Part shown: positions 1 to 58,234 of the stretch, piece by piece
Layout of the letters: each line of letters starts with the position of its first letter
How positions within the stretch are numbered: position 1 is the first letter of the stretch
Source of the DNA: Chloroflexota bacterium
GTDB taxonomy: Bacteria > Chloroflexota > Dehalococcoidia > Lucifugimonadales > UBA3495
Direction of reading: 5' to 3'
Length of the DNA stretch: 58,234 bases
NCBI GenBank assembly: GCA_002721995.1
Contig: PBMF01000015.1
Location: 7,141 to 65,374 of the forward strand
Made by a program: the position numbers and the translations under genes
The notes under the pieces: model-generated
Database searches by the model: none
What the model was told of the DNA's origin: nothing
Seen by the model: only the letters and a program-made list of their open reading frames with translations

Positions 1-1508
1 ACGTTGGCCTGGGCCTGGTTGTCGCCGCCGGGGCAGCCGATGGTCATGACCGGTTGGCCGTCCTTGTGGGCGATGTAGTTGATGAGGGTGGTGCGGGGGC
101 GCTTTCCCGGTTCCACCACGTTGGGATGGCCCTCTTCGCAGTTGAACATCTCGATGCGGGTGCTGAGGCAGCAGCCCAGGTCCGGGAAGAACACCGATTT
201 GGCGAAGGCGCCGCCGCTGATGGTACCGCAGACCAGGTTGCCCTGGTCGTCCAGCGCCGAGACGTGGGTGGTACCATCGTGGGCCGAGTCGTCGGTTGCC
301 CCGTTCATGCCGCCGCCGTTGGTGCCGACCACCGTGGCTTCACGCTGGGCAACGCCGTTGGAGTATCTCCAGGGGTCGCCGGGGGCCCGCTGGGTGGGGT
401 AGGCGCCCTCGGGGTCCACCAGCTGGGCGCGCTCGGCGGCGTACTCCTTGGACAGCAGGCCGTCTATGGGAACTTCGGCGTAATCTGGGTCGCCGTAGTA
501 ACCCTCGCGGTCGCCGAAGACCAGTTTGAACACCTCTGAGACGGTGTGGATGTATTCGGGACTGTTGTGGCCCATGGACTTCAGGTCGAAATTCTCCAGC
601 ATGTTCAGGGACTGCTGGACCATGGGGCCCTGAGACCAGGAGTCGTGGCCGAATATCTCATGGCCTTCGAAGGTTGTGGAGACGGCCTGGCCGAACTGGC
701 TCTCGTAGTTGGCCAGGTCTCCCATGGTCAGGATACCGCCCACCTTCTCCGAGTTCTGGACGATGGTCTTGGCCACCGAACCCTTGTAGAACACGTCCTT
801 GGCGGCCTTCAGTCCGGCGGCCCGGTCGCCTTCCACGGCGGCGTCGGACATGGCCTTCAGTGTGTTGGCCAGGCCGGGCTGGACCAGGATGTCGCCGGGT
901 TTGGGCAGTTCCTTGTTGTTGAAGAACACGTCCCAGCCGCCCGGCGGGTAGTTATCGAATTGGATGGGTGTGTTGGGCGACTTGAGCCGCTCAATCATGT
1001 ACTCGTAGTGGGGGATGCCCTTCTCGGCGTACTCGATGGCCGGGGCCAGCACCTGGTCGATGGTCATGGTGCCGTAGCGCTCCAGCATGGAGATGTAGGC
1101 GTGCACGATGCCGGGCAGGGTGAAGGAGAAGTGGGCCTGGTCTCCGGGGCCGGTGGGGATGCGGTCCATGCCCCGGGACTTGTAGAACTCGGCGGTGGCC
1201 TTGCCGGGGGCGGTGCCCTGTCCGCTGAGGGAGAGGGTCTCGCCGGTGGCCGCGTCGTGGAGCATGAAGACGCCCTCGGCGGCCAGGGAGTAGGAGGCGA
1301 TGGGTTCGATCACAGCGGCGGCGAACCCGGAGGCGACCAGGGCGTCGAAGGCATTTCCTCCGTCCAGCAGCATCCGCATGCCGGCCATGGAGGTCAGGTA
1401 ATGCCCGCTGGAGATGACTCCCTTGGTGGAGCGGACCACCGGTCTTCCGGTATCCGGCAGGTTGATGTCTCCCTGCTCAAGTTCGTGGTGCGCTGTCTGA
1501 ATGGCCAT
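1..1508 (-). CDS. ggt: Gamma-glutamyltransferase family protein (3' end runs off the window)
   Basis: Manual minus-strand translation from ATG 1508 (upstream GAGGAAG): MAIQTAHH...GGNAFDALVA...; small-subunit nucleophile motif GTTHVSALDDQGN, then PGKRPRTT and GCPGG. Missing from the ORF track because it is open at the edge. Confidence 0.9.
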   Translation of the reverse strand, partial: MAIQTAHHELEQGDINLPDTGRPVVRSTKGVISSGHYLTSMAGMRMLLDGGNAFDALVASGFAAAVIEPIASYSLAAEGVFMLHDAATGETLSLSGQGTAPGKATAEFYKSRGMDRIPTGPGDQAHFSFTLPGIVHAYISMLERYGTMTIDQVLAPAIEYAEKGIPHYEYMIERLKSPNTPIQFDNYPPGGWDVFFNNKELPKPGDILVQPGLANTLKAMSDAAVEGDRAAGLKAAKDVFYKGSVAKTIVQNSEKVGGILTMGDLANYESQFGQAVSTTFEGHEIFGHDSWSQGPMVQQSLNMLENFDLKSMGHNSPEYIHTVSEVFKLVFGDREGYYGDPDYAEVPIDGLLSKEYAAERAQLVDPEGAYPTQRAPGDPWRYSNGVAQREATVVGTNGGGMNGATDDSAHDGTTHVSALDDQGNLVCGTISGGAFAKSVFFPDLGCCLSTRIEMFNCEEGHPNVVEPGKRPRTTLINYIAHKDGQPVMTIGCPGGDNQAQAN

Positions 1509-1713
1509 GCTTTCTTCCTCAAGTGGTCTTAGGATGTTTTTATTGTTGTCGAGTGGCAGCTATTGGCGTGAGAGGTTGTGCGGTCCAGGCCGTCCCAATG
1601 GCGATGACGGAATCAGGAAGGGACCACCCTTATTGCCGTATGTTGACAGTAGTATAGACCTTTGTACACCGCTCCGGTCTATTCCGGTAGTTCAAATCTG
1701 TGTTCCAACCTCT

Positions 1714-2790
1714 CTAGATGCCAGTGATCTCCTCTGATTTCATTCGTGTCACGCCCCACCCAGCCATCCAAGAGGAGTGGCGTCCTTCCCCGCCGGCAAC
1801 AAGTACGGCTATGTCTTCTTGGGACCGCACTATGGGCAGAAGGTAGTCCGGGTCATCCTCGTCCACCCAATCGGGCCAGTTATGGTTCCCGTAATGGGTG
1901 TTGCCGACAAGCTCTGAGATGGGCATCCGTGCCTCTTTGAAGATGTACTCTTGGATATCTTGCTTGGTAAACCCGGCGTTGGACACTTCGACGGCGTGTT
2001 CGGGACAGAGGACGATGATGAGCTGGGCCCCGCTGCCGGTCTGATAGTAATTGGAGATGCCGCCGGCCTTCATGTTCGATACGAACCCGTGCAACACCTC
2101 GAGTCCGGGTTCCCATTTGATGCCGGACCCGGACGTGAATATCGTATTGTGGACGCCTCTAACGCCCGCCAGCGTCACCACGCTGGCCTGCTCCGGGAAC
2201 CCGAGGGTGACGTGATGGGGTTCCCAGGGGGACTGTTCTTCGTTCTCCGCGAAGCAGAAGCTGTAACGGCCCGGAGTTGATTGGGTTGCCTTGTCCATCA
2301 CGCCGGGAATCAGGTCGCCGATATTACGGACCGCCAGCCGCAATGCCCTGCCTATGGTGGCATTTGCCCGGTATCCCGGTCCAAAACAGCCTGCGTCTCC
2401 GCTGATGCCCAATCTCCCCGCGATGGTGCCGTTGACGATGATCACCTGAGCGGCGCCGCCCGTGGTGGCTGCGTGCCCGCCCAGGTTGAAATCTTGGTCC
2501 AGGGCCGCCTTCATGCTGGCCACGACGACCGGAAAATATTCCGGGAGACATCCCGCCATCACCGCGTTCACGGCCAGCTTCTCCAGGGTAACCAGGGAAT
2601 TGCTTGGTTCTATCCGGCCCAGGGGTACCGAGTGGTCACCGGGCATGGCAGACAACATATCGAGGACCGACGATTCCGTGGGAGGGACCACTGGCAGACC
2701 GTCCGTCCAGCCCTTTTCCCAACACAGGTCTTGGATGGAGAGATATTGGTCGGATACCGTCCATCGCTTGGAGTTAAGTTGCATATTCAT
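1714..2790 (-). CDS. Conserved protein of the DGLPxxPPT family (often paired with UGSC-type (seleno)proteins); function unknown
   Basis: Motifs GWTDGLPVVPPT, EKLAVNAVMAGCLPEYFPVV, RANATIGRALRL, AENEEQSPW; GAGGG SD upstream. Confidence 0.75.
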   Translation of the reverse strand: MNMQLNSKRWTVSDQYLSIQDLCWEKGWTDGLPVVPPTESSVLDMLSAMPGDHSVPLGRIEPSNSLVTLEKLAVNAVMAGCLPEYFPVVVASMKAALDQDFNLGGHAATTGGAAQVIIVNGTIAGRLGISGDAGCFGPGYRANATIGRALRLAVRNIGDLIPGVMDKATQSTPGRYSFCFAENEEQSPWEPHHVTLGFPEQASVVTLAGVRGVHNTIFTSGSGIKWEPGLEVLHGFVSNMKAGGISNYYQTGSGAQLIIVLCPEHAVEVSNAGFTKQDIQEYIFKEARMPISELVGNTHYGNHNWPDWVDEDDPDYLLPIVRSQEDIAVLVAGGEGRHSSWMAGWGVTRMKSEEITGI

Positions 2791-2826
2791 CCCTCACGGC
2801 CAGCGCAAGGCATTTGGAAAGCTGGT

Positions 2827-2858
2827 AAGAAAAAGCCCCTTCCAGCTTGGAAAGGGCC
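2827..2858 (-). terminator. Intrinsic terminator downstream of tRNA-Pro
   Basis: Minus strand GGCCCTTTCCAAGCTGGAAGGGGC followed by TTTTTCTT. Confidence 0.65.
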
Positions 2859-2952
2859 ATGTTGGTGCTGATTGGGATGCCTGAGTCGCACCTAGTGTTT
2901 GGGCCGGAAGGCCTTCCGTCCAAGCCGCGTGCTCTACGGACCGGGTGATTTT

Positions 2953-3027
2953 TGGTCGGGGTGAAAGGATTTGAACCTTCGACCTCGTCGTCCCGAACGA
3001 CGCGCGCTACCCCTGCGCTACACCCCG
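2953..3027 (-). tRNA. tRNA-Pro (anticodon CGG)
   Basis: Reverse complement CGGGGTGTAGCGCAGGGGTAGCGCGCGTCGTTCGGGACGACGAGGTCGAAGGTTCAAATCCTTTCACCCCGACCA: acceptor stem, anticodon arm CGTCG-TTCGGGA-CGACG, GTTCAAATC T-loop, encoded CCA. Confidence 0.96.
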
Positions 3028-3137
3028 ACTTTCGCCTGCCGCCGGCTGTCCCCTGCGCGCCAGGCGCCGGGACCGCTCTCGGGCGGGCACAGGTATTATA
3101 CCCCAACCCAGTCTCCATTGGGTCACGGCCCAGACAC

Positions 3138-3186
3138 AAAAAGAAAAGCCCGCCGCTCCCTGAGGTTGGTGGTACTGCGGGCTTTC
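3138..3186 (-). terminator. Probable intrinsic terminator of the TlpA gene
   Basis: Minus strand AAAGCCCGC...GCGGGCTTTT followed by CTTTTT. Confidence 0.55.
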
Positions 3187-3209
3187 GCTTCAATCCGGGT
3201 AAGGGGCTG

Positions 3210-3773
3210 TTACCGGGCCAGCATCTCGTCCGTCTTTTCCTCCAGGGTGGAGCGGGTCAGTGCCCCGGTCCACTTGTCGTGGATGGTGCCGTCGGCGTTG
3301 ATGAAGACTGTGGTGGGCATGCCCAGCACTTTGTAGTTCCGGATAACCTGGTCATCTTCGGTATACCCAGCCGGGTAACTCACGCCCAGATCGTTGAGCA
3401 GCTCTTGGGCGTCTTCAAGGTTCCCCAGGCCGGTGAACTGTCCCAGGTCGATGCCAAGGAGCAACGCCCGGTCTTCGTATTCGTTAGAGAACTCCTGAAG
3501 GTCGGGCATCTCGGCCCGGCAGGGCGGGCAAAGCCCGGCCCAGAAGTTCAAGACGATTGGTTTTTCGCCTGTCAGGTCGTGGAAATTGATGTCCTGACCG
3601 CCCACAACGTCCTGACCCTGGAACATGGATATGAGGAAATCGGGCGCCAGGTCCCCGTTCTGCTCGTTCTGGTCAATGACCTGGGTGTCTCCGTTGGTAC
3701 TGCCGCCGCACGCGGCAAACAGCAGGGCCACAGCCATGGCTAATACCAAAGCGTATCGCCTTTGGGCGCCCAT
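3210..3773 (-). CDS. TlpA/ResA-family thiol-disulfide oxidoreductase, lipoprotein
   Basis: Lipobox LFAAC, APDF, VLNFWAGLCPPCRAEMP, GMPTTVFI; start taken at ATG 3773 (track extends to 3833). Confidence 0.88.
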   Translation of the reverse strand: MGAQRRYALVLAMAVALLFAACGGSTNGDTQVIDQNEQNGDLAPDFLISMFQGQDVVGGQDINFHDLTGEKPIVLNFWAGLCPPCRAEMPDLQEFSNEYEDRALLLGIDLGQFTGLGNLEDAQELLNDLGVSYPAGYTEDDQVIRNYKVLGMPTTVFINADGTIHDKWTGALTRSTLEEKTDEMLAR

Positions 3774-4005
3774 GATCCTTGCCTTGGATAGTGTTTGGTT
3801 CAAAGTCCCTCCGGAAAATACCGGGGTGTCCATACCGCAGGCGGCATATTTGCATTTTGATGTGTGTCAGCCGCTATGGGTGCACCAATTAATTAGAGCA
3901 CGCTCCAGGGTATCACTGGTAAGCCGCACGGGAGAGAACAGGTTGGCTGACGTGCTCTGGTATAAATACGCCCGATGGCTCAAACCGGTTTGTTTTGGAC
4001 GCGAA

Positions 4006-7000
4006 TTATTCGGCGGGAATTCCGCCGGCCAGGGCCTTAAGGTTCTCTTGGAATACCCAGAAGCGTTCCAGCATCCGGGTCAGCCGGCTCAGCCATTCGT
4101 CGCCCAGCCGGCGCAGGGGCATCTGCATCTGGGAATTGCCCACCTGGACGTTGGGGCCCAGTGCCCGCTGCAGGAGCACCCGTGCCCCGCCCACCGGAGT
4201 CCGCAGGGCCAGGTTTATGGCCTCGCTGCCCCGCGTGATGGACTCGATGCCCACGGCGGCGGCCATGGCCCGCAGATCCGCCAGGGTGAGCAGGTTTTCG
4301 ACCTCTTCCGGCAGGGGGCCGAACCGGTCCTGGAGTTCTTCCCGAATCTCTGGCACGTCATCCCGGTCCGTCATCTTGGCCAGGCGCTGGTAGACCGCCA
4401 AACGGGTAGGCAGGTGGTCCAGGTAGTCCTCGGGGATGCGGGCGTTCAGCGGCAGTTCCACCCGGGGCAGGTCGGCTATCAGGGGTTCGCCGGTGGCCTG
4501 CTTGCCCGATGCCTCTTCCAGCTCTTTGACGGCCTGGTTCAGGAGCTGGGTGTAGAGGTCCAGGCCCACTTCCTGGATGTGGCCGCTCTGGTTGGCGCCC
4601 AGGATGTTGCCCGCGCCGCGTATCTCCAAATCTCGCATGGCGATGCGGAACCCGGCGCCCAGTTCCGAGGCTTCCAGGATGGCCTGCAGCCGGTGCTCGG
4701 CGGCCTCGGTGGTGCGCCGTCCCCGGGGCGCCAGCAGGTAGGTGTAGGCGCGGTGCTCGCCCCGGCCCACCCTGCCCCTCAGTTGGTAGAGTTGGGCCAG
4801 GCCGAAGCGGTCCGCCCGTTCCACGATCAGGGTGTTGACGTTGGGCATGTCCAGGCCGGACTCGATGATGGTGGTGCAGACCATCACATCGGCCTCATGG
4901 TTGGCGAAGTTCACCATCACGTCTTCCAGGTCCGACTCGGGCATCTGGCCGTGGCCCACCATGACGCGGGCGTTGGGCACCAGCTTGAGGATATCCCCAG
5001 CGGCCTGGTGGATGGTGCGGACCCGGTTGTGCAGGTAGAAGACCTGGCCGCCCCGCTCCATCTCGCGGAGGATGGCCTCCTTGATAACGTCTTCCGAGTA
5101 TTCGGAAACGAAGGTCTTCACCGGTAGCCGGGCCTCGGGGGCCGACTCCATGGTGCTCAGGTCGCGGATGCCCGCCAGGGCCATGTTCAGCGTGCGGGGG
5201 ATTGGCGTGGCGCTGAGGGTGAGCACGTCCACCTGTTGGCGCAGCCGCTTGAGCCGCTCCTTGTGACTGACGCCGAACCGCTGTTCTTCGTCTACCACCG
5301 CCAGGCCCAGGTTCTTGAAATGCACATCCTTCTGGAGCAGCCGGTGGGTGCCGATCACGATGTCCACGCTGCCGTCTTTCAGCCCTTCGATAACGCCCTG
5401 CTGTTCTTTGGCGGTGCGGAAGCGGCTCAGCACCTCCACCTTGACCGGGAAGGGGCTCAGCCTTTCGCTGAAGGTGGCGTAGTGCTGTTGAGCCAGCACG
5501 GTGGTGGGAACGAGCACCCCCACCTGCATACCGTCGCTCACCGACTTGAAGGCGGCACGGAGGGCGACCTCGGTCTTGCCGTATCCCACGTCGCCGCAGA
5601 TGAGCCGGTCCATGGGACGGGGTGTCTCCATGTCCTGCTTCACGTCGGCGATGGCGGTGGCCTGGTCAGGGGTCTCAACGAAGGGGAAGGAGTCCTCCAG
5701 TTCCTGTTGCCAGACGGTGTCGCCGCTGTGTTCGTGGCCCTTGGCCAAGGCCCGTGCCGCGTTAACCCGCAGCAGTTCCTCGGCCATCTCCCGGGTGGCC
5801 GCCTTCACCTTCTGCTTGACCCTGGTCCATTCCGAGGTGCTGAGGCGGGTGAGGCTGGGCTGCTGGTCCTGGGCGCCCACGTAAGCCGACACCCGGTCCA
5901 GGTGGTCGGTGGGGACATACAGCTTGTCGTTTTCGGCGTATTCCAGGATCAGGTACTCTTTCTCGTCGTCGCCCTCGCCGATGTGGGTGGTCCCGGCGAA
6001 CTGGGCCACGCCGTGGTCGATGTGCACCACGTGGGTGCCGGGCACCAGGTCGGCCAGTACAACTTCTGGGCCGTGCTCCACCCTCCGGCGGCGGCGGTAG
6101 CGCTGCTCCTTGACGGTGCCGAACAACTCCGAGTCGGTAAGCAGAACCAGAGTGGTGGCGTCGCCGTTGTCCTCGCCGTCCTTGGGCAGTTCAACGGTCC
6201 AGCCCTCCCGCAGCGAGCCGGGCAGCAGGGTGACCTGTCCTGGGCTGGGGGCGGTGTCCACCGAGTCCGACTGGGTGACGCCGATGCCCTCCTGCTCCAG
6301 GATCTCGGCGACCCGGCGTTGGTGCTGGGTCACGGCCACAACGGCGTGGTTGGACTCCTGGTGACGGCGGATGTCGGCTGCGGCGTCATCCAGCTTCCCG
6401 TAGTACTGGTTTGATGGCTGGAATATACGGTCCTCGTCGTCGCTGACCCAGGTCTGGAGCTGCATCTGGGGGACGCCGCTCAGCCGGTTGGAGAACTCCT
6501 CCCAGCCCATGTGGGGCGCGGGGAAATTCATGGGCAGTTCGCCCCGATCCTCGCGGGCCTCACGCATGCGGTCGAAGCGTTCCTCCAGTTCCTGGGCCTC
6601 GGCTTCCACCCGGCCCGAGCGCTCAAGGACAACCAACCCATTGGCGCCGATGTACTCCATGAGGTGGGCCTGGTTGCAGAGGCCGTTGTAGAACCAGTAG
6701 GTCTCCGGGTTTGGCGCCGAATCCAGAAGGGCCATCTCCTCGGCCATCCGGTCACGGACTTCGTCGTTGCATTTGGCGTAGTCCAGGGCCCCGGTCAGGG
6801 ACTCGATGGTCTGGGGGTTGGTCAGGCCGGGAAGCTGTTCCCGGGCCGGTACCAGGTGGACCCGGTCGGTCTGCCGGATGGAACGCTGGGACACCGGGTC
6901 GAAGTAGCGGATGGTGTCGATCTCGTCGTCGAAGAGCTCGATGCGCAGCGGCCAATCAGCGCCGGTGGGATAGACGTCCAGGATACCGCCCCGGTGGCTG

Positions 7001-7572
7001 AAACTGCCCGGCGCTTCCACCACTGGCTCGTGGCGGTAGCCCAGGTCCACCCACTGGGTGAGCAGGTCGGCCAGGCGCACCCGGTCACCGGTCTTCCACA
7101 GGCTGAGTTCTCCGGTGATGGGGTAGACGCCGGCCATAAGTTCCGGCGGCAGGGTGTAGATCAGGGCCGAACCGATGGAGCAGACGACCAAGGGCTGCAT
7201 GTCTGGGGTGACACCGGAGGACTTGCCGTCGGCGGCCAACGCGGCCAGGGCGCTGAGGCGCTGGTTGCCGGTGTTGGCGTCGGCGGCCAGCCGCTCGAAT
7301 GGCAGCACCTCGGGCTCGGGGAGGAGGTGGATGGGCTGGTCTTCACCCACGTAGGTGAGGAGTTGGTCGTGGAGCCGGCGGGCGTCTTCGGGGCGGGGCG
7401 TGACCACCAATATGGGCCCCTGTTGGCGGCACCACAAAGAAGCCAGAAACGCCGCGCGGGCGCCCTGGCGTATGGTGACGCCTGATTCATTTCCCGGACT
7501 ACCGCAGCCGTCCAGGTTCCCCCGGTGCTCGGGGTGGCGGTCCAGTAACTCCAGGACTCCCTTGAGGGTCAT
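4006..7572 (-). CDS. mfd: Transcription-repair coupling factor
   Basis: [11 protein letters not shown] (RNAP-interaction domain), [43 protein letters not shown]; likely start ATG 7572. Confidence 0.97.
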
Positions 7573-7824
7573 GCTGGGGACGAACTCTCCTACACCTTTC
7601 GCTTTTTGTGCCTTTTCAATTCGTGGCGCGGCGGAAAAGGGGCTGGCAACTGGGCCAGCCCCTTTCAATCATTCTATGACCTGGCGGCTGGTGATACAAG
7701 CGGAATTTGAGCGTAGCCCGATTCCATTGGCCCAGAGTGGTGCGTGCTATAATATTTGCCGAAACAGGGCGGTCTAGAACCGCCCGTTTTTTAGTCGTAA
7801 AAGGCCTGTAAATCAGCTATTCCT

Positions 7825-8997
7825 ATGGCCAATACCAGACAACAATCGAGGACCGCCAACGAAGCCGGTTCCGACTCAAGCGGTCCCAAGTACCGGCGCG
7901 TGGTGGTCAAGGCCGGCACCGGAGTCCTGACCGGCAACGGCGGCCTGGACGAAAAGGTCATGGACGACCTGGTCCGCCAGGTCTGCGAGTTGCGGGATGC
8001 TTCGGCCGAGGTGCTGCTGGTGACCTCCGGCGCCATCTCCGCCGGACGCTCTGCCCTGGGCCGGTCCCGGGCCGACACGGACCAGGACATATCGACACGC
8101 CAGGTCTTCGCCGCCGTGGGCCAGAGCCGGCTGATGCACACCTACCAGCAGATGTTCGAGTCCCGCGGCGGCCAGGTGGCCCAGACCCTGCTCACCATCT
8201 CCGACCTCTCCGACCGGCAGTCCTACCTCAACGTGGGCAACACCCTGCAGCGGCTCTTGGAACTGGGTGTGGTGCCGGTGGTCAATGAGAATGACGTTGT
8301 GGCGGTGGATGAGATCGGCGAGGTCTTCGGCGATAATGACCGCCTTTCCGCCCTGGTGGCCAACCTGATCGACGCCGACCTGCTGCTGGTGCTCACCGAC
8401 ACCGATGGCCTCTACTCCGCCGACCCCAAGACCGACCCCAACGCCACACTGATCGAAGAAGTGGCGCAGGTGGACGCAGACATCGAAGCCCTGGCCGGAG
8501 AGGAACTGCACCCCTGGGCCAGGGGCGGCATGGCCACCAAACTGGAGGCCGCCAAACTGGTCACAACCTCGGGAATCCCCATGGTGATGTGCCACGGCCG
8601 GGCCGAAGACGCCGTGCTCAGGGCCGTCAAAGGCGAGCAGGTGGGCACCTATTTCCGTCCCGCCGACGGCAAGATGGAGGCCCGCAAGCGCTGGATGCTG
8701 AGCGGTATCTCCCAGAGGGGGCAGGTCACCGTTGACACCGGCGCCGCCGGGGCACTCAAGGACGACCACCGCAGCCTATTACCGGCGGGCATCCAGACCG
8801 TTCAGGGCGAGTTCAACCGGGGCGAGTCCATCTATGTCGTGGACGCCAAGGGCAAGAAGATCGCCTGCGGCATCGCCAACTACGGGGCCCGGGACATCGC
8901 CAAGATTATCGGCCTGCGCTCCGACCGGATAGAAGAGACTCTGGGCTACCACTACGGACAGGAAGTGGTGCACCGGAACAACCTGGTGCTTCTGTAA
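7825..8997 (+). CDS. proB: Glutamate 5-kinase with PUA domain
   Basis: VVVKAGT, VTSGAI, NENDVV, FGDNDRLSALVA, GGMATKL, C-terminal VVHRNNL. Confidence 0.96.
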   Translation: MANTRQQSRTANEAGSDSSGPKYRRVVVKAGTGVLTGNGGLDEKVMDDLVRQVCELRDASAEVLLVTSGAISAGRSALGRSRADTDQDISTRQVFAAVGQSRLMHTYQQMFESRGGQVAQTLLTISDLSDRQSYLNVGNTLQRLLELGVVPVVNENDVVAVDEIGEVFGDNDRLSALVANLIDADLLLVLTDTDGLYSADPKTDPNATLIEEVAQVDADIEALAGEELHPWARGGMATKLEAAKLVTTSGIPMVMCHGRAEDAVLRAVKGEQVGTYFRPADGKMEARKRWMLSGISQRGQVTVDTGAAGALKDDHRSLLPAGIQTVQGEFNRGESIYVVDAKGKKIACGIANYGARDIAKIIGLRSDRIEETLGYHYGQEVVHRNNLVLL

Positions 8998-8999
8998 CC

Positions 9000-10277
9000 A
9001 TGACCACCAAGACTGTACAGGACCTGCACGCCCTGGGCATGGCCGCCCAGAAAGCCTCCCGGGAACTGGCCCGGCTTTCCACTGACGACAAGAACCGGGT
9101 GCTCCTGAACCTTTCCAACCTGCTCCGAACGGAACAGGCGGAGGTGCTGGCGGCCAACGAGCAGGACTACGCGGAGGCCAAGGCCGACGGCATGGAAGAG
9201 TCCTATCTGGACCGCCTGCTCCTGACCTCGGAACGGCTTAACGGCACCGCCGATGAGGTACAACGGGTGGCCGAACTGCCCGATCCCGTGGGCGAGGTCA
9301 TCGAGACTTCCACCCTGCCCAATGGGCTGATCACCAGCCGCCGCCGGGTGCCACTGGGAGTGGTGGGCAGCATCTACGAGTCCCGTCCCAATGTTACTGT
9401 GGACATCTTTGGCCTGTGCCTGAAATCGGGCAACGCCTGCCTGCTTCGAGGCGGAAAGGAAACCATACGCTCCAACACGGCGCTGGTGGCATTGCTGCGC
9501 CGGGCCCTGGCCGCAGCCGGGGTGACCGAGGACGCCGTCCAGTATCTGGACAACCCGGACCGGGCGCTGGTGGACGCCATGCTGCGCATGGACCAGTTCA
9601 TCGACCTGCTGGTGCCCCGGGGCGGTGCGGGACTGGTCAGGTTCGTGGCCGAGAACGCCACCATGCCGGCGGTGACCGGCGGTGTGGGCGTCTGTCATAC
9701 CTACGTGGACCGGAACGCCAACCTGGAGATGGCGGCGGAGATAGTCCACAACGCCAAGGTCAGGCGTCCCTCCATCTGCAACGCCCTGGACACCCTGCTG
9801 GTCCATTCCGAGGTCGCCGCCGAGGGACTGCCCCTCATCGCCAAGGAACTGACGGGCTCGGGAGTGGAACTGCACTGCGACAACCGGGCGCTCAGCATCC
9901 TGGGACCGGACGCGCCCGGCACTTCTCTGCCGGCCCAAGAGGATGACTGGGGCAAGGAGTTTCTGGCCCTCATCGCCGCCGTGAAGGTGGTGGACTCCCT
10001 GGACGACGCGCTGGAGCACATCGAGACCTACGGCTCCGGCCATTCCGAGGCCATCATCACCGAGGACGAGTCGGCGGCCACCAGGTTCCTTGACGAGGTG
10101 GACGCGGCGGCGGTGTACGTCAACGCCAGCACCCAGTTCACCGACGGCGGCCAGTTCGGCCTGGGGGCCGAGGTGGGCATCAGCACCCAGAAGTTCCACG
10201 CCCGCGGACCCATGGGCCTGAAAGAGCTGACCACATACAAATGGGTCATCGTGGGCAAGGGACAGACCAGGCCCTAG
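9000..10277 (+). CDS. proA: Gamma-glutamyl phosphate reductase
   Basis: IYESRPNVT, PRGG, CNALDTLLVH, NASTQFTDGGQFGLGAEVGISTQKFHARGPMGL; 2 nt after proB. Confidence 0.97.
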   Translation: MTTKTVQDLHALGMAAQKASRELARLSTDDKNRVLLNLSNLLRTEQAEVLAANEQDYAEAKADGMEESYLDRLLLTSERLNGTADEVQRVAELPDPVGEVIETSTLPNGLITSRRRVPLGVVGSIYESRPNVTVDIFGLCLKSGNACLLRGGKETIRSNTALVALLRRALAAAGVTEDAVQYLDNPDRALVDAMLRMDQFIDLLVPRGGAGLVRFVAENATMPAVTGGVGVCHTYVDRNANLEMAAEIVHNAKVRRPSICNALDTLLVHSEVAAEGLPLIAKELTGSGVELHCDNRALSILGPDAPGTSLPAQEDDWGKEFLALIAAVKVVDSLDDALEHIETYGSGHSEAIITEDESAATRFLDEVDAAAVYVNASTQFTDGGQFGLGAEVGISTQKFHARGPMGLKELTTYKWVIVGKGQTRP

Positions 10278-10325
10278 CTATTAATCCGGACTCTACTCCA
10301 CCCCAAACACAGGGAGGAAACGTCG

Positions 10326-10634
10326 TTGGCTGAATTCAGCTTCCAGCGCGAGGTGCGCACCCCGTCTTCCGAGGCGTACATGATCATGGAACTGGACCGG
10401 CAGGTAGGCCGGGTGGACATCCATTTCACCAATGAGATGGTCCATGTCGCCATCGCCGCCGACGAGAGCCTGACGCAGGAGACAATCCAGGAGATCATCG
10501 ACTCGGTGGACGAGGACCTGGTGGACTCCGTGGGCATCAACCGGGAGAACTTCGTGGTCCACGTCTTTCAGGGCCGGGAGACCGGCGTTTTCAGCGACGA
10601 GAACGAGTTCAGCGAGGATGGCGATAATCACTAG
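10326..10634 (+). CDS. Small acidic hypothetical protein
   Basis: GGAGG SD before TTG start, coding-like composition, 102 aa. Confidence 0.7.
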   Translation: MAEFSFQREVRTPSSEAYMIMELDRQVGRVDIHFTNEMVHVAIAADESLTQETIQEIIDSVDEDLVDSVGINRENFVVHVFQGRETGVFSDENEFSEDGDNH

Positions 10635-10648
10635 GCACTAGCCCCTAG

Positions 10649-11200
10649 CTAGAGTTGTTCGATCAGCCTGGCCACGCTGGGCCGGTCGTGGGGCGCCTCC
10701 CCCCGGTGCTCAAAGACCACCGTACCGAACTCCCCCAGGATGAAATCCCCGCCCAACTGCTTCCAGTCGCTGGCCGCATGGTGGTAGCGCCGTCCCCTGA
10801 AGAGGAGTTTCAGGTAGGTCCAGACCGTCCGAGGGGAAAATATCTTAAGCCAGCTGCCCTCCACCAGCCCGTAGGCCGCGTAAGCCGTCCGTTCGGGGTC
10901 TGACAACACCGGAAAGGGCAGCCGTAGCTGCCGGGTCAACTGGAACAGACGTTCCTGGGGCTCAAAGGAGACGGCCACCACCGTGGCCCCCTTGGTCTGG
11001 ATATCTCCGTACTGCTGCCGCAACTGCGACAGATGCTCCCTTCAAGGCACTCAAGCGAAATGCCTGAGAAAGACCAACAATGTCTTGTTGCCCTTTAAGG
11101 ACTGGAGGGAACAGGGCTCGCCTTCGGGATTGGGCAGGGTGAAGTCGGGGGCGATGCGTCCGATGAGAGAGAACTGGGCGTCCGCTTGGCAGCCACTCAT
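10649..11200 (-). CDS. SelL-like / AhpC-TSA (peroxiredoxin-like) selenoprotein with UxxU motif, 183 aa
   Basis: Frame continues upstream of the tracked 124-aa ORF: MSGCQ...IAPDFTLPNPEGEPCSLQSLKGNKTLLVFLRHFA-TGA-VP-TGA-REHLSQL; TGAs at 11051-11053 and 11042-11044 fill both CxxC positions; SDPER..Y..YGL and QLGGDF family motifs downstream. Confidence 0.88.
11015..11032 (-). promoter_or_regulatory. Candidate bacterial SECIS hairpin
   Basis: CTGTCGC-AGTT-GCGGCAG; loop begins 16 nt after the second UGA and 25 nt after the first, and contains GU. Confidence 0.55.
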
Positions 11201-11264
11201 ATTTGGTTCATAAAAAGCTTGGTTTTTCCATGTGGCCGGGTTGTTTAGCCTGATTGTTTGTCGG

Positions 11265-12275
11265 CTATCCCATGTACGGGACGATGCGGTCTCCGATGAG
11301 GTCGATGGTCTTCATGATCTGGGCGTGGGAAGGGCCTCCGGAGTGGGCGTGGCGCAGCCGTAGTAGACAGCTCTCGGCCCCGGTGCCCTCGGCCCAACGC
11401 TGGAATTCCGTCAGACATTCTTCGGGGTCGCCCATTATCAGCCGGTCCTTGGCCACCCGTTCCAGGGTCAGTTCCGACTCGTCCTTGATGGACTGGAACT
11501 CCCGGAGCCCGTTCTTCCAGTAGTAGCGGTAGGCCTCCATGACCTCGGGGCCGTAGACGTCCTCGGCTTCCTTGCGGGAGCTGGCGACCCAGGCGTCGCG
11601 CATGATGATGGGAGTTGGCTGCTTGCCGGCGGCCTCCGCGGCATCTTTGTAATGGCCGATGAGCCGGCTGGTATGTTCCAGCGTGGTGCTGGGCGTGGTG
11701 ACGATGGCGTCGCCGATGGTCCCGGCGCGGCGGCCGCTCACAGGGGCGCTGGCCCCGATCCAGATTGGCGGATGGGGGTTTTGGATGGGGTCGGGCATGA
11801 CCCGCATATCGTCGATCTGGTGGTGCTTGCCGTCGAAGGAAAATGACTCTCGGGACCAACTGCGGCGGATGATCTCCACCTTCTCCTCGAACAGCTCCAC
11901 CCGGTCGTCCATCTCCACGCCAAAGGTGCGGAAGTCGGCCGGCTGGTAGCCCAGGCCCACCCCCAGCGTCACCCGGCCCTTGGAGACCACATCCAGGGTC
12001 ACCACGTCCTCGGCCAGCCGCACCGGGTGGTGCAGGGGCAGGAGAATGACTGAAGTGCCCACTCTGAGGGTGGTGGTTGCCGCCGCCACGGCGGTACAGA
12101 CGATGAGCGGCGAGGGCAGGAACCCGTCCTTGTCCTGGTGGTGCTCGCCGAAGAAGCAGGAATCGAAGCCCGCCTGCTCGGCCAGTTTGGCCTCTTCAAT
12201 GACCTCGTCCACGCAACGGGGAAGGTCTTCCCCCCTGGGCGGGTTGGCGATGGAGCTGTAGAGTCCGAACTTCAT
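11265..12275 (-). CDS. LLM-class flavin/F420-dependent oxidoreductase
   Basis: AEQAGFDSCFFGEHH, LPLHHPVRLAEDVVTLD, GRVTLGVGLGY, PHPPIWIG. Confidence 0.92.
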   Translation of the reverse strand: MKFGLYSSIANPPRGEDLPRCVDEVIEEAKLAEQAGFDSCFFGEHHQDKDGFLPSPLIVCTAVAAATTTLRVGTSVILLPLHHPVRLAEDVVTLDVVSKGRVTLGVGLGYQPADFRTFGVEMDDRVELFEEKVEIIRRSWSRESFSFDGKHHQIDDMRVMPDPIQNPHPPIWIGASAPVSGRRAGTIGDAIVTTPSTTLEHTSRLIGHYKDAAEAAGKQPTPIIMRDAWVASSRKEAEDVYGPEVMEAYRYYWKNGLREFQSIKDESELTLERVAKDRLIMGDPEECLTEFQRWAEGTGAESCLLRLRHAHSGGPSHAQIMKTIDLIGDRIVPYMG

Positions 12276-12408
12276 GGGGTCACCACCTAACTGTGCTAGG
12301 GAGTGCCGCCCTTCTCAGCGGAGAGCGGCACAGGGCATTTAACCATACTATCGCCCGTGCTGCCTGTTCGGGAGTCCCGAAGATATACAGGCGAATATCA
12401 TTAATTCT

Positions 12409-12437
12409 TTGAACCACTGTATTTATTTATGTATACT
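12409..12437 (+). promoter_or_regulatory. Sigma70-like promoter for the PKD-domain gene
   Basis: TTGAAC-17 nt-TATACT in an AT-rich patch. Confidence 0.55.
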
Positions 12438-12574
12438 GTCCACCGCCGCGCTGACGAGCGTGGCCTTTATAGGAACTTCACTTCGGCCTCCAGGCAGGCA
12501 GTCCACCGGCAAGGATTCTCCCCGGTATCGGTTTGCTTTGGGCCGTAACTTCAGAGAGAAAAATGCTGTAACGG

Positions 12575-15109
12575 TTGCCCTTAAAGGCACTGGTTTTGTT
12601 GGGCCTCATCGCCGCCGTGGTCTTCCCCATTGGTGCGGCAGCAGAAACGCCGGTCTTCACCAGCGATCCGCAACTAGATGCTCTGTCCGATGAGTTCTAC
12701 GAGTACACAGTCACCACAGAGCCCGTGGGTCACGTAAGGCTCGACCAACGGTTTGCCAATTGGGAATCCTGGTCCCTCCCTGAGCCCCAGGAATTTGGCC
12801 AATCGTTCACAGCCGGAGTGTCGGGGAACCTCCAAAAGATCTTGGTCCACTTTTACCGAGTCTTGGACCCGGAAACCGGGACCCTTGCTCTCGGCACCAC
12901 GGCGAAGCTACGGGTCTACGAAGGGGGCATCGTCCAGGGCGAGACAGTGGGCCAACCCGAGGGGCAGCAGATACATTACCAGGAGTTTGTCCACGATGAT
13001 CAGTGGCAACAGATCGTGCTGGACGGGGTGGTGCCGGTAACCGCCGGCCAGGAGTACACCTTCACCGTCGAAACGGTGGGCAGATCGTGGGCCGGGGCAA
13101 ATTCTCTGGACCCCTATTCCGGTGGCCGCAGCATACTCGACCCGGAGATGGACCATCTGGTCAGGACGTATGTCCAGGTCCCGGAGTACCCGGTCCTCAG
13201 TGTTGACCCGATGCTCGTGCCCGAAGCGGTGGACCAGTCGCAGCAGGAAAGCACCACACAGAGCTCAACCAGCAACAGGCATTTCGGTCAATCGTTCACC
13301 ACAGGCAACACCGGGGACCTAACCGCAGTCAGTTTCCACATCGACAGAGTATATGACCCGTCCACAGGTACATGGGTCACCGACAGCGACGCTGTGCTGC
13401 AGATATTCGAGAACGGTATCGACGGGATCACTCCCATCGGTCCCCGCGCTGTTTCCCAGGAAATCACCCTGGTGGGAGGGGCACAGACTGTCGCGCTGGA
13501 CGCACCCCTTCCAGTCACGGCGGGAAAGGTCTACACATTCCGGGTCCTGACCATTGGAACGACCGTGAACCCCATAACAACGTACGATGCCTACAGCGGC
13601 GGCCGTGCGTTGATTTATGACGGGTACGATCTGGTGTTTGAGACCTACGTCGCACCACTGAGCGGGCAGATTCCAGACTGGGCCACTTTCGTAGACAACG
13701 GTGACGGGACCGGTACTCTAAGCGGACTGCCGGGCCGGGATGGAATAGGGAGTTCCGAAGTGAGTATCCGGGCCACTCACCGGGGAGACACGGCTGTCCA
13801 GAGGTTCTGGATGACTGCCCTCGATGGGAACGAACCCCCAGTCGCCAATTACGTAGCCGGTATCTGGTGGGAAGGCCGCGAGAGGAATTTCGACGGTTCC
13901 GATTCGTATGATCCCGATGGTGAAATCGTCTCCTACGAATGGGACTTTGGCGACGGCACCGTTGTCAGCGGCGCCTCGGTCGATCACACCTATCAGGATG
14001 ACGGGGTATTCTTCCTAGAGCTGACGGTTACTGACGATATGGGGGCCACCGATACCCTTTCCCACGTCTATCACGTTTTCAATTTGCCGCCCGAGACCAC
14101 CGTGGTAGTCGATGAACCTGTCTATGAAGCCACTCGGTTCTACATCTATGCCACCGATTCCTGGGATGAAGGACCGGTGGACAATGCCAGCCGGTTTATT
14201 TATCAATACGACTGCGCCGATGGCAGAGGGTTCGGCGGCCGCACCTACTACACTGACTGGCGTTGCACGCTGGGCGACAGCGGCCCGGTGTTGGCAACCG
14301 TCAGAATCTTTGACAAAGACGACGGCTACCGCGACTATCACAAATACTTCCACGTGTTGAATCTTCCCCCGTGGGGTTATTTCGCCGTCGAACGCACGGT
14401 GGCCGAGGGACAGTCCTTCCCGCTATCTATTTTGAATGCCCGCGACGCGTCCCAGGCTGACATCGAGGCCGGGTTAGGATACGCCTTCGATTGCGGCGAC
14501 GGGCTCTCTGAATTCAGTACGTCTTCCAGTGTGGTCTGCCCTGGCAGGGATGCTGGAGTTGTATGGGTCACCGGTGTGGTCCGGGACAAGGATGGCGGCG
14601 AGAGAGCATACAACGCATCGGTGACCGTCCTGGCGCCGGCCGAGGTGGTGGCGGAGACCTCGGATGACTTGGCCGCCTTGGCTGAAAGCCCGTCCCTGGA
14701 GCCCGAGGCTGCCGAGGCCATCGAGTCCGCCGTGGTTGAACTGACCGGCAACACCGGCGGGAAGGGCGGCGCCAGCAACGGGGCCACGACGCTTCTGGAA
14801 AAGGACAACAACACCTCTGCCGTGACCAAGATCGGCAAGGCGGTGGCGAACCTTCTGGACGCCCAGGCCGCCGACCCAAGCTCGGACCTGACGGCGGAGA
14901 TCAACGCCTTGGTGTCCATGGTCAAAGCCGTTGCCCAGACTGAGATTGAAGAGGCCCAAGAGGCCGCTTCGTCCCCCGGTGACCAAAAGCGCATCGATGC
15001 CGCCCTCCAGTCGGTGGCTGAAGGCGACACACTGTTGGCCGCCGCCGACTATCTGGGCGCCTTTGATGCCTATCTGGCAGCCGTTCAGGCCGCTTCCAGC
15101 GTTCACTGA
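12575..15109 (+). CDS. Secreted PKD/Ig-like domain protein with a tandem duplicated beta-domain
   Basis: Signal peptide (..VVFPIGAAA/E), two FGQSFT.G..YSGGR repeats, DNGDGTGTLSG Ig-like segment, PKD motif FDGSDSYDPDGEIVSYEWDFGDG, two degenerate PKD-like units, Ala-rich helical tail. Confidence 0.85.
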   Translation: MPLKALVLLGLIAAVVFPIGAAAETPVFTSDPQLDALSDEFYEYTVTTEPVGHVRLDQRFANWESWSLPEPQEFGQSFTAGVSGNLQKILVHFYRVLDPETGTLALGTTAKLRVYEGGIVQGETVGQPEGQQIHYQEFVHDDQWQQIVLDGVVPVTAGQEYTFTVETVGRSWAGANSLDPYSGGRSILDPEMDHLVRTYVQVPEYPVLSVDPMLVPEAVDQSQQESTTQSSTSNRHFGQSFTTGNTGDLTAVSFHIDRVYDPSTGTWVTDSDAVLQIFENGIDGITPIGPRAVSQEITLVGGAQTVALDAPLPVTAGKVYTFRVLTIGTTVNPITTYDAYSGGRALIYDGYDLVFETYVAPLSGQIPDWATFVDNGDGTGTLSGLPGRDGIGSSEVSIRATHRGDTAVQRFWMTALDGNEPPVANYVAGIWWEGRERNFDGSDSYDPDGEIVSYEWDFGDGTVVSGASVDHTYQDDGVFFLELTVTDDMGATDTLSHVYHVFNLPPETTVVVDEPVYEATRFYIYATDSWDEGPVDNASRFIYQYDCADGRGFGGRTYYTDWRCTLGDSGPVLATVRIFDKDDGYRDYHKYFHVLNLPPWGYFAVERTVAEGQSFPLSILNARDASQADIEAGLGYAFDCGDGLSEFSTSSSVVCPGRDAGVVWVTGVVRDKDGGERAYNASVTVLAPAEVVAETSDDLAALAESPSLEPEAAEAIESAVVELTGNTGGKGGASNGATTLLEKDNNTSAVTKIGKAVANLLDAQAADPSSDLTAEINALVSMVKAVAQTEIEEAQEAASSPGDQKRIDAALQSVAEGDTLLAAADYLGAFDAYLAAVQAASSVH

Positions 15110-15136
15110 CCAGGTCTCCTTCCACCCAAAAACAAT

Positions 15137-15172
15137 CAAGGCCCCTGCCACCTAGGCAGGGGCCTTGTGCTT
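15137..15172 (+). terminator. Terminator-like hairpin
   Basis: CAAGGCCCCTGCC-ACCTA-GGCAGGGGCCTTG, weak T tail. Confidence 0.6.
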
Positions 15173-15226
15173 CCGCTAACATGCAGTTGAACCCAGGCCA
15201 GTGCCCATCAGGAGAACCGCCGCAAC

Positions 15227-16039
15227 ATGCCAGAACTTCCCGAGGTTGAGAACACCCGCCGCAACCTGGTGCGGTTTGGGTTGCCCGGCTGCACCATCAC
15301 CGGGGCCGACATAACCTGGGCCAACACGGTGAAGAAGCCGTCGGCTGCGGAACTGACTGAGGGCGTTAAGGGCCGGACCATCCAGGAGGCCCGTCGCAAG
15401 GGCAAGTTCCTGATGTTCCCCCTATCAGGCGCGGGGCCCGAGACCTTCATCGTGCATCTGGGCATGACGGGACGCCTGCTGGTGCAGCCCGCCTCCCAAG
15501 AGCCCGACCCCATGACCCGGCACACCTTCCCCCTGGACGACGGCCGGGAACTGCGCTTCGTGGACGGCCGGAAGTTCGGCAAGCTATGGTTGGTGGACTC
15601 CCCCGACGAGGCCCTGCCCAAGATGAGCCCGGAACCCCTGGACGACGAGTTCACCGTTGAGACCCTGGCCGAGTCCTTCGCTGGCAAGAAGGCGCCGGTG
15701 AAGGCGCTTTTGTTGGAGCAGTCGGTGGCCTGTGGGCTGGGGAACCTGTACGCCGACGAGTCGCTGTACCTGGCCGGCATCCACCCGGAGCGGCCGGCGG
15801 CGGGGCTTTCCACCGACGAAGTGGCCCGGCTGCTGCAGGGGATCACCGACGCGCTGAACGCGGCCTACGGGGTCTACGACCGGGCCCGGGACCAGCATTG
15901 GCCCGACCCTCCCACGGCCCTTACCACCTGGAGCCACCCCCGGGACGTCAACTCCCCCTGCCCCAACTGCGGCACCAACATGTCGGCCATCCGCGTCCGC
16001 GCCCGCGGCACCTACTTCTGCGGGAAGTGCCAGGTGTAG
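15227..16039 (+). CDS. mutM: Formamidopyrimidine-DNA glycosylase
   Basis: N-terminal MPELPEVE, RRKGKFL, HLGMTG, GLGNLYADE, zinc finger CPNC..RGTYFCGKCQ. Confidence 0.95.
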   Translation: MPELPEVENTRRNLVRFGLPGCTITGADITWANTVKKPSAAELTEGVKGRTIQEARRKGKFLMFPLSGAGPETFIVHLGMTGRLLVQPASQEPDPMTRHTFPLDDGRELRFVDGRKFGKLWLVDSPDEALPKMSPEPLDDEFTVETLAESFAGKKAPVKALLLEQSVACGLGNLYADESLYLAGIHPERPAAGLSTDEVARLLQGITDALNAAYGVYDRARDQHWPDPPTALTTWSHPRDVNSPCPNCGTNMSAIRVRARGTYFCGKCQV

Positions 16040-16067
16040 GGGAACCTAGAAATAGATAGCGCGAGGA

Positions 16068-16646
16068 TTAATCCGGCTCCAATTGTAGTGGTCTACTGGT
16101 CTCGTTTTTGGCGGGTTGGGTCTTCCACCAGACGGCCGCAAACATCGCAATTGGAGCATCGGTCAATGCGAGGATCATTGGCCATCCAAGCCCCAATGGT
16201 AGAAATTGGTCGAGTATCCGCAGAATCTCTCCCTCGTCTCCAAGACGAGAAACATTAGGACGGTTGCTTGTAACTAAATAGGCGAACATCGTGATCAAGA
16301 TGAAGGTCGCCCTAGGTAGCAAGGAGGAAATGAGGACGGCCTTGGCAAGCAATCTCTGTGTTCGGTTTTTCAGGCTGGATCTAATCAGCAAAATCCCGGC
16401 TACGCAGCCGGGCAACACTTGAAAAAACAAACCAAACAGGAGTCCGACAACTTGCTTAAAGTTGGTTAGTGCTTCCTCGTCTGGCGTTACTTTGAGCCAG
16501 CCAATCTCGGAATCGACACCGACCAGCGTATACCCTAACCAGTGCCCGGATTCATGTATAAACTGCCATATTCCGAAAGTAAGCAGGGCAACTAATAGAA
16601 TTTTGCCGAGAAGGGTCCAAAAGCTAGTTCCCTGCCAGACACCCAC
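16068..16646 (-). CDS. Membrane protein with HExxH, possible M50-like metallopeptidase
   Basis: FIHESGH after a hydrophobic helix, several TM segments, visibly lower GC than neighbours. Confidence 0.55.
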   Translation of the reverse strand: MGVWQGTSFWTLLGKILLVALLTFGIWQFIHESGHWLGYTLVGVDSEIGWLKVTPDEEALTNFKQVVGLLFGLFFQVLPGCVAGILLIRSSLKNRTQRLLAKAVLISSLLPRATFILITMFAYLVTSNRPNVSRLGDEGEILRILDQFLPLGLGWPMILALTDAPIAMFAAVWWKTQPAKNETSRPLQLEPD

Positions 16647-17066
16647 CTACACCGCAGTCCCGTACACGCGGTCTGGGACCACTATGACGGCGGAGCGGCG
16701 GTCGGCGACCATGGCCTGGTCGTACTCCTCCCAGTTGGGGTGTTCGCCCTTGGTGGCGGCCCGGTAAACGTCCCGCAGGGCCAGGCGCAGTTCGTCGGCA
16801 TCGGTCTCGCCGGGCGAGAGGATGGTGGCCTCGCCCTCCAGCACCACGTAGCCCCACCAGTCGCGCTGGGAGACCATCAGTGAGCAGCGGGAGTCTCGCT
16901 TCAGGTTCAGCAGCTTGGCCCGGTCGGCGGTGGTGGTGAAGGCCACGCCGTCGCCGTAGGCCCCGCAGGTCACGACGCTCATCTGGGGCATGCCGTTCCG
17001 CCGGAAGCAGCTCAACACACCCTGGTGGTTCTCGGTGGTGAATGCCCGCACATTATCAGACAGCAT
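16647..17066 (-). CDS. PPOX-class F420-dependent oxidoreductase
   Basis: Start MLSDNV at 17066; RRNGMPQMSVV, RAKLLNLKRDSR, YVVLEGEA, HPNWEEYDQAMVADRR. Confidence 0.88.
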   Translation of the reverse strand: MLSDNVRAFTTENHQGVLSCFRRNGMPQMSVVTCGAYGDGVAFTTTADRAKLLNLKRDSRCSLMVSQRDWWGYVVLEGEATILSPGETDADELRLALRDVYRAATKGEHPNWEEYDQAMVADRRSAVIVVPDRVYGTAV

Positions 17067-17556
17067 CGTCTCTCTCCGGGTCCAGCTCGAATTCGATCTC
17101 GTACATGTCGTAGTGGGTCTCCTGCATGCGCAGGCCTTTATAGACCCCCTGGGCGATCTCGTTATCCTTGTCCACGTAGAGCCGCAGGCCGCAGACGTTG
17201 CCCTGGCGGCGGGCCTCCACCGCCGTGTATATATGGAGGGACTTGTAGACCCCCATGCGGCGGTAGTCCGGGGCCACGTAGACGCTCTGAATCCACCAGA
17301 AGAAGGCGTTCCGCCAGTCGCTCCACTCATAGGTTATGAGCAGCTGGCCAACCTGTCGGCCCATATGCTCGGCCACCAGATAGAAACCCAGGTCATTGCG
17401 GGTGAGCACGGCCTCGACGCCGGGCCGCAGGTCCCGTTCCCGCAGTTCCTTGTCCTCGGTTTCCTTGGCCATGGCCGCGTTGAAGGCGACGATGGTATCC
17501 AGATGGGCCAAAGACGCCCGCCGGACCTGTATCTCATTTCCCGGGAAAGAAGTCAC
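17056..17556 (-). CDS. GNAT family N-acetyltransferase
   Basis: TYEWSDWRNAFFWWIQSVYVAPDYRRMGVY, LRLYVDKDNEIAQGVY. Confidence 0.9.
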   Translation of the reverse strand: MTSFPGNEIQVRRASLAHLDTIVAFNAAMAKETEDKELRERDLRPGVEAVLTRNDLGFYLVAEHMGRQVGQLLITYEWSDWRNAFFWWIQSVYVAPDYRRMGVYKSLHIYTAVEARRQGNVCGLRLYVDKDNEIAQGVYKGLRMQETHYDMYEIEFELDPERDDAV

Positions 17557-17573
17557 ATCAACTCCAGGGGTCT

Positions 17574-20159
17574 CTACCGCAATACGAAGCTCGAGCCGTT
17601 TTCGTCCTTCTGTACTTCGATGCTAACAGGAAAGGCCTCTTTCAGGTCGTCCAGGTGAGTGATGACCACCACCTTTTCGAAGTCGTTGCCGATGGCGCTG
17701 ATCACGTCCAGGATACGTTCCCGTCCCACGGCGTCCTGGGTGCCGAACCCCTCGTCGATGAACAGTGTTGGCAGGGGCGCGCCCAGCCGCTGGGCTAGGA
17801 CCCGCGATAGGGCGATGCGTAGGGCCAGGTTGACGCGGAAGGCCTCGCCGCCGCTGAACATCTCGTAGCTCCGGGAGCCCAGTTCGTCGGAGACCAGTAT
17901 CTCCAGGGTCTCCCTGGGTTCTCCCTGGCCTGAAGCCCGCTCCCTCTGGGTTTCCAGTTTCACGTTCATGCGGTTGTCGGTCATGCGGCCCAGGAGGGCG
18001 TTGGTCTCGTCCTCCAGCCGGGGCACCACTGTCTCGATGAGCATGGCCTGCACCCCCTGGCGGCCGAAGGCGGTGGACAGTTCCTGGTAGATGGACTGTT
18101 CTTCCTGGAGGGCGCTGAGGCGGGCGGACTCGGACTTCATCTCCAAGCCCAGGGATTCCTTGCGCTCCAACTGGTTTCGCAGGGCGCCCTGCCGCTCGAT
18201 GGACTGTTGTATCCTGACGCCCAGTTCCCGTTCCCGCTGCTCCGCTTGGGTGAACTCGCTCTCCAGCGCGGCCAGTCCCGCCAGCGCCTCCTTGGCCTGG
18301 GCGGCCTGGGTCTCCAGTTGTTCCAGCTCTTCCTTGCGGCTTTGGGCCATGGCCAGGTTCTGTTCCGCCGTTTCCCTGGTTGTGGGCAGGCCCTCTTCCG
18401 CCTGATTCAGCGATTGCTCCTGCTGGGCAAATACCTCCAGTCCCTGGGTCTCTCGGAATATCCGCTGGCGAGCTTCGGGGTCGTAGTCCAACTCCTGTAT
18501 CTGTGCCTCCAGTTTCTGGAGTTGGACCGATTCTTCGGCAGCGAAGGAGCCGTCGGCCAGGGACGCCTGCATGGCATCAAGCCTGGGTGTGACCTCGGCC
18601 AATTCGGCTCTGGCCTGCTGGGACTCCTGGACCTGTTGCTCAAGCTGCTGGAGGCGTACCTGGCGTTGGTTCTTGGCCTGGGTCAGGGTTTTCTCCTGTT
18701 GGGGTAGGCGCCCGTCCAGTTCGGCGGCCTCGGCTTTCAGGGTATTCACCTGGGCCGAGGTGGTCCGGTATTCCTGGCGCTTGGCCTCGATGTCGGCGTC
18801 GTAGGTCTCGGCCAGCCGTTGGCAGCCGTCCTCGCTCAGGGGAGTCTGGCACAGGGGACACACCGCCTCGTCGCCGTTGGCTCCGTTCAGGAGTTCCCTC
18901 CTGGCCGTCAGGTCCTTGCCCTCTTGGGCGAACCGCTGCAGTGAGGCCTCAAGTTGCCCGACCTGGACCGCCAGGCCATTGGAGCGTTCCCTCTCCGAGG
19001 CCAGTTCCAGTTCCTGCTTCTCCAGGTCCGGGGCCTGGGACTGCAATTGCGCCTGCTCCGCCAAGAGCTGCTCCAATCCGGCTGCTTTGGGGGCCAGGCG
19101 GGTGTCCAAGTCGCTGGTCAACTGCTGGACCTGGGACTCCAGCAGGGTCCGCTTTTGGGATACGGCGTTGGCCAGGTCCCGCCGCTGGTTTTCCAGTGAG
19201 TCGTAGCTGCGTCCGGCCTCCTCCAGCCGGGCGAAGGCGGTCCGGGCCTGGGCCAGTTGGGCGGCGCCCTGGCGGATGGCCGGGGCCTGCTCCACCAGTT
19301 TTTCGAAGGCAGTGACCTGTTGCTGGGCGGTCCGGTAAGCCGCCTGGAACTGCTCGTGCTCCCTGGCCAGGGCGGCCAGGCGCTGGGCCGTTTCTTCCTG
19401 ACCGGCCTGCTGCCGCCGCAATTCGCCCACCTGATCCCGTAGTCCCGTGGTCTTGGCCTGCTGCTGGGCTAGGTCCTGGTTCAGGGCAGCCAGGCTTGTC
19501 TCCAGTTCTTCCAGCTCAGAGGCAGGTGTTTCCAGTTGCTCCAGCTCCCGGCGCAGGCGGTCCACGTTGCCCTCGGCTATCTTGGATGTGTTCTCGGCCC
19601 AGGAGTTGCCCTCCCTGGCGCGCACCTGCAGCCTGTCGTAGGCCTCCAGGCCCAGTATCTTGCTGAGGACGGCCTTGCGCTCGGCCGGGGTCTTGTTGGT
19701 GAACTCGTCGGCCCGGCCCTGGACCAGGAAGGCCGAATTTATAAAGGTGTCGTAGTCCATACCTACGGTCTGGTCGATGCGGGCTTGGGTCTCGCGGATC
19801 ATGTCGCCGGTGATAGGCCGGGTGGTGTCGCCCTCGATGACCATGAGCTGCAGGTCTGAGGCGCCGCCCCGCCGTCTCCTGCCGCCCCGGGCGTGGCTGC
19901 GGATGATGCGGTACTCCTGGTCCCGGGAGGAGAAATCCAGCTCAACACGGCACTCGTCGGCGCCGTAGGAGATCATCTCGTCTTGGACCCGGCCCCGGGC
20001 CTTGCCCCAGAGCGCCCAGGTGATGCTGTCCAGGAGGGCCGATTTGCCGTGGCCGTTGTTGCCGCAGAGGCAGGCGACGTGGATACCGGCGAAGTCCAAC
20101 GTGGGGACGTTCTCCCGGTAGCACAAAAAGTTACTGATGGTAAGCCTGAGGGGTATCAT
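17574..20159 (-). CDS. sbcC: SbcC/Rad50-family SMC-like ATPase
   Basis: Walker A GNNGHGKS, coiled coils, CPLC zinc hook, FSGGE signature, LFIDEGFG, VITH. Confidence 0.93.
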   Translation of the reverse strand: MIPLRLTISNFLCYRENVPTLDFAGIHVACLCGNNGHGKSALLDSITWALWGKARGRVQDEMISYGADECRVELDFSSRDQEYRIIRSHARGGRRRRGGASDLQLMVIEGDTTRPITGDMIRETQARIDQTVGMDYDTFINSAFLVQGRADEFTNKTPAERKAVLSKILGLEAYDRLQVRAREGNSWAENTSKIAEGNVDRLRRELEQLETPASELEELETSLAALNQDLAQQQAKTTGLRDQVGELRRQQAGQEETAQRLAALAREHEQFQAAYRTAQQQVTAFEKLVEQAPAIRQGAAQLAQARTAFARLEEAGRSYDSLENQRRDLANAVSQKRTLLESQVQQLTSDLDTRLAPKAAGLEQLLAEQAQLQSQAPDLEKQELELASERERSNGLAVQVGQLEASLQRFAQEGKDLTARRELLNGANGDEAVCPLCQTPLSEDGCQRLAETYDADIEAKRQEYRTTSAQVNTLKAEAAELDGRLPQQEKTLTQAKNQRQVRLQQLEQQVQESQQARAELAEVTPRLDAMQASLADGSFAAEESVQLQKLEAQIQELDYDPEARQRIFRETQGLEVFAQQEQSLNQAEEGLPTTRETAEQNLAMAQSRKEELEQLETQAAQAKEALAGLAALESEFTQAEQRERELGVRIQQSIERQGALRNQLERKESLGLEMKSESARLSALQEEQSIYQELSTAFGRQGVQAMLIETVVPRLEDETNALLGRMTDNRMNVKLETQRERASGQGEPRETLEILVSDELGSRSYEMFSGGEAFRVNLALRIALSRVLAQRLGAPLPTLFIDEGFGTQDAVGRERILDVISAIGNDFEKVVVITHLDDLKEAFPVSIEVQKDENGSSFVLR

Positions 20160-20315
20160 GGGGAAGGCCCTTTAACGGCCTGGGAAAGGAGACGCAATAC
20201 CTGTCACCTCCACCGCACCTGGGGTTGGGTCCCGGCCCGGAATTCGGGCTATCCGGAGCGGACATAATTCTAGCACAGGGGCCGCTGCGCCGGGGGTAAG
20301 CCGTGCCTGGCCGCC

Positions 20316-20345
20316 TTGACCCTGTGACTGGGCCCAGCCTACAAT
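20316..20345 (+). promoter_or_regulatory. Sigma70-like promoter of ffh
   Basis: TTGACC-18 nt-TACAAT. Confidence 0.55.
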
Positions 20346-20392
20346 CAACAGTAACCAACAGCCAGGCAACAACCAGGATATTTCCCAAGAAT

Positions 20393-21727
20393 ATGTTCGA
20401 AAATCTAACCGATAAATTGACCGGAATCCTGAACAAGCTGTCCAGCAAGGGCCGCTTGACCGAAGGAGATGTCGACGAGGCCCTGAGCCTGGTCCGGCGC
20501 TCGCTGCTGGAAGCCGACGTCAATTTCCGGGTGGCCAGGGACTTCGTCTCCGCGGTCAAAGAACGCTCCATCGGCGCCGACGTACTGGAGAGCCTCTCCC
20601 CAGGCCAGCAGGTCATCAAGATCGTCCACGAGGAGTTGACCTCGCTGCTCACGGGCGGCGACCACTCCCTGACCCTATCCAGTCAGGCGGTGACGCCCAT
20701 CATGCTGGTGGGCCTCCAGGGCTCGGGTAAGACCACCACCGCCGCCAAGCTGGCCCTGGACCTGCGCCGTCAGGGGCACAAGACGCTGCTCATCGCCGCC
20801 GACCTGCGCCGCCCCGCCGCCATCCAGCAGTTGGAGACCCTGGGCAAGCAGTTGGACGTGCCGGTTTACTCCGAGGACCCCAAGTCCTCGACCGTGGTCA
20901 AGGTGGCCAAGAACGGCTTGGAGAAGGCCCAACAGTTGGGCGTCAACTGGGCCATCATAGACACCGGCGGCCGCCTCCAGATCGACGAAGAGCTGATGCA
21001 GGAACTGGCCGAGGTCAAGAAGGCGGCCAACCCCCAGGAAGTGCTCCTGGTGGTTGACGCCATGACCGGTCAGGAGGCGGTCAGCGCCGCCGAGGGGTTC
21101 CACGAGCATGTGGACCTCACCGGCCTGATCATGTCCAAGATGGACGGCGATGCCCGCGGCGGCGCCGCTCTGTCCATCACCCGGGTAACCGGTGTGCCCA
21201 TCAAGTACATCGGCGTGGGAGAGCGGCCCGATGGGCTGGAAGTCTTCCACCCCGACCGGCTGGCCTCCCGCATCCTGGCCATGGGCGATATCCTGACGCT
21301 CATAGAGAAGGCCCAGGACGCGGTGGACGAGAAAGAGGCCGCGGAGATGGAGAAGAAGTTCCGCCAGGCCAACTTCGACCTGGAGGACTTCCTGGGCCAG
21401 ATCCAGAACGTCAAGAAGATGGGGTCTCTGTCATCGGTGATGGAGATGATCCCCGGCATGAGCCAGATGGCCAAGAAGATGCCCATGGGCGACCTGGACG
21501 ACGGCCGAGTGGAGCGCATCGAGGCCATCATCCGCTCCATGACTCCCCAGGAACGGCAGCGGCCCGAGATCATCAACGGGAGCCGCCGCCGCCGCATATC
21601 CCGGGGCAGCGGCACCACGCCCCAGGATATCAACCAACTGCTGAACCAGTTCCGGCAGACCCAGAAGCTGATGAAGCAGATGGCCAAGACCCGAAACCCC
21701 ATGTCCCTGATGAAGATGTTCCGTTAG
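20393..21727 (+). CDS. ffh: Signal recognition particle protein
   Basis: Start MFENLTDKL at 20393; GLQGSGKTT, DTGGR, KMDGDARGGAAL, Met-rich M domain with SRRRRISRGSG. Confidence 0.97.
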   Translation: MFENLTDKLTGILNKLSSKGRLTEGDVDEALSLVRRSLLEADVNFRVARDFVSAVKERSIGADVLESLSPGQQVIKIVHEELTSLLTGGDHSLTLSSQAVTPIMLVGLQGSGKTTTAAKLALDLRRQGHKTLLIAADLRRPAAIQQLETLGKQLDVPVYSEDPKSSTVVKVAKNGLEKAQQLGVNWAIIDTGGRLQIDEELMQELAEVKKAANPQEVLLVVDAMTGQEAVSAAEGFHEHVDLTGLIMSKMDGDARGGAALSITRVTGVPIKYIGVGERPDGLEVFHPDRLASRILAMGDILTLIEKAQDAVDEKEAAEMEKKFRQANFDLEDFLGQIQNVKKMGSLSSVMEMIPGMSQMAKKMPMGDLDDGRVERIEAIIRSMTPQERQRPEIINGSRRRRISRGSGTTPQDINQLLNQFRQTQKLMKQMAKTRNPMSLMKMFR

Positions 21728-21788
21728 GGCAGCGCAGGCGCGTTTCCCTTCTCTAGAACAGCGTTTTTGTTCGACTTTGGGTCGGAGA

Positions 21789-23234
21789 TCAGACCACCCG
21801 GTTCCCTTCGTCAACGTATGTTGTCTTGCCGACGTGGGTCACCTTTATCTGCTGGCGGTAGGTGTTGTCCCCCTGGTTGTGCTGGGCGTCGTGGAGCTCG
21901 GTGACCGGTCGTACTTCGCCGGGTTCGGGGCCGTCAGCGATGGCCTCGGAAAGGGCCCGGCCGTCCATGGCGTTACCGCCCTCGATTCCCAGGATTCGTA
22001 GATATGTGGGGGCCAGGTCTAGGTTGCCCGAGGGTGTTTCCAGTCTGAGACCCGACTTGAAGCTGGGTCCTCCGGCGAACATGATGCCGTGAATCTCGTG
22101 GAGGCTCATGGAACCGTGCTGTCCGGTGCCTGGCTCACCGCCGGTGGAATACACCTGGCCGTCGTAACCCGCGCCGTTGGGCGACGACTCCCACCGGAAC
22201 GAAACGGTCAGTTCCGGAGCGCGGGGGCCTTGGTTCCCCACCAGCGATGCCGGCAACGTCCCGGGGATGCCGGATACCGCGTCCGAGGCGGTAACAGTGC
22301 CGCACCAGGGTTGCTCCATCAGCCAGTGGGCCAACCGGGTCGCGGTGCTCATGTCGCCGGGCTGGGTGTAGAGCAGCGCGGCGCCGCCGTTCTGGGCTAC
22401 GACCACTCCCCCCTCCTCTCCCCCGGCAGCGAAACCGGCCTCTAGCAGCAAAGACTCGATGGCCACGTTCCCCGAGATGGTCGAGTACCCGTGGTCCGAC
22501 GCCACAATCACGTCGGTGTCGTAGGCCCGTCTGTTCTCTTGGAGCCATCGGAGCAGGTCGCCGAACTGCCCGTCCGCTTCTTTGATAGCGGTGTCGGAAA
22601 GGGTGGAGCCGACCCCCGAAGCGTGCTGGGACTTGTCCGGTTCAGAAGACCAGATAAGGGTCACCGCCGGGTCGCGTTCGGGGATGATGTGCTCTGTCAG
22701 CACCCGCATGGCGTGGGCCAACCGGGATGTGTTGGGGAGGGACTCATCGGGCCAGGGCCCAAAGCGGTCGATGAGGGATTCGTGGAGGTCGCCGGGCCGG
22801 GCGAACGTTGGGTGGATGGTGGCCCCACCTGAAATCTCGGCGGTGGGGTTGTGCAGATAGGCGTTTCCGCTGGTGCCGACGACGATGGCCACGTACTCCT
22901 TCCCGTGCCGGGAAAGGATGTCGGACAGCGTCGGGCCTAATAGCACCGGCAGCCCGGCGGCCGCCACCTGGTCAAGCTCGGGCTGCAACGCGGATATGGC
23001 CCGGTCCGCCGCGAACTCCCGCAGCATGAACCGGTTGCCCGCCAGTCCGTGTCCTCCCGCATTCAGGCCCGTGGCCATGCTGGAGGCATTGACCCGGGTT
23101 ACCGTGGGGAACACGGAATGGTGATTGGCGAAGGTAACGCCGGCGGCGGCGAATGCCGCCAGGTTGGGCATAAGCCGGGGGTTCACCTGGGCCGGCTGCA
23201 GCCCGTCAAAGACGAAGACGATTATTGATGACAT
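21789..23234 (-). CDS. Alkaline phosphatase superfamily nucleotide pyrophosphatase/phosphodiesterase
   Basis: VFDGL, FPTVTRVN (Thr nucleophile), EPDKSQH, ASDHG, GQHGS, DLAPT. Confidence 0.88.
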   Translation of the reverse strand: MSSIIVFVFDGLQPAQVNPRLMPNLAAFAAAGVTFANHHSVFPTVTRVNASSMATGLNAGGHGLAGNRFMLREFAADRAISALQPELDQVAAAGLPVLLGPTLSDILSRHGKEYVAIVVGTSGNAYLHNPTAEISGGATIHPTFARPGDLHESLIDRFGPWPDESLPNTSRLAHAMRVLTEHIIPERDPAVTLIWSSEPDKSQHASGVGSTLSDTAIKEADGQFGDLLRWLQENRRAYDTDVIVASDHGYSTISGNVAIESLLLEAGFAAGGEEGGVVVAQNGGAALLYTQPGDMSTATRLAHWLMEQPWCGTVTASDAVSGIPGTLPASLVGNQGPRAPELTVSFRWESSPNGAGYDGQVYSTGGEPGTGQHGSMSLHEIHGIMFAGGPSFKSGLRLETPSGNLDLAPTYLRILGIEGGNAMDGRALSEAIADGPEPGEVRPVTELHDAQHNQGDNTYRQQIKVTHVGKTTYVDEGNRVV

Positions 23235-24241
23235 GCTTCTCTCCATGTGTCAGGGGCCAGGGCCCGAATGGTCCTTTCGTAGGAGTCTTTCAGTCCGCCC
23301 ACGGCGATGGGCGCTATGATGGGCCGGTCCAGTCCTATGGCGCGAAGTTGGTTGAGACGTTCCAAGCATACCTCGGCCGGGCCCACCACGCCCAGTTCCT
23401 GCTGCATGTTCTCGCCGATGGCGGCGGCGCTGGCCGGATCGTCGCGGTGCTCCCTGCTCAGAGACACACCCTCCATCTCGGTACCGAACCCGGTGCTCTG
23501 GAAGAAGTTGCGGTAGTGGGAGCTAGTGGCGTAGCGCGCGATCTGCCGCTGCAGACCGTCCCTTCCCGCCGCCAGGTCGTCGGTGACGGCAACCCGCAGG
23601 TAACCGGAGATGGCCACTTCGGATGGGTCGCGTCCGGCCTTGGCGGCGCCTTCCCGAACCAACTGGATGGCCCGCTCCAGGTAAGTGGCCGCCGTCCAAC
23701 TGAGCAGCACTCCGTCGGCGATCTCACCGGCCAGTTGCAGCATCTTGGGTCCCAGCGCGGCGATATAGATGGGCACCCGGCCCTTGGGAGCGGCGTCGCC
23801 CAGAGAGATTCCGTTGACGCTCAGCGCCTTTCCGTGATGGGTGACCGTCTCGCCATGGAGTAATCCGTGGGCGATGTGCACCAAGTCGCGCAGGTGTTCC
23901 ATGGGCTGCTGGAAGACCAGTCCGTGCCCGTCCTCCACCGCCGGCCGGTTGCCTACGCCCAGACCCAGGATGAACCGCCCGCCCGAGACCTCGGAGAGTC
24001 CGGCGGCGGACATGGCCGTGATTAGCGGCGTGCGCGAGAACATGGGCAGGATACCCGTTCCCAGGCCGATGCGGCTAGTGACCGTGGCCATGGCGGTTAG
24101 CTGGGTCAAGGAGTCCCGGCCCACACCCTCGGTCATCCAGATCTCGCCGTAACCGGAGTCCTCGGCTTCCGCAGCCAGCGACTGGATGTCGGTAACGGAA
24201 AGTTGGGTCTCGTTTCCCAACCTAAGTCCAAGAAAGGCCAT
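23222..24241 (-). CDS. LLM-class F420-dependent oxidoreductase (Mer-like)
   Basis: SGGRFILGLG, PIYIAALGPKMLQLAGEIADG. Confidence 0.9.
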   Translation of the reverse strand: MAFLGLRLGNETQLSVTDIQSLAAEAEDSGYGEIWMTEGVGRDSLTQLTAMATVTSRIGLGTGILPMFSRTPLITAMSAAGLSEVSGGRFILGLGVGNRPAVEDGHGLVFQQPMEHLRDLVHIAHGLLHGETVTHHGKALSVNGISLGDAAPKGRVPIYIAALGPKMLQLAGEIADGVLLSWTAATYLERAIQLVREGAAKAGRDPSEVAISGYLRVAVTDDLAAGRDGLQRQIARYATSSHYRNFFQSTGFGTEMEGVSLSREHRDDPASAAAIGENMQQELGVVGPAEVCLERLNQLRAIGLDRPIIAPIAVGGLKDSYERTIRALAPDTWREACHQ

Positions 24242-24266
24242 CAACAACTCCTAGGCATTGGCCATA

Positions 24267-24979
24267 GTCATTCCAGCCGAAGCTGGAATCCACGCCACAT
24301 GATAGCGCAGAATCGTTGCCAATCTGAATTTCGGGAGTGCGCCGGAACGACTGGAACAGGAGACCAGGTTATGGGGGCATGAACCAAATGATGTAGGGGT
24401 AGGTTTCTAACCTGCCCCGTTTCGCGTTTGGTCATCCTGGCGGAGCAAGGTCAGGCCCGATACCAGGATGTCTTTGTGCCTGAGAAACGATATAAGAGCA
24501 GCAGGGCGGATTGGAAACCCGCCTCTACAATTTGACGTGCTTTGGTATTCCGCTCACCCTAATCCGGTCGAAGGGCCGTGGTTCGACGGGCTCACCATGA
24601 GCGGGTGCGGGATGGTCCGATAAGGTGGAGGTTGGTTGGCTGGGTATCCGGGTGGGTTGGAAACTCGCCCCTACGGAGGCGTACAGTCTGTCATTCCGGC
24701 CTGCGCCGGAATCCAGTATGTTTCTGAAGCGCCAACGTACCCTGTGCGAAGTCTCCTGGATTCCGGTTTTCACCGGAATGACGCGGGGGACTTTTTCTCC
24801 GACACGGTTCGTCCTGAGCTTGTCGAAGGGGCCGCACCAAACATCCTACGGGTGGGGCGAGAAGTCCGGAGCGGCCGTGGTTCGACAGGCTCACCATGAG
24901 CGGATGCGGGATTTGAGCTGGTTTCCTGACCGAGTTGTTGGGGGAGTTTTCTGGATTCCGGCGTGCGCTGGAATGATGG
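24267..24979. repeat. Intergenic mosaic of REP-like palindromes (three families, about 11 units)
   Basis: GTCATTCC..GGAATCCA type at 24267, 24690, 24756 (rev), 24951 (rev); GTAGGG type at 24392, 24503 (rev), 24650 (rev); GTCGAAG/TTCGAC..GCTCACCATGAGCGG type at 24550-24604, 24806 and 24876. Confidence 0.85.
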
Positions 24980-24987
24980 GGTGGGTT

Positions 24988-25914
24988 CTAGCCGGCCCCG
25001 GTGCGGAGGGCGCTGAACAGATAAACGGTGGCAAAGGTGCGGTAGGGCGACCAGCGCTGGGCGATGTCTTCCACCTGCGCGTCGGTGACCTCGGCGCCGT
25101 TGGTGAACAGCTGTGAGACCACGCGCCGCAAGGCCAGGTCGCCCAGGGGTAGCGCGTCGGGGCGGCCCACGGCGCGGATGAGCACCCACTGGGCCGTCCA
25201 CATACCAACCCCCCGCAGGCCCACCAGTTTGTCCACAATCTCTCCGTCGGGGAGCGTACTCAGATTCTCCAATCCAACCCCGTCGTCCAGTGCCGAACCG
25301 GCCAGCCCGTGGACATACTCGGACTTCCGTTGAGTGAGCTTCATGGTGTGGAGTTCGGCGGGAGACGAAGCCCAGATGGCCTGGGGTCTGGGGAAGGCGT
25401 AGTAGGTCTCGCCGTCGAACTGGCCGCTGGGCCCGAAGGTCTCAATGAGCAGGGTGCGTATCACCCGGGCCACGGTGGTGGATATCTGCTGTCCCAGCAC
25501 CGCCAGCACCAGGGCTTCAAAGACCGAGGCCGCGTGGGGCAGGTGCAGCCCGTAGAACCGGTCCACCAACTGGGACATGGCCCCGTCTTTCCTCCCCAGT
25601 TCGTAGAAGGGAGCCAGGTCCTGGTCCACGCCCAAGAGCCAGGACACCCGGTCTTTGGCCTGTGCAACGTCGGCGTCGGAAAGGTCGGGTCCCTGCAGCT
25701 CCACAGCCAGTTCCGGCGCGTCGGTGGTGCCCGTGGAATGCACGGACGCCAGGACCAGTTTGTCTCCCAGGTCCAGCAGGCGGCGGTAGATGCCGTCCTC
25801 CATGGTGTCGGTGCCGTACCGACTCTGGAAGTAGGTGTGGTAGCTGGCCGTTAGCTGGAAGTTGAAGGGCGCCACGGGCTTGATGGCGGTGCTAAAGCGG
25901 TCCATGGCGTTCAC
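24988..25914 (-). CDS. alkA: DNA-3-methyladenine glycosylase II
   Basis: FEALVLAVLGQQIS, AFPRP, HhH motif LRGVGMWTA, DALPLGDLALRR, WSPYR. Confidence 0.9.
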   Translation of the reverse strand: MNAMDRFSTAIKPVAPFNFQLTASYHTYFQSRYGTDTMEDGIYRRLLDLGDKLVLASVHSTGTTDAPELAVELQGPDLSDADVAQAKDRVSWLLGVDQDLAPFYELGRKDGAMSQLVDRFYGLHLPHAASVFEALVLAVLGQQISTTVARVIRTLLIETFGPSGQFDGETYYAFPRPQAIWASSPAELHTMKLTQRKSEYVHGLAGSALDDGVGLENLSTLPDGEIVDKLVGLRGVGMWTAQWVLIRAVGRPDALPLGDLALRRVVSQLFTNGAEVTDAQVEDIAQRWSPYRTFATVYLFSALRTGAG

Positions 25915-26510
25915 CCGCCACCCAGGGAGGCCGCGCCCACCAGATAGTGACGGGACCCGGCGGGGTCAAGCTCGGTGCGCATCAGGTGTACCGCGTCCGC
26001 CTGCCAGGAAAAGTCTCCCGAGAGGTCTCCCTCGGCCATGGCCCGGCCAATCTTCCGCAGTTGCCCCTCCGGCGTTTCCCGGCGCACCCGGCCCAGGGTC
26101 AGGTGGGGCGAGAACTCGCGCTGTTCTCTGGGCAGGCCCAAGTCCGCTACGGCGTCGTCAACGGCCAGTTGCAGGGCTGAGAGTGCATCCATGTCGCCGG
26201 TTATCCCGGCCCACAGGACGCGCGGACGCCTGGCGTTGGGGAACACGCCCAACCCCGACAGGGAAAGGCTGAAGGGAGCGAAATCCGCCGCCACCTCCGG
26301 CAGAGCGGAATCGACTTTGGTCACCATATCACCGGGGATGTCGCCCATGAACTTCAGAGTCAGGTGGATGCCCTCGGGCCGCACCCAGCGCACGTTTCTC
26401 CCGAAGTCTGAGTCCAGTTGTTCCACGGTCCGCTTCAGGATGTTGATGCCATCCGGCGGCACCGGAATGGCGATGAAGGAGCGGACCTTGTCGTTATTGG
26501 AGAAGGTCAC
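25911..26510 (-). CDS. thpR: RNA 2',3'-cyclic phosphodiesterase (2H family)
   Basis: RSFIAI, HLTLKFMG and FSPHLTLGR (two HxT motifs), PRVLWAG; GTG start overlapping the mug stop. Confidence 0.92.
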   Translation of the reverse strand: MTFSNNDKVRSFIAIPVPPDGINILKRTVEQLDSDFGRNVRWVRPEGIHLTLKFMGDIPGDMVTKVDSALPEVAADFAPFSLSLSGLGVFPNARRPRVLWAGITGDMDALSALQLAVDDAVADLGLPREQREFSPHLTLGRVRRETPEGQLRKIGRAMAEGDLSGDFSWQADAVHLMRTELDPAGSRHYLVGAASLGGG

Positions 26511-27058
26511 CCGCCCGAGACCTCTTTCAGCCGGCCGTACCACTCGGCCAGGTCGTCCAGGGAGTACTTGGCGTTGGCCGGGCTGGGGTTGGGGACGACG
26601 AAGACCCGGGACGGGCCGATGACTCGTTCTTGCAGTCCAAGTTGGGGGCTCTCCTTCACACCCTCGCCGTGCTGAAGGTAGGCCTTGTAGGCCATCAGCC
26701 CGTGGAAACAGACCAACTTGGGCGAAAAGCGCAGTATCTTTTCCTTCAGGACCGGTGCCCACCGGCGGAAGTCGGCGGCGCGCAGGCCCGAGCCCATGGG
26801 AGTGGGGCGCTTGGCCACGTCGGTGAACCCGATGCCGTCGTCCAGCAGGGTGGCGTCATCCTCGGCGGTGACCTGCCGCCCGACCAGGCCCGAACGGTTG
26901 AAGGCCGGCCAGAACCGGTTGCGAGGATTGGCGAAGTAGTGGCCCACCTCGGCCGAGTACTGGGAAGGGTTCAGACCGACGAACAGCAGGTCCAGCCCCT
27001 CCCGCAGGTGGTCGGGCAGGGTGAGTATATCTTCGGGTCCGGCTTGGTCGGTGATCAT
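26507..27058 (-). CDS. mug: Mismatch-specific uracil/ethenocytosine DNA glycosylase
   Basis: LFVGLNPS, HYFANPRNRFW, VPNPSPAN. Confidence 0.92.
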   Translation of the reverse strand: MITDQAGPEDILTLPDHLREGLDLLFVGLNPSQYSAEVGHYFANPRNRFWPAFNRSGLVGRQVTAEDDATLLDDGIGFTDVAKRPTPMGSGLRAADFRRWAPVLKEKILRFSPKLVCFHGLMAYKAYLQHGEGVKESPQLGLQERVIGPSRVFVVPNPSPANAKYSLDDLAEWYGRLKEVSGG

Positions 27059-27894
27059 AGGCCCAGCAGCCGGGCGGCGTTTTCGGAGAGCAGGGCTGCC
27101 TCCACTTCAGGGGACAGGCCGGCGTTCTTGACCTGTTTCAGGGGCCGGGAGATCTCCATCAGTGGGTAGTCGCTGGCGAAGAGTACCTTGTCCGGGCCAG
27201 CCAATTGGGACACGGCGGCGAAGACCTCGGGGCTGTAGAGGAATGGCGAGGCTGCGGAGTCGAAGTACACGTTTTTCAGCACGTCGGGGACCTCGGGCAT
27301 CAACGAGTAGAAGGGCAGTCCGCCGCCCCAATGGGCGCAGATGATCGCGTTGTCGGGAAAGTCCTGAATGAACCGGTAGAGCCGGTCGGGGGTGGTCTCC
27401 CCCTTGCCGGGGTACTGGTGTCCGGCGGGTTCCGAAGCGTGGACCAGGACCGGTATGTCGTTGGCGCGGGCCAGGTTCATGAGCGGCGTCATGGCCTTGG
27501 CGTCGGTGATTTCGAAGCCCTGGGTGTCGGCGTGCAGTTCACCGATGCCCGTCAGGCCGGCCTTCAGACAGCGTAGGGCCTCGGTCACCGCTTTCTCCCC
27601 CCAGGCCGGGTTCACCGAGCAGAAGCCGGTCAGGCGTTGGGGATTCTCGCGGACGGCCTGGATGATGTAGTCGTTGGCCTCTACCGCAGTCTCGTAATTG
27701 GTCCACCCAATGCCCATAGCCACGGCCCGCTCCACGCCGTCCCGCTCCATGGCGGCCAGCAGGTCTCCGGCAGAGGCGATGCGGGCGTCGGGGCTAGAGA
27801 GCAGCTCGGCGAAGGTGGCGTCACGCGCCGCGATCTCGGCCCGGCGGTCGCGGAACGAGGGAGGCATGATGTGGCAGTGAGCGTCTATTACCAA
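27055..27894 (-). CDS. Amidohydrolase_2 family metal-dependent hydrolase
   Basis: IDAHCH, GIGELH, VLVHA, AHWGGG, VLFASDYP. Confidence 0.88.
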   Translation of the reverse strand: MVIDAHCHIMPPSFRDRRAEIAARDATFAELLSSPDARIASAGDLLAAMERDGVERAVAMGIGWTNYETAVEANDYIIQAVRENPQRLTGFCSVNPAWGEKAVTEALRCLKAGLTGIGELHADTQGFEITDAKAMTPLMNLARANDIPVLVHASEPAGHQYPGKGETTPDRLYRFIQDFPDNAIICAHWGGGLPFYSLMPEVPDVLKNVYFDSAASPFLYSPEVFAAVSQLAGPDKVLFASDYPLMEISRPLKQVKNAGLSPEVEAALLSENAARLLGL

Positions 27895-27924
27895 GGCGTA
27901 ATCCCCGCCTGGGCGGGGCAGGGG

Positions 27925-30900
27925 CTATGCCTTCCGCACGCCCAGGGTGATTTCCATTCCCTCGACCTTGGAGGACTCGGTGGATGCGCCGTTGTCGGCC
28001 TCGGGTGCTCCGTCCACCAGTTGGGTGCTCAGCGTCTCGTCGCGGATGTAGTCGGCGAAGGCGCCCTGCATCACGGTCATGAACTCCGATGGCCCTTGGT
28101 AATAGGTGACGATACGGTCGGTGACATCGAATTTGGCCGAGCGGCGCATGCCCTGGATGCGGTGCACCATCTCCCGGGCCAGGCCCTCTTCGGCCAGTTC
28201 GGGGGTGATGGCGCCGTCCACGGCCACCATATAGTCGCCGTCAAGAGACGCGGTGAAGTTGTCCACGGAGACGATGGTCTCGGTCTGGTCGCCGGCCTCT
28301 TCCTGAGCCTGTTTCACCAGGGGCGCGTCGTCCTCGATGACCTGGATGTCCTTGATATTCAGTTCTTCCAGCACCTGGGGGCGCACCTGGTCGATGTAAT
28401 CCCTCTCGGCGGGGGCTCGTACCTTCACAAACACGTTGGCCAGGGGTTGACGCACTTTCAGGCCGGCCTTGGAGCGGGCGCCCCGGCCCATGCTGGCCAC
28501 CCGCATGGCGAGCCTGGTGGCTTCCATCAGCGGCTCGTCGATGAGGGACGGGTCGGCCACCGGGTAGTCGGCCAGGTGGACGCTGTCGGGGGCCGAAGGG
28601 TCCACCGAGCAGACCAGGTTCTGGTATATCTCCTCGGCCACGAAGGGGGCCAGGGGGGCCATCAACTTGGCGATGGTTACCAGGCAGGTATGCAGGGTGA
28701 CATAGCCCGACAGCTTGTCGGTGTCGCCCTCGTTTCTCCAGAAGCGGCGGCGGCTGCGGCGGACGTACCAGTTGGACAGTTGGTCGATGAACTCCTGGAT
28801 GCGGCGGCCCGCGTTGGTGGGGTCGTAGCCGTCCATGTGTCCGTCGACCTGGGTGATCAGTGTGTTCAGTTCGGAGAGGACCCAGAGGTCCAGCTCATTG
28901 TCCGGTTTCCAGTCCGCCGGTTTCTGCGACGGGTCGAACTTGTCGATCTCGGCGTAGCTGGTGAAGAAGGAGTGGACGTTCCAAAGAGTCAGCATCACCC
29001 GGCGCAGGGTCTCGCTGACCAGCTTCGCCGAAAAGCGGCGCGGTTCTCCGGGATGGGAGGCGGTGAACAGGTACCAGCGCAGGGCGTCGGCCCCGTGCTC
29101 GTCCAGCACGCCCAGGGGTTCAACCACGTTGCCCACCCGCTTGCTCATCTTGCGGCCCTTCTCGTCCAGGATCAGGCCTAGGCAGATGACGTTCTTGTAG
29201 GACGGCTGTCCCTTGAGCAGGGTGGACAGGGCGTGCAGGCTGTAGAACCAGCCCCGGGTCTGGTCCACCGCCTCGCAGATGTAGTCAGCGGGGAAACGGC
29301 CGTCGGTATCGATGCTGTCGTTATCGAAGGGATAGTGGTATTGGGCAAAGGGCATTGCCCCTGAGTCGAACCAGGCGTCCATCACCTCGGGCACGCGGCG
29401 CATCTCGCCGGAGCAGCCCTCCTGGGTGCAGGTGAGCACCACGTTGTCCACGTAGGGACGGTGCAGGTCCAGGGTGTCGGCGCTGAGGGCGCCGTTGGCC
29501 CCGGCCATGCTCCTCAGTTCGTCCACGCCGCCCACGCAGACGGTGTGGTTGCAGGTCTGGCACTGCCAGATGGGGATGGGCGTGCCCCAGTAGCGCTCCC
29601 GGGAGATGGCCCAGTCCACGTTGTTCCGCAGCCACTCGCCGAAGCGGCCCTCTTTGATGTACTCGGGGTACCAGTTGATGGTGTCGTTGCCGCCCACCAA
29701 GTCGTCCTTCAGGGCCGAGGTCCTGATGTACCAGGAGCTCTTGGCGTAGTAGAGCAGCGGCGTGTCGCAGCGCCAGCAGAAGGGGTAGGTGTGCCGGTAG
29801 ATGTCGTGATGGAACAACAGTCCCCGTTCTGTCAGGTCTGCCATGATCTCTTTGTCGGCGGTCTTCACGAACTTGCTCGCGAAGGGGTAGTTGCCGGTGA
29901 TGATGCCCTGCAGGTCAACAGGCTGGACGAAGGCCAGCTCTTTTTCCCGTCCCACGCCAAGGTCCTCGTCACCGAAGGCCGGGGCGATGTGGACGATACC
30001 CGTGCCGTCGTCCAGGGAGACGAACTCTGCGGAGATCACCTTGGGGGCGAATTCGCCGCCGTCTTCCAGTTCGGAGACCATGCCGCCGCCGGGGCCCGGC
30101 CTGCGGACGAACCGGCGCACCTGGGTGCCGACATCCGCTGGGTTGTAGAGGGGCGTGTAGCCCAGGCCCACCAGTTCCGAGCCTTTGATGGTGCCGACGA
30201 CCGTGTGTTCGCCGCGCATGTTGGCTGCCAGCAGGGCCTCTGCCAGCACCAGGCGGTGTCGGCCCGTGTCATCGTCCATCTCGACTATGCTGTAGTCGGC
30301 GTTTTCGTCCACTGCAAGACCGGTGTTGCCGGGCAGCGTCCAGGGGGTGGTGGTCCAGGCCAGCAGGAACACGGGCAGGTTTTCGGTGCCCAGTTTGGCC
30401 AGCACGTCGGCCTTGTCAGCCGATGCGGCGGTGTTGACCTGGAACTTGATGAACACCGAAGGGTCGGGGGTGTTCTCCCGGTAGCCCAGGGCCACCTCGT
30501 GGGAACTGAGGCTGGTCACGCAGCGGGGGCAGTGGGGAGTGCCGCGCATGGTCTGGTAGAGCAGGTCCCGGTCCCACAGGGTCTTCAGCATCCACCAGCC
30601 CGACTCGATGTAGTTGTTGTGCAGGGTGACGTAGGGGTCTTCCATGTCGACCCAGTAGCCGATGCGGTCCGTCATGGTCTCCCACTCCTTCACGTAGCGG
30701 AAGACGCTGTCCCGGCATTTCTGGTTGAAGGCCTCGATGCCGTATTCTTCGATGTCCCGTTTGGTCTTGAGGCCCAGTTCTTTTTCGACTTCAAGCTCCA
30801 CCGGCAGTCCGTGGGTGTCCCAGCCGCCCTTGCGCTGCACACGGTAACCCTTCATGGTGCGGTAACGGCAGATGACGTCCTTGAACACGCGGGCCAGGAC

Positions 30901-31074
30901 GTGGTGAATGCCGGGGCTGCCGTTGGCGGTGGGCGGCCCCTCGTACATCATGAACAGGGGCGCGTCCTTGCGTTCAGACTCGGTGCGCTTGAAGACATCC
31001 TTCTCGTTCCATTGCTTGAGGATGTCGGCGTCAAGCTGGGGGAAGCTGACTCGGCTGGATACGGACTTGAACAT
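27925..31074 (-). CDS. ileS: Isoleucine-tRNA ligase, type 2 (IleRS2)
   Basis: YEGPPTANGSPGIHH, GWDTHGLP, WTTTPWTLP, GTGIVHIAP, DQTRGWF, KMSKR, SNWYVRRSRRRFW; no C-terminal zinc finger. Confidence 0.97.
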   Translation of the reverse strand: MFKSVSSRVSFPQLDADILKQWNEKDVFKRTESERKDAPLFMMYEGPPTANGSPGIHHVLARVFKDVICRYRTMKGYRVQRKGGWDTHGLPVELEVEKELGLKTKRDIEEYGIEAFNQKCRDSVFRYVKEWETMTDRIGYWVDMEDPYVTLHNNYIESGWWMLKTLWDRDLLYQTMRGTPHCPRCVTSLSSHEVALGYRENTPDPSVFIKFQVNTAASADKADVLAKLGTENLPVFLLAWTTTPWTLPGNTGLAVDENADYSIVEMDDDTGRHRLVLAEALLAANMRGEHTVVGTIKGSELVGLGYTPLYNPADVGTQVRRFVRRPGPGGGMVSELEDGGEFAPKVISAEFVSLDDGTGIVHIAPAFGDEDLGVGREKELAFVQPVDLQGIITGNYPFASKFVKTADKEIMADLTERGLLFHHDIYRHTYPFCWRCDTPLLYYAKSSWYIRTSALKDDLVGGNDTINWYPEYIKEGRFGEWLRNNVDWAISRERYWGTPIPIWQCQTCNHTVCVGGVDELRSMAGANGALSADTLDLHRPYVDNVVLTCTQEGCSGEMRRVPEVMDAWFDSGAMPFAQYHYPFDNDSIDTDGRFPADYICEAVDQTRGWFYSLHALSTLLKGQPSYKNVICLGLILDEKGRKMSKRVGNVVEPLGVLDEHGADALRWYLFTASHPGEPRRFSAKLVSETLRRVMLTLWNVHSFFTSYAEIDKFDPSQKPADWKPDNELDLWVLSELNTLITQVDGHMDGYDPTNAGRRIQEFIDQLSNWYVRRSRRRFWRNEGDTDKLSGYVTLHTCLVTIAKLMAPLAPFVAEEIYQNLVCSVDPSAPDSVHLADYPVADPSLIDEPLMEATRLAMRVASMGRGARSKAGLKVRQPLANVFVKVRAPAERDYIDQVRPQVLEELNIKDIQVIEDDAPLVKQAQEEAGDQTETIVSVDNFTASLDGDYMVAVDGAITPELAEEGLAREMVHRIQGMRRSAKFDVTDRIVTYYQGPSEFMTVMQGAFADYIRDETLSTQLVDGAPEADNGASTESSKVEGMEITLGVRKA

Positions 31075-31249
31075 TTAACTAGGCGTTCCTTGAAACCAAC
31101 GTTAAGGGAAACCGGCGTGAAAGAGCCGATTGTATTACTAATCGGACATTATACCGCAGGGCGCGTGGGACAGTGCTCGGGTATATATCCGGGGCCTGCC
31201 CCGTCGATGAGGAGGTATCAGGCCTCTTCGTGATAGCCGCCACAACAAT

Positions 31250-31387
31250 CCGTTCGTCCTGAGCTCCGTCGAAGGGCGCGCAAAAGTAACGTTCCGCGTC
31301 AGAGAACCTTGGCCGGTCTGTGGCGGTGGTTCGATGGGTCCGACTTCGTCGAGACTCGCGACTCCGGTCGGAGCTCACCACGAGCGG
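31250..31387. repeat. REP-like doublet of the GTCGAAG/TTCGA family, one arm expanded
   Basis: CCGTTCGTCCTGAGCTCCGTCGAAGGG and GTGGTTCGA...GCTCACCACGAGCGG resemble units at 24806-24903. Confidence 0.7.
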
Positions 31388-31440
31388 TTTTTCACGGAGT
31401 AATTGGGTGCTGGCGCCCGGACCGGCAGCGATGGGATTGG

Positions 31441-31809
31441 CTAGGTCAAGAACATGTCGGCCTGGACCAGTTCCTCTTCTTCGTGGTCGGCGGACAGTCC
31501 GAAGGCGGCCAGGGTGTGGCGGCCCAGCAAGGGTTACCCGTCGGCCTTGCCGTAAACGCAGATGGTGGTGCGTTCCTGGCCGTTGATGCGCATGCGCACC
31601 TCGGCCATGGGCAGCATCTCCCAGCCGCCGCCGGGCAGGGTGAAACGGGACTCCCATTCGGGGTTCACCCCCAGCATCTCCAGGAGGCGGGAGGGGAGCA
31701 CCGAGTAGATGTTATCCGAGCCCGAAACGACGATGACACGCTGGTATCGGGAGCCTTCCCTGGGGCCGATCTCAATGGTGGAACGAAAGGTCTTCGGGGG
31801 TGTCGTCAT
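31441..31809 (-). pseudogene. Clan AA (retropepsin-like) aspartyl protease-like gene with internal TAA
   Basis: After TAA at 31534-31536 the frame continues PLLGRHTLAAFGLSADHEEEELVQADMFLT-stop, the typical C-terminus of this family; catalytic DTG motif not present. Confidence 0.6.
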
Positions 31810-31890
31810 GTGTTCTGACCTCCGGCTGCTGCCAGACTCGGGGGCTACTCTTATTCTAGTACAAATACTCTTGTATGGACGGTGGCTGAT

Positions 31891-32553
31891 TCACTCCGGC
31901 CAGCTTTCACCCCGGTAGGCCATGTCGAAGAACTGGTACTCGTAGCGCAGCACGTCCCGGAATATACCCTGCAGTTTTTCCCGTTGCTCCGGCGTGGGGT
32001 CTGATCCGTCTACCACGCTTTGCAGCCAGGCCACGAACCCAGACATGCCGGGGCTGGTGTGCAGGTCGATCCAGGTCTGGTAGTAGTGGTTGCCCGGCTT
32101 CTTGCCGGCCGCTTCGGCACGCACCGCCCAGTCCAGGTAGGGCCACTCCACGGCCAGCAGGGTGGCGACGACTTCCACGAAGGTCCCTTCGTAGGCCTGG
32201 GTGCGCAGATAGCCGCTGTAGTTCAGGGTGGTGGGCAAGTACTCTAGGGCCTTCACCTGTTCACGGGAGAGGCCCCGTTCCCGGAAGGCTTCCTGGAAGA
32301 GGCCCTCTTCACCGCCCAGCCCCAGGTGCAGGAATCCCACCAGCTCCCGGGCGGCGTCGAAGTCCGGGGCTTTGGCGGTGGCTAGGGCCAGCAGGATGGC
32401 CCAGTCTTTGAGGAACAGATAGTCCTGGTCGAAGTAGATATCGAAGGTGCTCCGCTCCAGGGAGCCGTCGGCCATCTCGTTGACAAAGGGGTGGGTTACG
32501 ACATTCTCCCAGGTGGCGGCCACCCCGGCCTTTAATTCATCGCTCAGTCCCAT
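31891..32553 (-). CDS. tenA: TenA family thiamine-salvage protein (TenA_E-like)
   Basis: HPFVNEMADGSL, YFDQDYLFL, YQTWIDLH, RYEYQFFDMAY; AVEWPY where TenA_C has the catalytic Cys. Confidence 0.88.
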   Translation of the reverse strand: MGLSDELKAGVAATWENVVTHPFVNEMADGSLERSTFDIYFDQDYLFLKDWAILLALATAKAPDFDAARELVGFLHLGLGGEEGLFQEAFRERGLSREQVKALEYLPTTLNYSGYLRTQAYEGTFVEVVATLLAVEWPYLDWAVRAEAAGKKPGNHYYQTWIDLHTSPGMSGFVAWLQSVVDGSDPTPEQREKLQGIFRDVLRYEYQFFDMAYRGESWPE

Positions 32554-32566
32554 TGAACTCACATCC

Positions 32567-32594
32567 AAAAAAAACTGCGGCCCAACCGGGCCGC
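32567..32594 (-). terminator. Intrinsic terminator between the GYD gene and tenA
   Basis: Minus strand GCGGCCC-GGTT-GGGCCGC then AG and T8. Confidence 0.7.
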
Positions 32595-32601
32595 CGCAAA
32601 A

Positions 32602-32961
32602 TCATTCGTCGCCCGGACCATCTTCCGGGGTGAAGTCCGGTCTTAGCCTCACCGACTCGGCCTGGTCCGATGGGTCCCTGGCCGGTCCGTCGCCCATGAA
32701 ACCGATGGGGATGGCGGGCAGTGTCTCCAGGTGAAGCCCAGTGCGCATACCCAGCGCCAAGGACAGCCGGGCCACGGCGTCGTTATCGTCGGCCTCGACC
32801 ATGATGACAAAGTCGTACCGGCCCAGGACGGCGTACTGCCCGAGGATCTCCGCCCCCGGGACGTTTAAGTCCCGGGTACGGTCGGTAATCAGGTTGGTAT
32901 TGCTGTGGAGCATCCGCTGCCCGTCATGGGTCAGCGAGCCTAGCAAGAAATACAGTGACAT
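32602..32961 (-). CDS. GYD domain protein
   Basis: LT.DG, GAEILGQYAVLGRYDFVIMVEADD, ETLPA. Confidence 0.85.
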   Translation of the reverse strand: MSLYFLLGSLTHDGQRMLHSNTNLITDRTRDLNVPGAEILGQYAVLGRYDFVIMVEADDNDAVARLSLALGMRTGLHLETLPAIPIGFMGDGPARDPSDQAESVRLRPDFTPEDGPGDE

Positions 32962-33046
32962 ATGTTCTCATCCCCCAGTGAGCGAGTCTGCCGACATGGC
33001 TGACCAGACTGGAGAAAGTATATCACCAGGCGCCGTTTTCTCAGCC

Positions 33047-34048
33047 TTAATTGGCCTTCTCAACGAAGCTGTTGTCGTAGGCATCGCCGGCGCCCTCGGC
33101 CGTCTCCAGCAGGCCCACCTCGACCATCCAGGCGGCGAAGTCCTCCCAGCGGTCCAGTTCCTGCCATCCGAAGATGCCGTTGTCCGTCGCCCACAGCGGT
33201 GCCAGGAGGTCAACGCCCGGGTTCTCGATGGCCAGGTCGGTCTCGGGCTTCTCAGCCTTGAGGACCGCCACGGCGTCCCGGGGGTCTTTGATGGCGTCCT
33301 GGTAGCCCCGGGTCACGGCCCTGACGAACTTTTGGACCACATCCGGGTCCTCGGCGATCTTTTCTTCGCTGGCCACGATGACCAACTCGTAGAAGTCGGG
33401 TACGCCGTTCTCTTCCATGCGCATGATGTTGATCGGGTAACCCTGGTTCTCGGCCGAGATGGACTCATGCACCCAGTAGGCGCCCACGATGGCGTCCACA
33501 TTCTTGCTGATGAGTGAAGTGACCAGATCGAAACCCACGTTGACCATCTCCACATCATCGATGCTGAGACCCTGGTGCTTGAGCATGGAGTCGATGAGCG
33601 CCTCATCGGACGGCAGTCCGGGAGCCCCCACCTTTTTGCCGGCCAGGTCCCTGGGCTCGGCTATGCCGGACTCCGTCAGCGCCATCACTGAGTTCAGCGG
33701 GTGCTGGACCAGGGCCATGATGGACACGGCCTCGACGCCCTTGTTGCGGGCGATGAGCAGCTCGGGCTGGTAGCTGATGCCGAAGTCGTCCCGTCCGGCG
33801 GCAACGGTCTGCAGCACCGTGGACGGGTCGCCAGGGACATAGATGTTCACGTCCAGGCCTTCGTCCTCGAAATAGCCGCGAGTGTCGGCCACGAAGAGGC
33901 CGGAGTGGTTGGACCAGGGGAACCAATCCAAGGCCAGTGAGATCTCGGTCAGTTCCTCGGGCTCGTCGTCGCCGCAGGCGGCGGCCAGCAGGGAAGTGAC
34001 GAGGAGCAGCGAGAGCAGGATTACCACCGGTTTATTCAGGAAGTGCAT
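33047..34048 (-). CDS. thiY: NMT1/THI5-like ABC substrate-binding lipoprotein (hydroxymethylpyrimidine uptake)
   Basis: Lipobox LAAAC, LDWFPWSNHSGLFVA..GYF, FGISYQ, GVPDFYELV. Confidence 0.88.
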   Translation of the reverse strand: MHFLNKPVVILLSLLLVTSLLAAACGDDEPEELTEISLALDWFPWSNHSGLFVADTRGYFEDEGLDVNIYVPGDPSTVLQTVAAGRDDFGISYQPELLIARNKGVEAVSIMALVQHPLNSVMALTESGIAEPRDLAGKKVGAPGLPSDEALIDSMLKHQGLSIDDVEMVNVGFDLVTSLISKNVDAIVGAYWVHESISAENQGYPINIMRMEENGVPDFYELVIVASEEKIAEDPDVVQKFVRAVTRGYQDAIKDPRDAVAVLKAEKPETDLAIENPGVDLLAPLWATDNGIFGWQELDRWEDFAAWMVEVGLLETAEGAGDAYDNSFVEKAN

Positions 34049-34085
34049 TTTCGGGTCATCTCCTTAATTGGGGTCTTGTATTCTT

Positions 34086-34883
34086 TCAGAGCCTATCCAT
34101 GGTGTTGGCCCTTTTTTCATTGAAGTACCAGGGCATCATCATCCGCTCGGCGACCACCGCCAGTACGAAGAGGGTGATGCCCATGATGGAAAGCAGGAAT
34201 ATGGCGGCGAATACCCTGGAGGTGAGGAACAGGGGCTGGGAGTAGGTAATCAGATAACCGAGCCCCTCGCTGGCCCCCACCCATTCGCCGATGACCGCCG
34301 CTATGACGCTTACCGACATGCCGATCTTGATGCCCGAGAACATGAAGGGCAGGGCGGTGGGTATCTGCAGCTTGGTGAACACCTGCCACCGGGAAGCGCC
34401 CAGGGTGCGCAGCATGTTGACCATGTCCGGGTCGATGGCCTTCAGGCCGTCCACGGTGTTGACGGCGATGGGGTAGAAGCAGATCAACGCCACGATGATT
34501 ATCTTGGGGGTGAGTCCATAGCCAACCCAGATGAGCAGCAGGGGTGCGATGGCGATGATGGGCACGGTCTGGGAGGCGATGACGATGGGGTAGACCGACC
34601 GCTCCAAGACCCGTGAATAGGCGATGCCCCCGGCCAATATGAGTCCCGCGGCCAGGGCGGCCGCAAACCCCACCACGATCTCTTTCAGGGTTACCAGGGT
34701 GTGGTCCCAGAGGAGGCCCCAACTGGCCTCCAACTCCCGGGCGATCTCCGAGGGCGCCGGAAGCTGCCAGTCGGGAACGTCGCCGATGCGCACCCACAAC
34801 TCCCACAGCAACACCAGCCCCAGGAGTATCCCAACGGGCAGCAGCCATGAGGTGAACCCCGTGCTCTTTCGGAAGAGGTCCAT
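34086..34883 (-). CDS. thiX: ABC transporter permease
   Basis: SQTVPIIAIAPLLLIWVGYG, EAA-like GASRWQVFTKLQIP, IGEWVG..GLG. Confidence 0.88.
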   Translation of the reverse strand: MDLFRKSTGFTSWLLPVGILLGLVLLWELWVRIGDVPDWQLPAPSEIARELEASWGLLWDHTLVTLKEIVVGFAAALAAGLILAGGIAYSRVLERSVYPIVIASQTVPIIAIAPLLLIWVGYGLTPKIIIVALICFYPIAVNTVDGLKAIDPDMVNMLRTLGASRWQVFTKLQIPTALPFMFSGIKIGMSVSVIAAVIGEWVGASEGLGYLITYSQPLFLTSRVFAAIFLLSIMGITLFVLAVVAERMMMPWYFNEKRANTMDRL

Positions 34884-35738
34884 CTAGGCTTCACCTGTCT
34901 CTGACTTAGCTTCGGCGGACTCCGTTCTGGCGACCTGGGTCCAGAGCGGCTCCATGAGCTGGGCCTTCAGTTGGCTGAATTCAGAGCTGGTCACCATCTC
35001 GTAGTGACGGGGCCGGGGCAGAGCAACATCCAGGGTCATGGTCACCTTGCCGGGCCTGGCGCTGAGCAGGTAGACCCGGTCGGACAGAAGCAGCGCCTCG
35101 TCCACGTCGTGGGTGATCAGGACGATGGTCTTGTTCACCGATTCCCAAAGCTGGAGCAGCCATTCCTGCATCTGGATGCGGGTCAGGGCGTCCAGGGCCC
35201 CGAAGGGTTCATCTAACAGCACCACGTCCTGGTCCAGGAGCATGGTGCGGAGGAACGCGGCCCTTTGACGCATGCCGCCGGAGAGGGCGAATGGGTACTG
35301 GTCCTCGAACCCCTTCAGGCCAAAGGCATCGGTAAGTTCCAAGGCCCGGCTCCGGGCTTCCTTCTTGGCCATGCCGCGCAGTTCCAGTCCCAAGATGGTG
35401 TTGTCCAGAACCGACCGCCAGGGCAGCAACAGGTCCTTCTGCTGCATGTAACCGGTCCTGCCCAGGCGGTCCCCACTTCCCGTGGGGCCACCGGCTATTC
35501 TTTCCGATGGGTATTCTCCGGAGAGTTCGACAACGCCTTGGTCCGGTTGGTCCAGTCCGGCGATGATGTTCAGGAGCGTGCTCTTGCCGCAGCCGCTGGG
35601 CCCAACTATGGAGACGAATTCGCCTTCGTTCACGGTGATGTCCACGTCGTCGAGCACAGCCTGGTACTGCCCACCGATCTGGTAGAATTTACTGACTGAT
35701 TCGATGCGAATCTTGGGGGCGAAAGTGTTTAGTGACAT
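34884..35738 (-). CDS. thiZ: ABC transporter ATP-binding protein
   Basis: GPSGCGKS, QKDLLLPWR, LSGGMRQR, LLDEPFGALD; start ATG 35738. Confidence 0.9.
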   Translation of the reverse strand: MSLNTFAPKIRIESVSKFYQIGGQYQAVLDDVDITVNEGEFVSIVGPSGCGKSTLLNIIAGLDQPDQGVVELSGEYPSERIAGGPTGSGDRLGRTGYMQQKDLLLPWRSVLDNTILGLELRGMAKKEARSRALELTDAFGLKGFEDQYPFALSGGMRQRAAFLRTMLLDQDVVLLDEPFGALDALTRIQMQEWLLQLWESVNKTIVLITHDVDEALLLSDRVYLLSARPGKVTMTLDVALPRPRHYEMVTSSEFSQLKAQLMEPLWTQVARTESAEAKSETGEA

Positions 35739-35768
35739 GGTTCGACTGCTGGAGTGTTGCTCAGGGAC

Positions 35769-35807
35769 AAAAAATAAGCCGCCCGTGTAAATCTCGCGGC
35801 GGCCTAT
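35769..35807 (-). terminator. Terminator expression platform of the TPP riboswitch
   Basis: Minus strand GCCGCC..GGCGGC then TTATTTTTT, between aptamer and thiZ. Confidence 0.7.
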
Positions 35808-35828
35808 CAAGATAGGTAGGGTTCTAGT

Positions 35829-35928
35829 CCGATTCCCTCCGCTGGCATTACCCAGTTCAGGTTCGCAAGGGTCGGTGGCAGTGGACGGCCTCCCTCTCAG
35901 CCCGGCTAATCCGAGCTCCCCTACGTGC
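35829..35928 (-). promoter_or_regulatory. TPP riboswitch
   Basis: Minus strand AGGGGAGC..GCTGAGAG..GACCCTT..GAACCTGAACTGGGTAATGCCAGCGGAGGGAA matches the THI element; upstream of thiamine-precursor transport genes. Confidence 0.95.
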
Positions 35929-35980
35929 CTAGATGTCCCGAATTTTTAAGCGGGGGCCGTGCCCCCTTTTGTGCAGGGGC

Positions 35981-36010
35981 ATTATAGGGTTGGGCCGAAA
36001 ATGGTGTCAA
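35981..36010 (-). promoter_or_regulatory. Consensus sigma70 promoter for the TPP-riboswitch operon
   Basis: Minus strand TTGACA-18 nt-TATAAT. Confidence 0.75.
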
Positions 36011-36077
36011 CATCTTTCAGCTTCGGACAGGCATGGGCCGGCCTGCGCCGCCACGCCTGCGGATGGACACAAATTTC

Positions 36078-36107
36078 TTGACAATGAATCTGCGCCCGCC
36101 ATACAAT
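36078..36107 (+). promoter_or_regulatory. Sigma70 promoter for the HMGL-like gene
   Basis: TTGACA-18 nt-TACAAT. Confidence 0.65.
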
Positions 36108-36225
36108 TCCGCCCAACAAGGGGCTGCTTCGGAAAGGCCCCCGGCTCCCACGCCCCATATCGATATGAGGCCCGGTTAACCCCCGGATTTACCGATTTAG
36201 ACACGCCCTAATTAAGGAGGCCCCA

Positions 36226-37410
36226 ATGGCAGATTGGCCAACGGTTAAATACAAGGAAGAGGGCATGCGTGAAGGCATGCAGATCGAAGACGCCAATATC
36301 TCGGTGGCGGACAAGGTCAAGCTGCTGGACGCCCTTTCCGAGACCGGTCTAAACCAGATCGTGGTCGGCTCCTTCGTCAGTCCCAAGTGGACCCCCCAGA
36401 TGGAGCGCATCGACGAGATCGTAACCCAGTTCACCCCCAAGCCTGGCGTCACCTACACCGCCCTGGCCCTGAACTCCCGGGGTGTGGAGCGCGCCCGGGC
36501 CTATTCTCCCCCGCTGACCATCGAGCGGGACGGCTATCCCCGCCTGACCTGCCACATGTGCGACGTGTTCGTTCGCCGCAACACCAACCGGTCCCAGATG
36601 GCCGAGATGGAGCGGTGGCCCCAGATCGTGGCCCAGGCCCAGGAACTGAATATCAAAGAGGCCGGCATCGGCACCAACGCCAGCTGGGGCTCCAACTTCA
36701 TGGGTGAGTTCCCCGTGGACGCCCTCATGACCATGTTGGAAAAGCAGCACAGCATGTGGGACGAGGTCGGAATCGACGTCCGCAGCGTCTCCATGGGCGA
36801 CCCCATGAGCCACTGCACGCCGGCAAAGGTGGAAGAGAGCGTTTACCGGGTCAAGGAAAAGTGGCCCGAGGTCAACCACATCCGCCTGCACCTGCACAAC
36901 GGCCGCAACATGGCCATCGCCTCGGCCTACGCCGCCATGCGCACCCTGGGCCCCGACGACACGTTGGAGCTGGACGGCACCATTGGCGGGTTCGGCGGCT
37001 GCCCCTACTGCGGCAACGGCCGCGCCACCGGCATGGCCCCCACCGAAGACCTGCTGCACATGATGGAAGACATGGGCATCCCCACCGGCGTGGACATCGA
37101 CAAGCTGATCGACTGCGTCTGGATGGCCGAGGACATCATGGGCAGGGAACTCTACGGGCACGTCTCCAAGGCCGGCCCCCGGCCCAAGACCGTAGACAAG
37201 CTCTACGACATGAACGCTCCTTTCGTGGAGACCATGGAACAGGCCAAGCACTTCAAGAAGGGCCCCGAGGTCTACGAAGGCGGCATCTACCCCTACAACG
37301 AGCCCATCACCAGCCCCTACCGGGACCGGGTCGAAGAGGGTACTCCCGCCTACGACGGTCCCAGCGGCGACTTCCCCTGGAAGCAGGACTGGTTCCCCGC
37401 CAAGGACTAA
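36226..37410 (+). CDS. HMG-CoA lyase-like DRE-TIM metallolyase
   Basis: EEGMREGMQ, GSFVSPKWTPQM, LHLHN, GGFGGCPY, PTEDLLHM..GVDIDKL; AAGGAGG SD. Confidence 0.85.
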   Translation: MADWPTVKYKEEGMREGMQIEDANISVADKVKLLDALSETGLNQIVVGSFVSPKWTPQMERIDEIVTQFTPKPGVTYTALALNSRGVERARAYSPPLTIERDGYPRLTCHMCDVFVRRNTNRSQMAEMERWPQIVAQAQELNIKEAGIGTNASWGSNFMGEFPVDALMTMLEKQHSMWDEVGIDVRSVSMGDPMSHCTPAKVEESVYRVKEKWPEVNHIRLHLHNGRNMAIASAYAAMRTLGPDDTLELDGTIGGFGGCPYCGNGRATGMAPTEDLLHMMEDMGIPTGVDIDKLIDCVWMAEDIMGRELYGHVSKAGPRPKTVDKLYDMNAPFVETMEQAKHFKKGPEVYEGGIYPYNEPITSPYRDRVEEGTPAYDGPSGDFPWKQDWFPAKD

Positions 37411-37437
37411 CCAGCCAGGGTTTTCTTCGGAACCGAC

Positions 37438-37471
37438 AAGCGGCCACCCATCTGTGGGCGGCCGCTTTTTT
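37438..37471 (+). terminator. Intrinsic terminator
   Basis: AAGCGGCCACCCA-TCTG-TGGGCGGCCGC then T6. Confidence 0.8.
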
Positions 37472-37500
37472 GTTCTTGGGAGTTGGTGAGTTTGGAGCGC

Positions 37501-37581
37501 CTCCTCCATCCTAACCTTCCCCCGCAGGCGGGGGAAGGGACTGCCCTCTCCCCCGGCCACGGGGGAGAGTTAGAGAGGGGG
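37501..37581. repeat. REP-like doublet, CC(T)CATCCTAA..CCCC..GGGGAAGGGA family
   Basis: CCTCCATCCTAACCTTCCCCCGCAGGCGGGGGAAGGGA with an inverted partner; similar copies at 45744-45858 and 53333-53360. Confidence 0.75.
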
Positions 37582-37702
37582 CCGCTTTTCGCACAAACCA
37601 TCTCTCCCGGAAGAAACCGCACACCCGGTAGCTCACCAACCATCCTGGGTGCTACCATGTCGCCACTTTCATGCCCCGCCGAGAAAATAAGGAGGCCCAG
37701 TA

Positions 37703-38287
37703 ATGGCCGCAACCAACCCCACAGACCCCAATAAGATTCGTCTGACTGGAGAAAATTCCTTCATCCGGCTGGCCGACCCCAGAACCAAGGAGGAGACCAG
37801 CAGGGCCAGTCACTGGCGGGTGTGGTTGTCGCCCGGGGGAGCGGGACACGTCTTGTTTTTGCGCAGCGATGCCACCGACGGCCAGGTGCGCATCTACTCC
37901 GACAACATCGCCCTGGCCCGCTGGCTCCAGGACGAGATTGAACGCCTGCTTCACGAGGAGTTCGCGGACCAGACCATGCAGATCATCGACGCCGAATTCA
38001 CCCGCAAGGGTGACACTCAGAACTTCTGGACCGAGACCATAGAGAGCGACGACGAGACCATCGCCATGACCTGGTACGAGTTCATGGAGCCCTACATGCT
38101 GGTGGTGCCCGCCGGCAGCGCTTCAGGCCGGCCCCACGGGGTTTACAGCTGCTTCATACCGGCCCGGAAGGCCCAACTGACCATAAATGGGGAGGTGGCG
38201 TCGGGGGACGTAACCCACGACCGTCGGGGCGACAAGGACAGCAGTTCCGCCTGCCTGGCCCTCAGCGAGACCTGGGTCAGGCCGTAG
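37703..38287 (+). CDS. Hypothetical protein
   Basis: AGGAGG SD, 194 aa, coding-like codon pattern; no family recognised. Confidence 0.75.
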   Translation: MAATNPTDPNKIRLTGENSFIRLADPRTKEETSRASHWRVWLSPGGAGHVLFLRSDATDGQVRIYSDNIALARWLQDEIERLLHEEFADQTMQIIDAEFTRKGDTQNFWTETIESDDETIAMTWYEFMEPYMLVVPAGSASGRPHGVYSCFIPARKAQLTINGEVASGDVTHDRRGDKDSSSACLALSETWVRP

Positions 38288-39457
38288 TTACCAGCCCGAC
38301 GCGTTGGGCGTCAGCCCCATCAGCGCCTGGCCGCCGTACTCGAAGTTGGAGTGCAGGCCCGAGATGTGCTGTCCGGTGGTGTGGATGTCGCGAAAGATGA
38401 GCTCCAGGCGGTTGCCCTCGTGTATGGCGTTGGTGCCGGCCGCGTAGAACAGCATGTCCACAGCCCGGATGGCCTCGCGGATGGCGTGGGTGATGGCCAG
38501 CCTGCCCTGTAACACCAGCGGGCTGATGTCCTCCCGCCCGGCGCAGGAGGCGTCCCAGACGCGGCCCACGGCGTCCAATAGGTAAGCCCGCGCCCCGCTG
38601 ATGATGGCTTCCGCCTCGCCCACCGTGGTCTGGATGGGAGCGCGGTCGCGCAGCAATATCGGAGTGGCGGTGGAGCCGGAACCGGTGGCCATCTCCACAA
38701 ACAGGTCCATGGCGCCCCGGGCCATCCCCAATGCAGTGCCGGCCACCAATGTCCAGCTTGTCATGGTCACCGAACGGGGGTTGTAGTGGGGGCCTTCGGT
38801 GGCCGAGGGTTCGTAGAGCAGGCAGGTATGCTCCTGGGGTACGAACTCTTCCTCGATCACCACATCGTTGCTGCCGGTGCCCCGCATCCCAAGGGTGTGC
38901 CAGGTCTTCTCAACGGTGCCGGCGGATGCCGGAACAATCATCATCCTGGTTACGGGCAGGCCCTGTTCGTCTTTCAGCGGCCCGTTTTTGGCATGGATGT
39001 TGCAGTTCAGGACTAGCCAGTTGGCGTGGTCCACGCCGCTCACGTAGTTCCAGCGCCCGCCGATGTTATAACCGCCGTCCACCTGCACCGCGTTGGCCGT
39101 CGGGCGGAAGGAACCGGCGACGCGCAGGTCCAAAGGCTGGCCGAACATCTTGAGCCCCACATCGACAGGGACCCAGGCCGAATATATGGAGATGGCGCTG
39201 GCCACGAAGGAACACCAGCTGACCGACCCGTCGGCCTTGGAGAGCTCCTCCACAGCTTCAAACCCCGTGATGGGGTCCGTCTCCGGGCCGCCCAGCGTCT
39301 TGGGTGTGTAAAGCTGGAACAGGCCTGCTTCGGCCATGGCCTCCACCAAGGAGTCCGGCAGTGTGCACCGGGACTGTATCTCATCGCTGGCGGCGCGAAT
39401 CTGGGGGGCCAATGCCTTGGCGGCGGCCACTGGGTCGTGGGTCTTGGTGCTGGCCAT
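38288..39457 (-). CDS. Acyl-CoA dehydrogenase-like flavin-dependent monooxygenase (HsaA/indole oxygenase type)
   Basis: AGLFQLYTPKTLGG, ADGSVSW, GRWNYVSGVDHANW, WHTLGMRGTGSNDV, FRDIHT..QH; start ATG 39457. Confidence 0.88.
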   Translation of the reverse strand: MASTKTHDPVAAAKALAPQIRAASDEIQSRCTLPDSLVEAMAEAGLFQLYTPKTLGGPETDPITGFEAVEELSKADGSVSWCSFVASAISIYSAWVPVDVGLKMFGQPLDLRVAGSFRPTANAVQVDGGYNIGGRWNYVSGVDHANWLVLNCNIHAKNGPLKDEQGLPVTRMMIVPASAGTVEKTWHTLGMRGTGSNDVVIEEEFVPQEHTCLLYEPSATEGPHYNPRSVTMTSWTLVAGTALGMARGAMDLFVEMATGSGSTATPILLRDRAPIQTTVGEAEAIISGARAYLLDAVGRVWDASCAGREDISPLVLQGRLAITHAIREAIRAVDMLFYAAGTNAIHEGNRLELIFRDIHTTGQHISGLHSNFEYGGQALMGLTPNASGW

Positions 39458-39519
39458 TAGCTCTCTCCATTGGGCGGCTGCTCCGGCCACCCGAGAAGTC
39501 GGCTAATTGTAACCAGCAT

Positions 39520-40148
39520 TCAGCCCGATTGCGAGGTACCCTTCCGTTTTAGCTCCGAGCGCACCAGCGCGACAGCGGCGGAAATGAATCGCAGAGCAAA
39601 TTCCAGGGCGATGGTGAAGCAGAGGTAGTAGAGTATGGCTTCCCGGTTGTCGTCCGCCTGCTTCAAGACGTCGAAGGACTCGGATGTCTTGAAGAAGGAC
39701 ACGTTGATGATGAAGATACCGAGCACTGCGAAGGGCAATATCTTGGCCAGGTCCCGGGAGAGGTCTTCGGTTATGTAGGCGCTGATGCGGATGGTCCCCA
39801 CCACCGCCATTGCCACCAGGAGTATGTCGGAGAATGGCCGGTTGGGTGCCAGGAAGGACAGCAGCACGGTGATGGCGGCGAACCAGAAGAAGGCCACTAT
39901 GGGAAATACGAACAGGTACTTGGCCTCGTAGAGCACGCTGTGGAGGAAGACCCGGACCGCCCGAAACCGGGCTTTTCGTATTTGGACAAGTCGAATACGA
40001 ATACGTCCTTGGAACTGACGAACTGGTAGAACTTGAAGATAAAGACGGCATATACCGACATTCCCAGGATGTAGATGATCACCGGTTGTAAGAGGTCGTA
40101 GGCTTTGGTGATGTCCAAACCCTCGGGAAAAACATCGTTTATGTCCAT
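39520..40148 (-). pseudogene. Multi-pass membrane protein split by a 1-nt frameshift near 39970
   Basis: ORF 39897-40148 (..FKFYQFVSSKDVFVFDLSKYEK) joins the frame of 39520-39936 (RFRAVRVFLHSVLYEAKYLFVFP..); span 629 nt = 3n-1. Confidence 0.7.
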
Positions 40149-40294
40149 AACTCCCCCTCTGCCCTCTGTCCGGATAGTCCGGCTATTGGGGCATATCCTG
40201 ATATGGCCGGTGGGGAATATTCCAGGCTGAACACGGGGGCTTTTGGGGCAGACTGAGTGTCGGGAGGGCGGTGAGGAAGCCGTGATCGGGGCGT

Positions 40295-41014
40295 TCAGCT
40301 GTCCATGGCCAAAACCAGGCCCCAGACGCTTTCGGCCCCGGCATCTTTCAGAGTTTCGGCACAGGCGAAGAGGGTGCTGCCGGTGGTGGTTACGTCGTCC
40401 ACCAGGATCACCGACGTGCCCCGGGCTTCCGGCGACGCCTGAAATATGCCGGCCACGTTCGCCCGGCGTTCTTCACTGGAGGTGGATTCCACCTGGGGCG
40501 GTGAATCCTTCGTCCGTACCAACAGGTCCTGACGCACGGGTATATCAAGCATCTTGCCCGTTTCCTTGGCCAACAGGTGGGACTGGTTGTAGCCCCGGCC
40601 GCGAAGGCGACGTGGATGAAGGGGGACCGGGACCAGCGCCTGGCCGGGAATCTTGCGGTCCTCCAGATAGTCAGCCATCAGGCCGCCCAAAACCGGGGCG
40701 GCGGCCTTCCATCCTCTATATTTCAGCCGGTGTACGGCCTCTCTAAGGGGACCGTCGAACAGATAGGGGGCGCGTATTCCGTCAATCTCGTTGGGGTGTT
40801 CCAGGCATGGCTCGCATTGGCCGTCGATGCCGGGTTGGGCGCAGATATCGCAGTAAGGCCGCTCCAACCGAGGTAGGTTACCGGCGCATTGGACGCAGAT
40901 GACGGAACCTTCTTTTCCGCATCCTAGACAGTTGATCGGAAACAACAAGTCCAGGGCCGCGCGGGCCGTGTCTTTGACGGCGGCCCGTATCCTCGAAGAG
41001 GCTAGCTCAGGCAC
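40295..41014 (-). CDS. comF: ComF family protein (double zinc ribbon + PRTase)
   Basis: LDLLFP..CLGC..CVQC..CDIC..CEPC, PVPLHPRR..RGYNQS, ILVDDVTTTGST. Confidence 0.92.
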   Translation of the reverse strand: MPELASSRIRAAVKDTARAALDLLFPINCLGCGKEGSVICVQCAGNLPRLERPYCDICAQPGIDGQCEPCLEHPNEIDGIRAPYLFDGPLREAVHRLKYRGWKAAAPVLGGLMADYLEDRKIPGQALVPVPLHPRRLRGRGYNQSHLLAKETGKMLDIPVRQDLLVRTKDSPPQVESTSSEERRANVAGIFQASPEARGTSVILVDDVTTTGSTLFACAETLKDAGAESVWGLVLAMDS

Positions 41015-41221
41015 GAATCGCGCCTGTTTTGGATGAATGAACGGTCACTACTGCAAGCAGTCTGCTTGAAGAATCGAGTTTTCATAACGAGGCTTGACCG
41101 GAGCACGGAGGCTGATTAACATAATCATATAGGCTGAATTGAAAACTCTCCTATCTCCCAACGCTCCACTTGGACGATCCTTCCGAGTGGAGCAATTTTT
41201 TTGCCAGGTTTCGTCGCTGTT

Positions 41222-41713
41222 CTAGCCCAAGCCGTTCTGCCAGCGCCCCAAAATGTCCCGGTCCCGGGGAAATGCCAGTTCGGGCAGTTGGTCCACGCTG
41301 AAGTAACCAACCTCCAAGGCTTCCGGCCCGGCCTTTAGAGTGCCTCCCGTCTCACGGGCGGTGTAGGCGGCCACCATCACTGGGTTGCCCGACTCGGAAT
41401 ACAGGCCCAAAAGCTCCCCCACTTCCACTTCCAAACCCGTTTCCTCCCATACCTCGCGGGCGGCGGCGCCTTCGACGACTTCGCCCCGGTCCACGTAGCC
41501 GCCGGGCAGACCCCACAGACCATAGCCGACATCGGTGCCCCGGCGGATCATGAGGACTTTCCCCTCCCTGGGGACGATGCATATGACCGCCACCTTGGGG
41601 TCGTAAAACACGATGCGGTTGCAGCTTGAACATACTGGACGCTCCCGGCCGAAGACCTCCTTGACCTCCAGAGCGGCGGCGCACGCTGGGCAGAATCTGT
41701 CCTGTTGGGTCAA
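41222..41713 (-). CDS. NUDIX hydrolase with N-terminal zinc ribbon
   Basis: FCPAC..CSSC..YDPK, Nudix box GGYVDRGEVVEGAAAREVWEETGL. Confidence 0.92.
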   Translation of the reverse strand: MTQQDRFCPACAAALEVKEVFGRERPVCSSCNRIVFYDPKVAVICIVPREGKVLMIRRGTDVGYGLWGLPGGYVDRGEVVEGAAAREVWEETGLEVEVGELLGLYSESGNPVMVAAYTARETGGTLKAGPEALEVGYFSVDQLPELAFPRDRDILGRWQNGLG

Positions 41714-42427
41714 AACTCTCCTGTGGCTGGCAGGGGGTTGGGTTTTCTGGGGCCGAGCCCTGCTGATTATAATATCCCGTGGTCCAGCCGCCTCGGCCTT
41801 GGTGTCAGCGCCGGAATCCGCAGTAATTCGGCTGGAGGAGACCGGAAGATTCAGAGAATCCTAAACCATAGGTCCTATACAGCCGGACTATTGTTGTCCC
41901 TAACCGCGGCGGTGGCCGTGGTGATCATGATGGCCGTCCTGGGAGAGTACACCAAGACCAGGGGCAGAATGCTCCTAACAGCCCTGGTGTTGGCGGCCTA
42001 CTTCTTCGTCACCCTGGGGCCCATCACCCTGGCCAAGAACCGGATGGTGCCCGCCATGGCCTGGCTGGCCTACCTGTTCGGTGGCGCGGCTCTCGTACTG
42101 ATACTCACGGGCACCTGGGGGACACCCAACTCCGACGCCTTCTGGAAGAGCACCGCCATCGTCACGGCCCTAGGTCTGGGGCTTGCCTACTTCGCCGTCG
42201 TGGACTACGTGCAGGGAGGCGTCACCCGCAACCACGGGAATGTCACATTGGCGGTGGCACTGGCTTTGGTGGCGGTCGGAATCGCCGCCGGAATCAATTG
42301 GCCGCCCTATTGGTGGGTCTTCACCGTCTTCGTGATCTGGTGGCTTGCGGCCGTCTTCATCCCACCGGTCCTGCTGCTGGCAAGAAGGGTTCAGGGACGC
42401 TGGTCCCGCACCAACGCCTCGACCTGA
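41705..42427 (+). CDS. Hypothetical membrane protein (true start probably downstream of 41705)
   Basis: About six hydrophobic segments from ~41880 onward. Confidence 0.6.
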   Translation: MGQNSPVAGRGLGFLGPSPADYNIPWSSRLGLGVSAGIRSNSAGGDRKIQRILNHRSYTAGLLLSLTAAVAVVIMMAVLGEYTKTRGRMLLTALVLAAYFFVTLGPITLAKNRMVPAMAWLAYLFGGAALVLILTGTWGTPNSDAFWKSTAIVTALGLGLAYFAVVDYVQGGVTRNHGNVTLAVALALVAVGIAAGINWPPYWWVFTVFVIWWLAAVFIPPVLLLARRVQGRWSRTNAST

Positions 42428-43326
42428 GCGCGCCGGGGCATGGAGTCCTGGGCCCCCGACTGGGTCACGGCCAAGGCCCCGGCGGCGGAGGCAAACGTCA
42501 CCGCCCGTTCGAGGGCCGCTCCCTCGGCCAAAGAGACGGCCAACGCGCCGTTGAAGGCATCTCCCGCCGCCACCGAGTCCACGGCTTCAATGTCGAAGGG
42601 CCGCACCATGCCTCGTTCCTCGCTGTTGGCGTAGTAGGCGCCCTGGGCGCCCAGCTTCACCACCACCAGGCCCACTCCCCGCTCCAACAACTGGGAAGCC
42701 GCCTGGGCTGCGGACTCTTCATCAGTGACCGGGAACCCCACCAGGGCCTGGGCCTCGGTCTCATTGGGCGTGATCACATCGCAGAGGGCGAAGGATTCAT
42801 CGGGTACCGGCCGCACCGGCCCCGGGTCCAGCATGACCTCGACTCCCTGGGCTTTCGCCGCCCGGGCAACCTCCAGGGAAAGCTGGATGGAGACCTCCAG
42901 TTGCAGCAGCAAGAAGGATGCGCCGGACAGGGCGTTCTTGACGGCCTGGGCTTCCGCTGGGCCGCAGGTATCATTGGCCCCCAGCACCTGGGTGATGCAG
43001 TTCTGGGCGGTGTCATCGACTCCGATGACAGCTATGCCTGAGCTCACTTCTTGGTTCGTGCCCACGCCGGAAACATCCACCCCCGCCGCCGTCATGCCCT
43101 CCAGCAGTTGGGGGCCGAACATGTCGCCGCCGACGCGCCCCACCATCTTGGAGTCGGCGCCCATCCGTGCCACGGCGACTGCCTGGTTGGCGCCCTTGCC
43201 GCCGGCGTAGGTGATGAAGCTGCTGCCCACCACGGTCTCGCCGGGTTGGGGAAACCGGGGCGAATAGGTCACCAGGTCCATGTTGATGCCGCCCAGGACG
43301 ACTATTTTCGTCTGCTGTTGGGCCAT
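42391..43326 (-). CDS. rbsK: Ribokinase (PfkB family)
   Basis: GGINMDL, GGKGANQAVA, PNETEA, DSVAAGDAFNG. Confidence 0.9.
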   Translation of the reverse strand: MAQQQTKIVVLGGINMDLVTYSPRFPQPGETVVGSSFITYAGGKGANQAVAVARMGADSKMVGRVGGDMFGPQLLEGMTAAGVDVSGVGTNQEVSSGIAVIGVDDTAQNCITQVLGANDTCGPAEAQAVKNALSGASFLLLQLEVSIQLSLEVARAAKAQGVEVMLDPGPVRPVPDESFALCDVITPNETEAQALVGFPVTDEESAAQAASQLLERGVGLVVVKLGAQGAYYANSEERGMVRPFDIEAVDSVAAGDAFNGALAVSLAEGAALERAVTFASAAGALAVTQSGAQDSMPRRAQVEALVRDQRP

Positions 43327-43441
43327 ATCACGCTCGAATCCGGCTCTCGGCGGCTAACACGCTAGCACCGGGGCCGGCGGTTGGCAATCACTGGCGGTAC
43401 TTGTCCCGTATCACTCTTGGCGGTTATCCTAGATTGGAACC

Positions 43442-44161
43442 ATGCCTTCGAAAAAGCTCCGGCTGATACATACTTCCGATACCCATCTGGGAGACTCAAC
43501 CGGCCATCCCCAGTCCACCGACGCGCTGACTTCGGTGGTGGATGCGGTGACCGCCAACAAGGGCGACATGCTCCTTTTGGTGGGCGACGTATTCGACAAC
43601 GAACGCGTTTCCGACGAAGTGTTGGAGTGGTTCTGCCAACAGATCGGCCGCACCCAGGCCCCGGCGGTGGTGCTGCCCGGGAACCACGACCTCATCCACG
43701 AGACCTCGGTCTATCACCGCGAGCCCTTCAAGAACGCCCCGGACAACCTCTTCGTCTTCAAAGGGACCGAGGGTGAATTGCTTTCCTTCCCCGGCCTGGG
43801 GATTGACCTTTGGGGGCGGGCCATGCCCATGCACACCCCGCAATTCCGGCCGTTGGAGGGCATGCCCTCACCCGCTGAGAACAACTGGCTGGTGGCCCTG
43901 GCCCACGGCCATTTCCACTTCGCCGAGGACAAAGACGTTAGGTCGTCGCCCATCTTCCCCAACGAGGTTGCCGAAGCTGGCTGCCACTACCTGGCCCTGG
44001 GCCACTGGGACCGCCACGTTGACGTATCCCAGGGCGACACCACCGCCGTCTATTCCGGCTGTCCCTTGGGCCCCATCGGCAGTCCCGGAGCTGGCGAGGT
44101 GACCGTGGTGGACCTGGACCCCGCCGCCGGTGTGTCCTACCGCCAGGTGGCGATCAACTAG
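43442..44161 (+). CDS. Mre11/SbcD-like calcineurin-family metallophosphoesterase
   Basis: HTSDTHLG, GDVFD, PGNHD, AHGH, YLALGHWD, YSG. Confidence 0.85.
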   Translation: MPSKKLRLIHTSDTHLGDSTGHPQSTDALTSVVDAVTANKGDMLLLVGDVFDNERVSDEVLEWFCQQIGRTQAPAVVLPGNHDLIHETSVYHREPFKNAPDNLFVFKGTEGELLSFPGLGIDLWGRAMPMHTPQFRPLEGMPSPAENNWLVALAHGHFHFAEDKDVRSSPIFPNEVAEAGCHYLALGHWDRHVDVSQGDTTAVYSGCPLGPIGSPGAGEVTVVDLDPAAGVSYRQVAIN

Positions 44162-44164
44162 CAC

Positions 44165-45685
44165 TTAGGCGAAGAAGTCGGCGGCGCGCTCCCCAATCAT
44201 GATGGCTGTGGCGTTGGTGTTGGCCCTGGGGATCTCCGGCATCACCGACGCGTCGATCACCCGCAGATTCTCCACACCGTAGACCTCGCATCTCTGGTTG
44301 ACCACCGCCATCGGGTCGGACTCGGGCCCCATCTTGCACGTCTTGCAGGTGTGGCCGGCGATGGACAGGGTGCCCGCGATCCACTGGTCCAACAACTCGT
44401 CCGAGGCTATCTGTTCGTCGGTGGGCGCGATGCGGCTTTGGATCACCGAGGCAAAACCGGGGTCTTCGAATATCCTGACCGTCTCCCTGACCGCCTCCCG
44501 CAGCCGGTCCCTGTCCGACGGGTCGGTCAAGAACCGGTAGTCCAGTTTGGGTTGCACGCCAGGGTCGTTGGCGGTGAGGGTCAGTTCCCCGGCGCCCTCG
44601 GGATACTCCAGGCGACAGCCCACCCGTATCTCGTCGGTCATGTGGCCCAGGGGGCCGGAGGTGATGGGCTGCACCTGGATGTCGTTCTTGAAGGACGACC
44701 CCTTGGCGCGGAAGCGCAGGCCCACCTGGTTCCTGGGAGAGTCCTCTGCCAGGGAATAGCCCTCCACCGGCTGGAACCGCAGGGACACCGCCGGGTGGTT
44801 CTTCATGTTCTGGCCCACGCCCGGCGAGTCGTGTAGCACCGGGATGCCCATCTGTTCCAGGTGTTCTTTGGGGCCGATTCCAGAGAGCATGAGCAGTTGG
44901 GGTGAGGCGATGGCGCCGGCGCTGAGGACGACCGTCTCGCCCTCGAGTTGGAACAGCTCGCCACCGCTTTCCACCTGTACGCCCACCGCGTTATTCCCCT
45001 GGAATACCACCTTGTGGACCGTCACGTTGGGCCTGATGGTCAGGTTGAGGCGGTTCCTGACGGGGTTGATGTAGCCGATGGCGGTGCTGACCCGAATGCC
45101 TTCCACGTAGTTCAAAGGGATGGCGCCCACACCCTCGCCGTCGGGGTTGTTCATGTCCGGGTCGTCGCGGTAGCCGGCGGCCAGGCAGGCGGCGTGGAAG
45201 GCCCGGTGTAGGGGCAGCCAGTCCTCTTGCTTGTGCCGGTTGATGGTGATGGGGCCCTCGGCCCCGTGGAAATCACCGGCCATGTCCAGGTCGGTCTCCA
45301 GCTTGCGGAAGTAGGGCAGCACCTTGGTATAGGTCCACTCGTCGTTGCCCAGCTCGGCCCAGAAGTCGAAATCGCCGGGCATGGCCCGGAGGAATATCTG
45401 GTGGTTGATGGCGCTGGTGCCGCCGAACACCTTTCCCCGGGCCACGGCGGCGCTGCGGCTGCCCTGGGCGTCGGTGGTGCCGGTGAACGACCAGTTGTGG
45501 GGGGCGTCGTCCTCGGAGGCCCGCTGGTTCAGGTCGTGCTTCACATCGTGGGGCATCAGGTCCATGTCGGGGTAGTCGGGCCCGGCTTCCAGCAGCAGCA
45601 CCGAGCGGTTTGGGTCCTCGGACAGCCTGGCGGCCAGGACGCAGCCCGCCGAACCGGCGCCGACAATGATCACGTCGTATCTCAT
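44165..45685 (-). CDS. GMC family oxidoreductase (BetA/MftG-like)
   Basis: Start MRYDVIIVGAGSAG at 45685; RGKVFGGTSAIN, GAIASPQLLMLSGIG, LRVIDAS..NTN. Confidence 0.92.
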   Translation of the reverse strand: MRYDVIIVGAGSAGCVLAARLSEDPNRSVLLLEAGPDYPDMDLMPHDVKHDLNQRASEDDAPHNWSFTGTTDAQGSRSAAVARGKVFGGTSAINHQIFLRAMPGDFDFWAELGNDEWTYTKVLPYFRKLETDLDMAGDFHGAEGPITINRHKQEDWLPLHRAFHAACLAAGYRDDPDMNNPDGEGVGAIPLNYVEGIRVSTAIGYINPVRNRLNLTIRPNVTVHKVVFQGNNAVGVQVESGGELFQLEGETVVLSAGAIASPQLLMLSGIGPKEHLEQMGIPVLHDSPGVGQNMKNHPAVSLRFQPVEGYSLAEDSPRNQVGLRFRAKGSSFKNDIQVQPITSGPLGHMTDEIRVGCRLEYPEGAGELTLTANDPGVQPKLDYRFLTDPSDRDRLREAVRETVRIFEDPGFASVIQSRIAPTDEQIASDELLDQWIAGTLSIAGHTCKTCKMGPESDPMAVVNQRCEVYGVENLRVIDASVMPEIPRANTNATAIMIGERAADFFA

Positions 45686-45743
45686 AGCACCCTCCAGTAG
45701 CGGGAGCATTATAGCGTGGCTACCGTCATATGGAGCGGTGGTT

Positions 45744-45858
45744 TCCTTCCCCCGCTTGCGGGGGAGAGCTAGAGTGGGGGCTAATCCCACTCTGTGACCA
45801 TCCTCCAGAGTAAAGTCGGCCCTCATCCTAATCTTCCCCCACAGGTGAGGGAAGGGAC
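45744..45858. repeat. REP-like doublet, same family as 37501-37581
   Basis: TCCTTCCCCCGCTTGCGGGGGAGAGCTAGAGTGGGGG and CCCTCATCCTAATCTTCCCCC..GGGAAGGGA. Confidence 0.7.
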
Positions 45859-45937
45859 CTCTGGTTGGCATCCGAGGATGCCTCCCATGTCGGGAGGTAT
45901 TAGAATAGGCGGACTGAAAACTGGAGTGGGGAACAAC

Positions 45938-46891
45938 ATGTCAGCTATCAACACAGTCTTGGGGCCGGTGGATACCTCGGAGCTGGGATTCACCCTGAGC
46001 CACGAACACCTGGCCACCAACGCCGCCGGGATACTGCGCACCTTTCCGGAGCTCATCGACCGCGACGGGCAGATAGTCCAGGCCAAGGAAACGCTGAAGG
46101 AGGCCTACGACGAGGGACTGCGGACGATAATCGACGTCAGCACCATCGATCTGGGCCGTGACGTGGAAATGATGAAGGAGGTTTCCCAGGCCACCGGGGT
46201 GAAGATAGTCGCCGCCACCGGGAACCACCTGGCGGTGCCCCGGCCCTTCGAGGAATTGCCGCCCAGTGTCATAGCCGACTTATATGTCCGCGAGATCGAG
46301 GTGGGCATCGAGGGCACCGGAGTGAAGGCAGGAATCATCAAGGTGGCCAGCGACGCCGGCGGAGTGACTCCGGCCCAGGAGATAGTGCTGCGGGCGGCTG
46401 GCCAAGCTTCCAACCGCACCGGCACCCCCATTTCTACCCACACCTGGTCGCCGGACCGGGTGGGCGACCAGCAGGTGAGAATCCTCAAGGAAGAGGGCGT
46501 GGACCTGAACAGGGTCTACATCGGTCACAGCAACGACGACGCCAATATGGAGTACCTGTTGGGACTGATGGACGAGGGTGTGTGGATCGGGTTGGACCGG
46601 TTCCCCGGCGGACGTCGCGCCGGCACTCTGCTGTGGGAGGCCCGGACCCAGTTGGCCAAGGACCTGATGGACGCCGGCCGCACCGACCGGATCATGCTCT
46701 CCCACGACCACTCGGTGCCCAAGGCCCGCTACGGGGAGCAGGTGCAAAAGGAACGGTACGAGTACAATCCCGACGGCTACAACTTCATCACCCGCAATGT
46801 TCTGCCGCGATTGAAGGAGCTGGGAGCTTCCGATGCCGACATCAACCAGGTGATGGTGGAGAACCCACGCCGGTTCTTCGAGCAGAGCTAG
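45938..46891 (+). CDS. Phosphotriesterase-family protein
   Basis: Start MSAINTVLGP; TLSHEHL, DLGRD, AGIIKVA, ISTHT, YIGH, MLSHD, ENPRRF. Confidence 0.92.
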   Translation: MSAINTVLGPVDTSELGFTLSHEHLATNAAGILRTFPELIDRDGQIVQAKETLKEAYDEGLRTIIDVSTIDLGRDVEMMKEVSQATGVKIVAATGNHLAVPRPFEELPPSVIADLYVREIEVGIEGTGVKAGIIKVASDAGGVTPAQEIVLRAAGQASNRTGTPISTHTWSPDRVGDQQVRILKEEGVDLNRVYIGHSNDDANMEYLLGLMDEGVWIGLDRFPGGRRAGTLLWEARTQLAKDLMDAGRTDRIMLSHDHSVPKARYGEQVQKERYEYNPDGYNFITRNVLPRLKELGASDADINQVMVENPRRFFEQS

Positions 46892-47658
46892 GTTACGGAG
46901 TAACCGCCGTCCACCGTAAGGACGGCCCCCGTGACGTAGTCCGACGCGGCGCTAGCCAGGAACACGGCGGCGCCGCCCAGTTCCTCAGCCTCGCCCCAGC
47001 GGCCCGTGGGTATGCGGCGGCTGATGTTGTCGTGGCGCGCCGGGTCGGCTTCTTCGATGCCTCTGGTCAGGTCGGTTACGAACCAGCCGGGCAGCACGGC
47101 GTTCACCTGGATGTTGTCCTTGGCCCAGGCCACCGCCAGGCTCTTGGTCAGCTGCACGACCCCGCCCTTGCTGGCGGCGTAGGGGGCACCCCAGTCGCTG
47201 CCGAACAGGGAGTACATGGAGCCCACGTTGATGACCTTGCCCCCGCCGGCCTTGAGCATGTGGGGGTAGGCCTCCTTTGACGCCAGGAAGGCGGCCCGCA
47301 GGTTGACGTCCACCACCGAGTCCCACTGGGCGGCGGTCAGGTCCTGGGGCTGGGCTCGGACGGCGATGCCCGAGTTGTTCACCAGGATGTCCAACCGGCC
47401 CATGTGGTCCAGGGTGCTGGTCACCATGCGCTGGATGGCCGGTTCCTGGGTGACGTCTACCGTGATGCCATGGGCCTCCACGTCCAGGGCCCGTATCTCT
47501 TCCAGGGCCTGGGCCGTCTTCTCCACGCTGCGGGCGGCGACCACGATGTTGGCCCCGGCCCCGGCCAGTCCCAGGGCGATGCCCAGGCCCAGACCGCCGT
47601 TGCCGCCGGTGACCACGGCCACCTTGCCCGATAGGTCAAATTGTCGGGGAGCAGCCAT
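46888..47658 (-). CDS. Short-chain dehydrogenase/reductase (KduD/GluDH-like)
   Basis: TGGNGGLG, LDILVNNSG, YAASK, VDGG. Confidence 0.92.
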   Translation of the reverse strand: MAAPRQFDLSGKVAVVTGGNGGLGLGIALGLAGAGANIVVAARSVEKTAQALEEIRALDVEAHGITVDVTQEPAIQRMVTSTLDHMGRLDILVNNSGIAVRAQPQDLTAAQWDSVVDVNLRAAFLASKEAYPHMLKAGGGKVINVGSMYSLFGSDWGAPYAASKGGVVQLTKSLAVAWAKDNIQVNAVLPGWFVTDLTRGIEEADPARHDNISRRIPTGRWGEAEELGGAAVFLASAASDYVTGAVLTVDGGYSVT

Positions 47659-47660
47659 GC

Positions 47661-48701
47661 CTAGTTGTCCTTGAACTTGAGCAGGATCTTTTCGCCGAAC
47701 ACGCGCAAGGACTGCTCCACCATCTTCTCGTCAATCTGCCCCACGTTGGGGTTGAGCAGCACGTTTCGGACTCCGGTGTCCCGCAGCTCTTCCAGCTTCC
47801 CAGCCACGGTTTCGGGGGTCCCGGCCAAGAAGGCATGCTCCACCTGTTCGCTATCCGGTATGGGTGCGCCGGGAGGGGCGGGCGGCACACCTCCGGGATT
47901 GAACCGCACCCTGGCATCCAGCAAGTGGGCCTTGAACCGGGCCAGGCCCTGCTCGGCGACTTCAATCCCCTGCTCGTCACTGTCGCAGACGAAGAGTGCC
48001 CGCTGGGCCCAGGTCTTGTCCAGGGTGTCCTCGATCTGGGCCTCGGTCAGCCCTGAATTGTTCAGAGCTTCCCGGTAGAGACCGAAGCGCCGGCGCAGGG
48101 TGTCGATGGTCTGGACACCGATCAGCACGGGACGTCCTGCCTTGCCCATGGCCACCATGGACTCCTCGGATATGCAGGCCCGCACGATGGGCGGATGGGG
48201 CTTCTGGTAGGGCTGGGGGCGCAGGCCGGGGAAGGACAGGTCCCAAAACTTGCCCTTGTGCACCACGTCGGCGCCGGTCCAGGCCTTAACCAACAGGTCT
48301 TCGGCCTCATCCAGCATCTCCCGGCCCCGTTCCAGGGTGATGCCGTAGCCGATGTACTCATACTCGTTGTAGGCCGAGCCCCGGCCGGTGCCGACGATGA
48401 GTCTGCCGTTGCTCAGGTTGTCCAACAGGGATGTTTGGACGGCCAGCCGCACCGGATGGTGCAGGGCCATCTCCACCACCGCGAAGCCGATGAGCACCCG
48501 CTTGGTGCGGGCCGCCACCGCGGCCCCAAAGACGACCGGGTCGGCGTAGGCCACCGCGCCATCGAAGTGGTGCTCGGTCAACCAGACGGCGTCGAAACCG
48601 ACTTCTTCGGCCAGTTCTATCTCGCGGAGGGTTTGTCCGATTACCTGGTGGTCCTTTTCCTGGTCGGCGCTGATCGAGAAAACGAAGCTGCCGAAACGCA
48701 T
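47661..48701 (-). CDS. LLM-class flavin-dependent oxidoreductase
   Basis: GFDAVWLTEHHF, HHPVRLA, GRLIVGTGRG, PYQKPHPP. Confidence 0.92.
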   Translation of the reverse strand: MRFGSFVFSISADQEKDHQVIGQTLREIELAEEVGFDAVWLTEHHFDGAVAYADPVVFGAAVAARTKRVLIGFAVVEMALHHPVRLAVQTSLLDNLSNGRLIVGTGRGSAYNEYEYIGYGITLERGREMLDEAEDLLVKAWTGADVVHKGKFWDLSFPGLRPQPYQKPHPPIVRACISEESMVAMGKAGRPVLIGVQTIDTLRRRFGLYREALNNSGLTEAQIEDTLDKTWAQRALFVCDSDEQGIEVAEQGLARFKAHLLDARVRFNPGGVPPAPPGAPIPDSEQVEHAFLAGTPETVAGKLEELRDTGVRNVLLNPNVGQIDEKMVEQSLRVFGEKILLKFKDN

Positions 48702-48789
48702 AGCTACTCCTCATGTGGCCTGAATGGATGCAACCGAGGCCGACGGCATTATCGCACACCGGCAGGTCCAGAGCATACGAAAAGTGGCG

Positions 48790-50679
48790 CTAGTCTCCCA
48801 GGTTGAGGACGAACTTCCGGTTGGAGACGCCGCGCTGGAGCAGGGCTTCCCTGGCGTCGACTTCCGGAATCATCTGGTTGGCCCTGACCCGGTAGGTATC
48901 GTCCCGGGTCTCGGCGTGCTGAAACTCCAGGTTCAACCATTCGACGATGAGGTTGAAGTATTCTGCCGCTTCTTGGTGGAGGTCCAGCGCGTCTTCCGGT
49001 GGGGAGATCTGTTGGAATCCGGTCACCAGGTCCTCGGCGGAGCGGACCAGGGCCAGTCGGCTGATCGACGACTCCCCGGCTGTCATGGGTACGGAGATGT
49101 CCTGGGAGCGCTGCTGTAACAGGGCGTCTTTATCCGCCAACAGAAGGTCAAGTCCTGATAGATAATCGGAGACCGTGAGTCTGGAAGAGTCTTCCCAGCC
49201 TTCGAGCCAGCGGACGAACTGGGTCTCAAAAACGGCGAGTGTTAGACCGGTGACAGATTCAATGGCTTGGGACAGGGTTAAACCCCGACCAATATCCTCC
49301 ACAACGCTTACCCCGGACAGCGAGCCGTAAGTCTCGTTCAGAAAGCGTATGGCCATGTAGCTCTGGTTGTACTGCAGGGAAATCTCGTTCTGGTCGGTGC
49401 GTGCGTTCCAATCTGACTGGTCATCGAGGGTGTTCAGGCTGAACAGACCGCCCGCCTGGGCCGCATCCCGCGCGGCATCGGCGGCCCGATAGACCCGGAG
49501 TTTGGTGGCGTCGGCCCGGCTCCCAGAGAGGGAAACATCGTATTCGTAGTAGCGGGAGAGACCTTCGGTAAGCCAGGCGGCCAGGTCCCGGCCGTTGGCC
49601 AGTTCGTCGGAGACCATGTGGACATATTCGTGGGTCAACAACCGCTCCGCCTCGGTAGTCAGGAAATCGGTGCGCATGTAGATTCCGGGTCTGGCCCCGA
49701 ATCCCTTGTAGTAGCCGTCCTCAAAACCCAGGTCCACTCCGGTCGCCGAGGCCACCTGTTCCATGATCTCCCGGTTGGCCATCAGATACAGATCGGGGAG
49801 CTGGGCCACCGTGGCGCCGGTCCGGTCTTCCATCAGGAGCGCGGTGGTGTTGAGCTGCTGCTGGAGGTCAACCATCAGGGCAAGCGGCACGGAGCTGGAG
49901 TAGTATGTCGTCGGACCGGACCCAGTGTGCCTGGTCATCTGCGCCTCAATGGTAATGGGTTCCTGACCGCTCAATTGGAGCTCGTTCATGGTGTATTCGA
50001 TTCCGGCGGCGGAGCCGTCCAGGTCCAGGTCCACGGTCCATGTTCCAGCCTCGTCATTGATGCCGTACCGTTTCCATTCCAGCTGACCCGACTCCGTGGG
50101 GTAGAGGGTGGCTGATGTCGATTTGACGCCAGATGAGTCCACCAAGTTCACATCGTCGTCGGTAATCCAGGGCGATGGCACTCCGTCGGGCCCGGAGATG
50201 GTGATGGTGACCTTTCTCCAGGGGGTAAGCCCGCTGAGCCCAAATGATACATCCCGGCCCGAGAATGCTATCTCGGGGGTCACCGTCATTAAGATTCCAC
50301 CGCCCAGGTCCAGTTGGGCTGTGCCGGCCGGAACGGGAGTTGGCGTTGGGGTGGGCTGGGGAGTGGCCGTCGGCGCCGGTGTTGGAGTCGGAGTCGGGGT
50401 CGGTGTGCTCGTCGGCTCCGGAGTGGGTGTGGGCGTTGGCGGCAGCGGGGTGGCCGTCGGGGTTGGAATGGCGGTGGCGGTAGGCTCCGGCGTTTCGGTC
50501 GCCACGGCCTGGGTGGGTGCCGGTGTAGCTGGGGGTGTCTGGGTAGCGGTCGCCGTCAGCGAAGCCAGGGCCTCGGGCGGCGGGGTGGCCGCGGGCGTGT
50601 CCGGGTCCGCCGTCTGGGTGCAGGCCGCCAGGGCAAGCAACAGAGAGGCGAACAGAAGCAGGGCTGTGGCCAGCTTCAA
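48790..50679 (-). CDS. Lipoprotein with Pro/Thr linker and peptidase MA-like (gluzincin) domain
   Basis: Lipobox LAAC, long (PT)n tract, LTHEYVH..WLTEGLSRY, YNQSYMAIRFL. Confidence 0.8.
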   Translation of the reverse strand: MKLATALLLFASLLLALAACTQTADPDTPAATPPPEALASLTATATQTPPATPAPTQAVATETPEPTATAIPTPTATPLPPTPTPTPEPTSTPTPTPTPTPAPTATPQPTPTPTPVPAGTAQLDLGGGILMTVTPEIAFSGRDVSFGLSGLTPWRKVTITISGPDGVPSPWITDDDVNLVDSSGVKSTSATLYPTESGQLEWKRYGINDEAGTWTVDLDLDGSAAGIEYTMNELQLSGQEPITIEAQMTRHTGSGPTTYYSSSVPLALMVDLQQQLNTTALLMEDRTGATVAQLPDLYLMANREIMEQVASATGVDLGFEDGYYKGFGARPGIYMRTDFLTTEAERLLTHEYVHMVSDELANGRDLAAWLTEGLSRYYEYDVSLSGSRADATKLRVYRAADAARDAAQAGGLFSLNTLDDQSDWNARTDQNEISLQYNQSYMAIRFLNETYGSLSGVSVVEDIGRGLTLSQAIESVTGLTLAVFETQFVRWLEGWEDSSRLTVSDYLSGLDLLLADKDALLQQRSQDISVPMTAGESSISRLALVRSAEDLVTGFQQISPPEDALDLHQEAAEYFNLIVEWLNLEFQHAETRDDTYRVRANQMIPEVDAREALLQRGVSNRKFVLNLGD

Positions 50680-50883
50680 AGTATGTTCACCGCAGCTTGC
50701 AGGTTGGGGCCTGGAGTACGGGTGTTTGGCATGGGAAATACAAAGCTAGTCTGTCATAGGGGATTTTTTTAGGGCAAGCACGCCCACGGGCCGGATTCTC
50801 GTGTTAGAATTTGCTTGAAATTTTCCGGGCCTGATTCCTGTTTCATGAATGACTGGCCCCGGCTAATTCAAGTGGAGGATGCC

Positions 50884-51645
50884 ATGAACGTCCACGTTTA
50901 CACGCAACCTGGTTGATTCAGCTGCCGGACGGTGGAAGAATTTCTGAAGTCCAACGGTGTTCAGTATGAACACCACAACGTACTGGAAGACAAACAGGCC
51001 CTTGAGGACCTGCGCGGCCGGGGCATCAAGGCCCTGCCCGTAACAATCATTGATGACAGCGAAGTCATCATCGGCTACTTCCCGAAAAAGCTGATCCCCG
51101 CTTTGAAGCTGGACGTACAGGTCGATCTGTCGGGCAAGACTGCCTGGCTGGCCGATAAGTACGGCAAGATCCTAGACGCTGCGGTCCGGACCACGTCCCA
51201 GTTCACCCAGGAGCAGCTGGACGCCCTGGTGCCCTGGCGCCCCTGGAGTCTTCGGGACACCGTGCTCCACATCATGTCATTCCCCGAGGTGGCCTATCTC
51301 AGCCACAAGGTGGGCAGCATGAGCCAGGAGGACATGCGGGCCTCGGACGATCGGCTGAAGCCGGTGCACACCGCCGGGCAGATGGCCGAGTACGGCTCCA
51401 AGGTACGCGGCGACATCGTCGCGTTCCTGAACAGTGGCAACAACGAGACCTTCGACCGGGAGGTCCCCGCACACTACGGCGGGGAGGTCACGGTGCTGGA
51501 GCTGTTGAACATCATCCTCAGTCACAGCACCCACCATCTGAAACAGGTCTACCATTATATGCAGACCGACCTGGGCTTGATCCTGGATAACCCGGCCACA
51601 GAGGAAGACCTGGAAGGGATCCAGACTCCGGAAGCCCTGTTCTAA
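50884..51645 (+). CDS. Glutaredoxin(UxxC)-DinB fusion selenoprotein, 253 aa
   Basis: GGAGG SD, ATG 50884: MNVHVYTQPG-TGA-FSCRTVEEFL..KALPVTII..IIGY in frame with the tracked ORF 50932; TGA at 50914-50916; C-terminal DinB-like RDTVLH..HSTHHLKQ. Confidence 0.87.
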
Positions 51646-51762
51646 GTCTCCGGTTGCCGGATATTCCGGCCAAAAAAGGGAACCAAGTCCGTTCGCGGCG
51701 TGACCTCCACACCGCGAACGGACTGTATTTTTAGCAGCAATTTCATGAGTATGGGAGGGAAC

Positions 51763-53310
51763 ATGAAATACGACTATATAATCCTGGGCGCCGGCTCCGC
51801 CGGTTCCATCGTCGCCACCAGGCTTTCCGAAGACCCCACCAAGAACATCCTGCTCTTGGAAGCGGGTCCCGACTATCCAGACTTCGACCACCTGCCCGAG
51901 GAGGTGAAGTTCGGCTACGCCACCGAGATCGACATAATGGTCAGCGACCATAACTGGCAGTTCATCGGCAAGGCCACCGAGACCTCTCCGGAGATGCTGG
52001 TGCCCCGGGGCAAAGTTACCGGCGGTTCCAGCGCCATCAACGGCCAGGTCTTCCTGCGGGGAGTTCCCGAGGACTATGACTCATGGGCCGCCATGGGCAA
52101 CGACGAATGGCGGTTCCAGGACTGTCTGCCCTATTTCCGGAAGATAGAGACCGACACCGACTACCAGGACGACTTCCACGGTCCGGACGGTCCCATCGTC
52201 ATGCACCGGTTCGCCAGGGACACCTGGCACCCGGCCACCGAGGCCTTCTACCAAGCCTGCCGCTCCGCCGGCTATCCCGATTCACCGGACCACAACCACC
52301 CCGACTCCACAGGTGTGGGGCCGACGCCCCTGAACAACCCGGGCGGCATCCGCATGAGCACGGCCCTGGGTTACCTGGACCAGATCAGGCACCGGCTCAA
52401 TGTGACCATTCGGGCCAACTGCCACGTCCAACGCATCCTTTTCGAAGGCAAGCGGGCCGTGGGAGTGAAGGTGGAGAGCGGCGGCGAGACCTTTGACGTG
52501 GAAGGCTCCGAGATCATTCTCAGCTCCGGCGCCATCGGCTCACCCCAGACACTGATGCTGTCGGGCGTGGGTCCGGCCGACCACCTGAAAGAGTTCGGCA
52601 TACCCGTGGTGCACGATGCGCCAGGCGTTGGCCAGAACCTGCGCGATCATCCGCTGATCTTCGTCACCTGGCGCACCAAGCCGGAGGTCGCACTGGACGG
52701 CAACGCACCAAGGATGCAGGCGACGCTGCGCTACACCGCCGGCGGCTCGGACCTGCGGAACGATATGAAGGTCTCCATGCAGTCCTTTGCCACTGAGCGA
52801 ATTAACCGGGGCGGTGACCGTATGGTGCCCCTGGGAGTGCGCATGAGCAGCGGTATCCAACTTGCTGCCAGCGCGGGTCAACTGCGGCTCCAGTCCGCGG
52901 ACCCCAAGGAGCAGCCTTTCTTGGACTACCACCTTCTGGACGACCCCTTTGACCGGGAGCGCATGCGGGAGACTGTCCGCATCTGCGTGGCCCTGGGCGA
53001 AGACCCGGCCTTCAAGGACATCATTGCCGAGCGTATCGAGCCCACGGAAGCCGAACTTGCTTCCGATGAGGCGTTGGACGAATTCCTGCTGCGTGAGGTG
53101 ACCACCTCCCAGCACATCTCCTGCACCTGCAAGATGGGCCCCGCGGACGACCCCATGGCCGTGGTGGACCAGTACGGCAAGGTCCACGGCATGGAGGGCC
53201 TGCGGGTGGTGGACGCCTCCATCATGCCCGACTGCATCCGCGCCAACACCAACGTCACCACTATGATGATTGGTGAGCGCGTTGCCGACTGGATCAAGCA
53301 GGGGAAGTAG
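51763..53310 (+). CDS. GMC family oxidoreductase (BetA/MftG-like)
   Basis: Start MKYDYIILGAGSAG at 51763; PRGKVTGGSSAING, TSQHISCTCKMG, RANTN. Confidence 0.92.
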   Translation: MKYDYIILGAGSAGSIVATRLSEDPTKNILLLEAGPDYPDFDHLPEEVKFGYATEIDIMVSDHNWQFIGKATETSPEMLVPRGKVTGGSSAINGQVFLRGVPEDYDSWAAMGNDEWRFQDCLPYFRKIETDTDYQDDFHGPDGPIVMHRFARDTWHPATEAFYQACRSAGYPDSPDHNHPDSTGVGPTPLNNPGGIRMSTALGYLDQIRHRLNVTIRANCHVQRILFEGKRAVGVKVESGGETFDVEGSEIILSSGAIGSPQTLMLSGVGPADHLKEFGIPVVHDAPGVGQNLRDHPLIFVTWRTKPEVALDGNAPRMQATLRYTAGGSDLRNDMKVSMQSFATERINRGGDRMVPLGVRMSSGIQLAASAGQLRLQSADPKEQPFLDYHLLDDPFDRERMRETVRICVALGEDPAFKDIIAERIEPTEAELASDEALDEFLLREVTTSQHISCTCKMGPADDPMAVVDQYGKVHGMEGLRVVDASIMPDCIRANTNVTTMMIGERVADWIKQGK

Positions 53311-53380
53311 GACCAACCTGGTTGAACACGAATCCTCTCCCCCGCAAGGCGGGGGAGAGGACGATATTCTGAGGCAACAA

Positions 53381-53424
53381 GAAAAGGGGCGCTGTGAGTA
53401 CCACTCACAGCGCCCCTTTTCTTT
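53381..53424. terminator. Bidirectional terminator between convergent genes
   Basis: GAAAAGGGGCGCTGTGAGT-ACC-ACTCACAGCGCCCCTTTTC. Confidence 0.85.
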
Positions 53425-53441
53425 GCCCTTTCCCAGTCTGC

Positions 53442-54371
53442 TTAGAAGACAGCCAGGGGGTTGGTGGGGGAGCCGGTGGCGTTCTTGAACCGCAGTGGGG
53501 CGACTACGAACATGAATTCGTAGCGGTTCAGGCGCTCGCAGACGGCGGCCAGCTCTTCGCAGTTGCCGGCGTCAATGAGCCACAGGCCCATGCCGACGAT
53601 ACCCACCCGGTGGACGGGTAGGCCGATGCCGGGGTAGCCGCTGGGTTCCACGTCCTGGGAGGCGTCCCCGCCCACCACAGAGATTCCCCGTTCCTTCAGC
53701 CAGGGCAGGGTCTCGGCGTGGAGTCCGGGCCGGCCCGATTCGGGCGCTCCCTTGGCCAGGCGGCGCTTGTACCAGCCCAGCCGGAGCATCAGGGCGTCTC
53801 CTTCCTCCAGGCGCACACCCTGGGCCTTCTCGGCCGCTTCTAGGTCCTCGGTGAAGACGCCTTCGCCGGCCTCCAACCACTCGACCCCGCGCACCTTGGT
53901 GATGTCCAGCATGACGCCCCGGGTGATGATGCCGTTCTGGGCGGTGTCAATGTTCAGCACAGTGGCCTTGGACTCGCTGCCCACCAATGAAGCGTCCTTG
54001 CCGTTGTACAGCTTGCCGTTCCAGGTCTGGTGGCAGAGGGCGTCCAGATGGGTGATGGTCAGACCGTGGTAAGAGAACCCCAAGAAGTCGGAGGTTCCCC
54101 CGCCGCCCTCGGCCGGCACGGTGTCGCCGGCGCGGATCATGTAGTGCAGGGGCGGGATGGTTGTGACATCCGCGGCGATCTCGGGCTCAACCAGCCGCGA
54201 ACAGGTGACGCTTATGCCCTCTTTCACCAGGGCGGCGGCCTGGGCGCGTTTGGCGTCGGTTATCAGGTTCAGGGTGCCAAGTTGGTCGTCGTCACCCCAG
54301 CGTCCCCAGTTGCTGAGTGAGTCCATCCAACCGATTACCTGTTCTTCCGTGGGTACCTGTCTGCTGGCCAT
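53442..54371 (-). CDS. Cyclase family protein (kynurenine formamidase-like)
   Basis: NWGRWGDDDQLGTLN, HGLTITHLDALCH, GSPTNPLAVF. Confidence 0.9.
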   Translation of the reverse strand: MASRQVPTEEQVIGWMDSLSNWGRWGDDDQLGTLNLITDAKRAQAAALVKEGISVTCSRLVEPEIAADVTTIPPLHYMIRAGDTVPAEGGGGTSDFLGFSYHGLTITHLDALCHQTWNGKLYNGKDASLVGSESKATVLNIDTAQNGIITRGVMLDITKVRGVEWLEAGEGVFTEDLEAAEKAQGVRLEEGDALMLRLGWYKRRLAKGAPESGRPGLHAETLPWLKERGISVVGGDASQDVEPSGYPGIGLPVHRVGIVGMGLWLIDAGNCEELAAVCERLNRYEFMFVVAPLRFKNATGSPTNPLAVF

Positions 54372-54395
54372 GGTCCTCTCCTTCCTTTTATTCGT

Positions 54396-56033
54396 TTACT
54401 CGGTGGTGAGCCCGGTGATGGCGCCGTCCACGAACAGGATCTCGATGGTCCGCGAGACGGCTTCTTCCAGTTGGGCGTGGGCTGACTGGTCCAGGTGTTG
54501 GCCCAGGCTATCGACTATGTCGGCGACGGATTTCTGGCCGTCAACGGCGGTGATGACCGCGGCAACGATGGGGCTGCAGGGCGTGCCCTCGGGCTGGGAG
54601 ATGGTGTTCAGCACATGGCCCCGCACGAACTCGCCTTCAGCCAAAACCGGCTTTTCCTCGACTTTGACGCCCTCTGCTATCTGGGGGATGGCGTTCAGTA
54701 GTTGGTTCCGTTGGGGGTCTCCGGCCAGGGCCGCCAGCCATTCGGTACGGGCCCGGCGCTCGGTCTCCACAGCGCGGATGCTCTCGGTAAACTCCTCCGG
54801 AGCGTGTCCCCGCTCCAGGACCACCCGCTCGTAGCCCCGGGGCGGCTGACCGGCGACGGCCTGGATGAAGCTCTCCCGGGGGGAATAGTGGCTGGCATTG
54901 GTGATGCGCCGGGCCTCCCAGAAGTAGGACTCGGCGCTGAGGTTGCTGGAGTAGAACAGCCGGGCCATCTCCCGGAACTGGTTGTACTCCTTCAAGTACA
55001 GCTCCTGATAGACCTGGCCGGCATCTTCTGCCAGGGAAGGGTCGTTCAATGCTGTGGTCACGTAGGCCGCAGCCAGCACTCCGGACATGAGGGCCAGGTG
55101 TACCCCCGAGGAGAAGAGGGGATCAACGAAACAGGCGGCGTCCCCGGCCAGTATGAAGCCGGGGCCGAACAGCTTTTCCGATGTGTAAGACCAGTCCAGC
55201 AGCACCGTCGGCTCAGAGTCCATCGCGGCCTTGGCCAGCATATTCTTAGTATGCGTGCTCTGGGACAGCTGGGACTCCAGGAATGCTTTGGCCCCTTCCT
55301 TCTGGATACCTTCTTGACCGATTTTGGAATCCACGACCGCACCCACGCTGGTCCGGCCCGTGTGCAGGGGGATGCTCCAGAGCCAGCCGTGCTGATAGGA
55401 CTCGATGAAGATGTTGTTCTGGTCGGGCTCGGGCAACGGGTCTCCGCCGGTGAAGTAGGCGTAGACCGCCAGGTTTTGGAAGAAGGGGTCCCATTGTTTG
55501 TATTCGAGATGCCTGGCCAGGAGCGTCGATTGGCCGGAGGCGTCCACAATGAACCGGCATTCGGCTTCGCCCTCAACACCGTCGGCGTTGGTGAACTCAA
55601 CGCCCACCGCTTCGCCGTCGTCGAAGATCACATCTGAAACGTGGGCGCCCTCCACCACCGTCACACCGGCGGCGCGGGCGTTGTCTAGGAGTATCTGGTC
55701 GAACTGGGGGCGCCACACCTGGTAGGAGTGGGGATAACGCTGGCTGGTCTCCTTGAAATACCAACTCCAGGGGCTAGAGCCGCTGCCCCAGACCATGGTC
55801 GCGCCGGGCTTGGGGAGAAAACCTGCCTCTTCCACGGCCGGAAGGACTCCAAGTTCTTCCAGTATGGGGATGGAGGCGGGGAGGAGGGATTCTCCAACAT
55901 GGTCGCGGGGGAAGTTTTCCCTTTCGAGGACGGTCACCTGCCAGCCCTTGCGGGCCAGCATGGTCGCGGCGGCGCTGCCGGCGGGCCCTCCGCCAATGAC
56001 GACCACGTCCGCGCTAAGGTCGGTAACATTCAT
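54396..56033 (-). CDS. Flavin-dependent halogenase (PltA/CndH-like) with C-terminal winged-helix/PqqD-like extension
   Basis: GGGPAG, FPRDHVGESLLP, GFLPKPGA (catalytic Lys position), GWLWSIPL (WxWxIP), GDAACFVDPLFSSGVHLA. Confidence 0.82.
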   Translation of the reverse strand: MNVTDLSADVVVIGGGPAGSAAATMLARKGWQVTVLERENFPRDHVGESLLPASIPILEELGVLPAVEEAGFLPKPGATMVWGSGSSPWSWYFKETSQRYPHSYQVWRPQFDQILLDNARAAGVTVVEGAHVSDVIFDDGEAVGVEFTNADGVEGEAECRFIVDASGQSTLLARHLEYKQWDPFFQNLAVYAYFTGGDPLPEPDQNNIFIESYQHGWLWSIPLHTGRTSVGAVVDSKIGQEGIQKEGAKAFLESQLSQSTHTKNMLAKAAMDSEPTVLLDWSYTSEKLFGPGFILAGDAACFVDPLFSSGVHLALMSGVLAAAYVTTALNDPSLAEDAGQVYQELYLKEYNQFREMARLFYSSNLSAESYFWEARRITNASHYSPRESFIQAVAGQPPRGYERVVLERGHAPEEFTESIRAVETERRARTEWLAALAGDPQRNQLLNAIPQIAEGVKVEEKPVLAEGEFVRGHVLNTISQPEGTPCSPIVAAVITAVDGQKSVADIVDSLGQHLDQSAHAQLEEAVSRTIEILFVDGAITGLTTE

Positions 56034-56064
56034 AGCGACATATTATGCGCCCATGGGGAAATTG

Positions 56065-56101
56065 AAAATCCCCCGGTTAGTCAGAAGCCAACCGGGGGAT
56101 T
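56065..56101 (-). terminator. Terminator hairpin downstream of the LLM gene
   Basis: Minus strand AATCCCCCGGTTGG..CTAACCGGGGGATTTT. Confidence 0.65.
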
Positions 56102-56152
56102 CATTCTTGGTCTCAGGGATAGCTGGGTAGGATACGGCTGGGACTAGTCTGC

Positions 56153-57412
56153 TTACTCGGCGCCGGCGGACTCTGCCGGTGTTTCATCAAAGGGTTTACC
56201 GGTGGCCGGATTCACGTCGAAGGAGCTGGGCAGTTCCAGGTCCTTAGCGATTTCCCGGACGGCGGGTATGACCTCTTCACCCATGAGCCGCAGGCTGCGC
56301 ATGGCGTCGTCGTGGGTCATGGCGCCGTCGCCGTCCCAGAAGAAGACGCTGCCGGGGCGCAGGTACTCAAGCACGTGGCGAATCTTGGGAATCACGGTCT
56401 TGGGGGTGCCCGTGATGATTGTGTAGTCCTCGATCTGTTTTTCGTAGGGCTGGGCCAGAGCGCCTCCGCCCCTCTGCCGTGTGGCGAATACCTGGGTGGA
56501 GAGCACCCGGCTCCGCGAAGTCAGACCTGGCAGGGCGGTCAGGGCCGGGTTGTTGGTACCCTCGTTGCCGGCCAGGAAGGGGTTGCTGGGGCCCTGGATG
56601 AACTTGCGCGCGGTCTGCTCGGCCAACTCCTCGGTCTCGTCCACATGGACCTTCCAAAGGTAGCCCAGATTTTGCGGGCCGGACTCGTAGCCCTCTTCCT
56701 TGGCGGTCTTGTGGTAAAGGTCAAAGGCGTTCCGGGTTGGCTCCAGCTGGGTTGAAAGCATGATGTAGGGAATCCGCTTCCTGGCGGCCCACATCAGAGA
56801 GTCCCGGCTGATGACGCCCGGCAGCCAGATCTGGGGATGGGGCTGCTGGTACGGCCGTACCCAGGGGTTCACATGCCGGAACTGGTAGTGCTTGCCCTCC
56901 CACCGGAACGGGCCAGGCGTGGTCCAGGCCTTGACGATGAACTCATGAGCCTCCTGGAACCGCTCCCAGTTGTAGGGGGGCGGCGAGTTGTGAGCCACGC
57001 TCTCACGGCCGGTGCCCCGGACCCAACCGGAAACCAGACGGCCGTGGGAGATCATGTCAATCATGGAGAGTTGCTCCACCAGCCAAAGGGGGTCGTCCCA
57101 GATGGGCAGTATGTTGCCCAAGAGGACGATCTTTGCCCGTTTGGTGATGCGGGCCAGGATGGACGCTTCCACGTTCATGGCCCCGCCCATGCAGAAGGGC
57201 GTGCTGTGGTGCTCGTTCAGCATCAGGCCGTCGAACCCCATCTCCTCCGCGTAGATCTTCTCGTCCAGGTATCGGTTGTAGAGGTGGGCGCCCAGCTCGG
57301 CGTCGTAGTCGCCGTTGCTAACGGTCAGGTCCTTGATGGGCAGGCCAGTGGCGCCAAAGAAACCGGATTTGGGGTCTTGATAGGGCCTTTCAGTAAAGTA
57401 GCCGATGAACAT
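56153..57412 (-). CDS. LLM-class flavin-dependent oxidoreductase
   Basis: EEMGFDGLMLNEHH, GRLVSGWVRG, VNPWVRPYQQPHPQIW. Confidence 0.9.
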   Translation of the reverse strand: MFIGYFTERPYQDPKSGFFGATGLPIKDLTVSNGDYDAELGAHLYNRYLDEKIYAEEMGFDGLMLNEHHSTPFCMGGAMNVEASILARITKRAKIVLLGNILPIWDDPLWLVEQLSMIDMISHGRLVSGWVRGTGRESVAHNSPPPYNWERFQEAHEFIVKAWTTPGPFRWEGKHYQFRHVNPWVRPYQQPHPQIWLPGVISRDSLMWAARKRIPYIMLSTQLEPTRNAFDLYHKTAKEEGYESGPQNLGYLWKVHVDETEELAEQTARKFIQGPSNPFLAGNEGTNNPALTALPGLTSRSRVLSTQVFATRQRGGGALAQPYEKQIEDYTIITGTPKTVIPKIRHVLEYLRPGSVFFWDGDGAMTHDDAMRSLRLMGEEVIPAVREIAKDLELPSSFDVNPATGKPFDETPAESAGAE

Positions 57413-57617
57413 GCAACAATCCTAGATTAACGACTGGATGTCCCGTGTATGTCCGGCGCAGCACTGCGTTTTCACGCCTGTCTTCGCCTTGGGCGCATTA
57501 TAGCACCGGACATGGTTGATTTCGCAATTGCCAGTCGGTCCGAGATACAGCCGGAACCTTGCGTTCAATTACGCATCCAACCATTCAGAGAATTGAACGG
57601 GGGACTAGGGGAATCCA

Positions 57618-58234
57618 TTGAACAACCCGCGTGGAATCAGCAGGCCGGCCTTAGTGATCGGCATCATGATCCTGGTAATAGCTTGCGGCGGCCAGCAAAC
57701 GGCGGTGGCGACACCGCCGTCTGTCTCAAAGGAGACTGGCGGGGTCAAACACAGCGTGCCGCTGGAAGATATCGTCTTTGACACGTTCGGCAAGGTCAGC
57801 TCCCGGTTCGTCCCTCTGCCTGAAATCTCCGAGGAGCTGCGGCTGGAACTCAAAGATGCCATCACCCCGGTGCTGGAGCCGGTTTACGGTGGGCCCGGTG
57901 CGCTGCCTTGGTTGCGGGACGATAGCCTGGTGATCGGGTACGAGGGCGGCGGCGAAACCTTTGCCTATCCCATCAATATCCTGAACTACCATGAGATAGT
58001 GAACGACAATATTGGTGGTGAGCCTGTGCTCATCACCTACTGCCCTCTCTGTTTCAGCGGAGTTGTATTCAACCGCATCGTGGACGGTGACTCCCTGACC
58101 TTCGGCAACATCAGCGCCCTCTACCAGTCGGACCTGGTGATGTACGACCACCAGACGGGGTCATTTTGGTTCCAGGTCGCCGGCGAAGCGGTGGTCGGCC
58201 CACTGACCGGGTCACGCCTCACACCTTTGCCATC
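57618..58234 (+). CDS. DUF3179 family lipoprotein (3' end runs off the window)
   Basis: Manual translation from TTG 57618: lipobox LVIAC, KDAITP, AYPINILNYHEIVND, TYCPLCFSG, LYQSDLVMYDHQTGSFWFQ. Confidence 0.85.
   Translation, partial: MNNPRGISRPALVIGIMILVIACGGQQTAVATPPSVSKETGGVKHSVPLEDIVFDTFGKVSSRFVPLPEISEELRLELKDAITPVLEPVYGGPGALPWLRDDSLVIGYEGGGETFAYPINILNYHEIVNDNIGGEPVLITYCPLCFSGVVFNRIVDGDSLTFGNISALYQSDLVMYDHQTGSFWFQVAGEAVVGPLTGSRLTPLP

Follow-up and report, generated by a model that had tools for sequence, protein, structure and literature searches.

The locus analysed here raises a simple question: Is a reading frame broken by two TGA codons, exactly where related proteins carry the cysteines of a CxxC redox motif, the remnant of a decayed gene or the complete gene of a protein with two selenocysteine (Sec, U) residues? 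The frame lies on the minus strand of the window, by which we mean the whole stretch of 58,234 nucleotides that was analysed, and the original prediction had taken it for a SelL-like redoxin with a UxxU motif that ORF calling had missed. From the evidence assembled below we consider it highly probable that the gene encodes a real selenoprotein with two Sec residues and one SECIS hairpin.

The frame and its protein family

With TGA read as U, positions 11200-10649 of the minus strand form an uninterrupted frame of 183 amino acids terminated by TAG; the complete gene (10649..11200) runs from ATG 11200 through 183 codons to TAG 10651-10649. Calling ORFs with translation table 11 splits the same frame into a 49-aa ORF (11051-11200) and a 124-aa fragment that starts at TTG (10649-11023), in line with the claim that the gene had been overlooked. 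The two TGA codons, number 50 and 53, stand in the context ...LLVFLRHFA-U-VP-U-REHLSQLR.... The first (UGA 1, Sec50, 11051..11053, minus strand) takes the first position of the redox motif, that of the N-terminal nucleophile in thioredoxins (Trx), and the other (UGA 2, Sec53, 11042..11044, minus strand) takes the second position, aligned with the peroxidatic cysteine of BCP/PrxQ proteins.

The protein matches the NCBIfam model NF040769, which is known here by its name, "SelL-related redox protein", and its description line and says nothing about Sec content, with 156.2 bits (curated cut-off, 120) and over model positions 3-172 of 173; all the aligned relatives match it too (34/34). Pfam finds AhpC-TSA (9.3e-24), AhpC-TSA_2 (2.5e-14) and Redoxin (2.7e-12) in the sequence. 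An AlphaFold2 model obtained with 34 aligned sequences (pLDDT 82, pTM 0.80) places the motif, residues 50-53, between a strand (39-44) and a helix (51-62), which is the classical active site of the thioredoxin fold. Two features of SelL are thus present: Sec codons stand at the two cysteine positions of CxxC, and the fold predicted by this model is thioredoxin-like, the motif lying where helix alpha1 begins at its N-terminus.

Among solved structures, the nearest folds retrieved by Foldseek from the PDB are those of Bcp4, AhpE, BCP and ResA (E ~1e-11 to 1e-10, TM ~0.7), with Bcp4 3hjp reaching an E value of 4.3e-12 and a TM score of 0.71. Sequence alignment with the BCP of PDB entry 2cx3 brings the second TGA to the peroxidatic cysteine and the first to the serine of the S/T-x-x-C motif of peroxiredoxins (Prx). 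This likeness to PrxQ/BCP, AhpE and ResA/TlpA proteins does not extend to family membership, for the scores fall far below the respective cut-offs: 43.6 versus 140 bits for the PrxQ/BCP model NF006960, 45.2 versus 170 and 27 versus 230 bits for the ResA/TlpA models NF002854 and NF047696. The AlphaFold2 model differs from these proteins also by an additional helical insert (roughly residues 117-134), which corresponds to the AhpC-TSA_2 part. Two full-length homologues, P0106 and P0109, have a CxxC motif with cysteines at both TGA positions. The placement of the TGA codons at the two CxxC positions, as originally proposed, is borne out by such alignments, and each of the variants then anticipated has been found: CxxC in these two proteins, UxxU as UVPU or ULPU, and UxxC as ULPC.

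The same truncation recurs in public records. Among 5.8 billion proteins searched, 108 relatives were recovered. Almost all have about 126 aa and correspond to the C-terminal 68% of the query, so that gene callers have truncated the clade as a whole. Those relatives which bear a name belong to the SAR202 cluster, Chloroflexi or Dehalococcoidia. The public records of the clade are mostly C-terminal fragments labelled "redoxin domain-containing" or "hypothetical", and the active site is therefore absent from about 100 of them. In the parts of the SAR202 literature that a full-text search brings up, selenocysteine is scarcely mentioned.

Conservation of the TGA codons and their hairpin

A six-frame search (E<=1e-20) of 201 sampled genomes of the same taxonomic family, SAR202-type Chloroflexota, found a match in 36 of them, with 13 of the 19 genomes sampled from the same genus, the window's own apart, among those matching. 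The match contains two TGA codons in 27 of the 36 genomes and a single one in six; in one genome its only stops are TAG or TAA, and in the other two it is partial and leaves the motif uncovered. In the 27 genomes, which represent about ten genera, both TGA codons recur at the same two positions, in agreement with the original argument that two chance nonsense mutations at these sites are unlikely.

For alignment we extracted 36 rows, comprising the window, 29 loci of the family, two duplicates and four loci from another family of the same order. The commonest motifs are UVPU (14 rows, or 12 without the duplicates) and ULPU (12 rows), followed by ULPC and ULAG with three rows each; ULAS, SLPU, UVXU (with an N in the contig) and UAPU are found in one row each. 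The UAPU row, L063 (G260:C34:158626-159144), keeps both TGA codons and the hairpin described below, yet it has two TAG and one TAA in frame, probably because this copy has decayed recently, or else because its assembly is poor. The four loci of the other family (L023-L026) read N-C-U-L-A-S/G, with a cysteine directly before the single Sec and with the second redox residue absent; they may represent a C-U selenenylsulfide variant of the SelL-related family.

Codon analyses were conducted on 31 rows, after dropping the two duplicates, two rows with N and L063. The position of UGA 1 is TGA in 30 of these 31 orthologues and Ser in the other, while that of UGA 2 is TGA in 24 and Cys, Ser or Gly in the rest; the second TGA is retained in orthologues as distant as ~54% identity. 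In 30 pairwise comparisons with the window sequence, the 38 codons preceding UGA 1 have a median pS of 0.67 and pN of 0.32, and the codons following UGA 2 have values of 0.66 and 0.29. Ten within-genus pairs gave dN/dS ratios of 0.10-0.37 upstream and 0.09-0.22 downstream, the upstream ratio being not computable in two of the ten pairs because synonymous sites were saturated. The pattern of purifying selection is the same before and after the TGA codons, and we conclude that both halves are translated. The initiator ATG 11200, 49 codons before the first TGA, is common to same-genus orthologues. In 24 of 26 orthologues the Ala codon 49 (11054-11056, minus strand), immediately before the first UGA, reads GCT, while other Ala columns use four codons; this bias may reflect a codon-context constraint on recoding.

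How could two UGA codons so close to each other be decoded? The candidate bacterial SECIS hairpin (11015..11032, minus strand) has a 7-bp stem, in which 11032-11026 pairs with 11021-11015, and a loop AGUU (11025-11022) that begins 25 nt after UGA 1 and 16 nt after UGA 2. It forms when 10960-11060 is folded to minimum free energy, although this fold of 101 nt is in itself little more stable than shuffled sequences (z -1.62; 14 of 200 shuffles fold as well). Over 90 nt around the UGA codons, aligned in 33 sequences, RNAalifold finds a single consensus structure, and this is the 7-bp stem (columns 31-37 with 42-48). The stem is paired in 97.8% of cells, compared with 20-84% in slid controls; three of its seven pairs show changes on both sides (9 cells), and none of 500 shuffles reached the covariation score. 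The double changes are mostly inherited within clades and consequently amount to about three independent events, located in a clade of four sequences (at the stem base), in the four sequences of the other family and in L066. In the clade of four, the base of the stem has passed from C-G to U-A via a Leu codon changed from CUG to UUG and a Gln codon changed from CAG to CAA, two synonymous replacements that together keep pair 31-48. The support from covariation is real but not deep, and the hairpin singled out by the original prediction, which is present in the minimum-free-energy fold, holds its place as the only conserved and covarying structure.

Codons 58-60 have no synonymous variation, with Ser58 encoded by TCG in 26/26 sequences, Gln59 by CAG in 31/31 and Leu60 by TTG in 31/31; other invariant Leu columns use three to six codons (1.35-2.33 bits). 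Variants with one UGA keep the hairpin in the same register, both those that have UGA 1 only (ULPC, ULAS and ULAG) and that which has UGA 2 only (SLPU). Since neither the hairpin nor its register differs between first-only and second-only variants, a single candidate SECIS plausibly serves both UGA codons, as had been proposed; of the arguments at hand for one element acting on either or both, this is the strongest.

A scan of 10400-11500 with Rfam (E<=10) recovered no SECIS family, a result that would be informative only if Rfam holds a general model of bacterial SECIS, and the two matches obtained were at chance level (a lncRNA and a viral IRES). Two other Sec candidates of the same genome could be folded for comparison, selD and a redoxin on contig C13; their loops begin 27 nt and about 21 nt after the UGA, respectively, and each has a G among its first two loop bases (n=2). 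The bacterial SECIS model of Zhang and Gladyshev, dating from 2005, is reported to allow 16-37 nt between UGA and loop and to require that one of the first two loop bases be G. [quoted passage not shown]

Decoding machinery, rival readings and gene neighbourhood

The assembly of the window's genome has 2.57 Mb in 50 contigs and is 88% complete. It possesses the three protein genes by which Sec decoding is recognised in bacteria: selA (TIGR00474, 562.6 bits; 452 aa), selB (TIGR00475, 343.3 bits; 624 aa) and selD (TIGR00476, 371.5 bits), all above the cut-offs, the first two without internal stops and the third with U in its CAGUAAK motif. The gene for this SelD (G000:C48:12067-12984) is followed by a hairpin of its own. 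A paralogous redoxin with U-V-F-C and a downstream hairpin (G000:C13:114301-114639) is another candidate selenoprotein, and redoxin matches with one in-frame TGA are numerous across the order.

The expectation of a complete selABCD set stood for selA, selB and the Sec-containing selD, while selC was recovered only as a 3' fragment. ARAGORN found no tRNA-Sec among the 38 tRNAs of this 88%-complete assembly; the tRNAs for Cys, Lys and Trp are missing as well, and the tRNA set is therefore incomplete. The best match above the cut-off for tRNA-Sec was rejected, being a tRNA-Ser. Another match, at C12:106-190 with a UCA anticodon, obtained 40.6 bits in Rfam, under the cut-off of 47, and we have discarded its interpretation as an unusual compact tRNA-Sec, for its relatives match only the 3' 69 nt and have canonical genes of their own. 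These 69 nt show 94-100% identity in nearly all full-length matches and in 78 of 81 genomes. The canonical tRNA-Sec of relatives is intact, being called SeC by ARAGORN in 8/8 loci and scoring 66-68 bits with Rfam in 5/5 loci. Since the relatives match only the 3' 69 nt, inside their canonical tRNA-Sec, this assembly must hold a 3' fragment of selC near a contig end. The fragment (G000:C12:106-195, L006/L083) lies 126 nt from that end, with unrelated sequence before it. Several relatives (among L084-L112) have from two to seven partial 3' copies of tRNA-Sec, some of which are 1.5-5 kb apart (G208, G199 and G175 are examples), as though mobile elements had integrated at selC repeatedly.

The data presented so far bear on two readings in which no Sec would be involved. 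According to the first, the gene is decayed or split, two nonsense mutations having left an N-terminal peptide of 49 aa together with a 124-aa fragment whose translation restarts at TTG 11023. It is true that table-11 calling yields exactly these pieces, that nearly all public relatives are pieces of about 126 aa and that L063, with its additional TAG and TAA stops, looks decayed. Yet decay would hardly leave both TGA codons in place in 27 of 36 genomes and about ten genera, the 38 upstream codons under purifying selection equal to that seen downstream, cysteines at both positions in homologues and a covarying hairpin downstream of the TGA codons, and we regard this reading as very improbable. 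The other reading, that TGA stands for an ordinary amino acid under code 4 or 25 (Trp or Gly), has nothing in its favour except the open frame itself and borders on the untenable. In this genome TGA functions normally as a stop and ends 516 of the 1759 open frames of at least 300 codons; selA and selB lack internal TGA codons; among the 38 tRNAs, none for Trp or Gly has a UCA anticodon; and the TGA codons of the SelL gene fall on Cys positions, not on Trp or Gly positions.

A subtler possibility is that one UGA is efficiently decoded as Sec while the other is often read as Cys, Trp or stop, with the result that the main product would be a protein of selenenylsulfide type or a truncated one. 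The unequal spacings to the loop, 25 and 16 nt, would fit this possibility, the latter being the shortest when compared with those of selD and the C13 redoxin (n=2). So would the natural U-x-x-C relatives, found in 3 of the 36 rows, as their existence shows that the protein can work with one Sec. On the other hand, the second TGA has been kept in 24 of 31 orthologues down to ~54% identity, and the SLPU relative has only the second UGA, precisely at the 16-nt spacing. Published SelL, studied by Shchedrina in 2007, reportedly inserts both Sec residues, which also counts against unequal decoding. We consequently deem this possibility improbable, and prefer the reading in which the protein would contain two Sec residues.

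Turning to the surroundings of this two-Sec gene, a luciferase-like monooxygenase (LLM) is encoded immediately upstream (11265..12275, minus strand; PF00296, E 7.9e-68), and its end at 11265 is 64 nt from ATG 11200. Linkage or co-transcription with the LLM gene as a conserved feature, which the original prediction had entertained, did not hold: LLM is a neighbour in this genome only, and no LLM homologue lies beside the SelL gene in any of the 35 other loci (0/35; tblastn, E<=1e-5, flanks of ~1.5 kb, or 3 kb for two loci). Upstream regions were scanned in 26 of 34 loci, eight being left out. The longest frame found there was in 20 cases an Amidohydro_2 gene of divergent orientation, in five a transketolase-like gene on the same strand and in one a frame with a UDG domain (uracil-DNA glycosylase superfamily). 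The window has its own copy of the usual upstream amidohydrolase at 27055-27894, about 16 kb away. In two genus-mates, the blocks upstream of SelL map to 25118-27903 of the window and the blocks from SelL to proA map to 11173-7733; it follows that the adjacency to LLM derives from a rearrangement of about 16 kb, one border of which is situated in the upstream spacer of SelL. No pair of inverted repeats turned up at either border of the rearrangement in a search over 11100-28200. LLM therefore does not belong to the SelL system. On the downstream side, 23 of 35 loci retain a convergent 102-aa ORF (10326-10634) and 21 of 35 retain proA. This acidic ORF, on the plus strand directly after proA, has no Pfam family and shows 55-88% identity in relatives; its conservation next to proA in the 23 loci implies that it is a real, unnamed small protein. 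Beyond the LLM gene, 12575-15109 (plus strand) encodes a protein of 844 aa that contains a PKD domain and begins with a signal-like sequence.

The non-coding stretch upstream of the gene (11201..11236, minus strand) is similar over about 35 nt in the same-genus orthologues L052-L063, and in same-genus upstream sequences a TATTAT/TTTTAT box ends 9 nt before the ATG. No GGAGG-like Shine-Dalgarno run is present in the 20 nt preceding ATG 11200, consistent with the weak ribosome-binding site noticed at the outset. It is possible that this stretch contains the gene's own promoter and gives rise to an mRNA that is leaderless or has a very short leader. A simple scan for the sigma-70 consensus found no promoter upstream of the SelL gene, and the box is therefore to be taken as a lead only. 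Three terminator-like sites fall within coding sequence or on the other strand.

RNA libraries provide additional information. One marine metatranscriptome run contains 69% of the sampled words of 10500-12400. A contig from the RNA library is identical to 10956-11161, with 0 differences, and spans both TGA codons and the hairpin; one contig also bridges 11132-11463, from the 3' end of LLM to the start of SelL. Contig coverage is missing over 10797-10938 and in a few other bins, and runs X2-X4 reach only parts of neighbouring genes; we draw no conclusion from these gaps. These runs come from one study, may hold DNA and may share a sample with the genome assembly; their contigs support the sequence and the junction, not a single LLM-SelL transcript.

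A proposed mechanism and its place among SelL proteins

Bacterial SelL proteins of UxxU type that depend on one SECIS have been described before and, the principle having been published since 2007, a gene of this kind holds no surprise for the specialist. In the PNAS paper of Shchedrina et al. from that year, the SECIS of bacterial SelL is reported to be located within the coding sequence, its spacing being suited to insertion at either UGA or at both. Passages on SelL in PMC2397514 describe a diselenide bond and an occurrence in fish, invertebrates and marine bacteria, and a passage of PMC4989117 states that a single SECIS acts on two UGA codons placed two codons apart. The GOS survey contains UxxU sequences in a family called 'Prx-like 2' (in the relevant section of PMC2398784), while a table in a 2022 review lists Prx-like selenoproteins (pfam00578) with UxxC or UxxU and AhpC-TSA_2 selenoproteins with UxxS (PMC9312934).

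The gene described here resembles SelL in its thioredoxin-like fold, in having U-x-x-U at the position of CxxC, in its marine-bacterial occurrence and, with its one candidate hairpin, plausibly in the use of one SECIS for two UGA codons two codons apart; it resembles SelL also in having relatives with Cys in place of one or both Sec residues. It differs in that its clade is that of SAR202-type Chloroflexota and includes SxxU and UxxS/G forms too. Its link with SelL passes through the 'SelL-related' model of NCBIfam, not through eukaryotic sequences, and the formation of a diselenide would follow by analogy with published SelL. With the Prx-like and AhpC-TSA_2 selenoproteins mentioned in the table and section cited above (PMC9312934, PMC2398784) it shares Pfam domains, the UxxU, UxxC and UxxS motifs and marine metagenomic origin; the likeness to the 'Prx-like 2' sequences of the GOS survey is one of domains, motif class and origin. 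What is new is that a well-sampled UxxU clade can be assigned to SAR202-type Chloroflexota, that its UxxU, UxxC, SxxU and UxxS/G motifs form a natural series on a fixed hairpin, and that a local rearrangement accounts for the LLM adjacency.

How would this system operate? During translation, SelB carrying Sec-tRNA(Sec) would bind the single in-frame hairpin (11032-11015), which would recode both UGA codons from a loop lying 25 and 16 nt downstream of them. The product would be a cytoplasmic oxidoreductase of thioredoxin/peroxiredoxin fold, a member of the SelL-related family endowed with a U50-V-P-U53 motif, and in the mature protein the two Sec residues, whose insertion at both sites we infer, would sit at the N-terminus of helix alpha1. 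By analogy with SelL, its most likely cycle would alternate a diselenol with an intramolecular diselenide, or else pass through a selenenic intermediate, which the second Sec would resolve. An oxidised substrate, presumably a peroxide or a compound of disulfide type, would thereby be reduced, and the protein would then be re-reduced by a cellular reductant.

Extended to the whole lineage, the picture becomes considerably more speculative. We tentatively suggest, as a conjecture with rather less than an even chance of being right, that across SAR202-type Chloroflexota a near-invariant hairpin in fixed register decodes a UGA situated 25 nt upstream of its loop, or 16 nt upstream, or both, with repeated switching among UxxU, UxxC, SxxU and UxxS/G motifs, and that the diselenide form constitutes a lineage-wide core redox protein of dark-ocean bacteria. 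With corrected gene models, the selenoproteome of SAR202, which is abundant in the deep ocean, would gain a two-Sec protein. If the conjecture were true, these genes would represent a natural mutational series for the positional tolerance of the bacterial SECIS, and either the Trx-type or the Prx-type position could carry the catalytic Sec. The UxxU, UxxC, SxxU and UxxS forms on their fixed hairpin would provide a ready-made test set for the distance between SECIS and UGA, and the same series of motifs would help in asking what a diselenide couple is good for.

Follow-up and report, generated by a model that had tools for sequence, protein, structure and literature searches.

The window, by which we mean the whole 58,234-nucleotide stretch of contig PBMF01000015.1 that was analysed (Chloroflexota bacterium, assembly GCA_002721995.1), contains a gene that starts with an ATG at 50884 and ends with a TAA at 51643 to 51645, interrupted at codon 11 by an in-frame TGA (Table 1). 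The encoded protein begins with MNVHVYTQPG-U-FSC, U standing for the residue specified by UGA. The Shine-Dalgarno (SD) sequence, the start codon and the YTQPG-UGA-FSC reading given in the initial annotation were confirmed, with the TGA at 50914 to 50916. After U11 come a cis-proline context (ALP, P52), G64-Y65, H129 and H214-S-T-H217-H218, and the cis-Pro and GY motifs of a glutaredoxin (Grx) and the DinB-like set of histidines noted at first inspection are all present in the sequence. Under translation table 11, the sole open reading frame (ORF) comprises 237 aa from GTG 50932, which lacks an upstream SD motif, unlike ATG 50884. The gene is flanked upstream by a peptidase-MA gene on the opposite strand and downstream by a GMC oxidoreductase gene. 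The terminator-like hairpin that lies between the gene and the GMC oxidoreductase was missed by the consensus terminator scan, its loop being longer than the scan allows.

Table 1. Coordinates of the features at the candidate selenoprotein locus (positions in the window)
Feature	Position	Strand	Basis
Shine-Dalgarno GGAGGA, 4 nt 5' of ATG	50874..50879	+	Sequence
Full putative selenoprotein ORF, 253 aa, incl. stop codon	50884..51645	+	Sec-redoxin and DinB_2 fusion; Pfam, relatives, AlphaFold model
Glutaredoxin/NrdH/YruB-like thioredoxin-fold domain, about residues 3-71, cis-Pro P52	50890..51096	+	PF00462, PDB profile, Foldseek
UGA codon 11, predicted to be read as selenocysteine; first residue of U-F-S-C redox motif	50914..50916	+	
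Proposed SECIS hairpin: GGAC...GUCC outer stem, 5-bp inner stem, loop GAAU at 50938-50941	50927..50952	+	Folding, position match with divergent homologs
Truncated ORF, 237 aa, GTG start; 'DinB family protein' of gene callers	50932..51645	+	
Second hairpin GGUGUUCA-GUA-UGAACACC, clade-specific	50956..50974	+	Folding, one U:A to U:G change
DinB_2/YfiT-like four-helix bundle, His triad H129/H214/H218, conserved C-terminal tail (G245, P249)	51142..51642	+	PF12867, PF05163, PDB
Terminator-like hairpin (13+3 bp) followed by GUAUUUUUAG, between the gene and GMC oxidoreductase	51686..51734	+	z = -5.36; 0/200 shuffles fold as well

A word-indexed protein search yielded 992 homologs, and start positions were tallied on the best 120. 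In 119 of these 120, the start had been called past the TGA; these proteins are 201 to 238 aa long, and those for which the source gives a name are called 'DinB family protein', with SAR202, Dehalococcoidia or Chloroflexota as the organisms stated. The gene is thus hidden from annotation, as had been anticipated, and in public protein sets it almost always appears as a truncated product without the active-site motif. The gene occurs commonly in relatives with record titles that name SAR202, Dehalococcoidia or Chloroflexota.

For the close set, the DNA was fetched from one genome per species, which gave 24 loci. Most of these relatives carry TGGAGG[AG]TGCC ahead of the ATG, and codon 11 is a TGA in every one of the 24. 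The frame is kept over the ten codons 5' of the TGA, which encode M[ND]V[HQ]VYT[QN]PG and vary mostly at synonymous positions (Thr as ACG, ACA, ACC or ACT; Gln as CAA or CAG; Tyr as TAC or TAT). One relative (L037) has an additional in-frame TAG at codon 22. Among divergent Chloroflexota homologs, with 25 to 48% identity, TGA occupies the first position of UxxC in 13 out of 13; one of the divergent homologs (L063) is a stand-alone Sec-redoxin of 78 aa, Sec denoting selenocysteine, and another (L052) is interrupted by a contig end. A sample of 401 genomes from the class contained 11 with a match, nine of them holding one TGA and the remaining two being short Grx-only genes. In a sample of 401 genomes from the phylum, searched with a Cys-form query, seven genomes had a match, and one TGA was present in each of the seven. 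The UGA is therefore not confined to one genome, and the feature goes beyond chance, because TGA is found at codon 11 in 25/25 close sequences, that of the window included, and in 13/13 divergent ones.

The sequencing reads gave a concordant picture at this codon. RNA-library contigs cover positions 50871 to 51550, 50873 to 50930, 50901 to 51598 and 50901 to 51256, none covers 50750 to 50851, and the DNA run covers the whole stretch. No variant at 50914 to 50916 was present in three RNA-library runs or in one DNA run: neither TGC nor TGT was seen at codon 11, and the TGA was unchanged in the RNA-library contigs. The three RNA libraries belong to a single study, and their contigs indicate the presence of the sequence rather than proving its transcription.

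Cys is the classic exchange partner of Sec in homologs. An exhaustive HMMER search collected 626 representatives at an E value of ≤0.001, and the distant full-length homologs (about 245 to 276 aa, 22 to 30% identity) read QPGC[ST]SC, their first Cys being aligned to U11. The Cys/UGA alternation expected at codon 11 was accordingly found, with Cys in the distant homologs and TGA in the close and divergent ones. When metagenomes were scanned with a Cys-only profile, 584 of 600 candidate stretches proved to be relatives; the patterns used in the scan contained Cys, so this sample is biased to Cys forms. Clusters of the Cys form in the Atlas are automatically named 'DinB superfamily/Glutaredoxin domain-containing protein', and their commonest phylum is Pseudomonadota.

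To relate both forms, 18 Sec and 87 Cys sequences were placed in a quickly built maximum-likelihood tree, which is unrooted and carries SH-aLRT support only. One half of the tree, which holds the window, comprised 13 Sec forms and a single Cys form on a long branch, and the other comprised 86 Cys and 5 Sec forms. At least three switches between Sec and Cys are needed on this tree, and at least two are forced by well-supported branches.

Profile searches and structure prediction recovered both of the domains that had been proposed, one Grx-like and the other of the DinB_2 type. Residues 3 to 59 matched Pfam Glutaredoxin (PF00462) with 38.0 bits (gathering threshold, 22.9), and residues 103 to 222 matched DinB_2 (PF12867) with 39.1 bits (gathering threshold, 24.8). 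No NCBIfam family scored above its cut-off, the best being YruB- and NrdH-like redoxins (YruB, 57 versus 88.55; NrdH, 48.7 versus 85.75; Uxx_star, 36.5 versus 66). The N-terminal domain gave PDB profile matches to 7c10 (3e-21), 3zij and 1h75, and Foldseek TM scores of 0.84 to 0.95, target-normalised, with 1h75, 7c10, 7c12, 3zij, 3zit and 4fiw. It thus resembles the cGrx1, BC3987 and NrdH structures, with 38 to 40% identity to the solved cGrx1 (7c10/7c12).

For its part, the C-terminal domain matched the structures 2p1a, YfiT 1rxq, DR0053 6iz2, YjoA 3dka, 3gor and the isomerase 2nsf, and a single-sequence PDB search with the DinB domain returned weak matches only. Its SHSTHH segment aligns with D/EHEIHH of 3gor and 3dka. 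Across the family, P52, H129 and H218 are invariant, and 90% or more of the rows share R119, G199, H214, Q221, G245 and P249. AlphaFold, run on a 41-row alignment (pLDDT, 96.3; pTM, 0.92), predicts that the N- and C-terminal domains are packed rigidly together. No solved PDB chain spanning both domains was found. A canonical glutathione transferase (GST) fold over both domains was also considered and rejected, given whole-length Foldseek TM scores of 0.24 to 0.32 with an rmsd of 14 to 18 Å.

As for the signal that would direct Sec insertion, the initial annotation had drawn a stem-loop starting at the UGA (ATTC-AG-CTGCC-GGAC-GGTGG-AA-GAAT, 50916 to 50941). This structure can be drawn in the window, but it is not conserved: its two inner pairs fail to form in 18 and 15 of the 25 close sequences, the pairing observed was reached by 181 of 500 shuffles, and the hairpin is absent from divergent homologs. 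The comparison of sequences supports as the SECIS element a different putative hairpin, the one at 50927 to 50952. Taking the U of UGA as nt 1, its GGAC lies at nt 14 to 17, its GAAU loop at nt 25 to 28 and its GUCC at nt 36 to 39, with the apical loop about 22 nt past the UGA. The usual spacing between UGA and apical loop in bacterial SECIS elements is 16 to 37 nt, and this conserved hairpin further downstream removes the earlier concern about a loop lying too near the UGA. Synonymous sites in this region are nearly frozen (CCT-GGT-TGA-TTC; CGG in 23/25 and TCC in 23/23 Ser codons), in contrast to codon 39, which varies freely among the close sequences. A hairpin of -8 kcal/mol or lower with its loop at nt 22 to 31 was present in 22 of the 25 sequences of the window clade.

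The divergent homologs provided further evidence. A GAAAG-N3-7-CUUUC motif at nt 20 to 36 was found in 12 of 13 divergent Sec forms, compared with 0/58 Cys forms and 0/25 in the window clade, and the proposed SECIS of the window sits at the same position as the CGAAAG-N5-CUUUCG of the divergent Sec homologs. In the latter, all 72 cells were paired, a result matched by 2 of 500 shuffles, and the closing pair was C:G in ten cases and U:A in two, that is, one compensatory pair. The stem is kept despite differing encoded peptides (TKEFLS, TKAWLS, TKALLS and TKEYLS). It is built with CTT in 12/12, AAA in 12/12 and TCG in 10/12 sequences, codons that are rarer elsewhere in the same genes (24/271, 16/47 and 21/95 of their codon families, respectively). 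This position-fixed motif could serve as a simple marker to recover such genes, and it flags stand-alone Sec-redoxins too.

Folding energies were less informative. The region had a median z-score of -1.10 among Sec and +0.06 among Cys forms, and the raw energy separated both groups moderately (-8 kcal/mol or lower with the loop at nt 22 to 31 in 33/38 Sec and 34/58 Cys forms), being a weak discriminator since the KEFL peptide brings some self-complementarity of its own. The single-sequence fold of the window was unremarkable (z from -0.6 to -1.1), and a z of about -0.6 was also obtained for the genome's own selD. RNAalifold found zero compensatory pairs in the 25 close sequences; column-wise covariation is missing from this clade because its members resemble one another too closely and differ in the register of the inner stem. 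Thus, the covariation sought after the UGA appeared as one compensatory pair in the divergent homologs and was absent from the 25 close sequences. In the second hairpin, a U:A to U:G change at alignment columns 53:63 keeps the pairing (10 versus 15 sequences); this hairpin is absent from most divergent homologs.

The search for the Sec machinery was successful for selA (562.6 bits), selB (343.3 bits) and selD (371.5 bits), all above their cut-offs in the genome of the window, and yielded a candidate for tRNA-Sec. The selD of this genome holds an in-frame UGA of its own (HCAGUAAK). In the window's own assembly, which is 88% complete, aragorn detected 38 tRNAs, none of them tRNA-Sec, and no tRNA was found in the flanks of selA, selB and selD. 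The top Rfam tRNA-Sec match in the genome (47.2 bits) proved to be a tRNA-Ser(UGA) and was discarded. The sole candidate with a UCA anticodon (C12:106-190) reached 40.6 bits versus a cut-off of 47; its 5' part, by a contig end, is divergent, and only the 3' 69 nt or so match relatives. The tRNA-Sec of relatives in the same genus is canonical: aragorn reported tRNA-SeC in 4/6 loci, and Rfam scored 64.5 to 71 bits in 3/4 loci. Also, selA was above the cut-off in 10/10 divergent carriers, which says little because selA is present in 298 of 401 class genomes, a tally that takes in one unpublished genome (G244).

On these comparative grounds, the gene is very probably a real selenoprotein gene, and the fusion of a UxxC Sec glutaredoxin-like domain to a DinB-like His-triad domain put forward in the initial annotation is strongly supported. 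Translation would start at ATG 50884, SelB and tRNA-Sec would decode the UGA as Sec, and the SECIS element within the ORF would direct this insertion. The elements are, in all likelihood, to be taken jointly, namely, a 253-residue protein with a UGA decoded by SelB and tRNA-Sec, the SECIS at 50927 to 50952, a redoxin with the motif U11-F-S-C14 and a DinB/YfiT bundle with its His triad. Considered as a whole, the selenoprotein with the mechanism proposed below is quite probably the best explanation for the locus.

The catalytic mechanism itself is put forward tentatively. The His-triad metal site would bind and polarise an electrophile or an oxidised compound as its substrate, and the U11 selenolate would attack this substrate, replacing the low-molecular-weight thiol of stand-alone DinB transferases. 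C14 would then resolve the adduct, yielding a selenenylsulfide that would be re-reduced by thioredoxin reductase or thioredoxin; a thioredoxin reductase is present in the genome. Such an enzyme would be a self-contained reductase/transferase with no need for a low-molecular-weight thiol, and not a glutathione-type transferase. It is conceivable, if rather unlikely, that the protein represents a newly designed, self-sufficient enzyme for detoxification or reduction, in which a DinB metal site would be combined with a protein-borne selenolate (U11) as the nucleophile, C14 as the resolving residue and recycling by thioredoxin reductase; the selenolate would stand in for the glutathione, bacillithiol or mycothiol of other DinB enzymes. 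If this were true, DinB chemistry would proceed without a low-molecular-weight thiol in SAR202 and other Chloroflexota. In any case, the fusion suggests a testable idea, that of DinB enzymes working without such a thiol.

Another possibility, with a small but real chance of being correct, is the one suggested in the initial annotation, that the DinB domain is a conventional S-transferase employing a free low-molecular-weight thiol, possibly one not yet described, and that the Sec-redoxin only recycles the thiol or removes adducts. DinB_2 membership and the His triad agree with such an enzyme, but the protein falls far below the NCBIfam transferase equivalogs (YfiT bacillithiol, 14.3 versus 160; mycothiol, 13.5 versus 170), and the family alignment shows no conserved Cys in the DinB domain for the redoxin to reduce. 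According to the available passages of PMC6300522, the DinB members known so far act as transferases of bacillithiol, mycothiol or glutathione; yet gshB and bshC, the markers for synthesis of glutathione and bacillithiol, were not found in the 88%-complete genome, where mshC appeared only below the cut-off. The redoxin domain may have a glutathione-type partner, as the entry of its nearest solved relative, cGrx1 (7c10), carries the title of a glutaredoxin, but the predicted rigid packing of both domains (pTM, 0.92) speaks against the free-thiol arrangement.

It had also been suggested that the protein might work with the downstream GMC oxidoreductase. That the Sec Grx-DinB protein and this enzyme constitute a single functional unit is improbable. 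While a GMC gene lies downstream on the same strand in 20 of the 24 close loci, 0 of 10 divergent Sec loci have one within 1.5 kb, and none was found among the 64 ORFs flanking 32 Cys-form loci. Moreover, the arrangement differs in four of the loci (L036, L038, L041 and L042), the GMC gene starts from an ATG at 51763 with an SD of its own, and the strong terminator-like hairpin, followed by a U-run, separates both genes. The proposed tie thus comes down to synteny within the close clade only. No common partner emerged from the neighbourhoods of 42 loci (32 Cys-form and 10 Sec), nor any conserved neighbour hinting at the substrate.

A true stop at the UGA, which would leave a 237-aa product from GTG 50932 and make the upstream codons a short leader ORF, is highly improbable. 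The database calls follow this reading in 119 of the best 120 homologs, but the GTG has no SD, and its product would lose strand 1 and the entire redox motif of a Grx fold that is otherwise intact and conserved. The upstream codons, for their part, are under protein-level selection behind a conserved SD, and the Cys homologs run continuously through the site. A stop would also be in keeping with the failure to find a complete tRNA-Sec in the own assembly and with the unremarkable single-sequence z-scores, but not with a conserved hairpin built of disfavoured codons. Decoding of the UGA as a non-Sec residue (Trp, Cys, Gly or Arg), via a reassigned codon or near-cognate suppression, has only a minimal chance of being right: the database proteins P0117, P0134, P0186 and P0203, seen as protein records only, read R, W, W or S at the U11 position, but the W entries may be gene calls under a different genetic code, TGA behaves as an ordinary stop that ends 244 of 892 frames of at least 400 codons in the genome, the residue aligned in homologs is the catalytic Cys, selA, selB and selD are all present, and the hairpin is fixed in position.

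Selenoproteins with a thioredoxin fold and a UxxC motif are well known, and so are DinB transferases. What would be new is a selenoprotein that joins a UxxC redoxin to a DinB domain, of which no earlier description was found in the literature. In agreement with the initial statement that no characterised example was known, our full-text literature search found no paper on a Grx-DinB protein in either the Sec or the Cys form. The Cys-form fusion is widespread, and no characterisation of it in print was found either.

Grx (PF00462, UxxC) is entered as an experimentally supported prokaryotic selenoprotein in a review table (PMC13188914), and no DinB fusion appears among the rows and passages available from that review. 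Table 2 of the GOS survey (PMC2398784) gives a 'Grx-like' UxxC selenoprotein family of 42 sequences; the reads behind this family, or the survey supplements, could include the Grx-DinB family. With the Sec Grx of both sources, as far as their available portions describe it, the protein of the window shares the thioredoxin fold, U as the first residue of UxxC, the existence of Cys homologs and a SECIS within the ORF. Unlike them, small and stand-alone in those portions, it carries a DinB domain of 170 residues, and it scores below every NCBIfam cut-off for Grx, NrdH and UXX-star.

The DinB/YfiT superfamily includes the BstA/YfiT bacillithiol transferases and mycothiol transferases (PMC6300522, available passages). 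As in these S-transferases, the window protein has a DinB_2 Pfam match, a four-helix bundle and a His triad with H-x3-H; in the passages available, however, they are single-domain proteins used with a free low-molecular-weight thiol, whereas here the Sec-redoxin is covalently attached. The DinB-type N-terminal domain of mycothiol-dependent maleylpyruvate isomerase (2nsf) superposes on the C-terminal domain of our protein (TMq, 0.44 over 146 columns), but identity is 9%, the second domain differs and 2nsf uses a free thiol cofactor. The closest likeness is to the Cys-form Grx-DinB fusions, with the same two-domain architecture, length, cis-Pro, His triad, R119 and C-terminal G..P tail; these differ in having Cys instead of Sec, in their 22 to 30% identity and in lacking the GAAAG/CUUUC hairpin (0/58). 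Finally, canonical GSTs also have a helical bundle placed after a redoxin fold, a likeness to be taken as analogy and not as membership, since the helical domain here is a DinB bundle with a predicted metal site and the TM scores stay at 0.24 to 0.32. Should the proposed chemistry hold, the protein would stand as a selenium-based parallel to the GST architecture, reached by convergence.

Directly downstream of the proposed SECIS of the gene encoding the fused Sec-redoxin/DinB_2 protein, the close clade retains a second hairpin, whose pairing survives a change from U:A to U:G. One close relative (L037) carries an additional in-frame TAG at codon 22 (L037:4064-4066, EEFL*SNG); the gene could be a pseudogene there, or the TAG could stem from a faulty assembly or have another cause. 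In four database proteins the Sec position reads Arg (P0117), Trp (P0134 and P0186) or Ser (P0203); these residues could be true substitutions, whose codons differ from TGA by a single base, or could stem from gene calls made with another genetic code.

The neighbors of the fusion gene (window 47661-56033) comprise a luciferase-like monooxygenase, a peptidase MA, a GMC oxidoreductase, a putative cyclase and a tryptophan-halogenase-like flavoenzyme, and the order of most of them is retained among close relatives. The terminator-like hairpin preceding the GMC oxidoreductase gene was overlooked by a simple consensus terminator scan because its loop is longer than the limit of the scan.

Features and their coordinates (G000, genome of the window; C, contig; L, locus)
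Feature	Location	Details
Second hairpin	window 50956-50974	perfect 8 bp, GGUGUUCA/UGAACACC; immediately 3' of proposed SECIS
Terminator-like hairpin	window 51686-51734	very stable, z -5.36
selD	G000:C48:12067-12984 (L019:1501-2418)	in-frame UGA in MASSKVRLTELSHCAG-U-AAKL
tRNA-Sec copy	G000:C12:100-195 (L006)	without proper 5' half
Stand-alone UxxC Sec-redoxin, 78 aa	L063 (G423:C38), complementary strand; UGA L063:1654-1656	…VVVYAQSG-U-MFC…

The SelD protein of the same genome is a selenoprotein in its own right, with Sec encoded by the in-frame UGA, and a hairpin lies 23 to 41 nt downstream of that codon. Among same-genus relatives (L153 to L161), the 3' part of tRNA-Sec (∼69 nt) occurs in 2 to 6 copies per genome, and in some copies (L153, L154 and that of G000) a proper 5' half is missing. 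Such partial copies look like an attachment site duplicated by elements integrating into selC.

The divergent stand-alone redoxin gene contains the same kind of hairpin, here GUGAAAG-N5-CUUUCAC, as divergent fused Sec-redoxins, and therefore this SECIS type is common to free and fused redoxins in the phylum.
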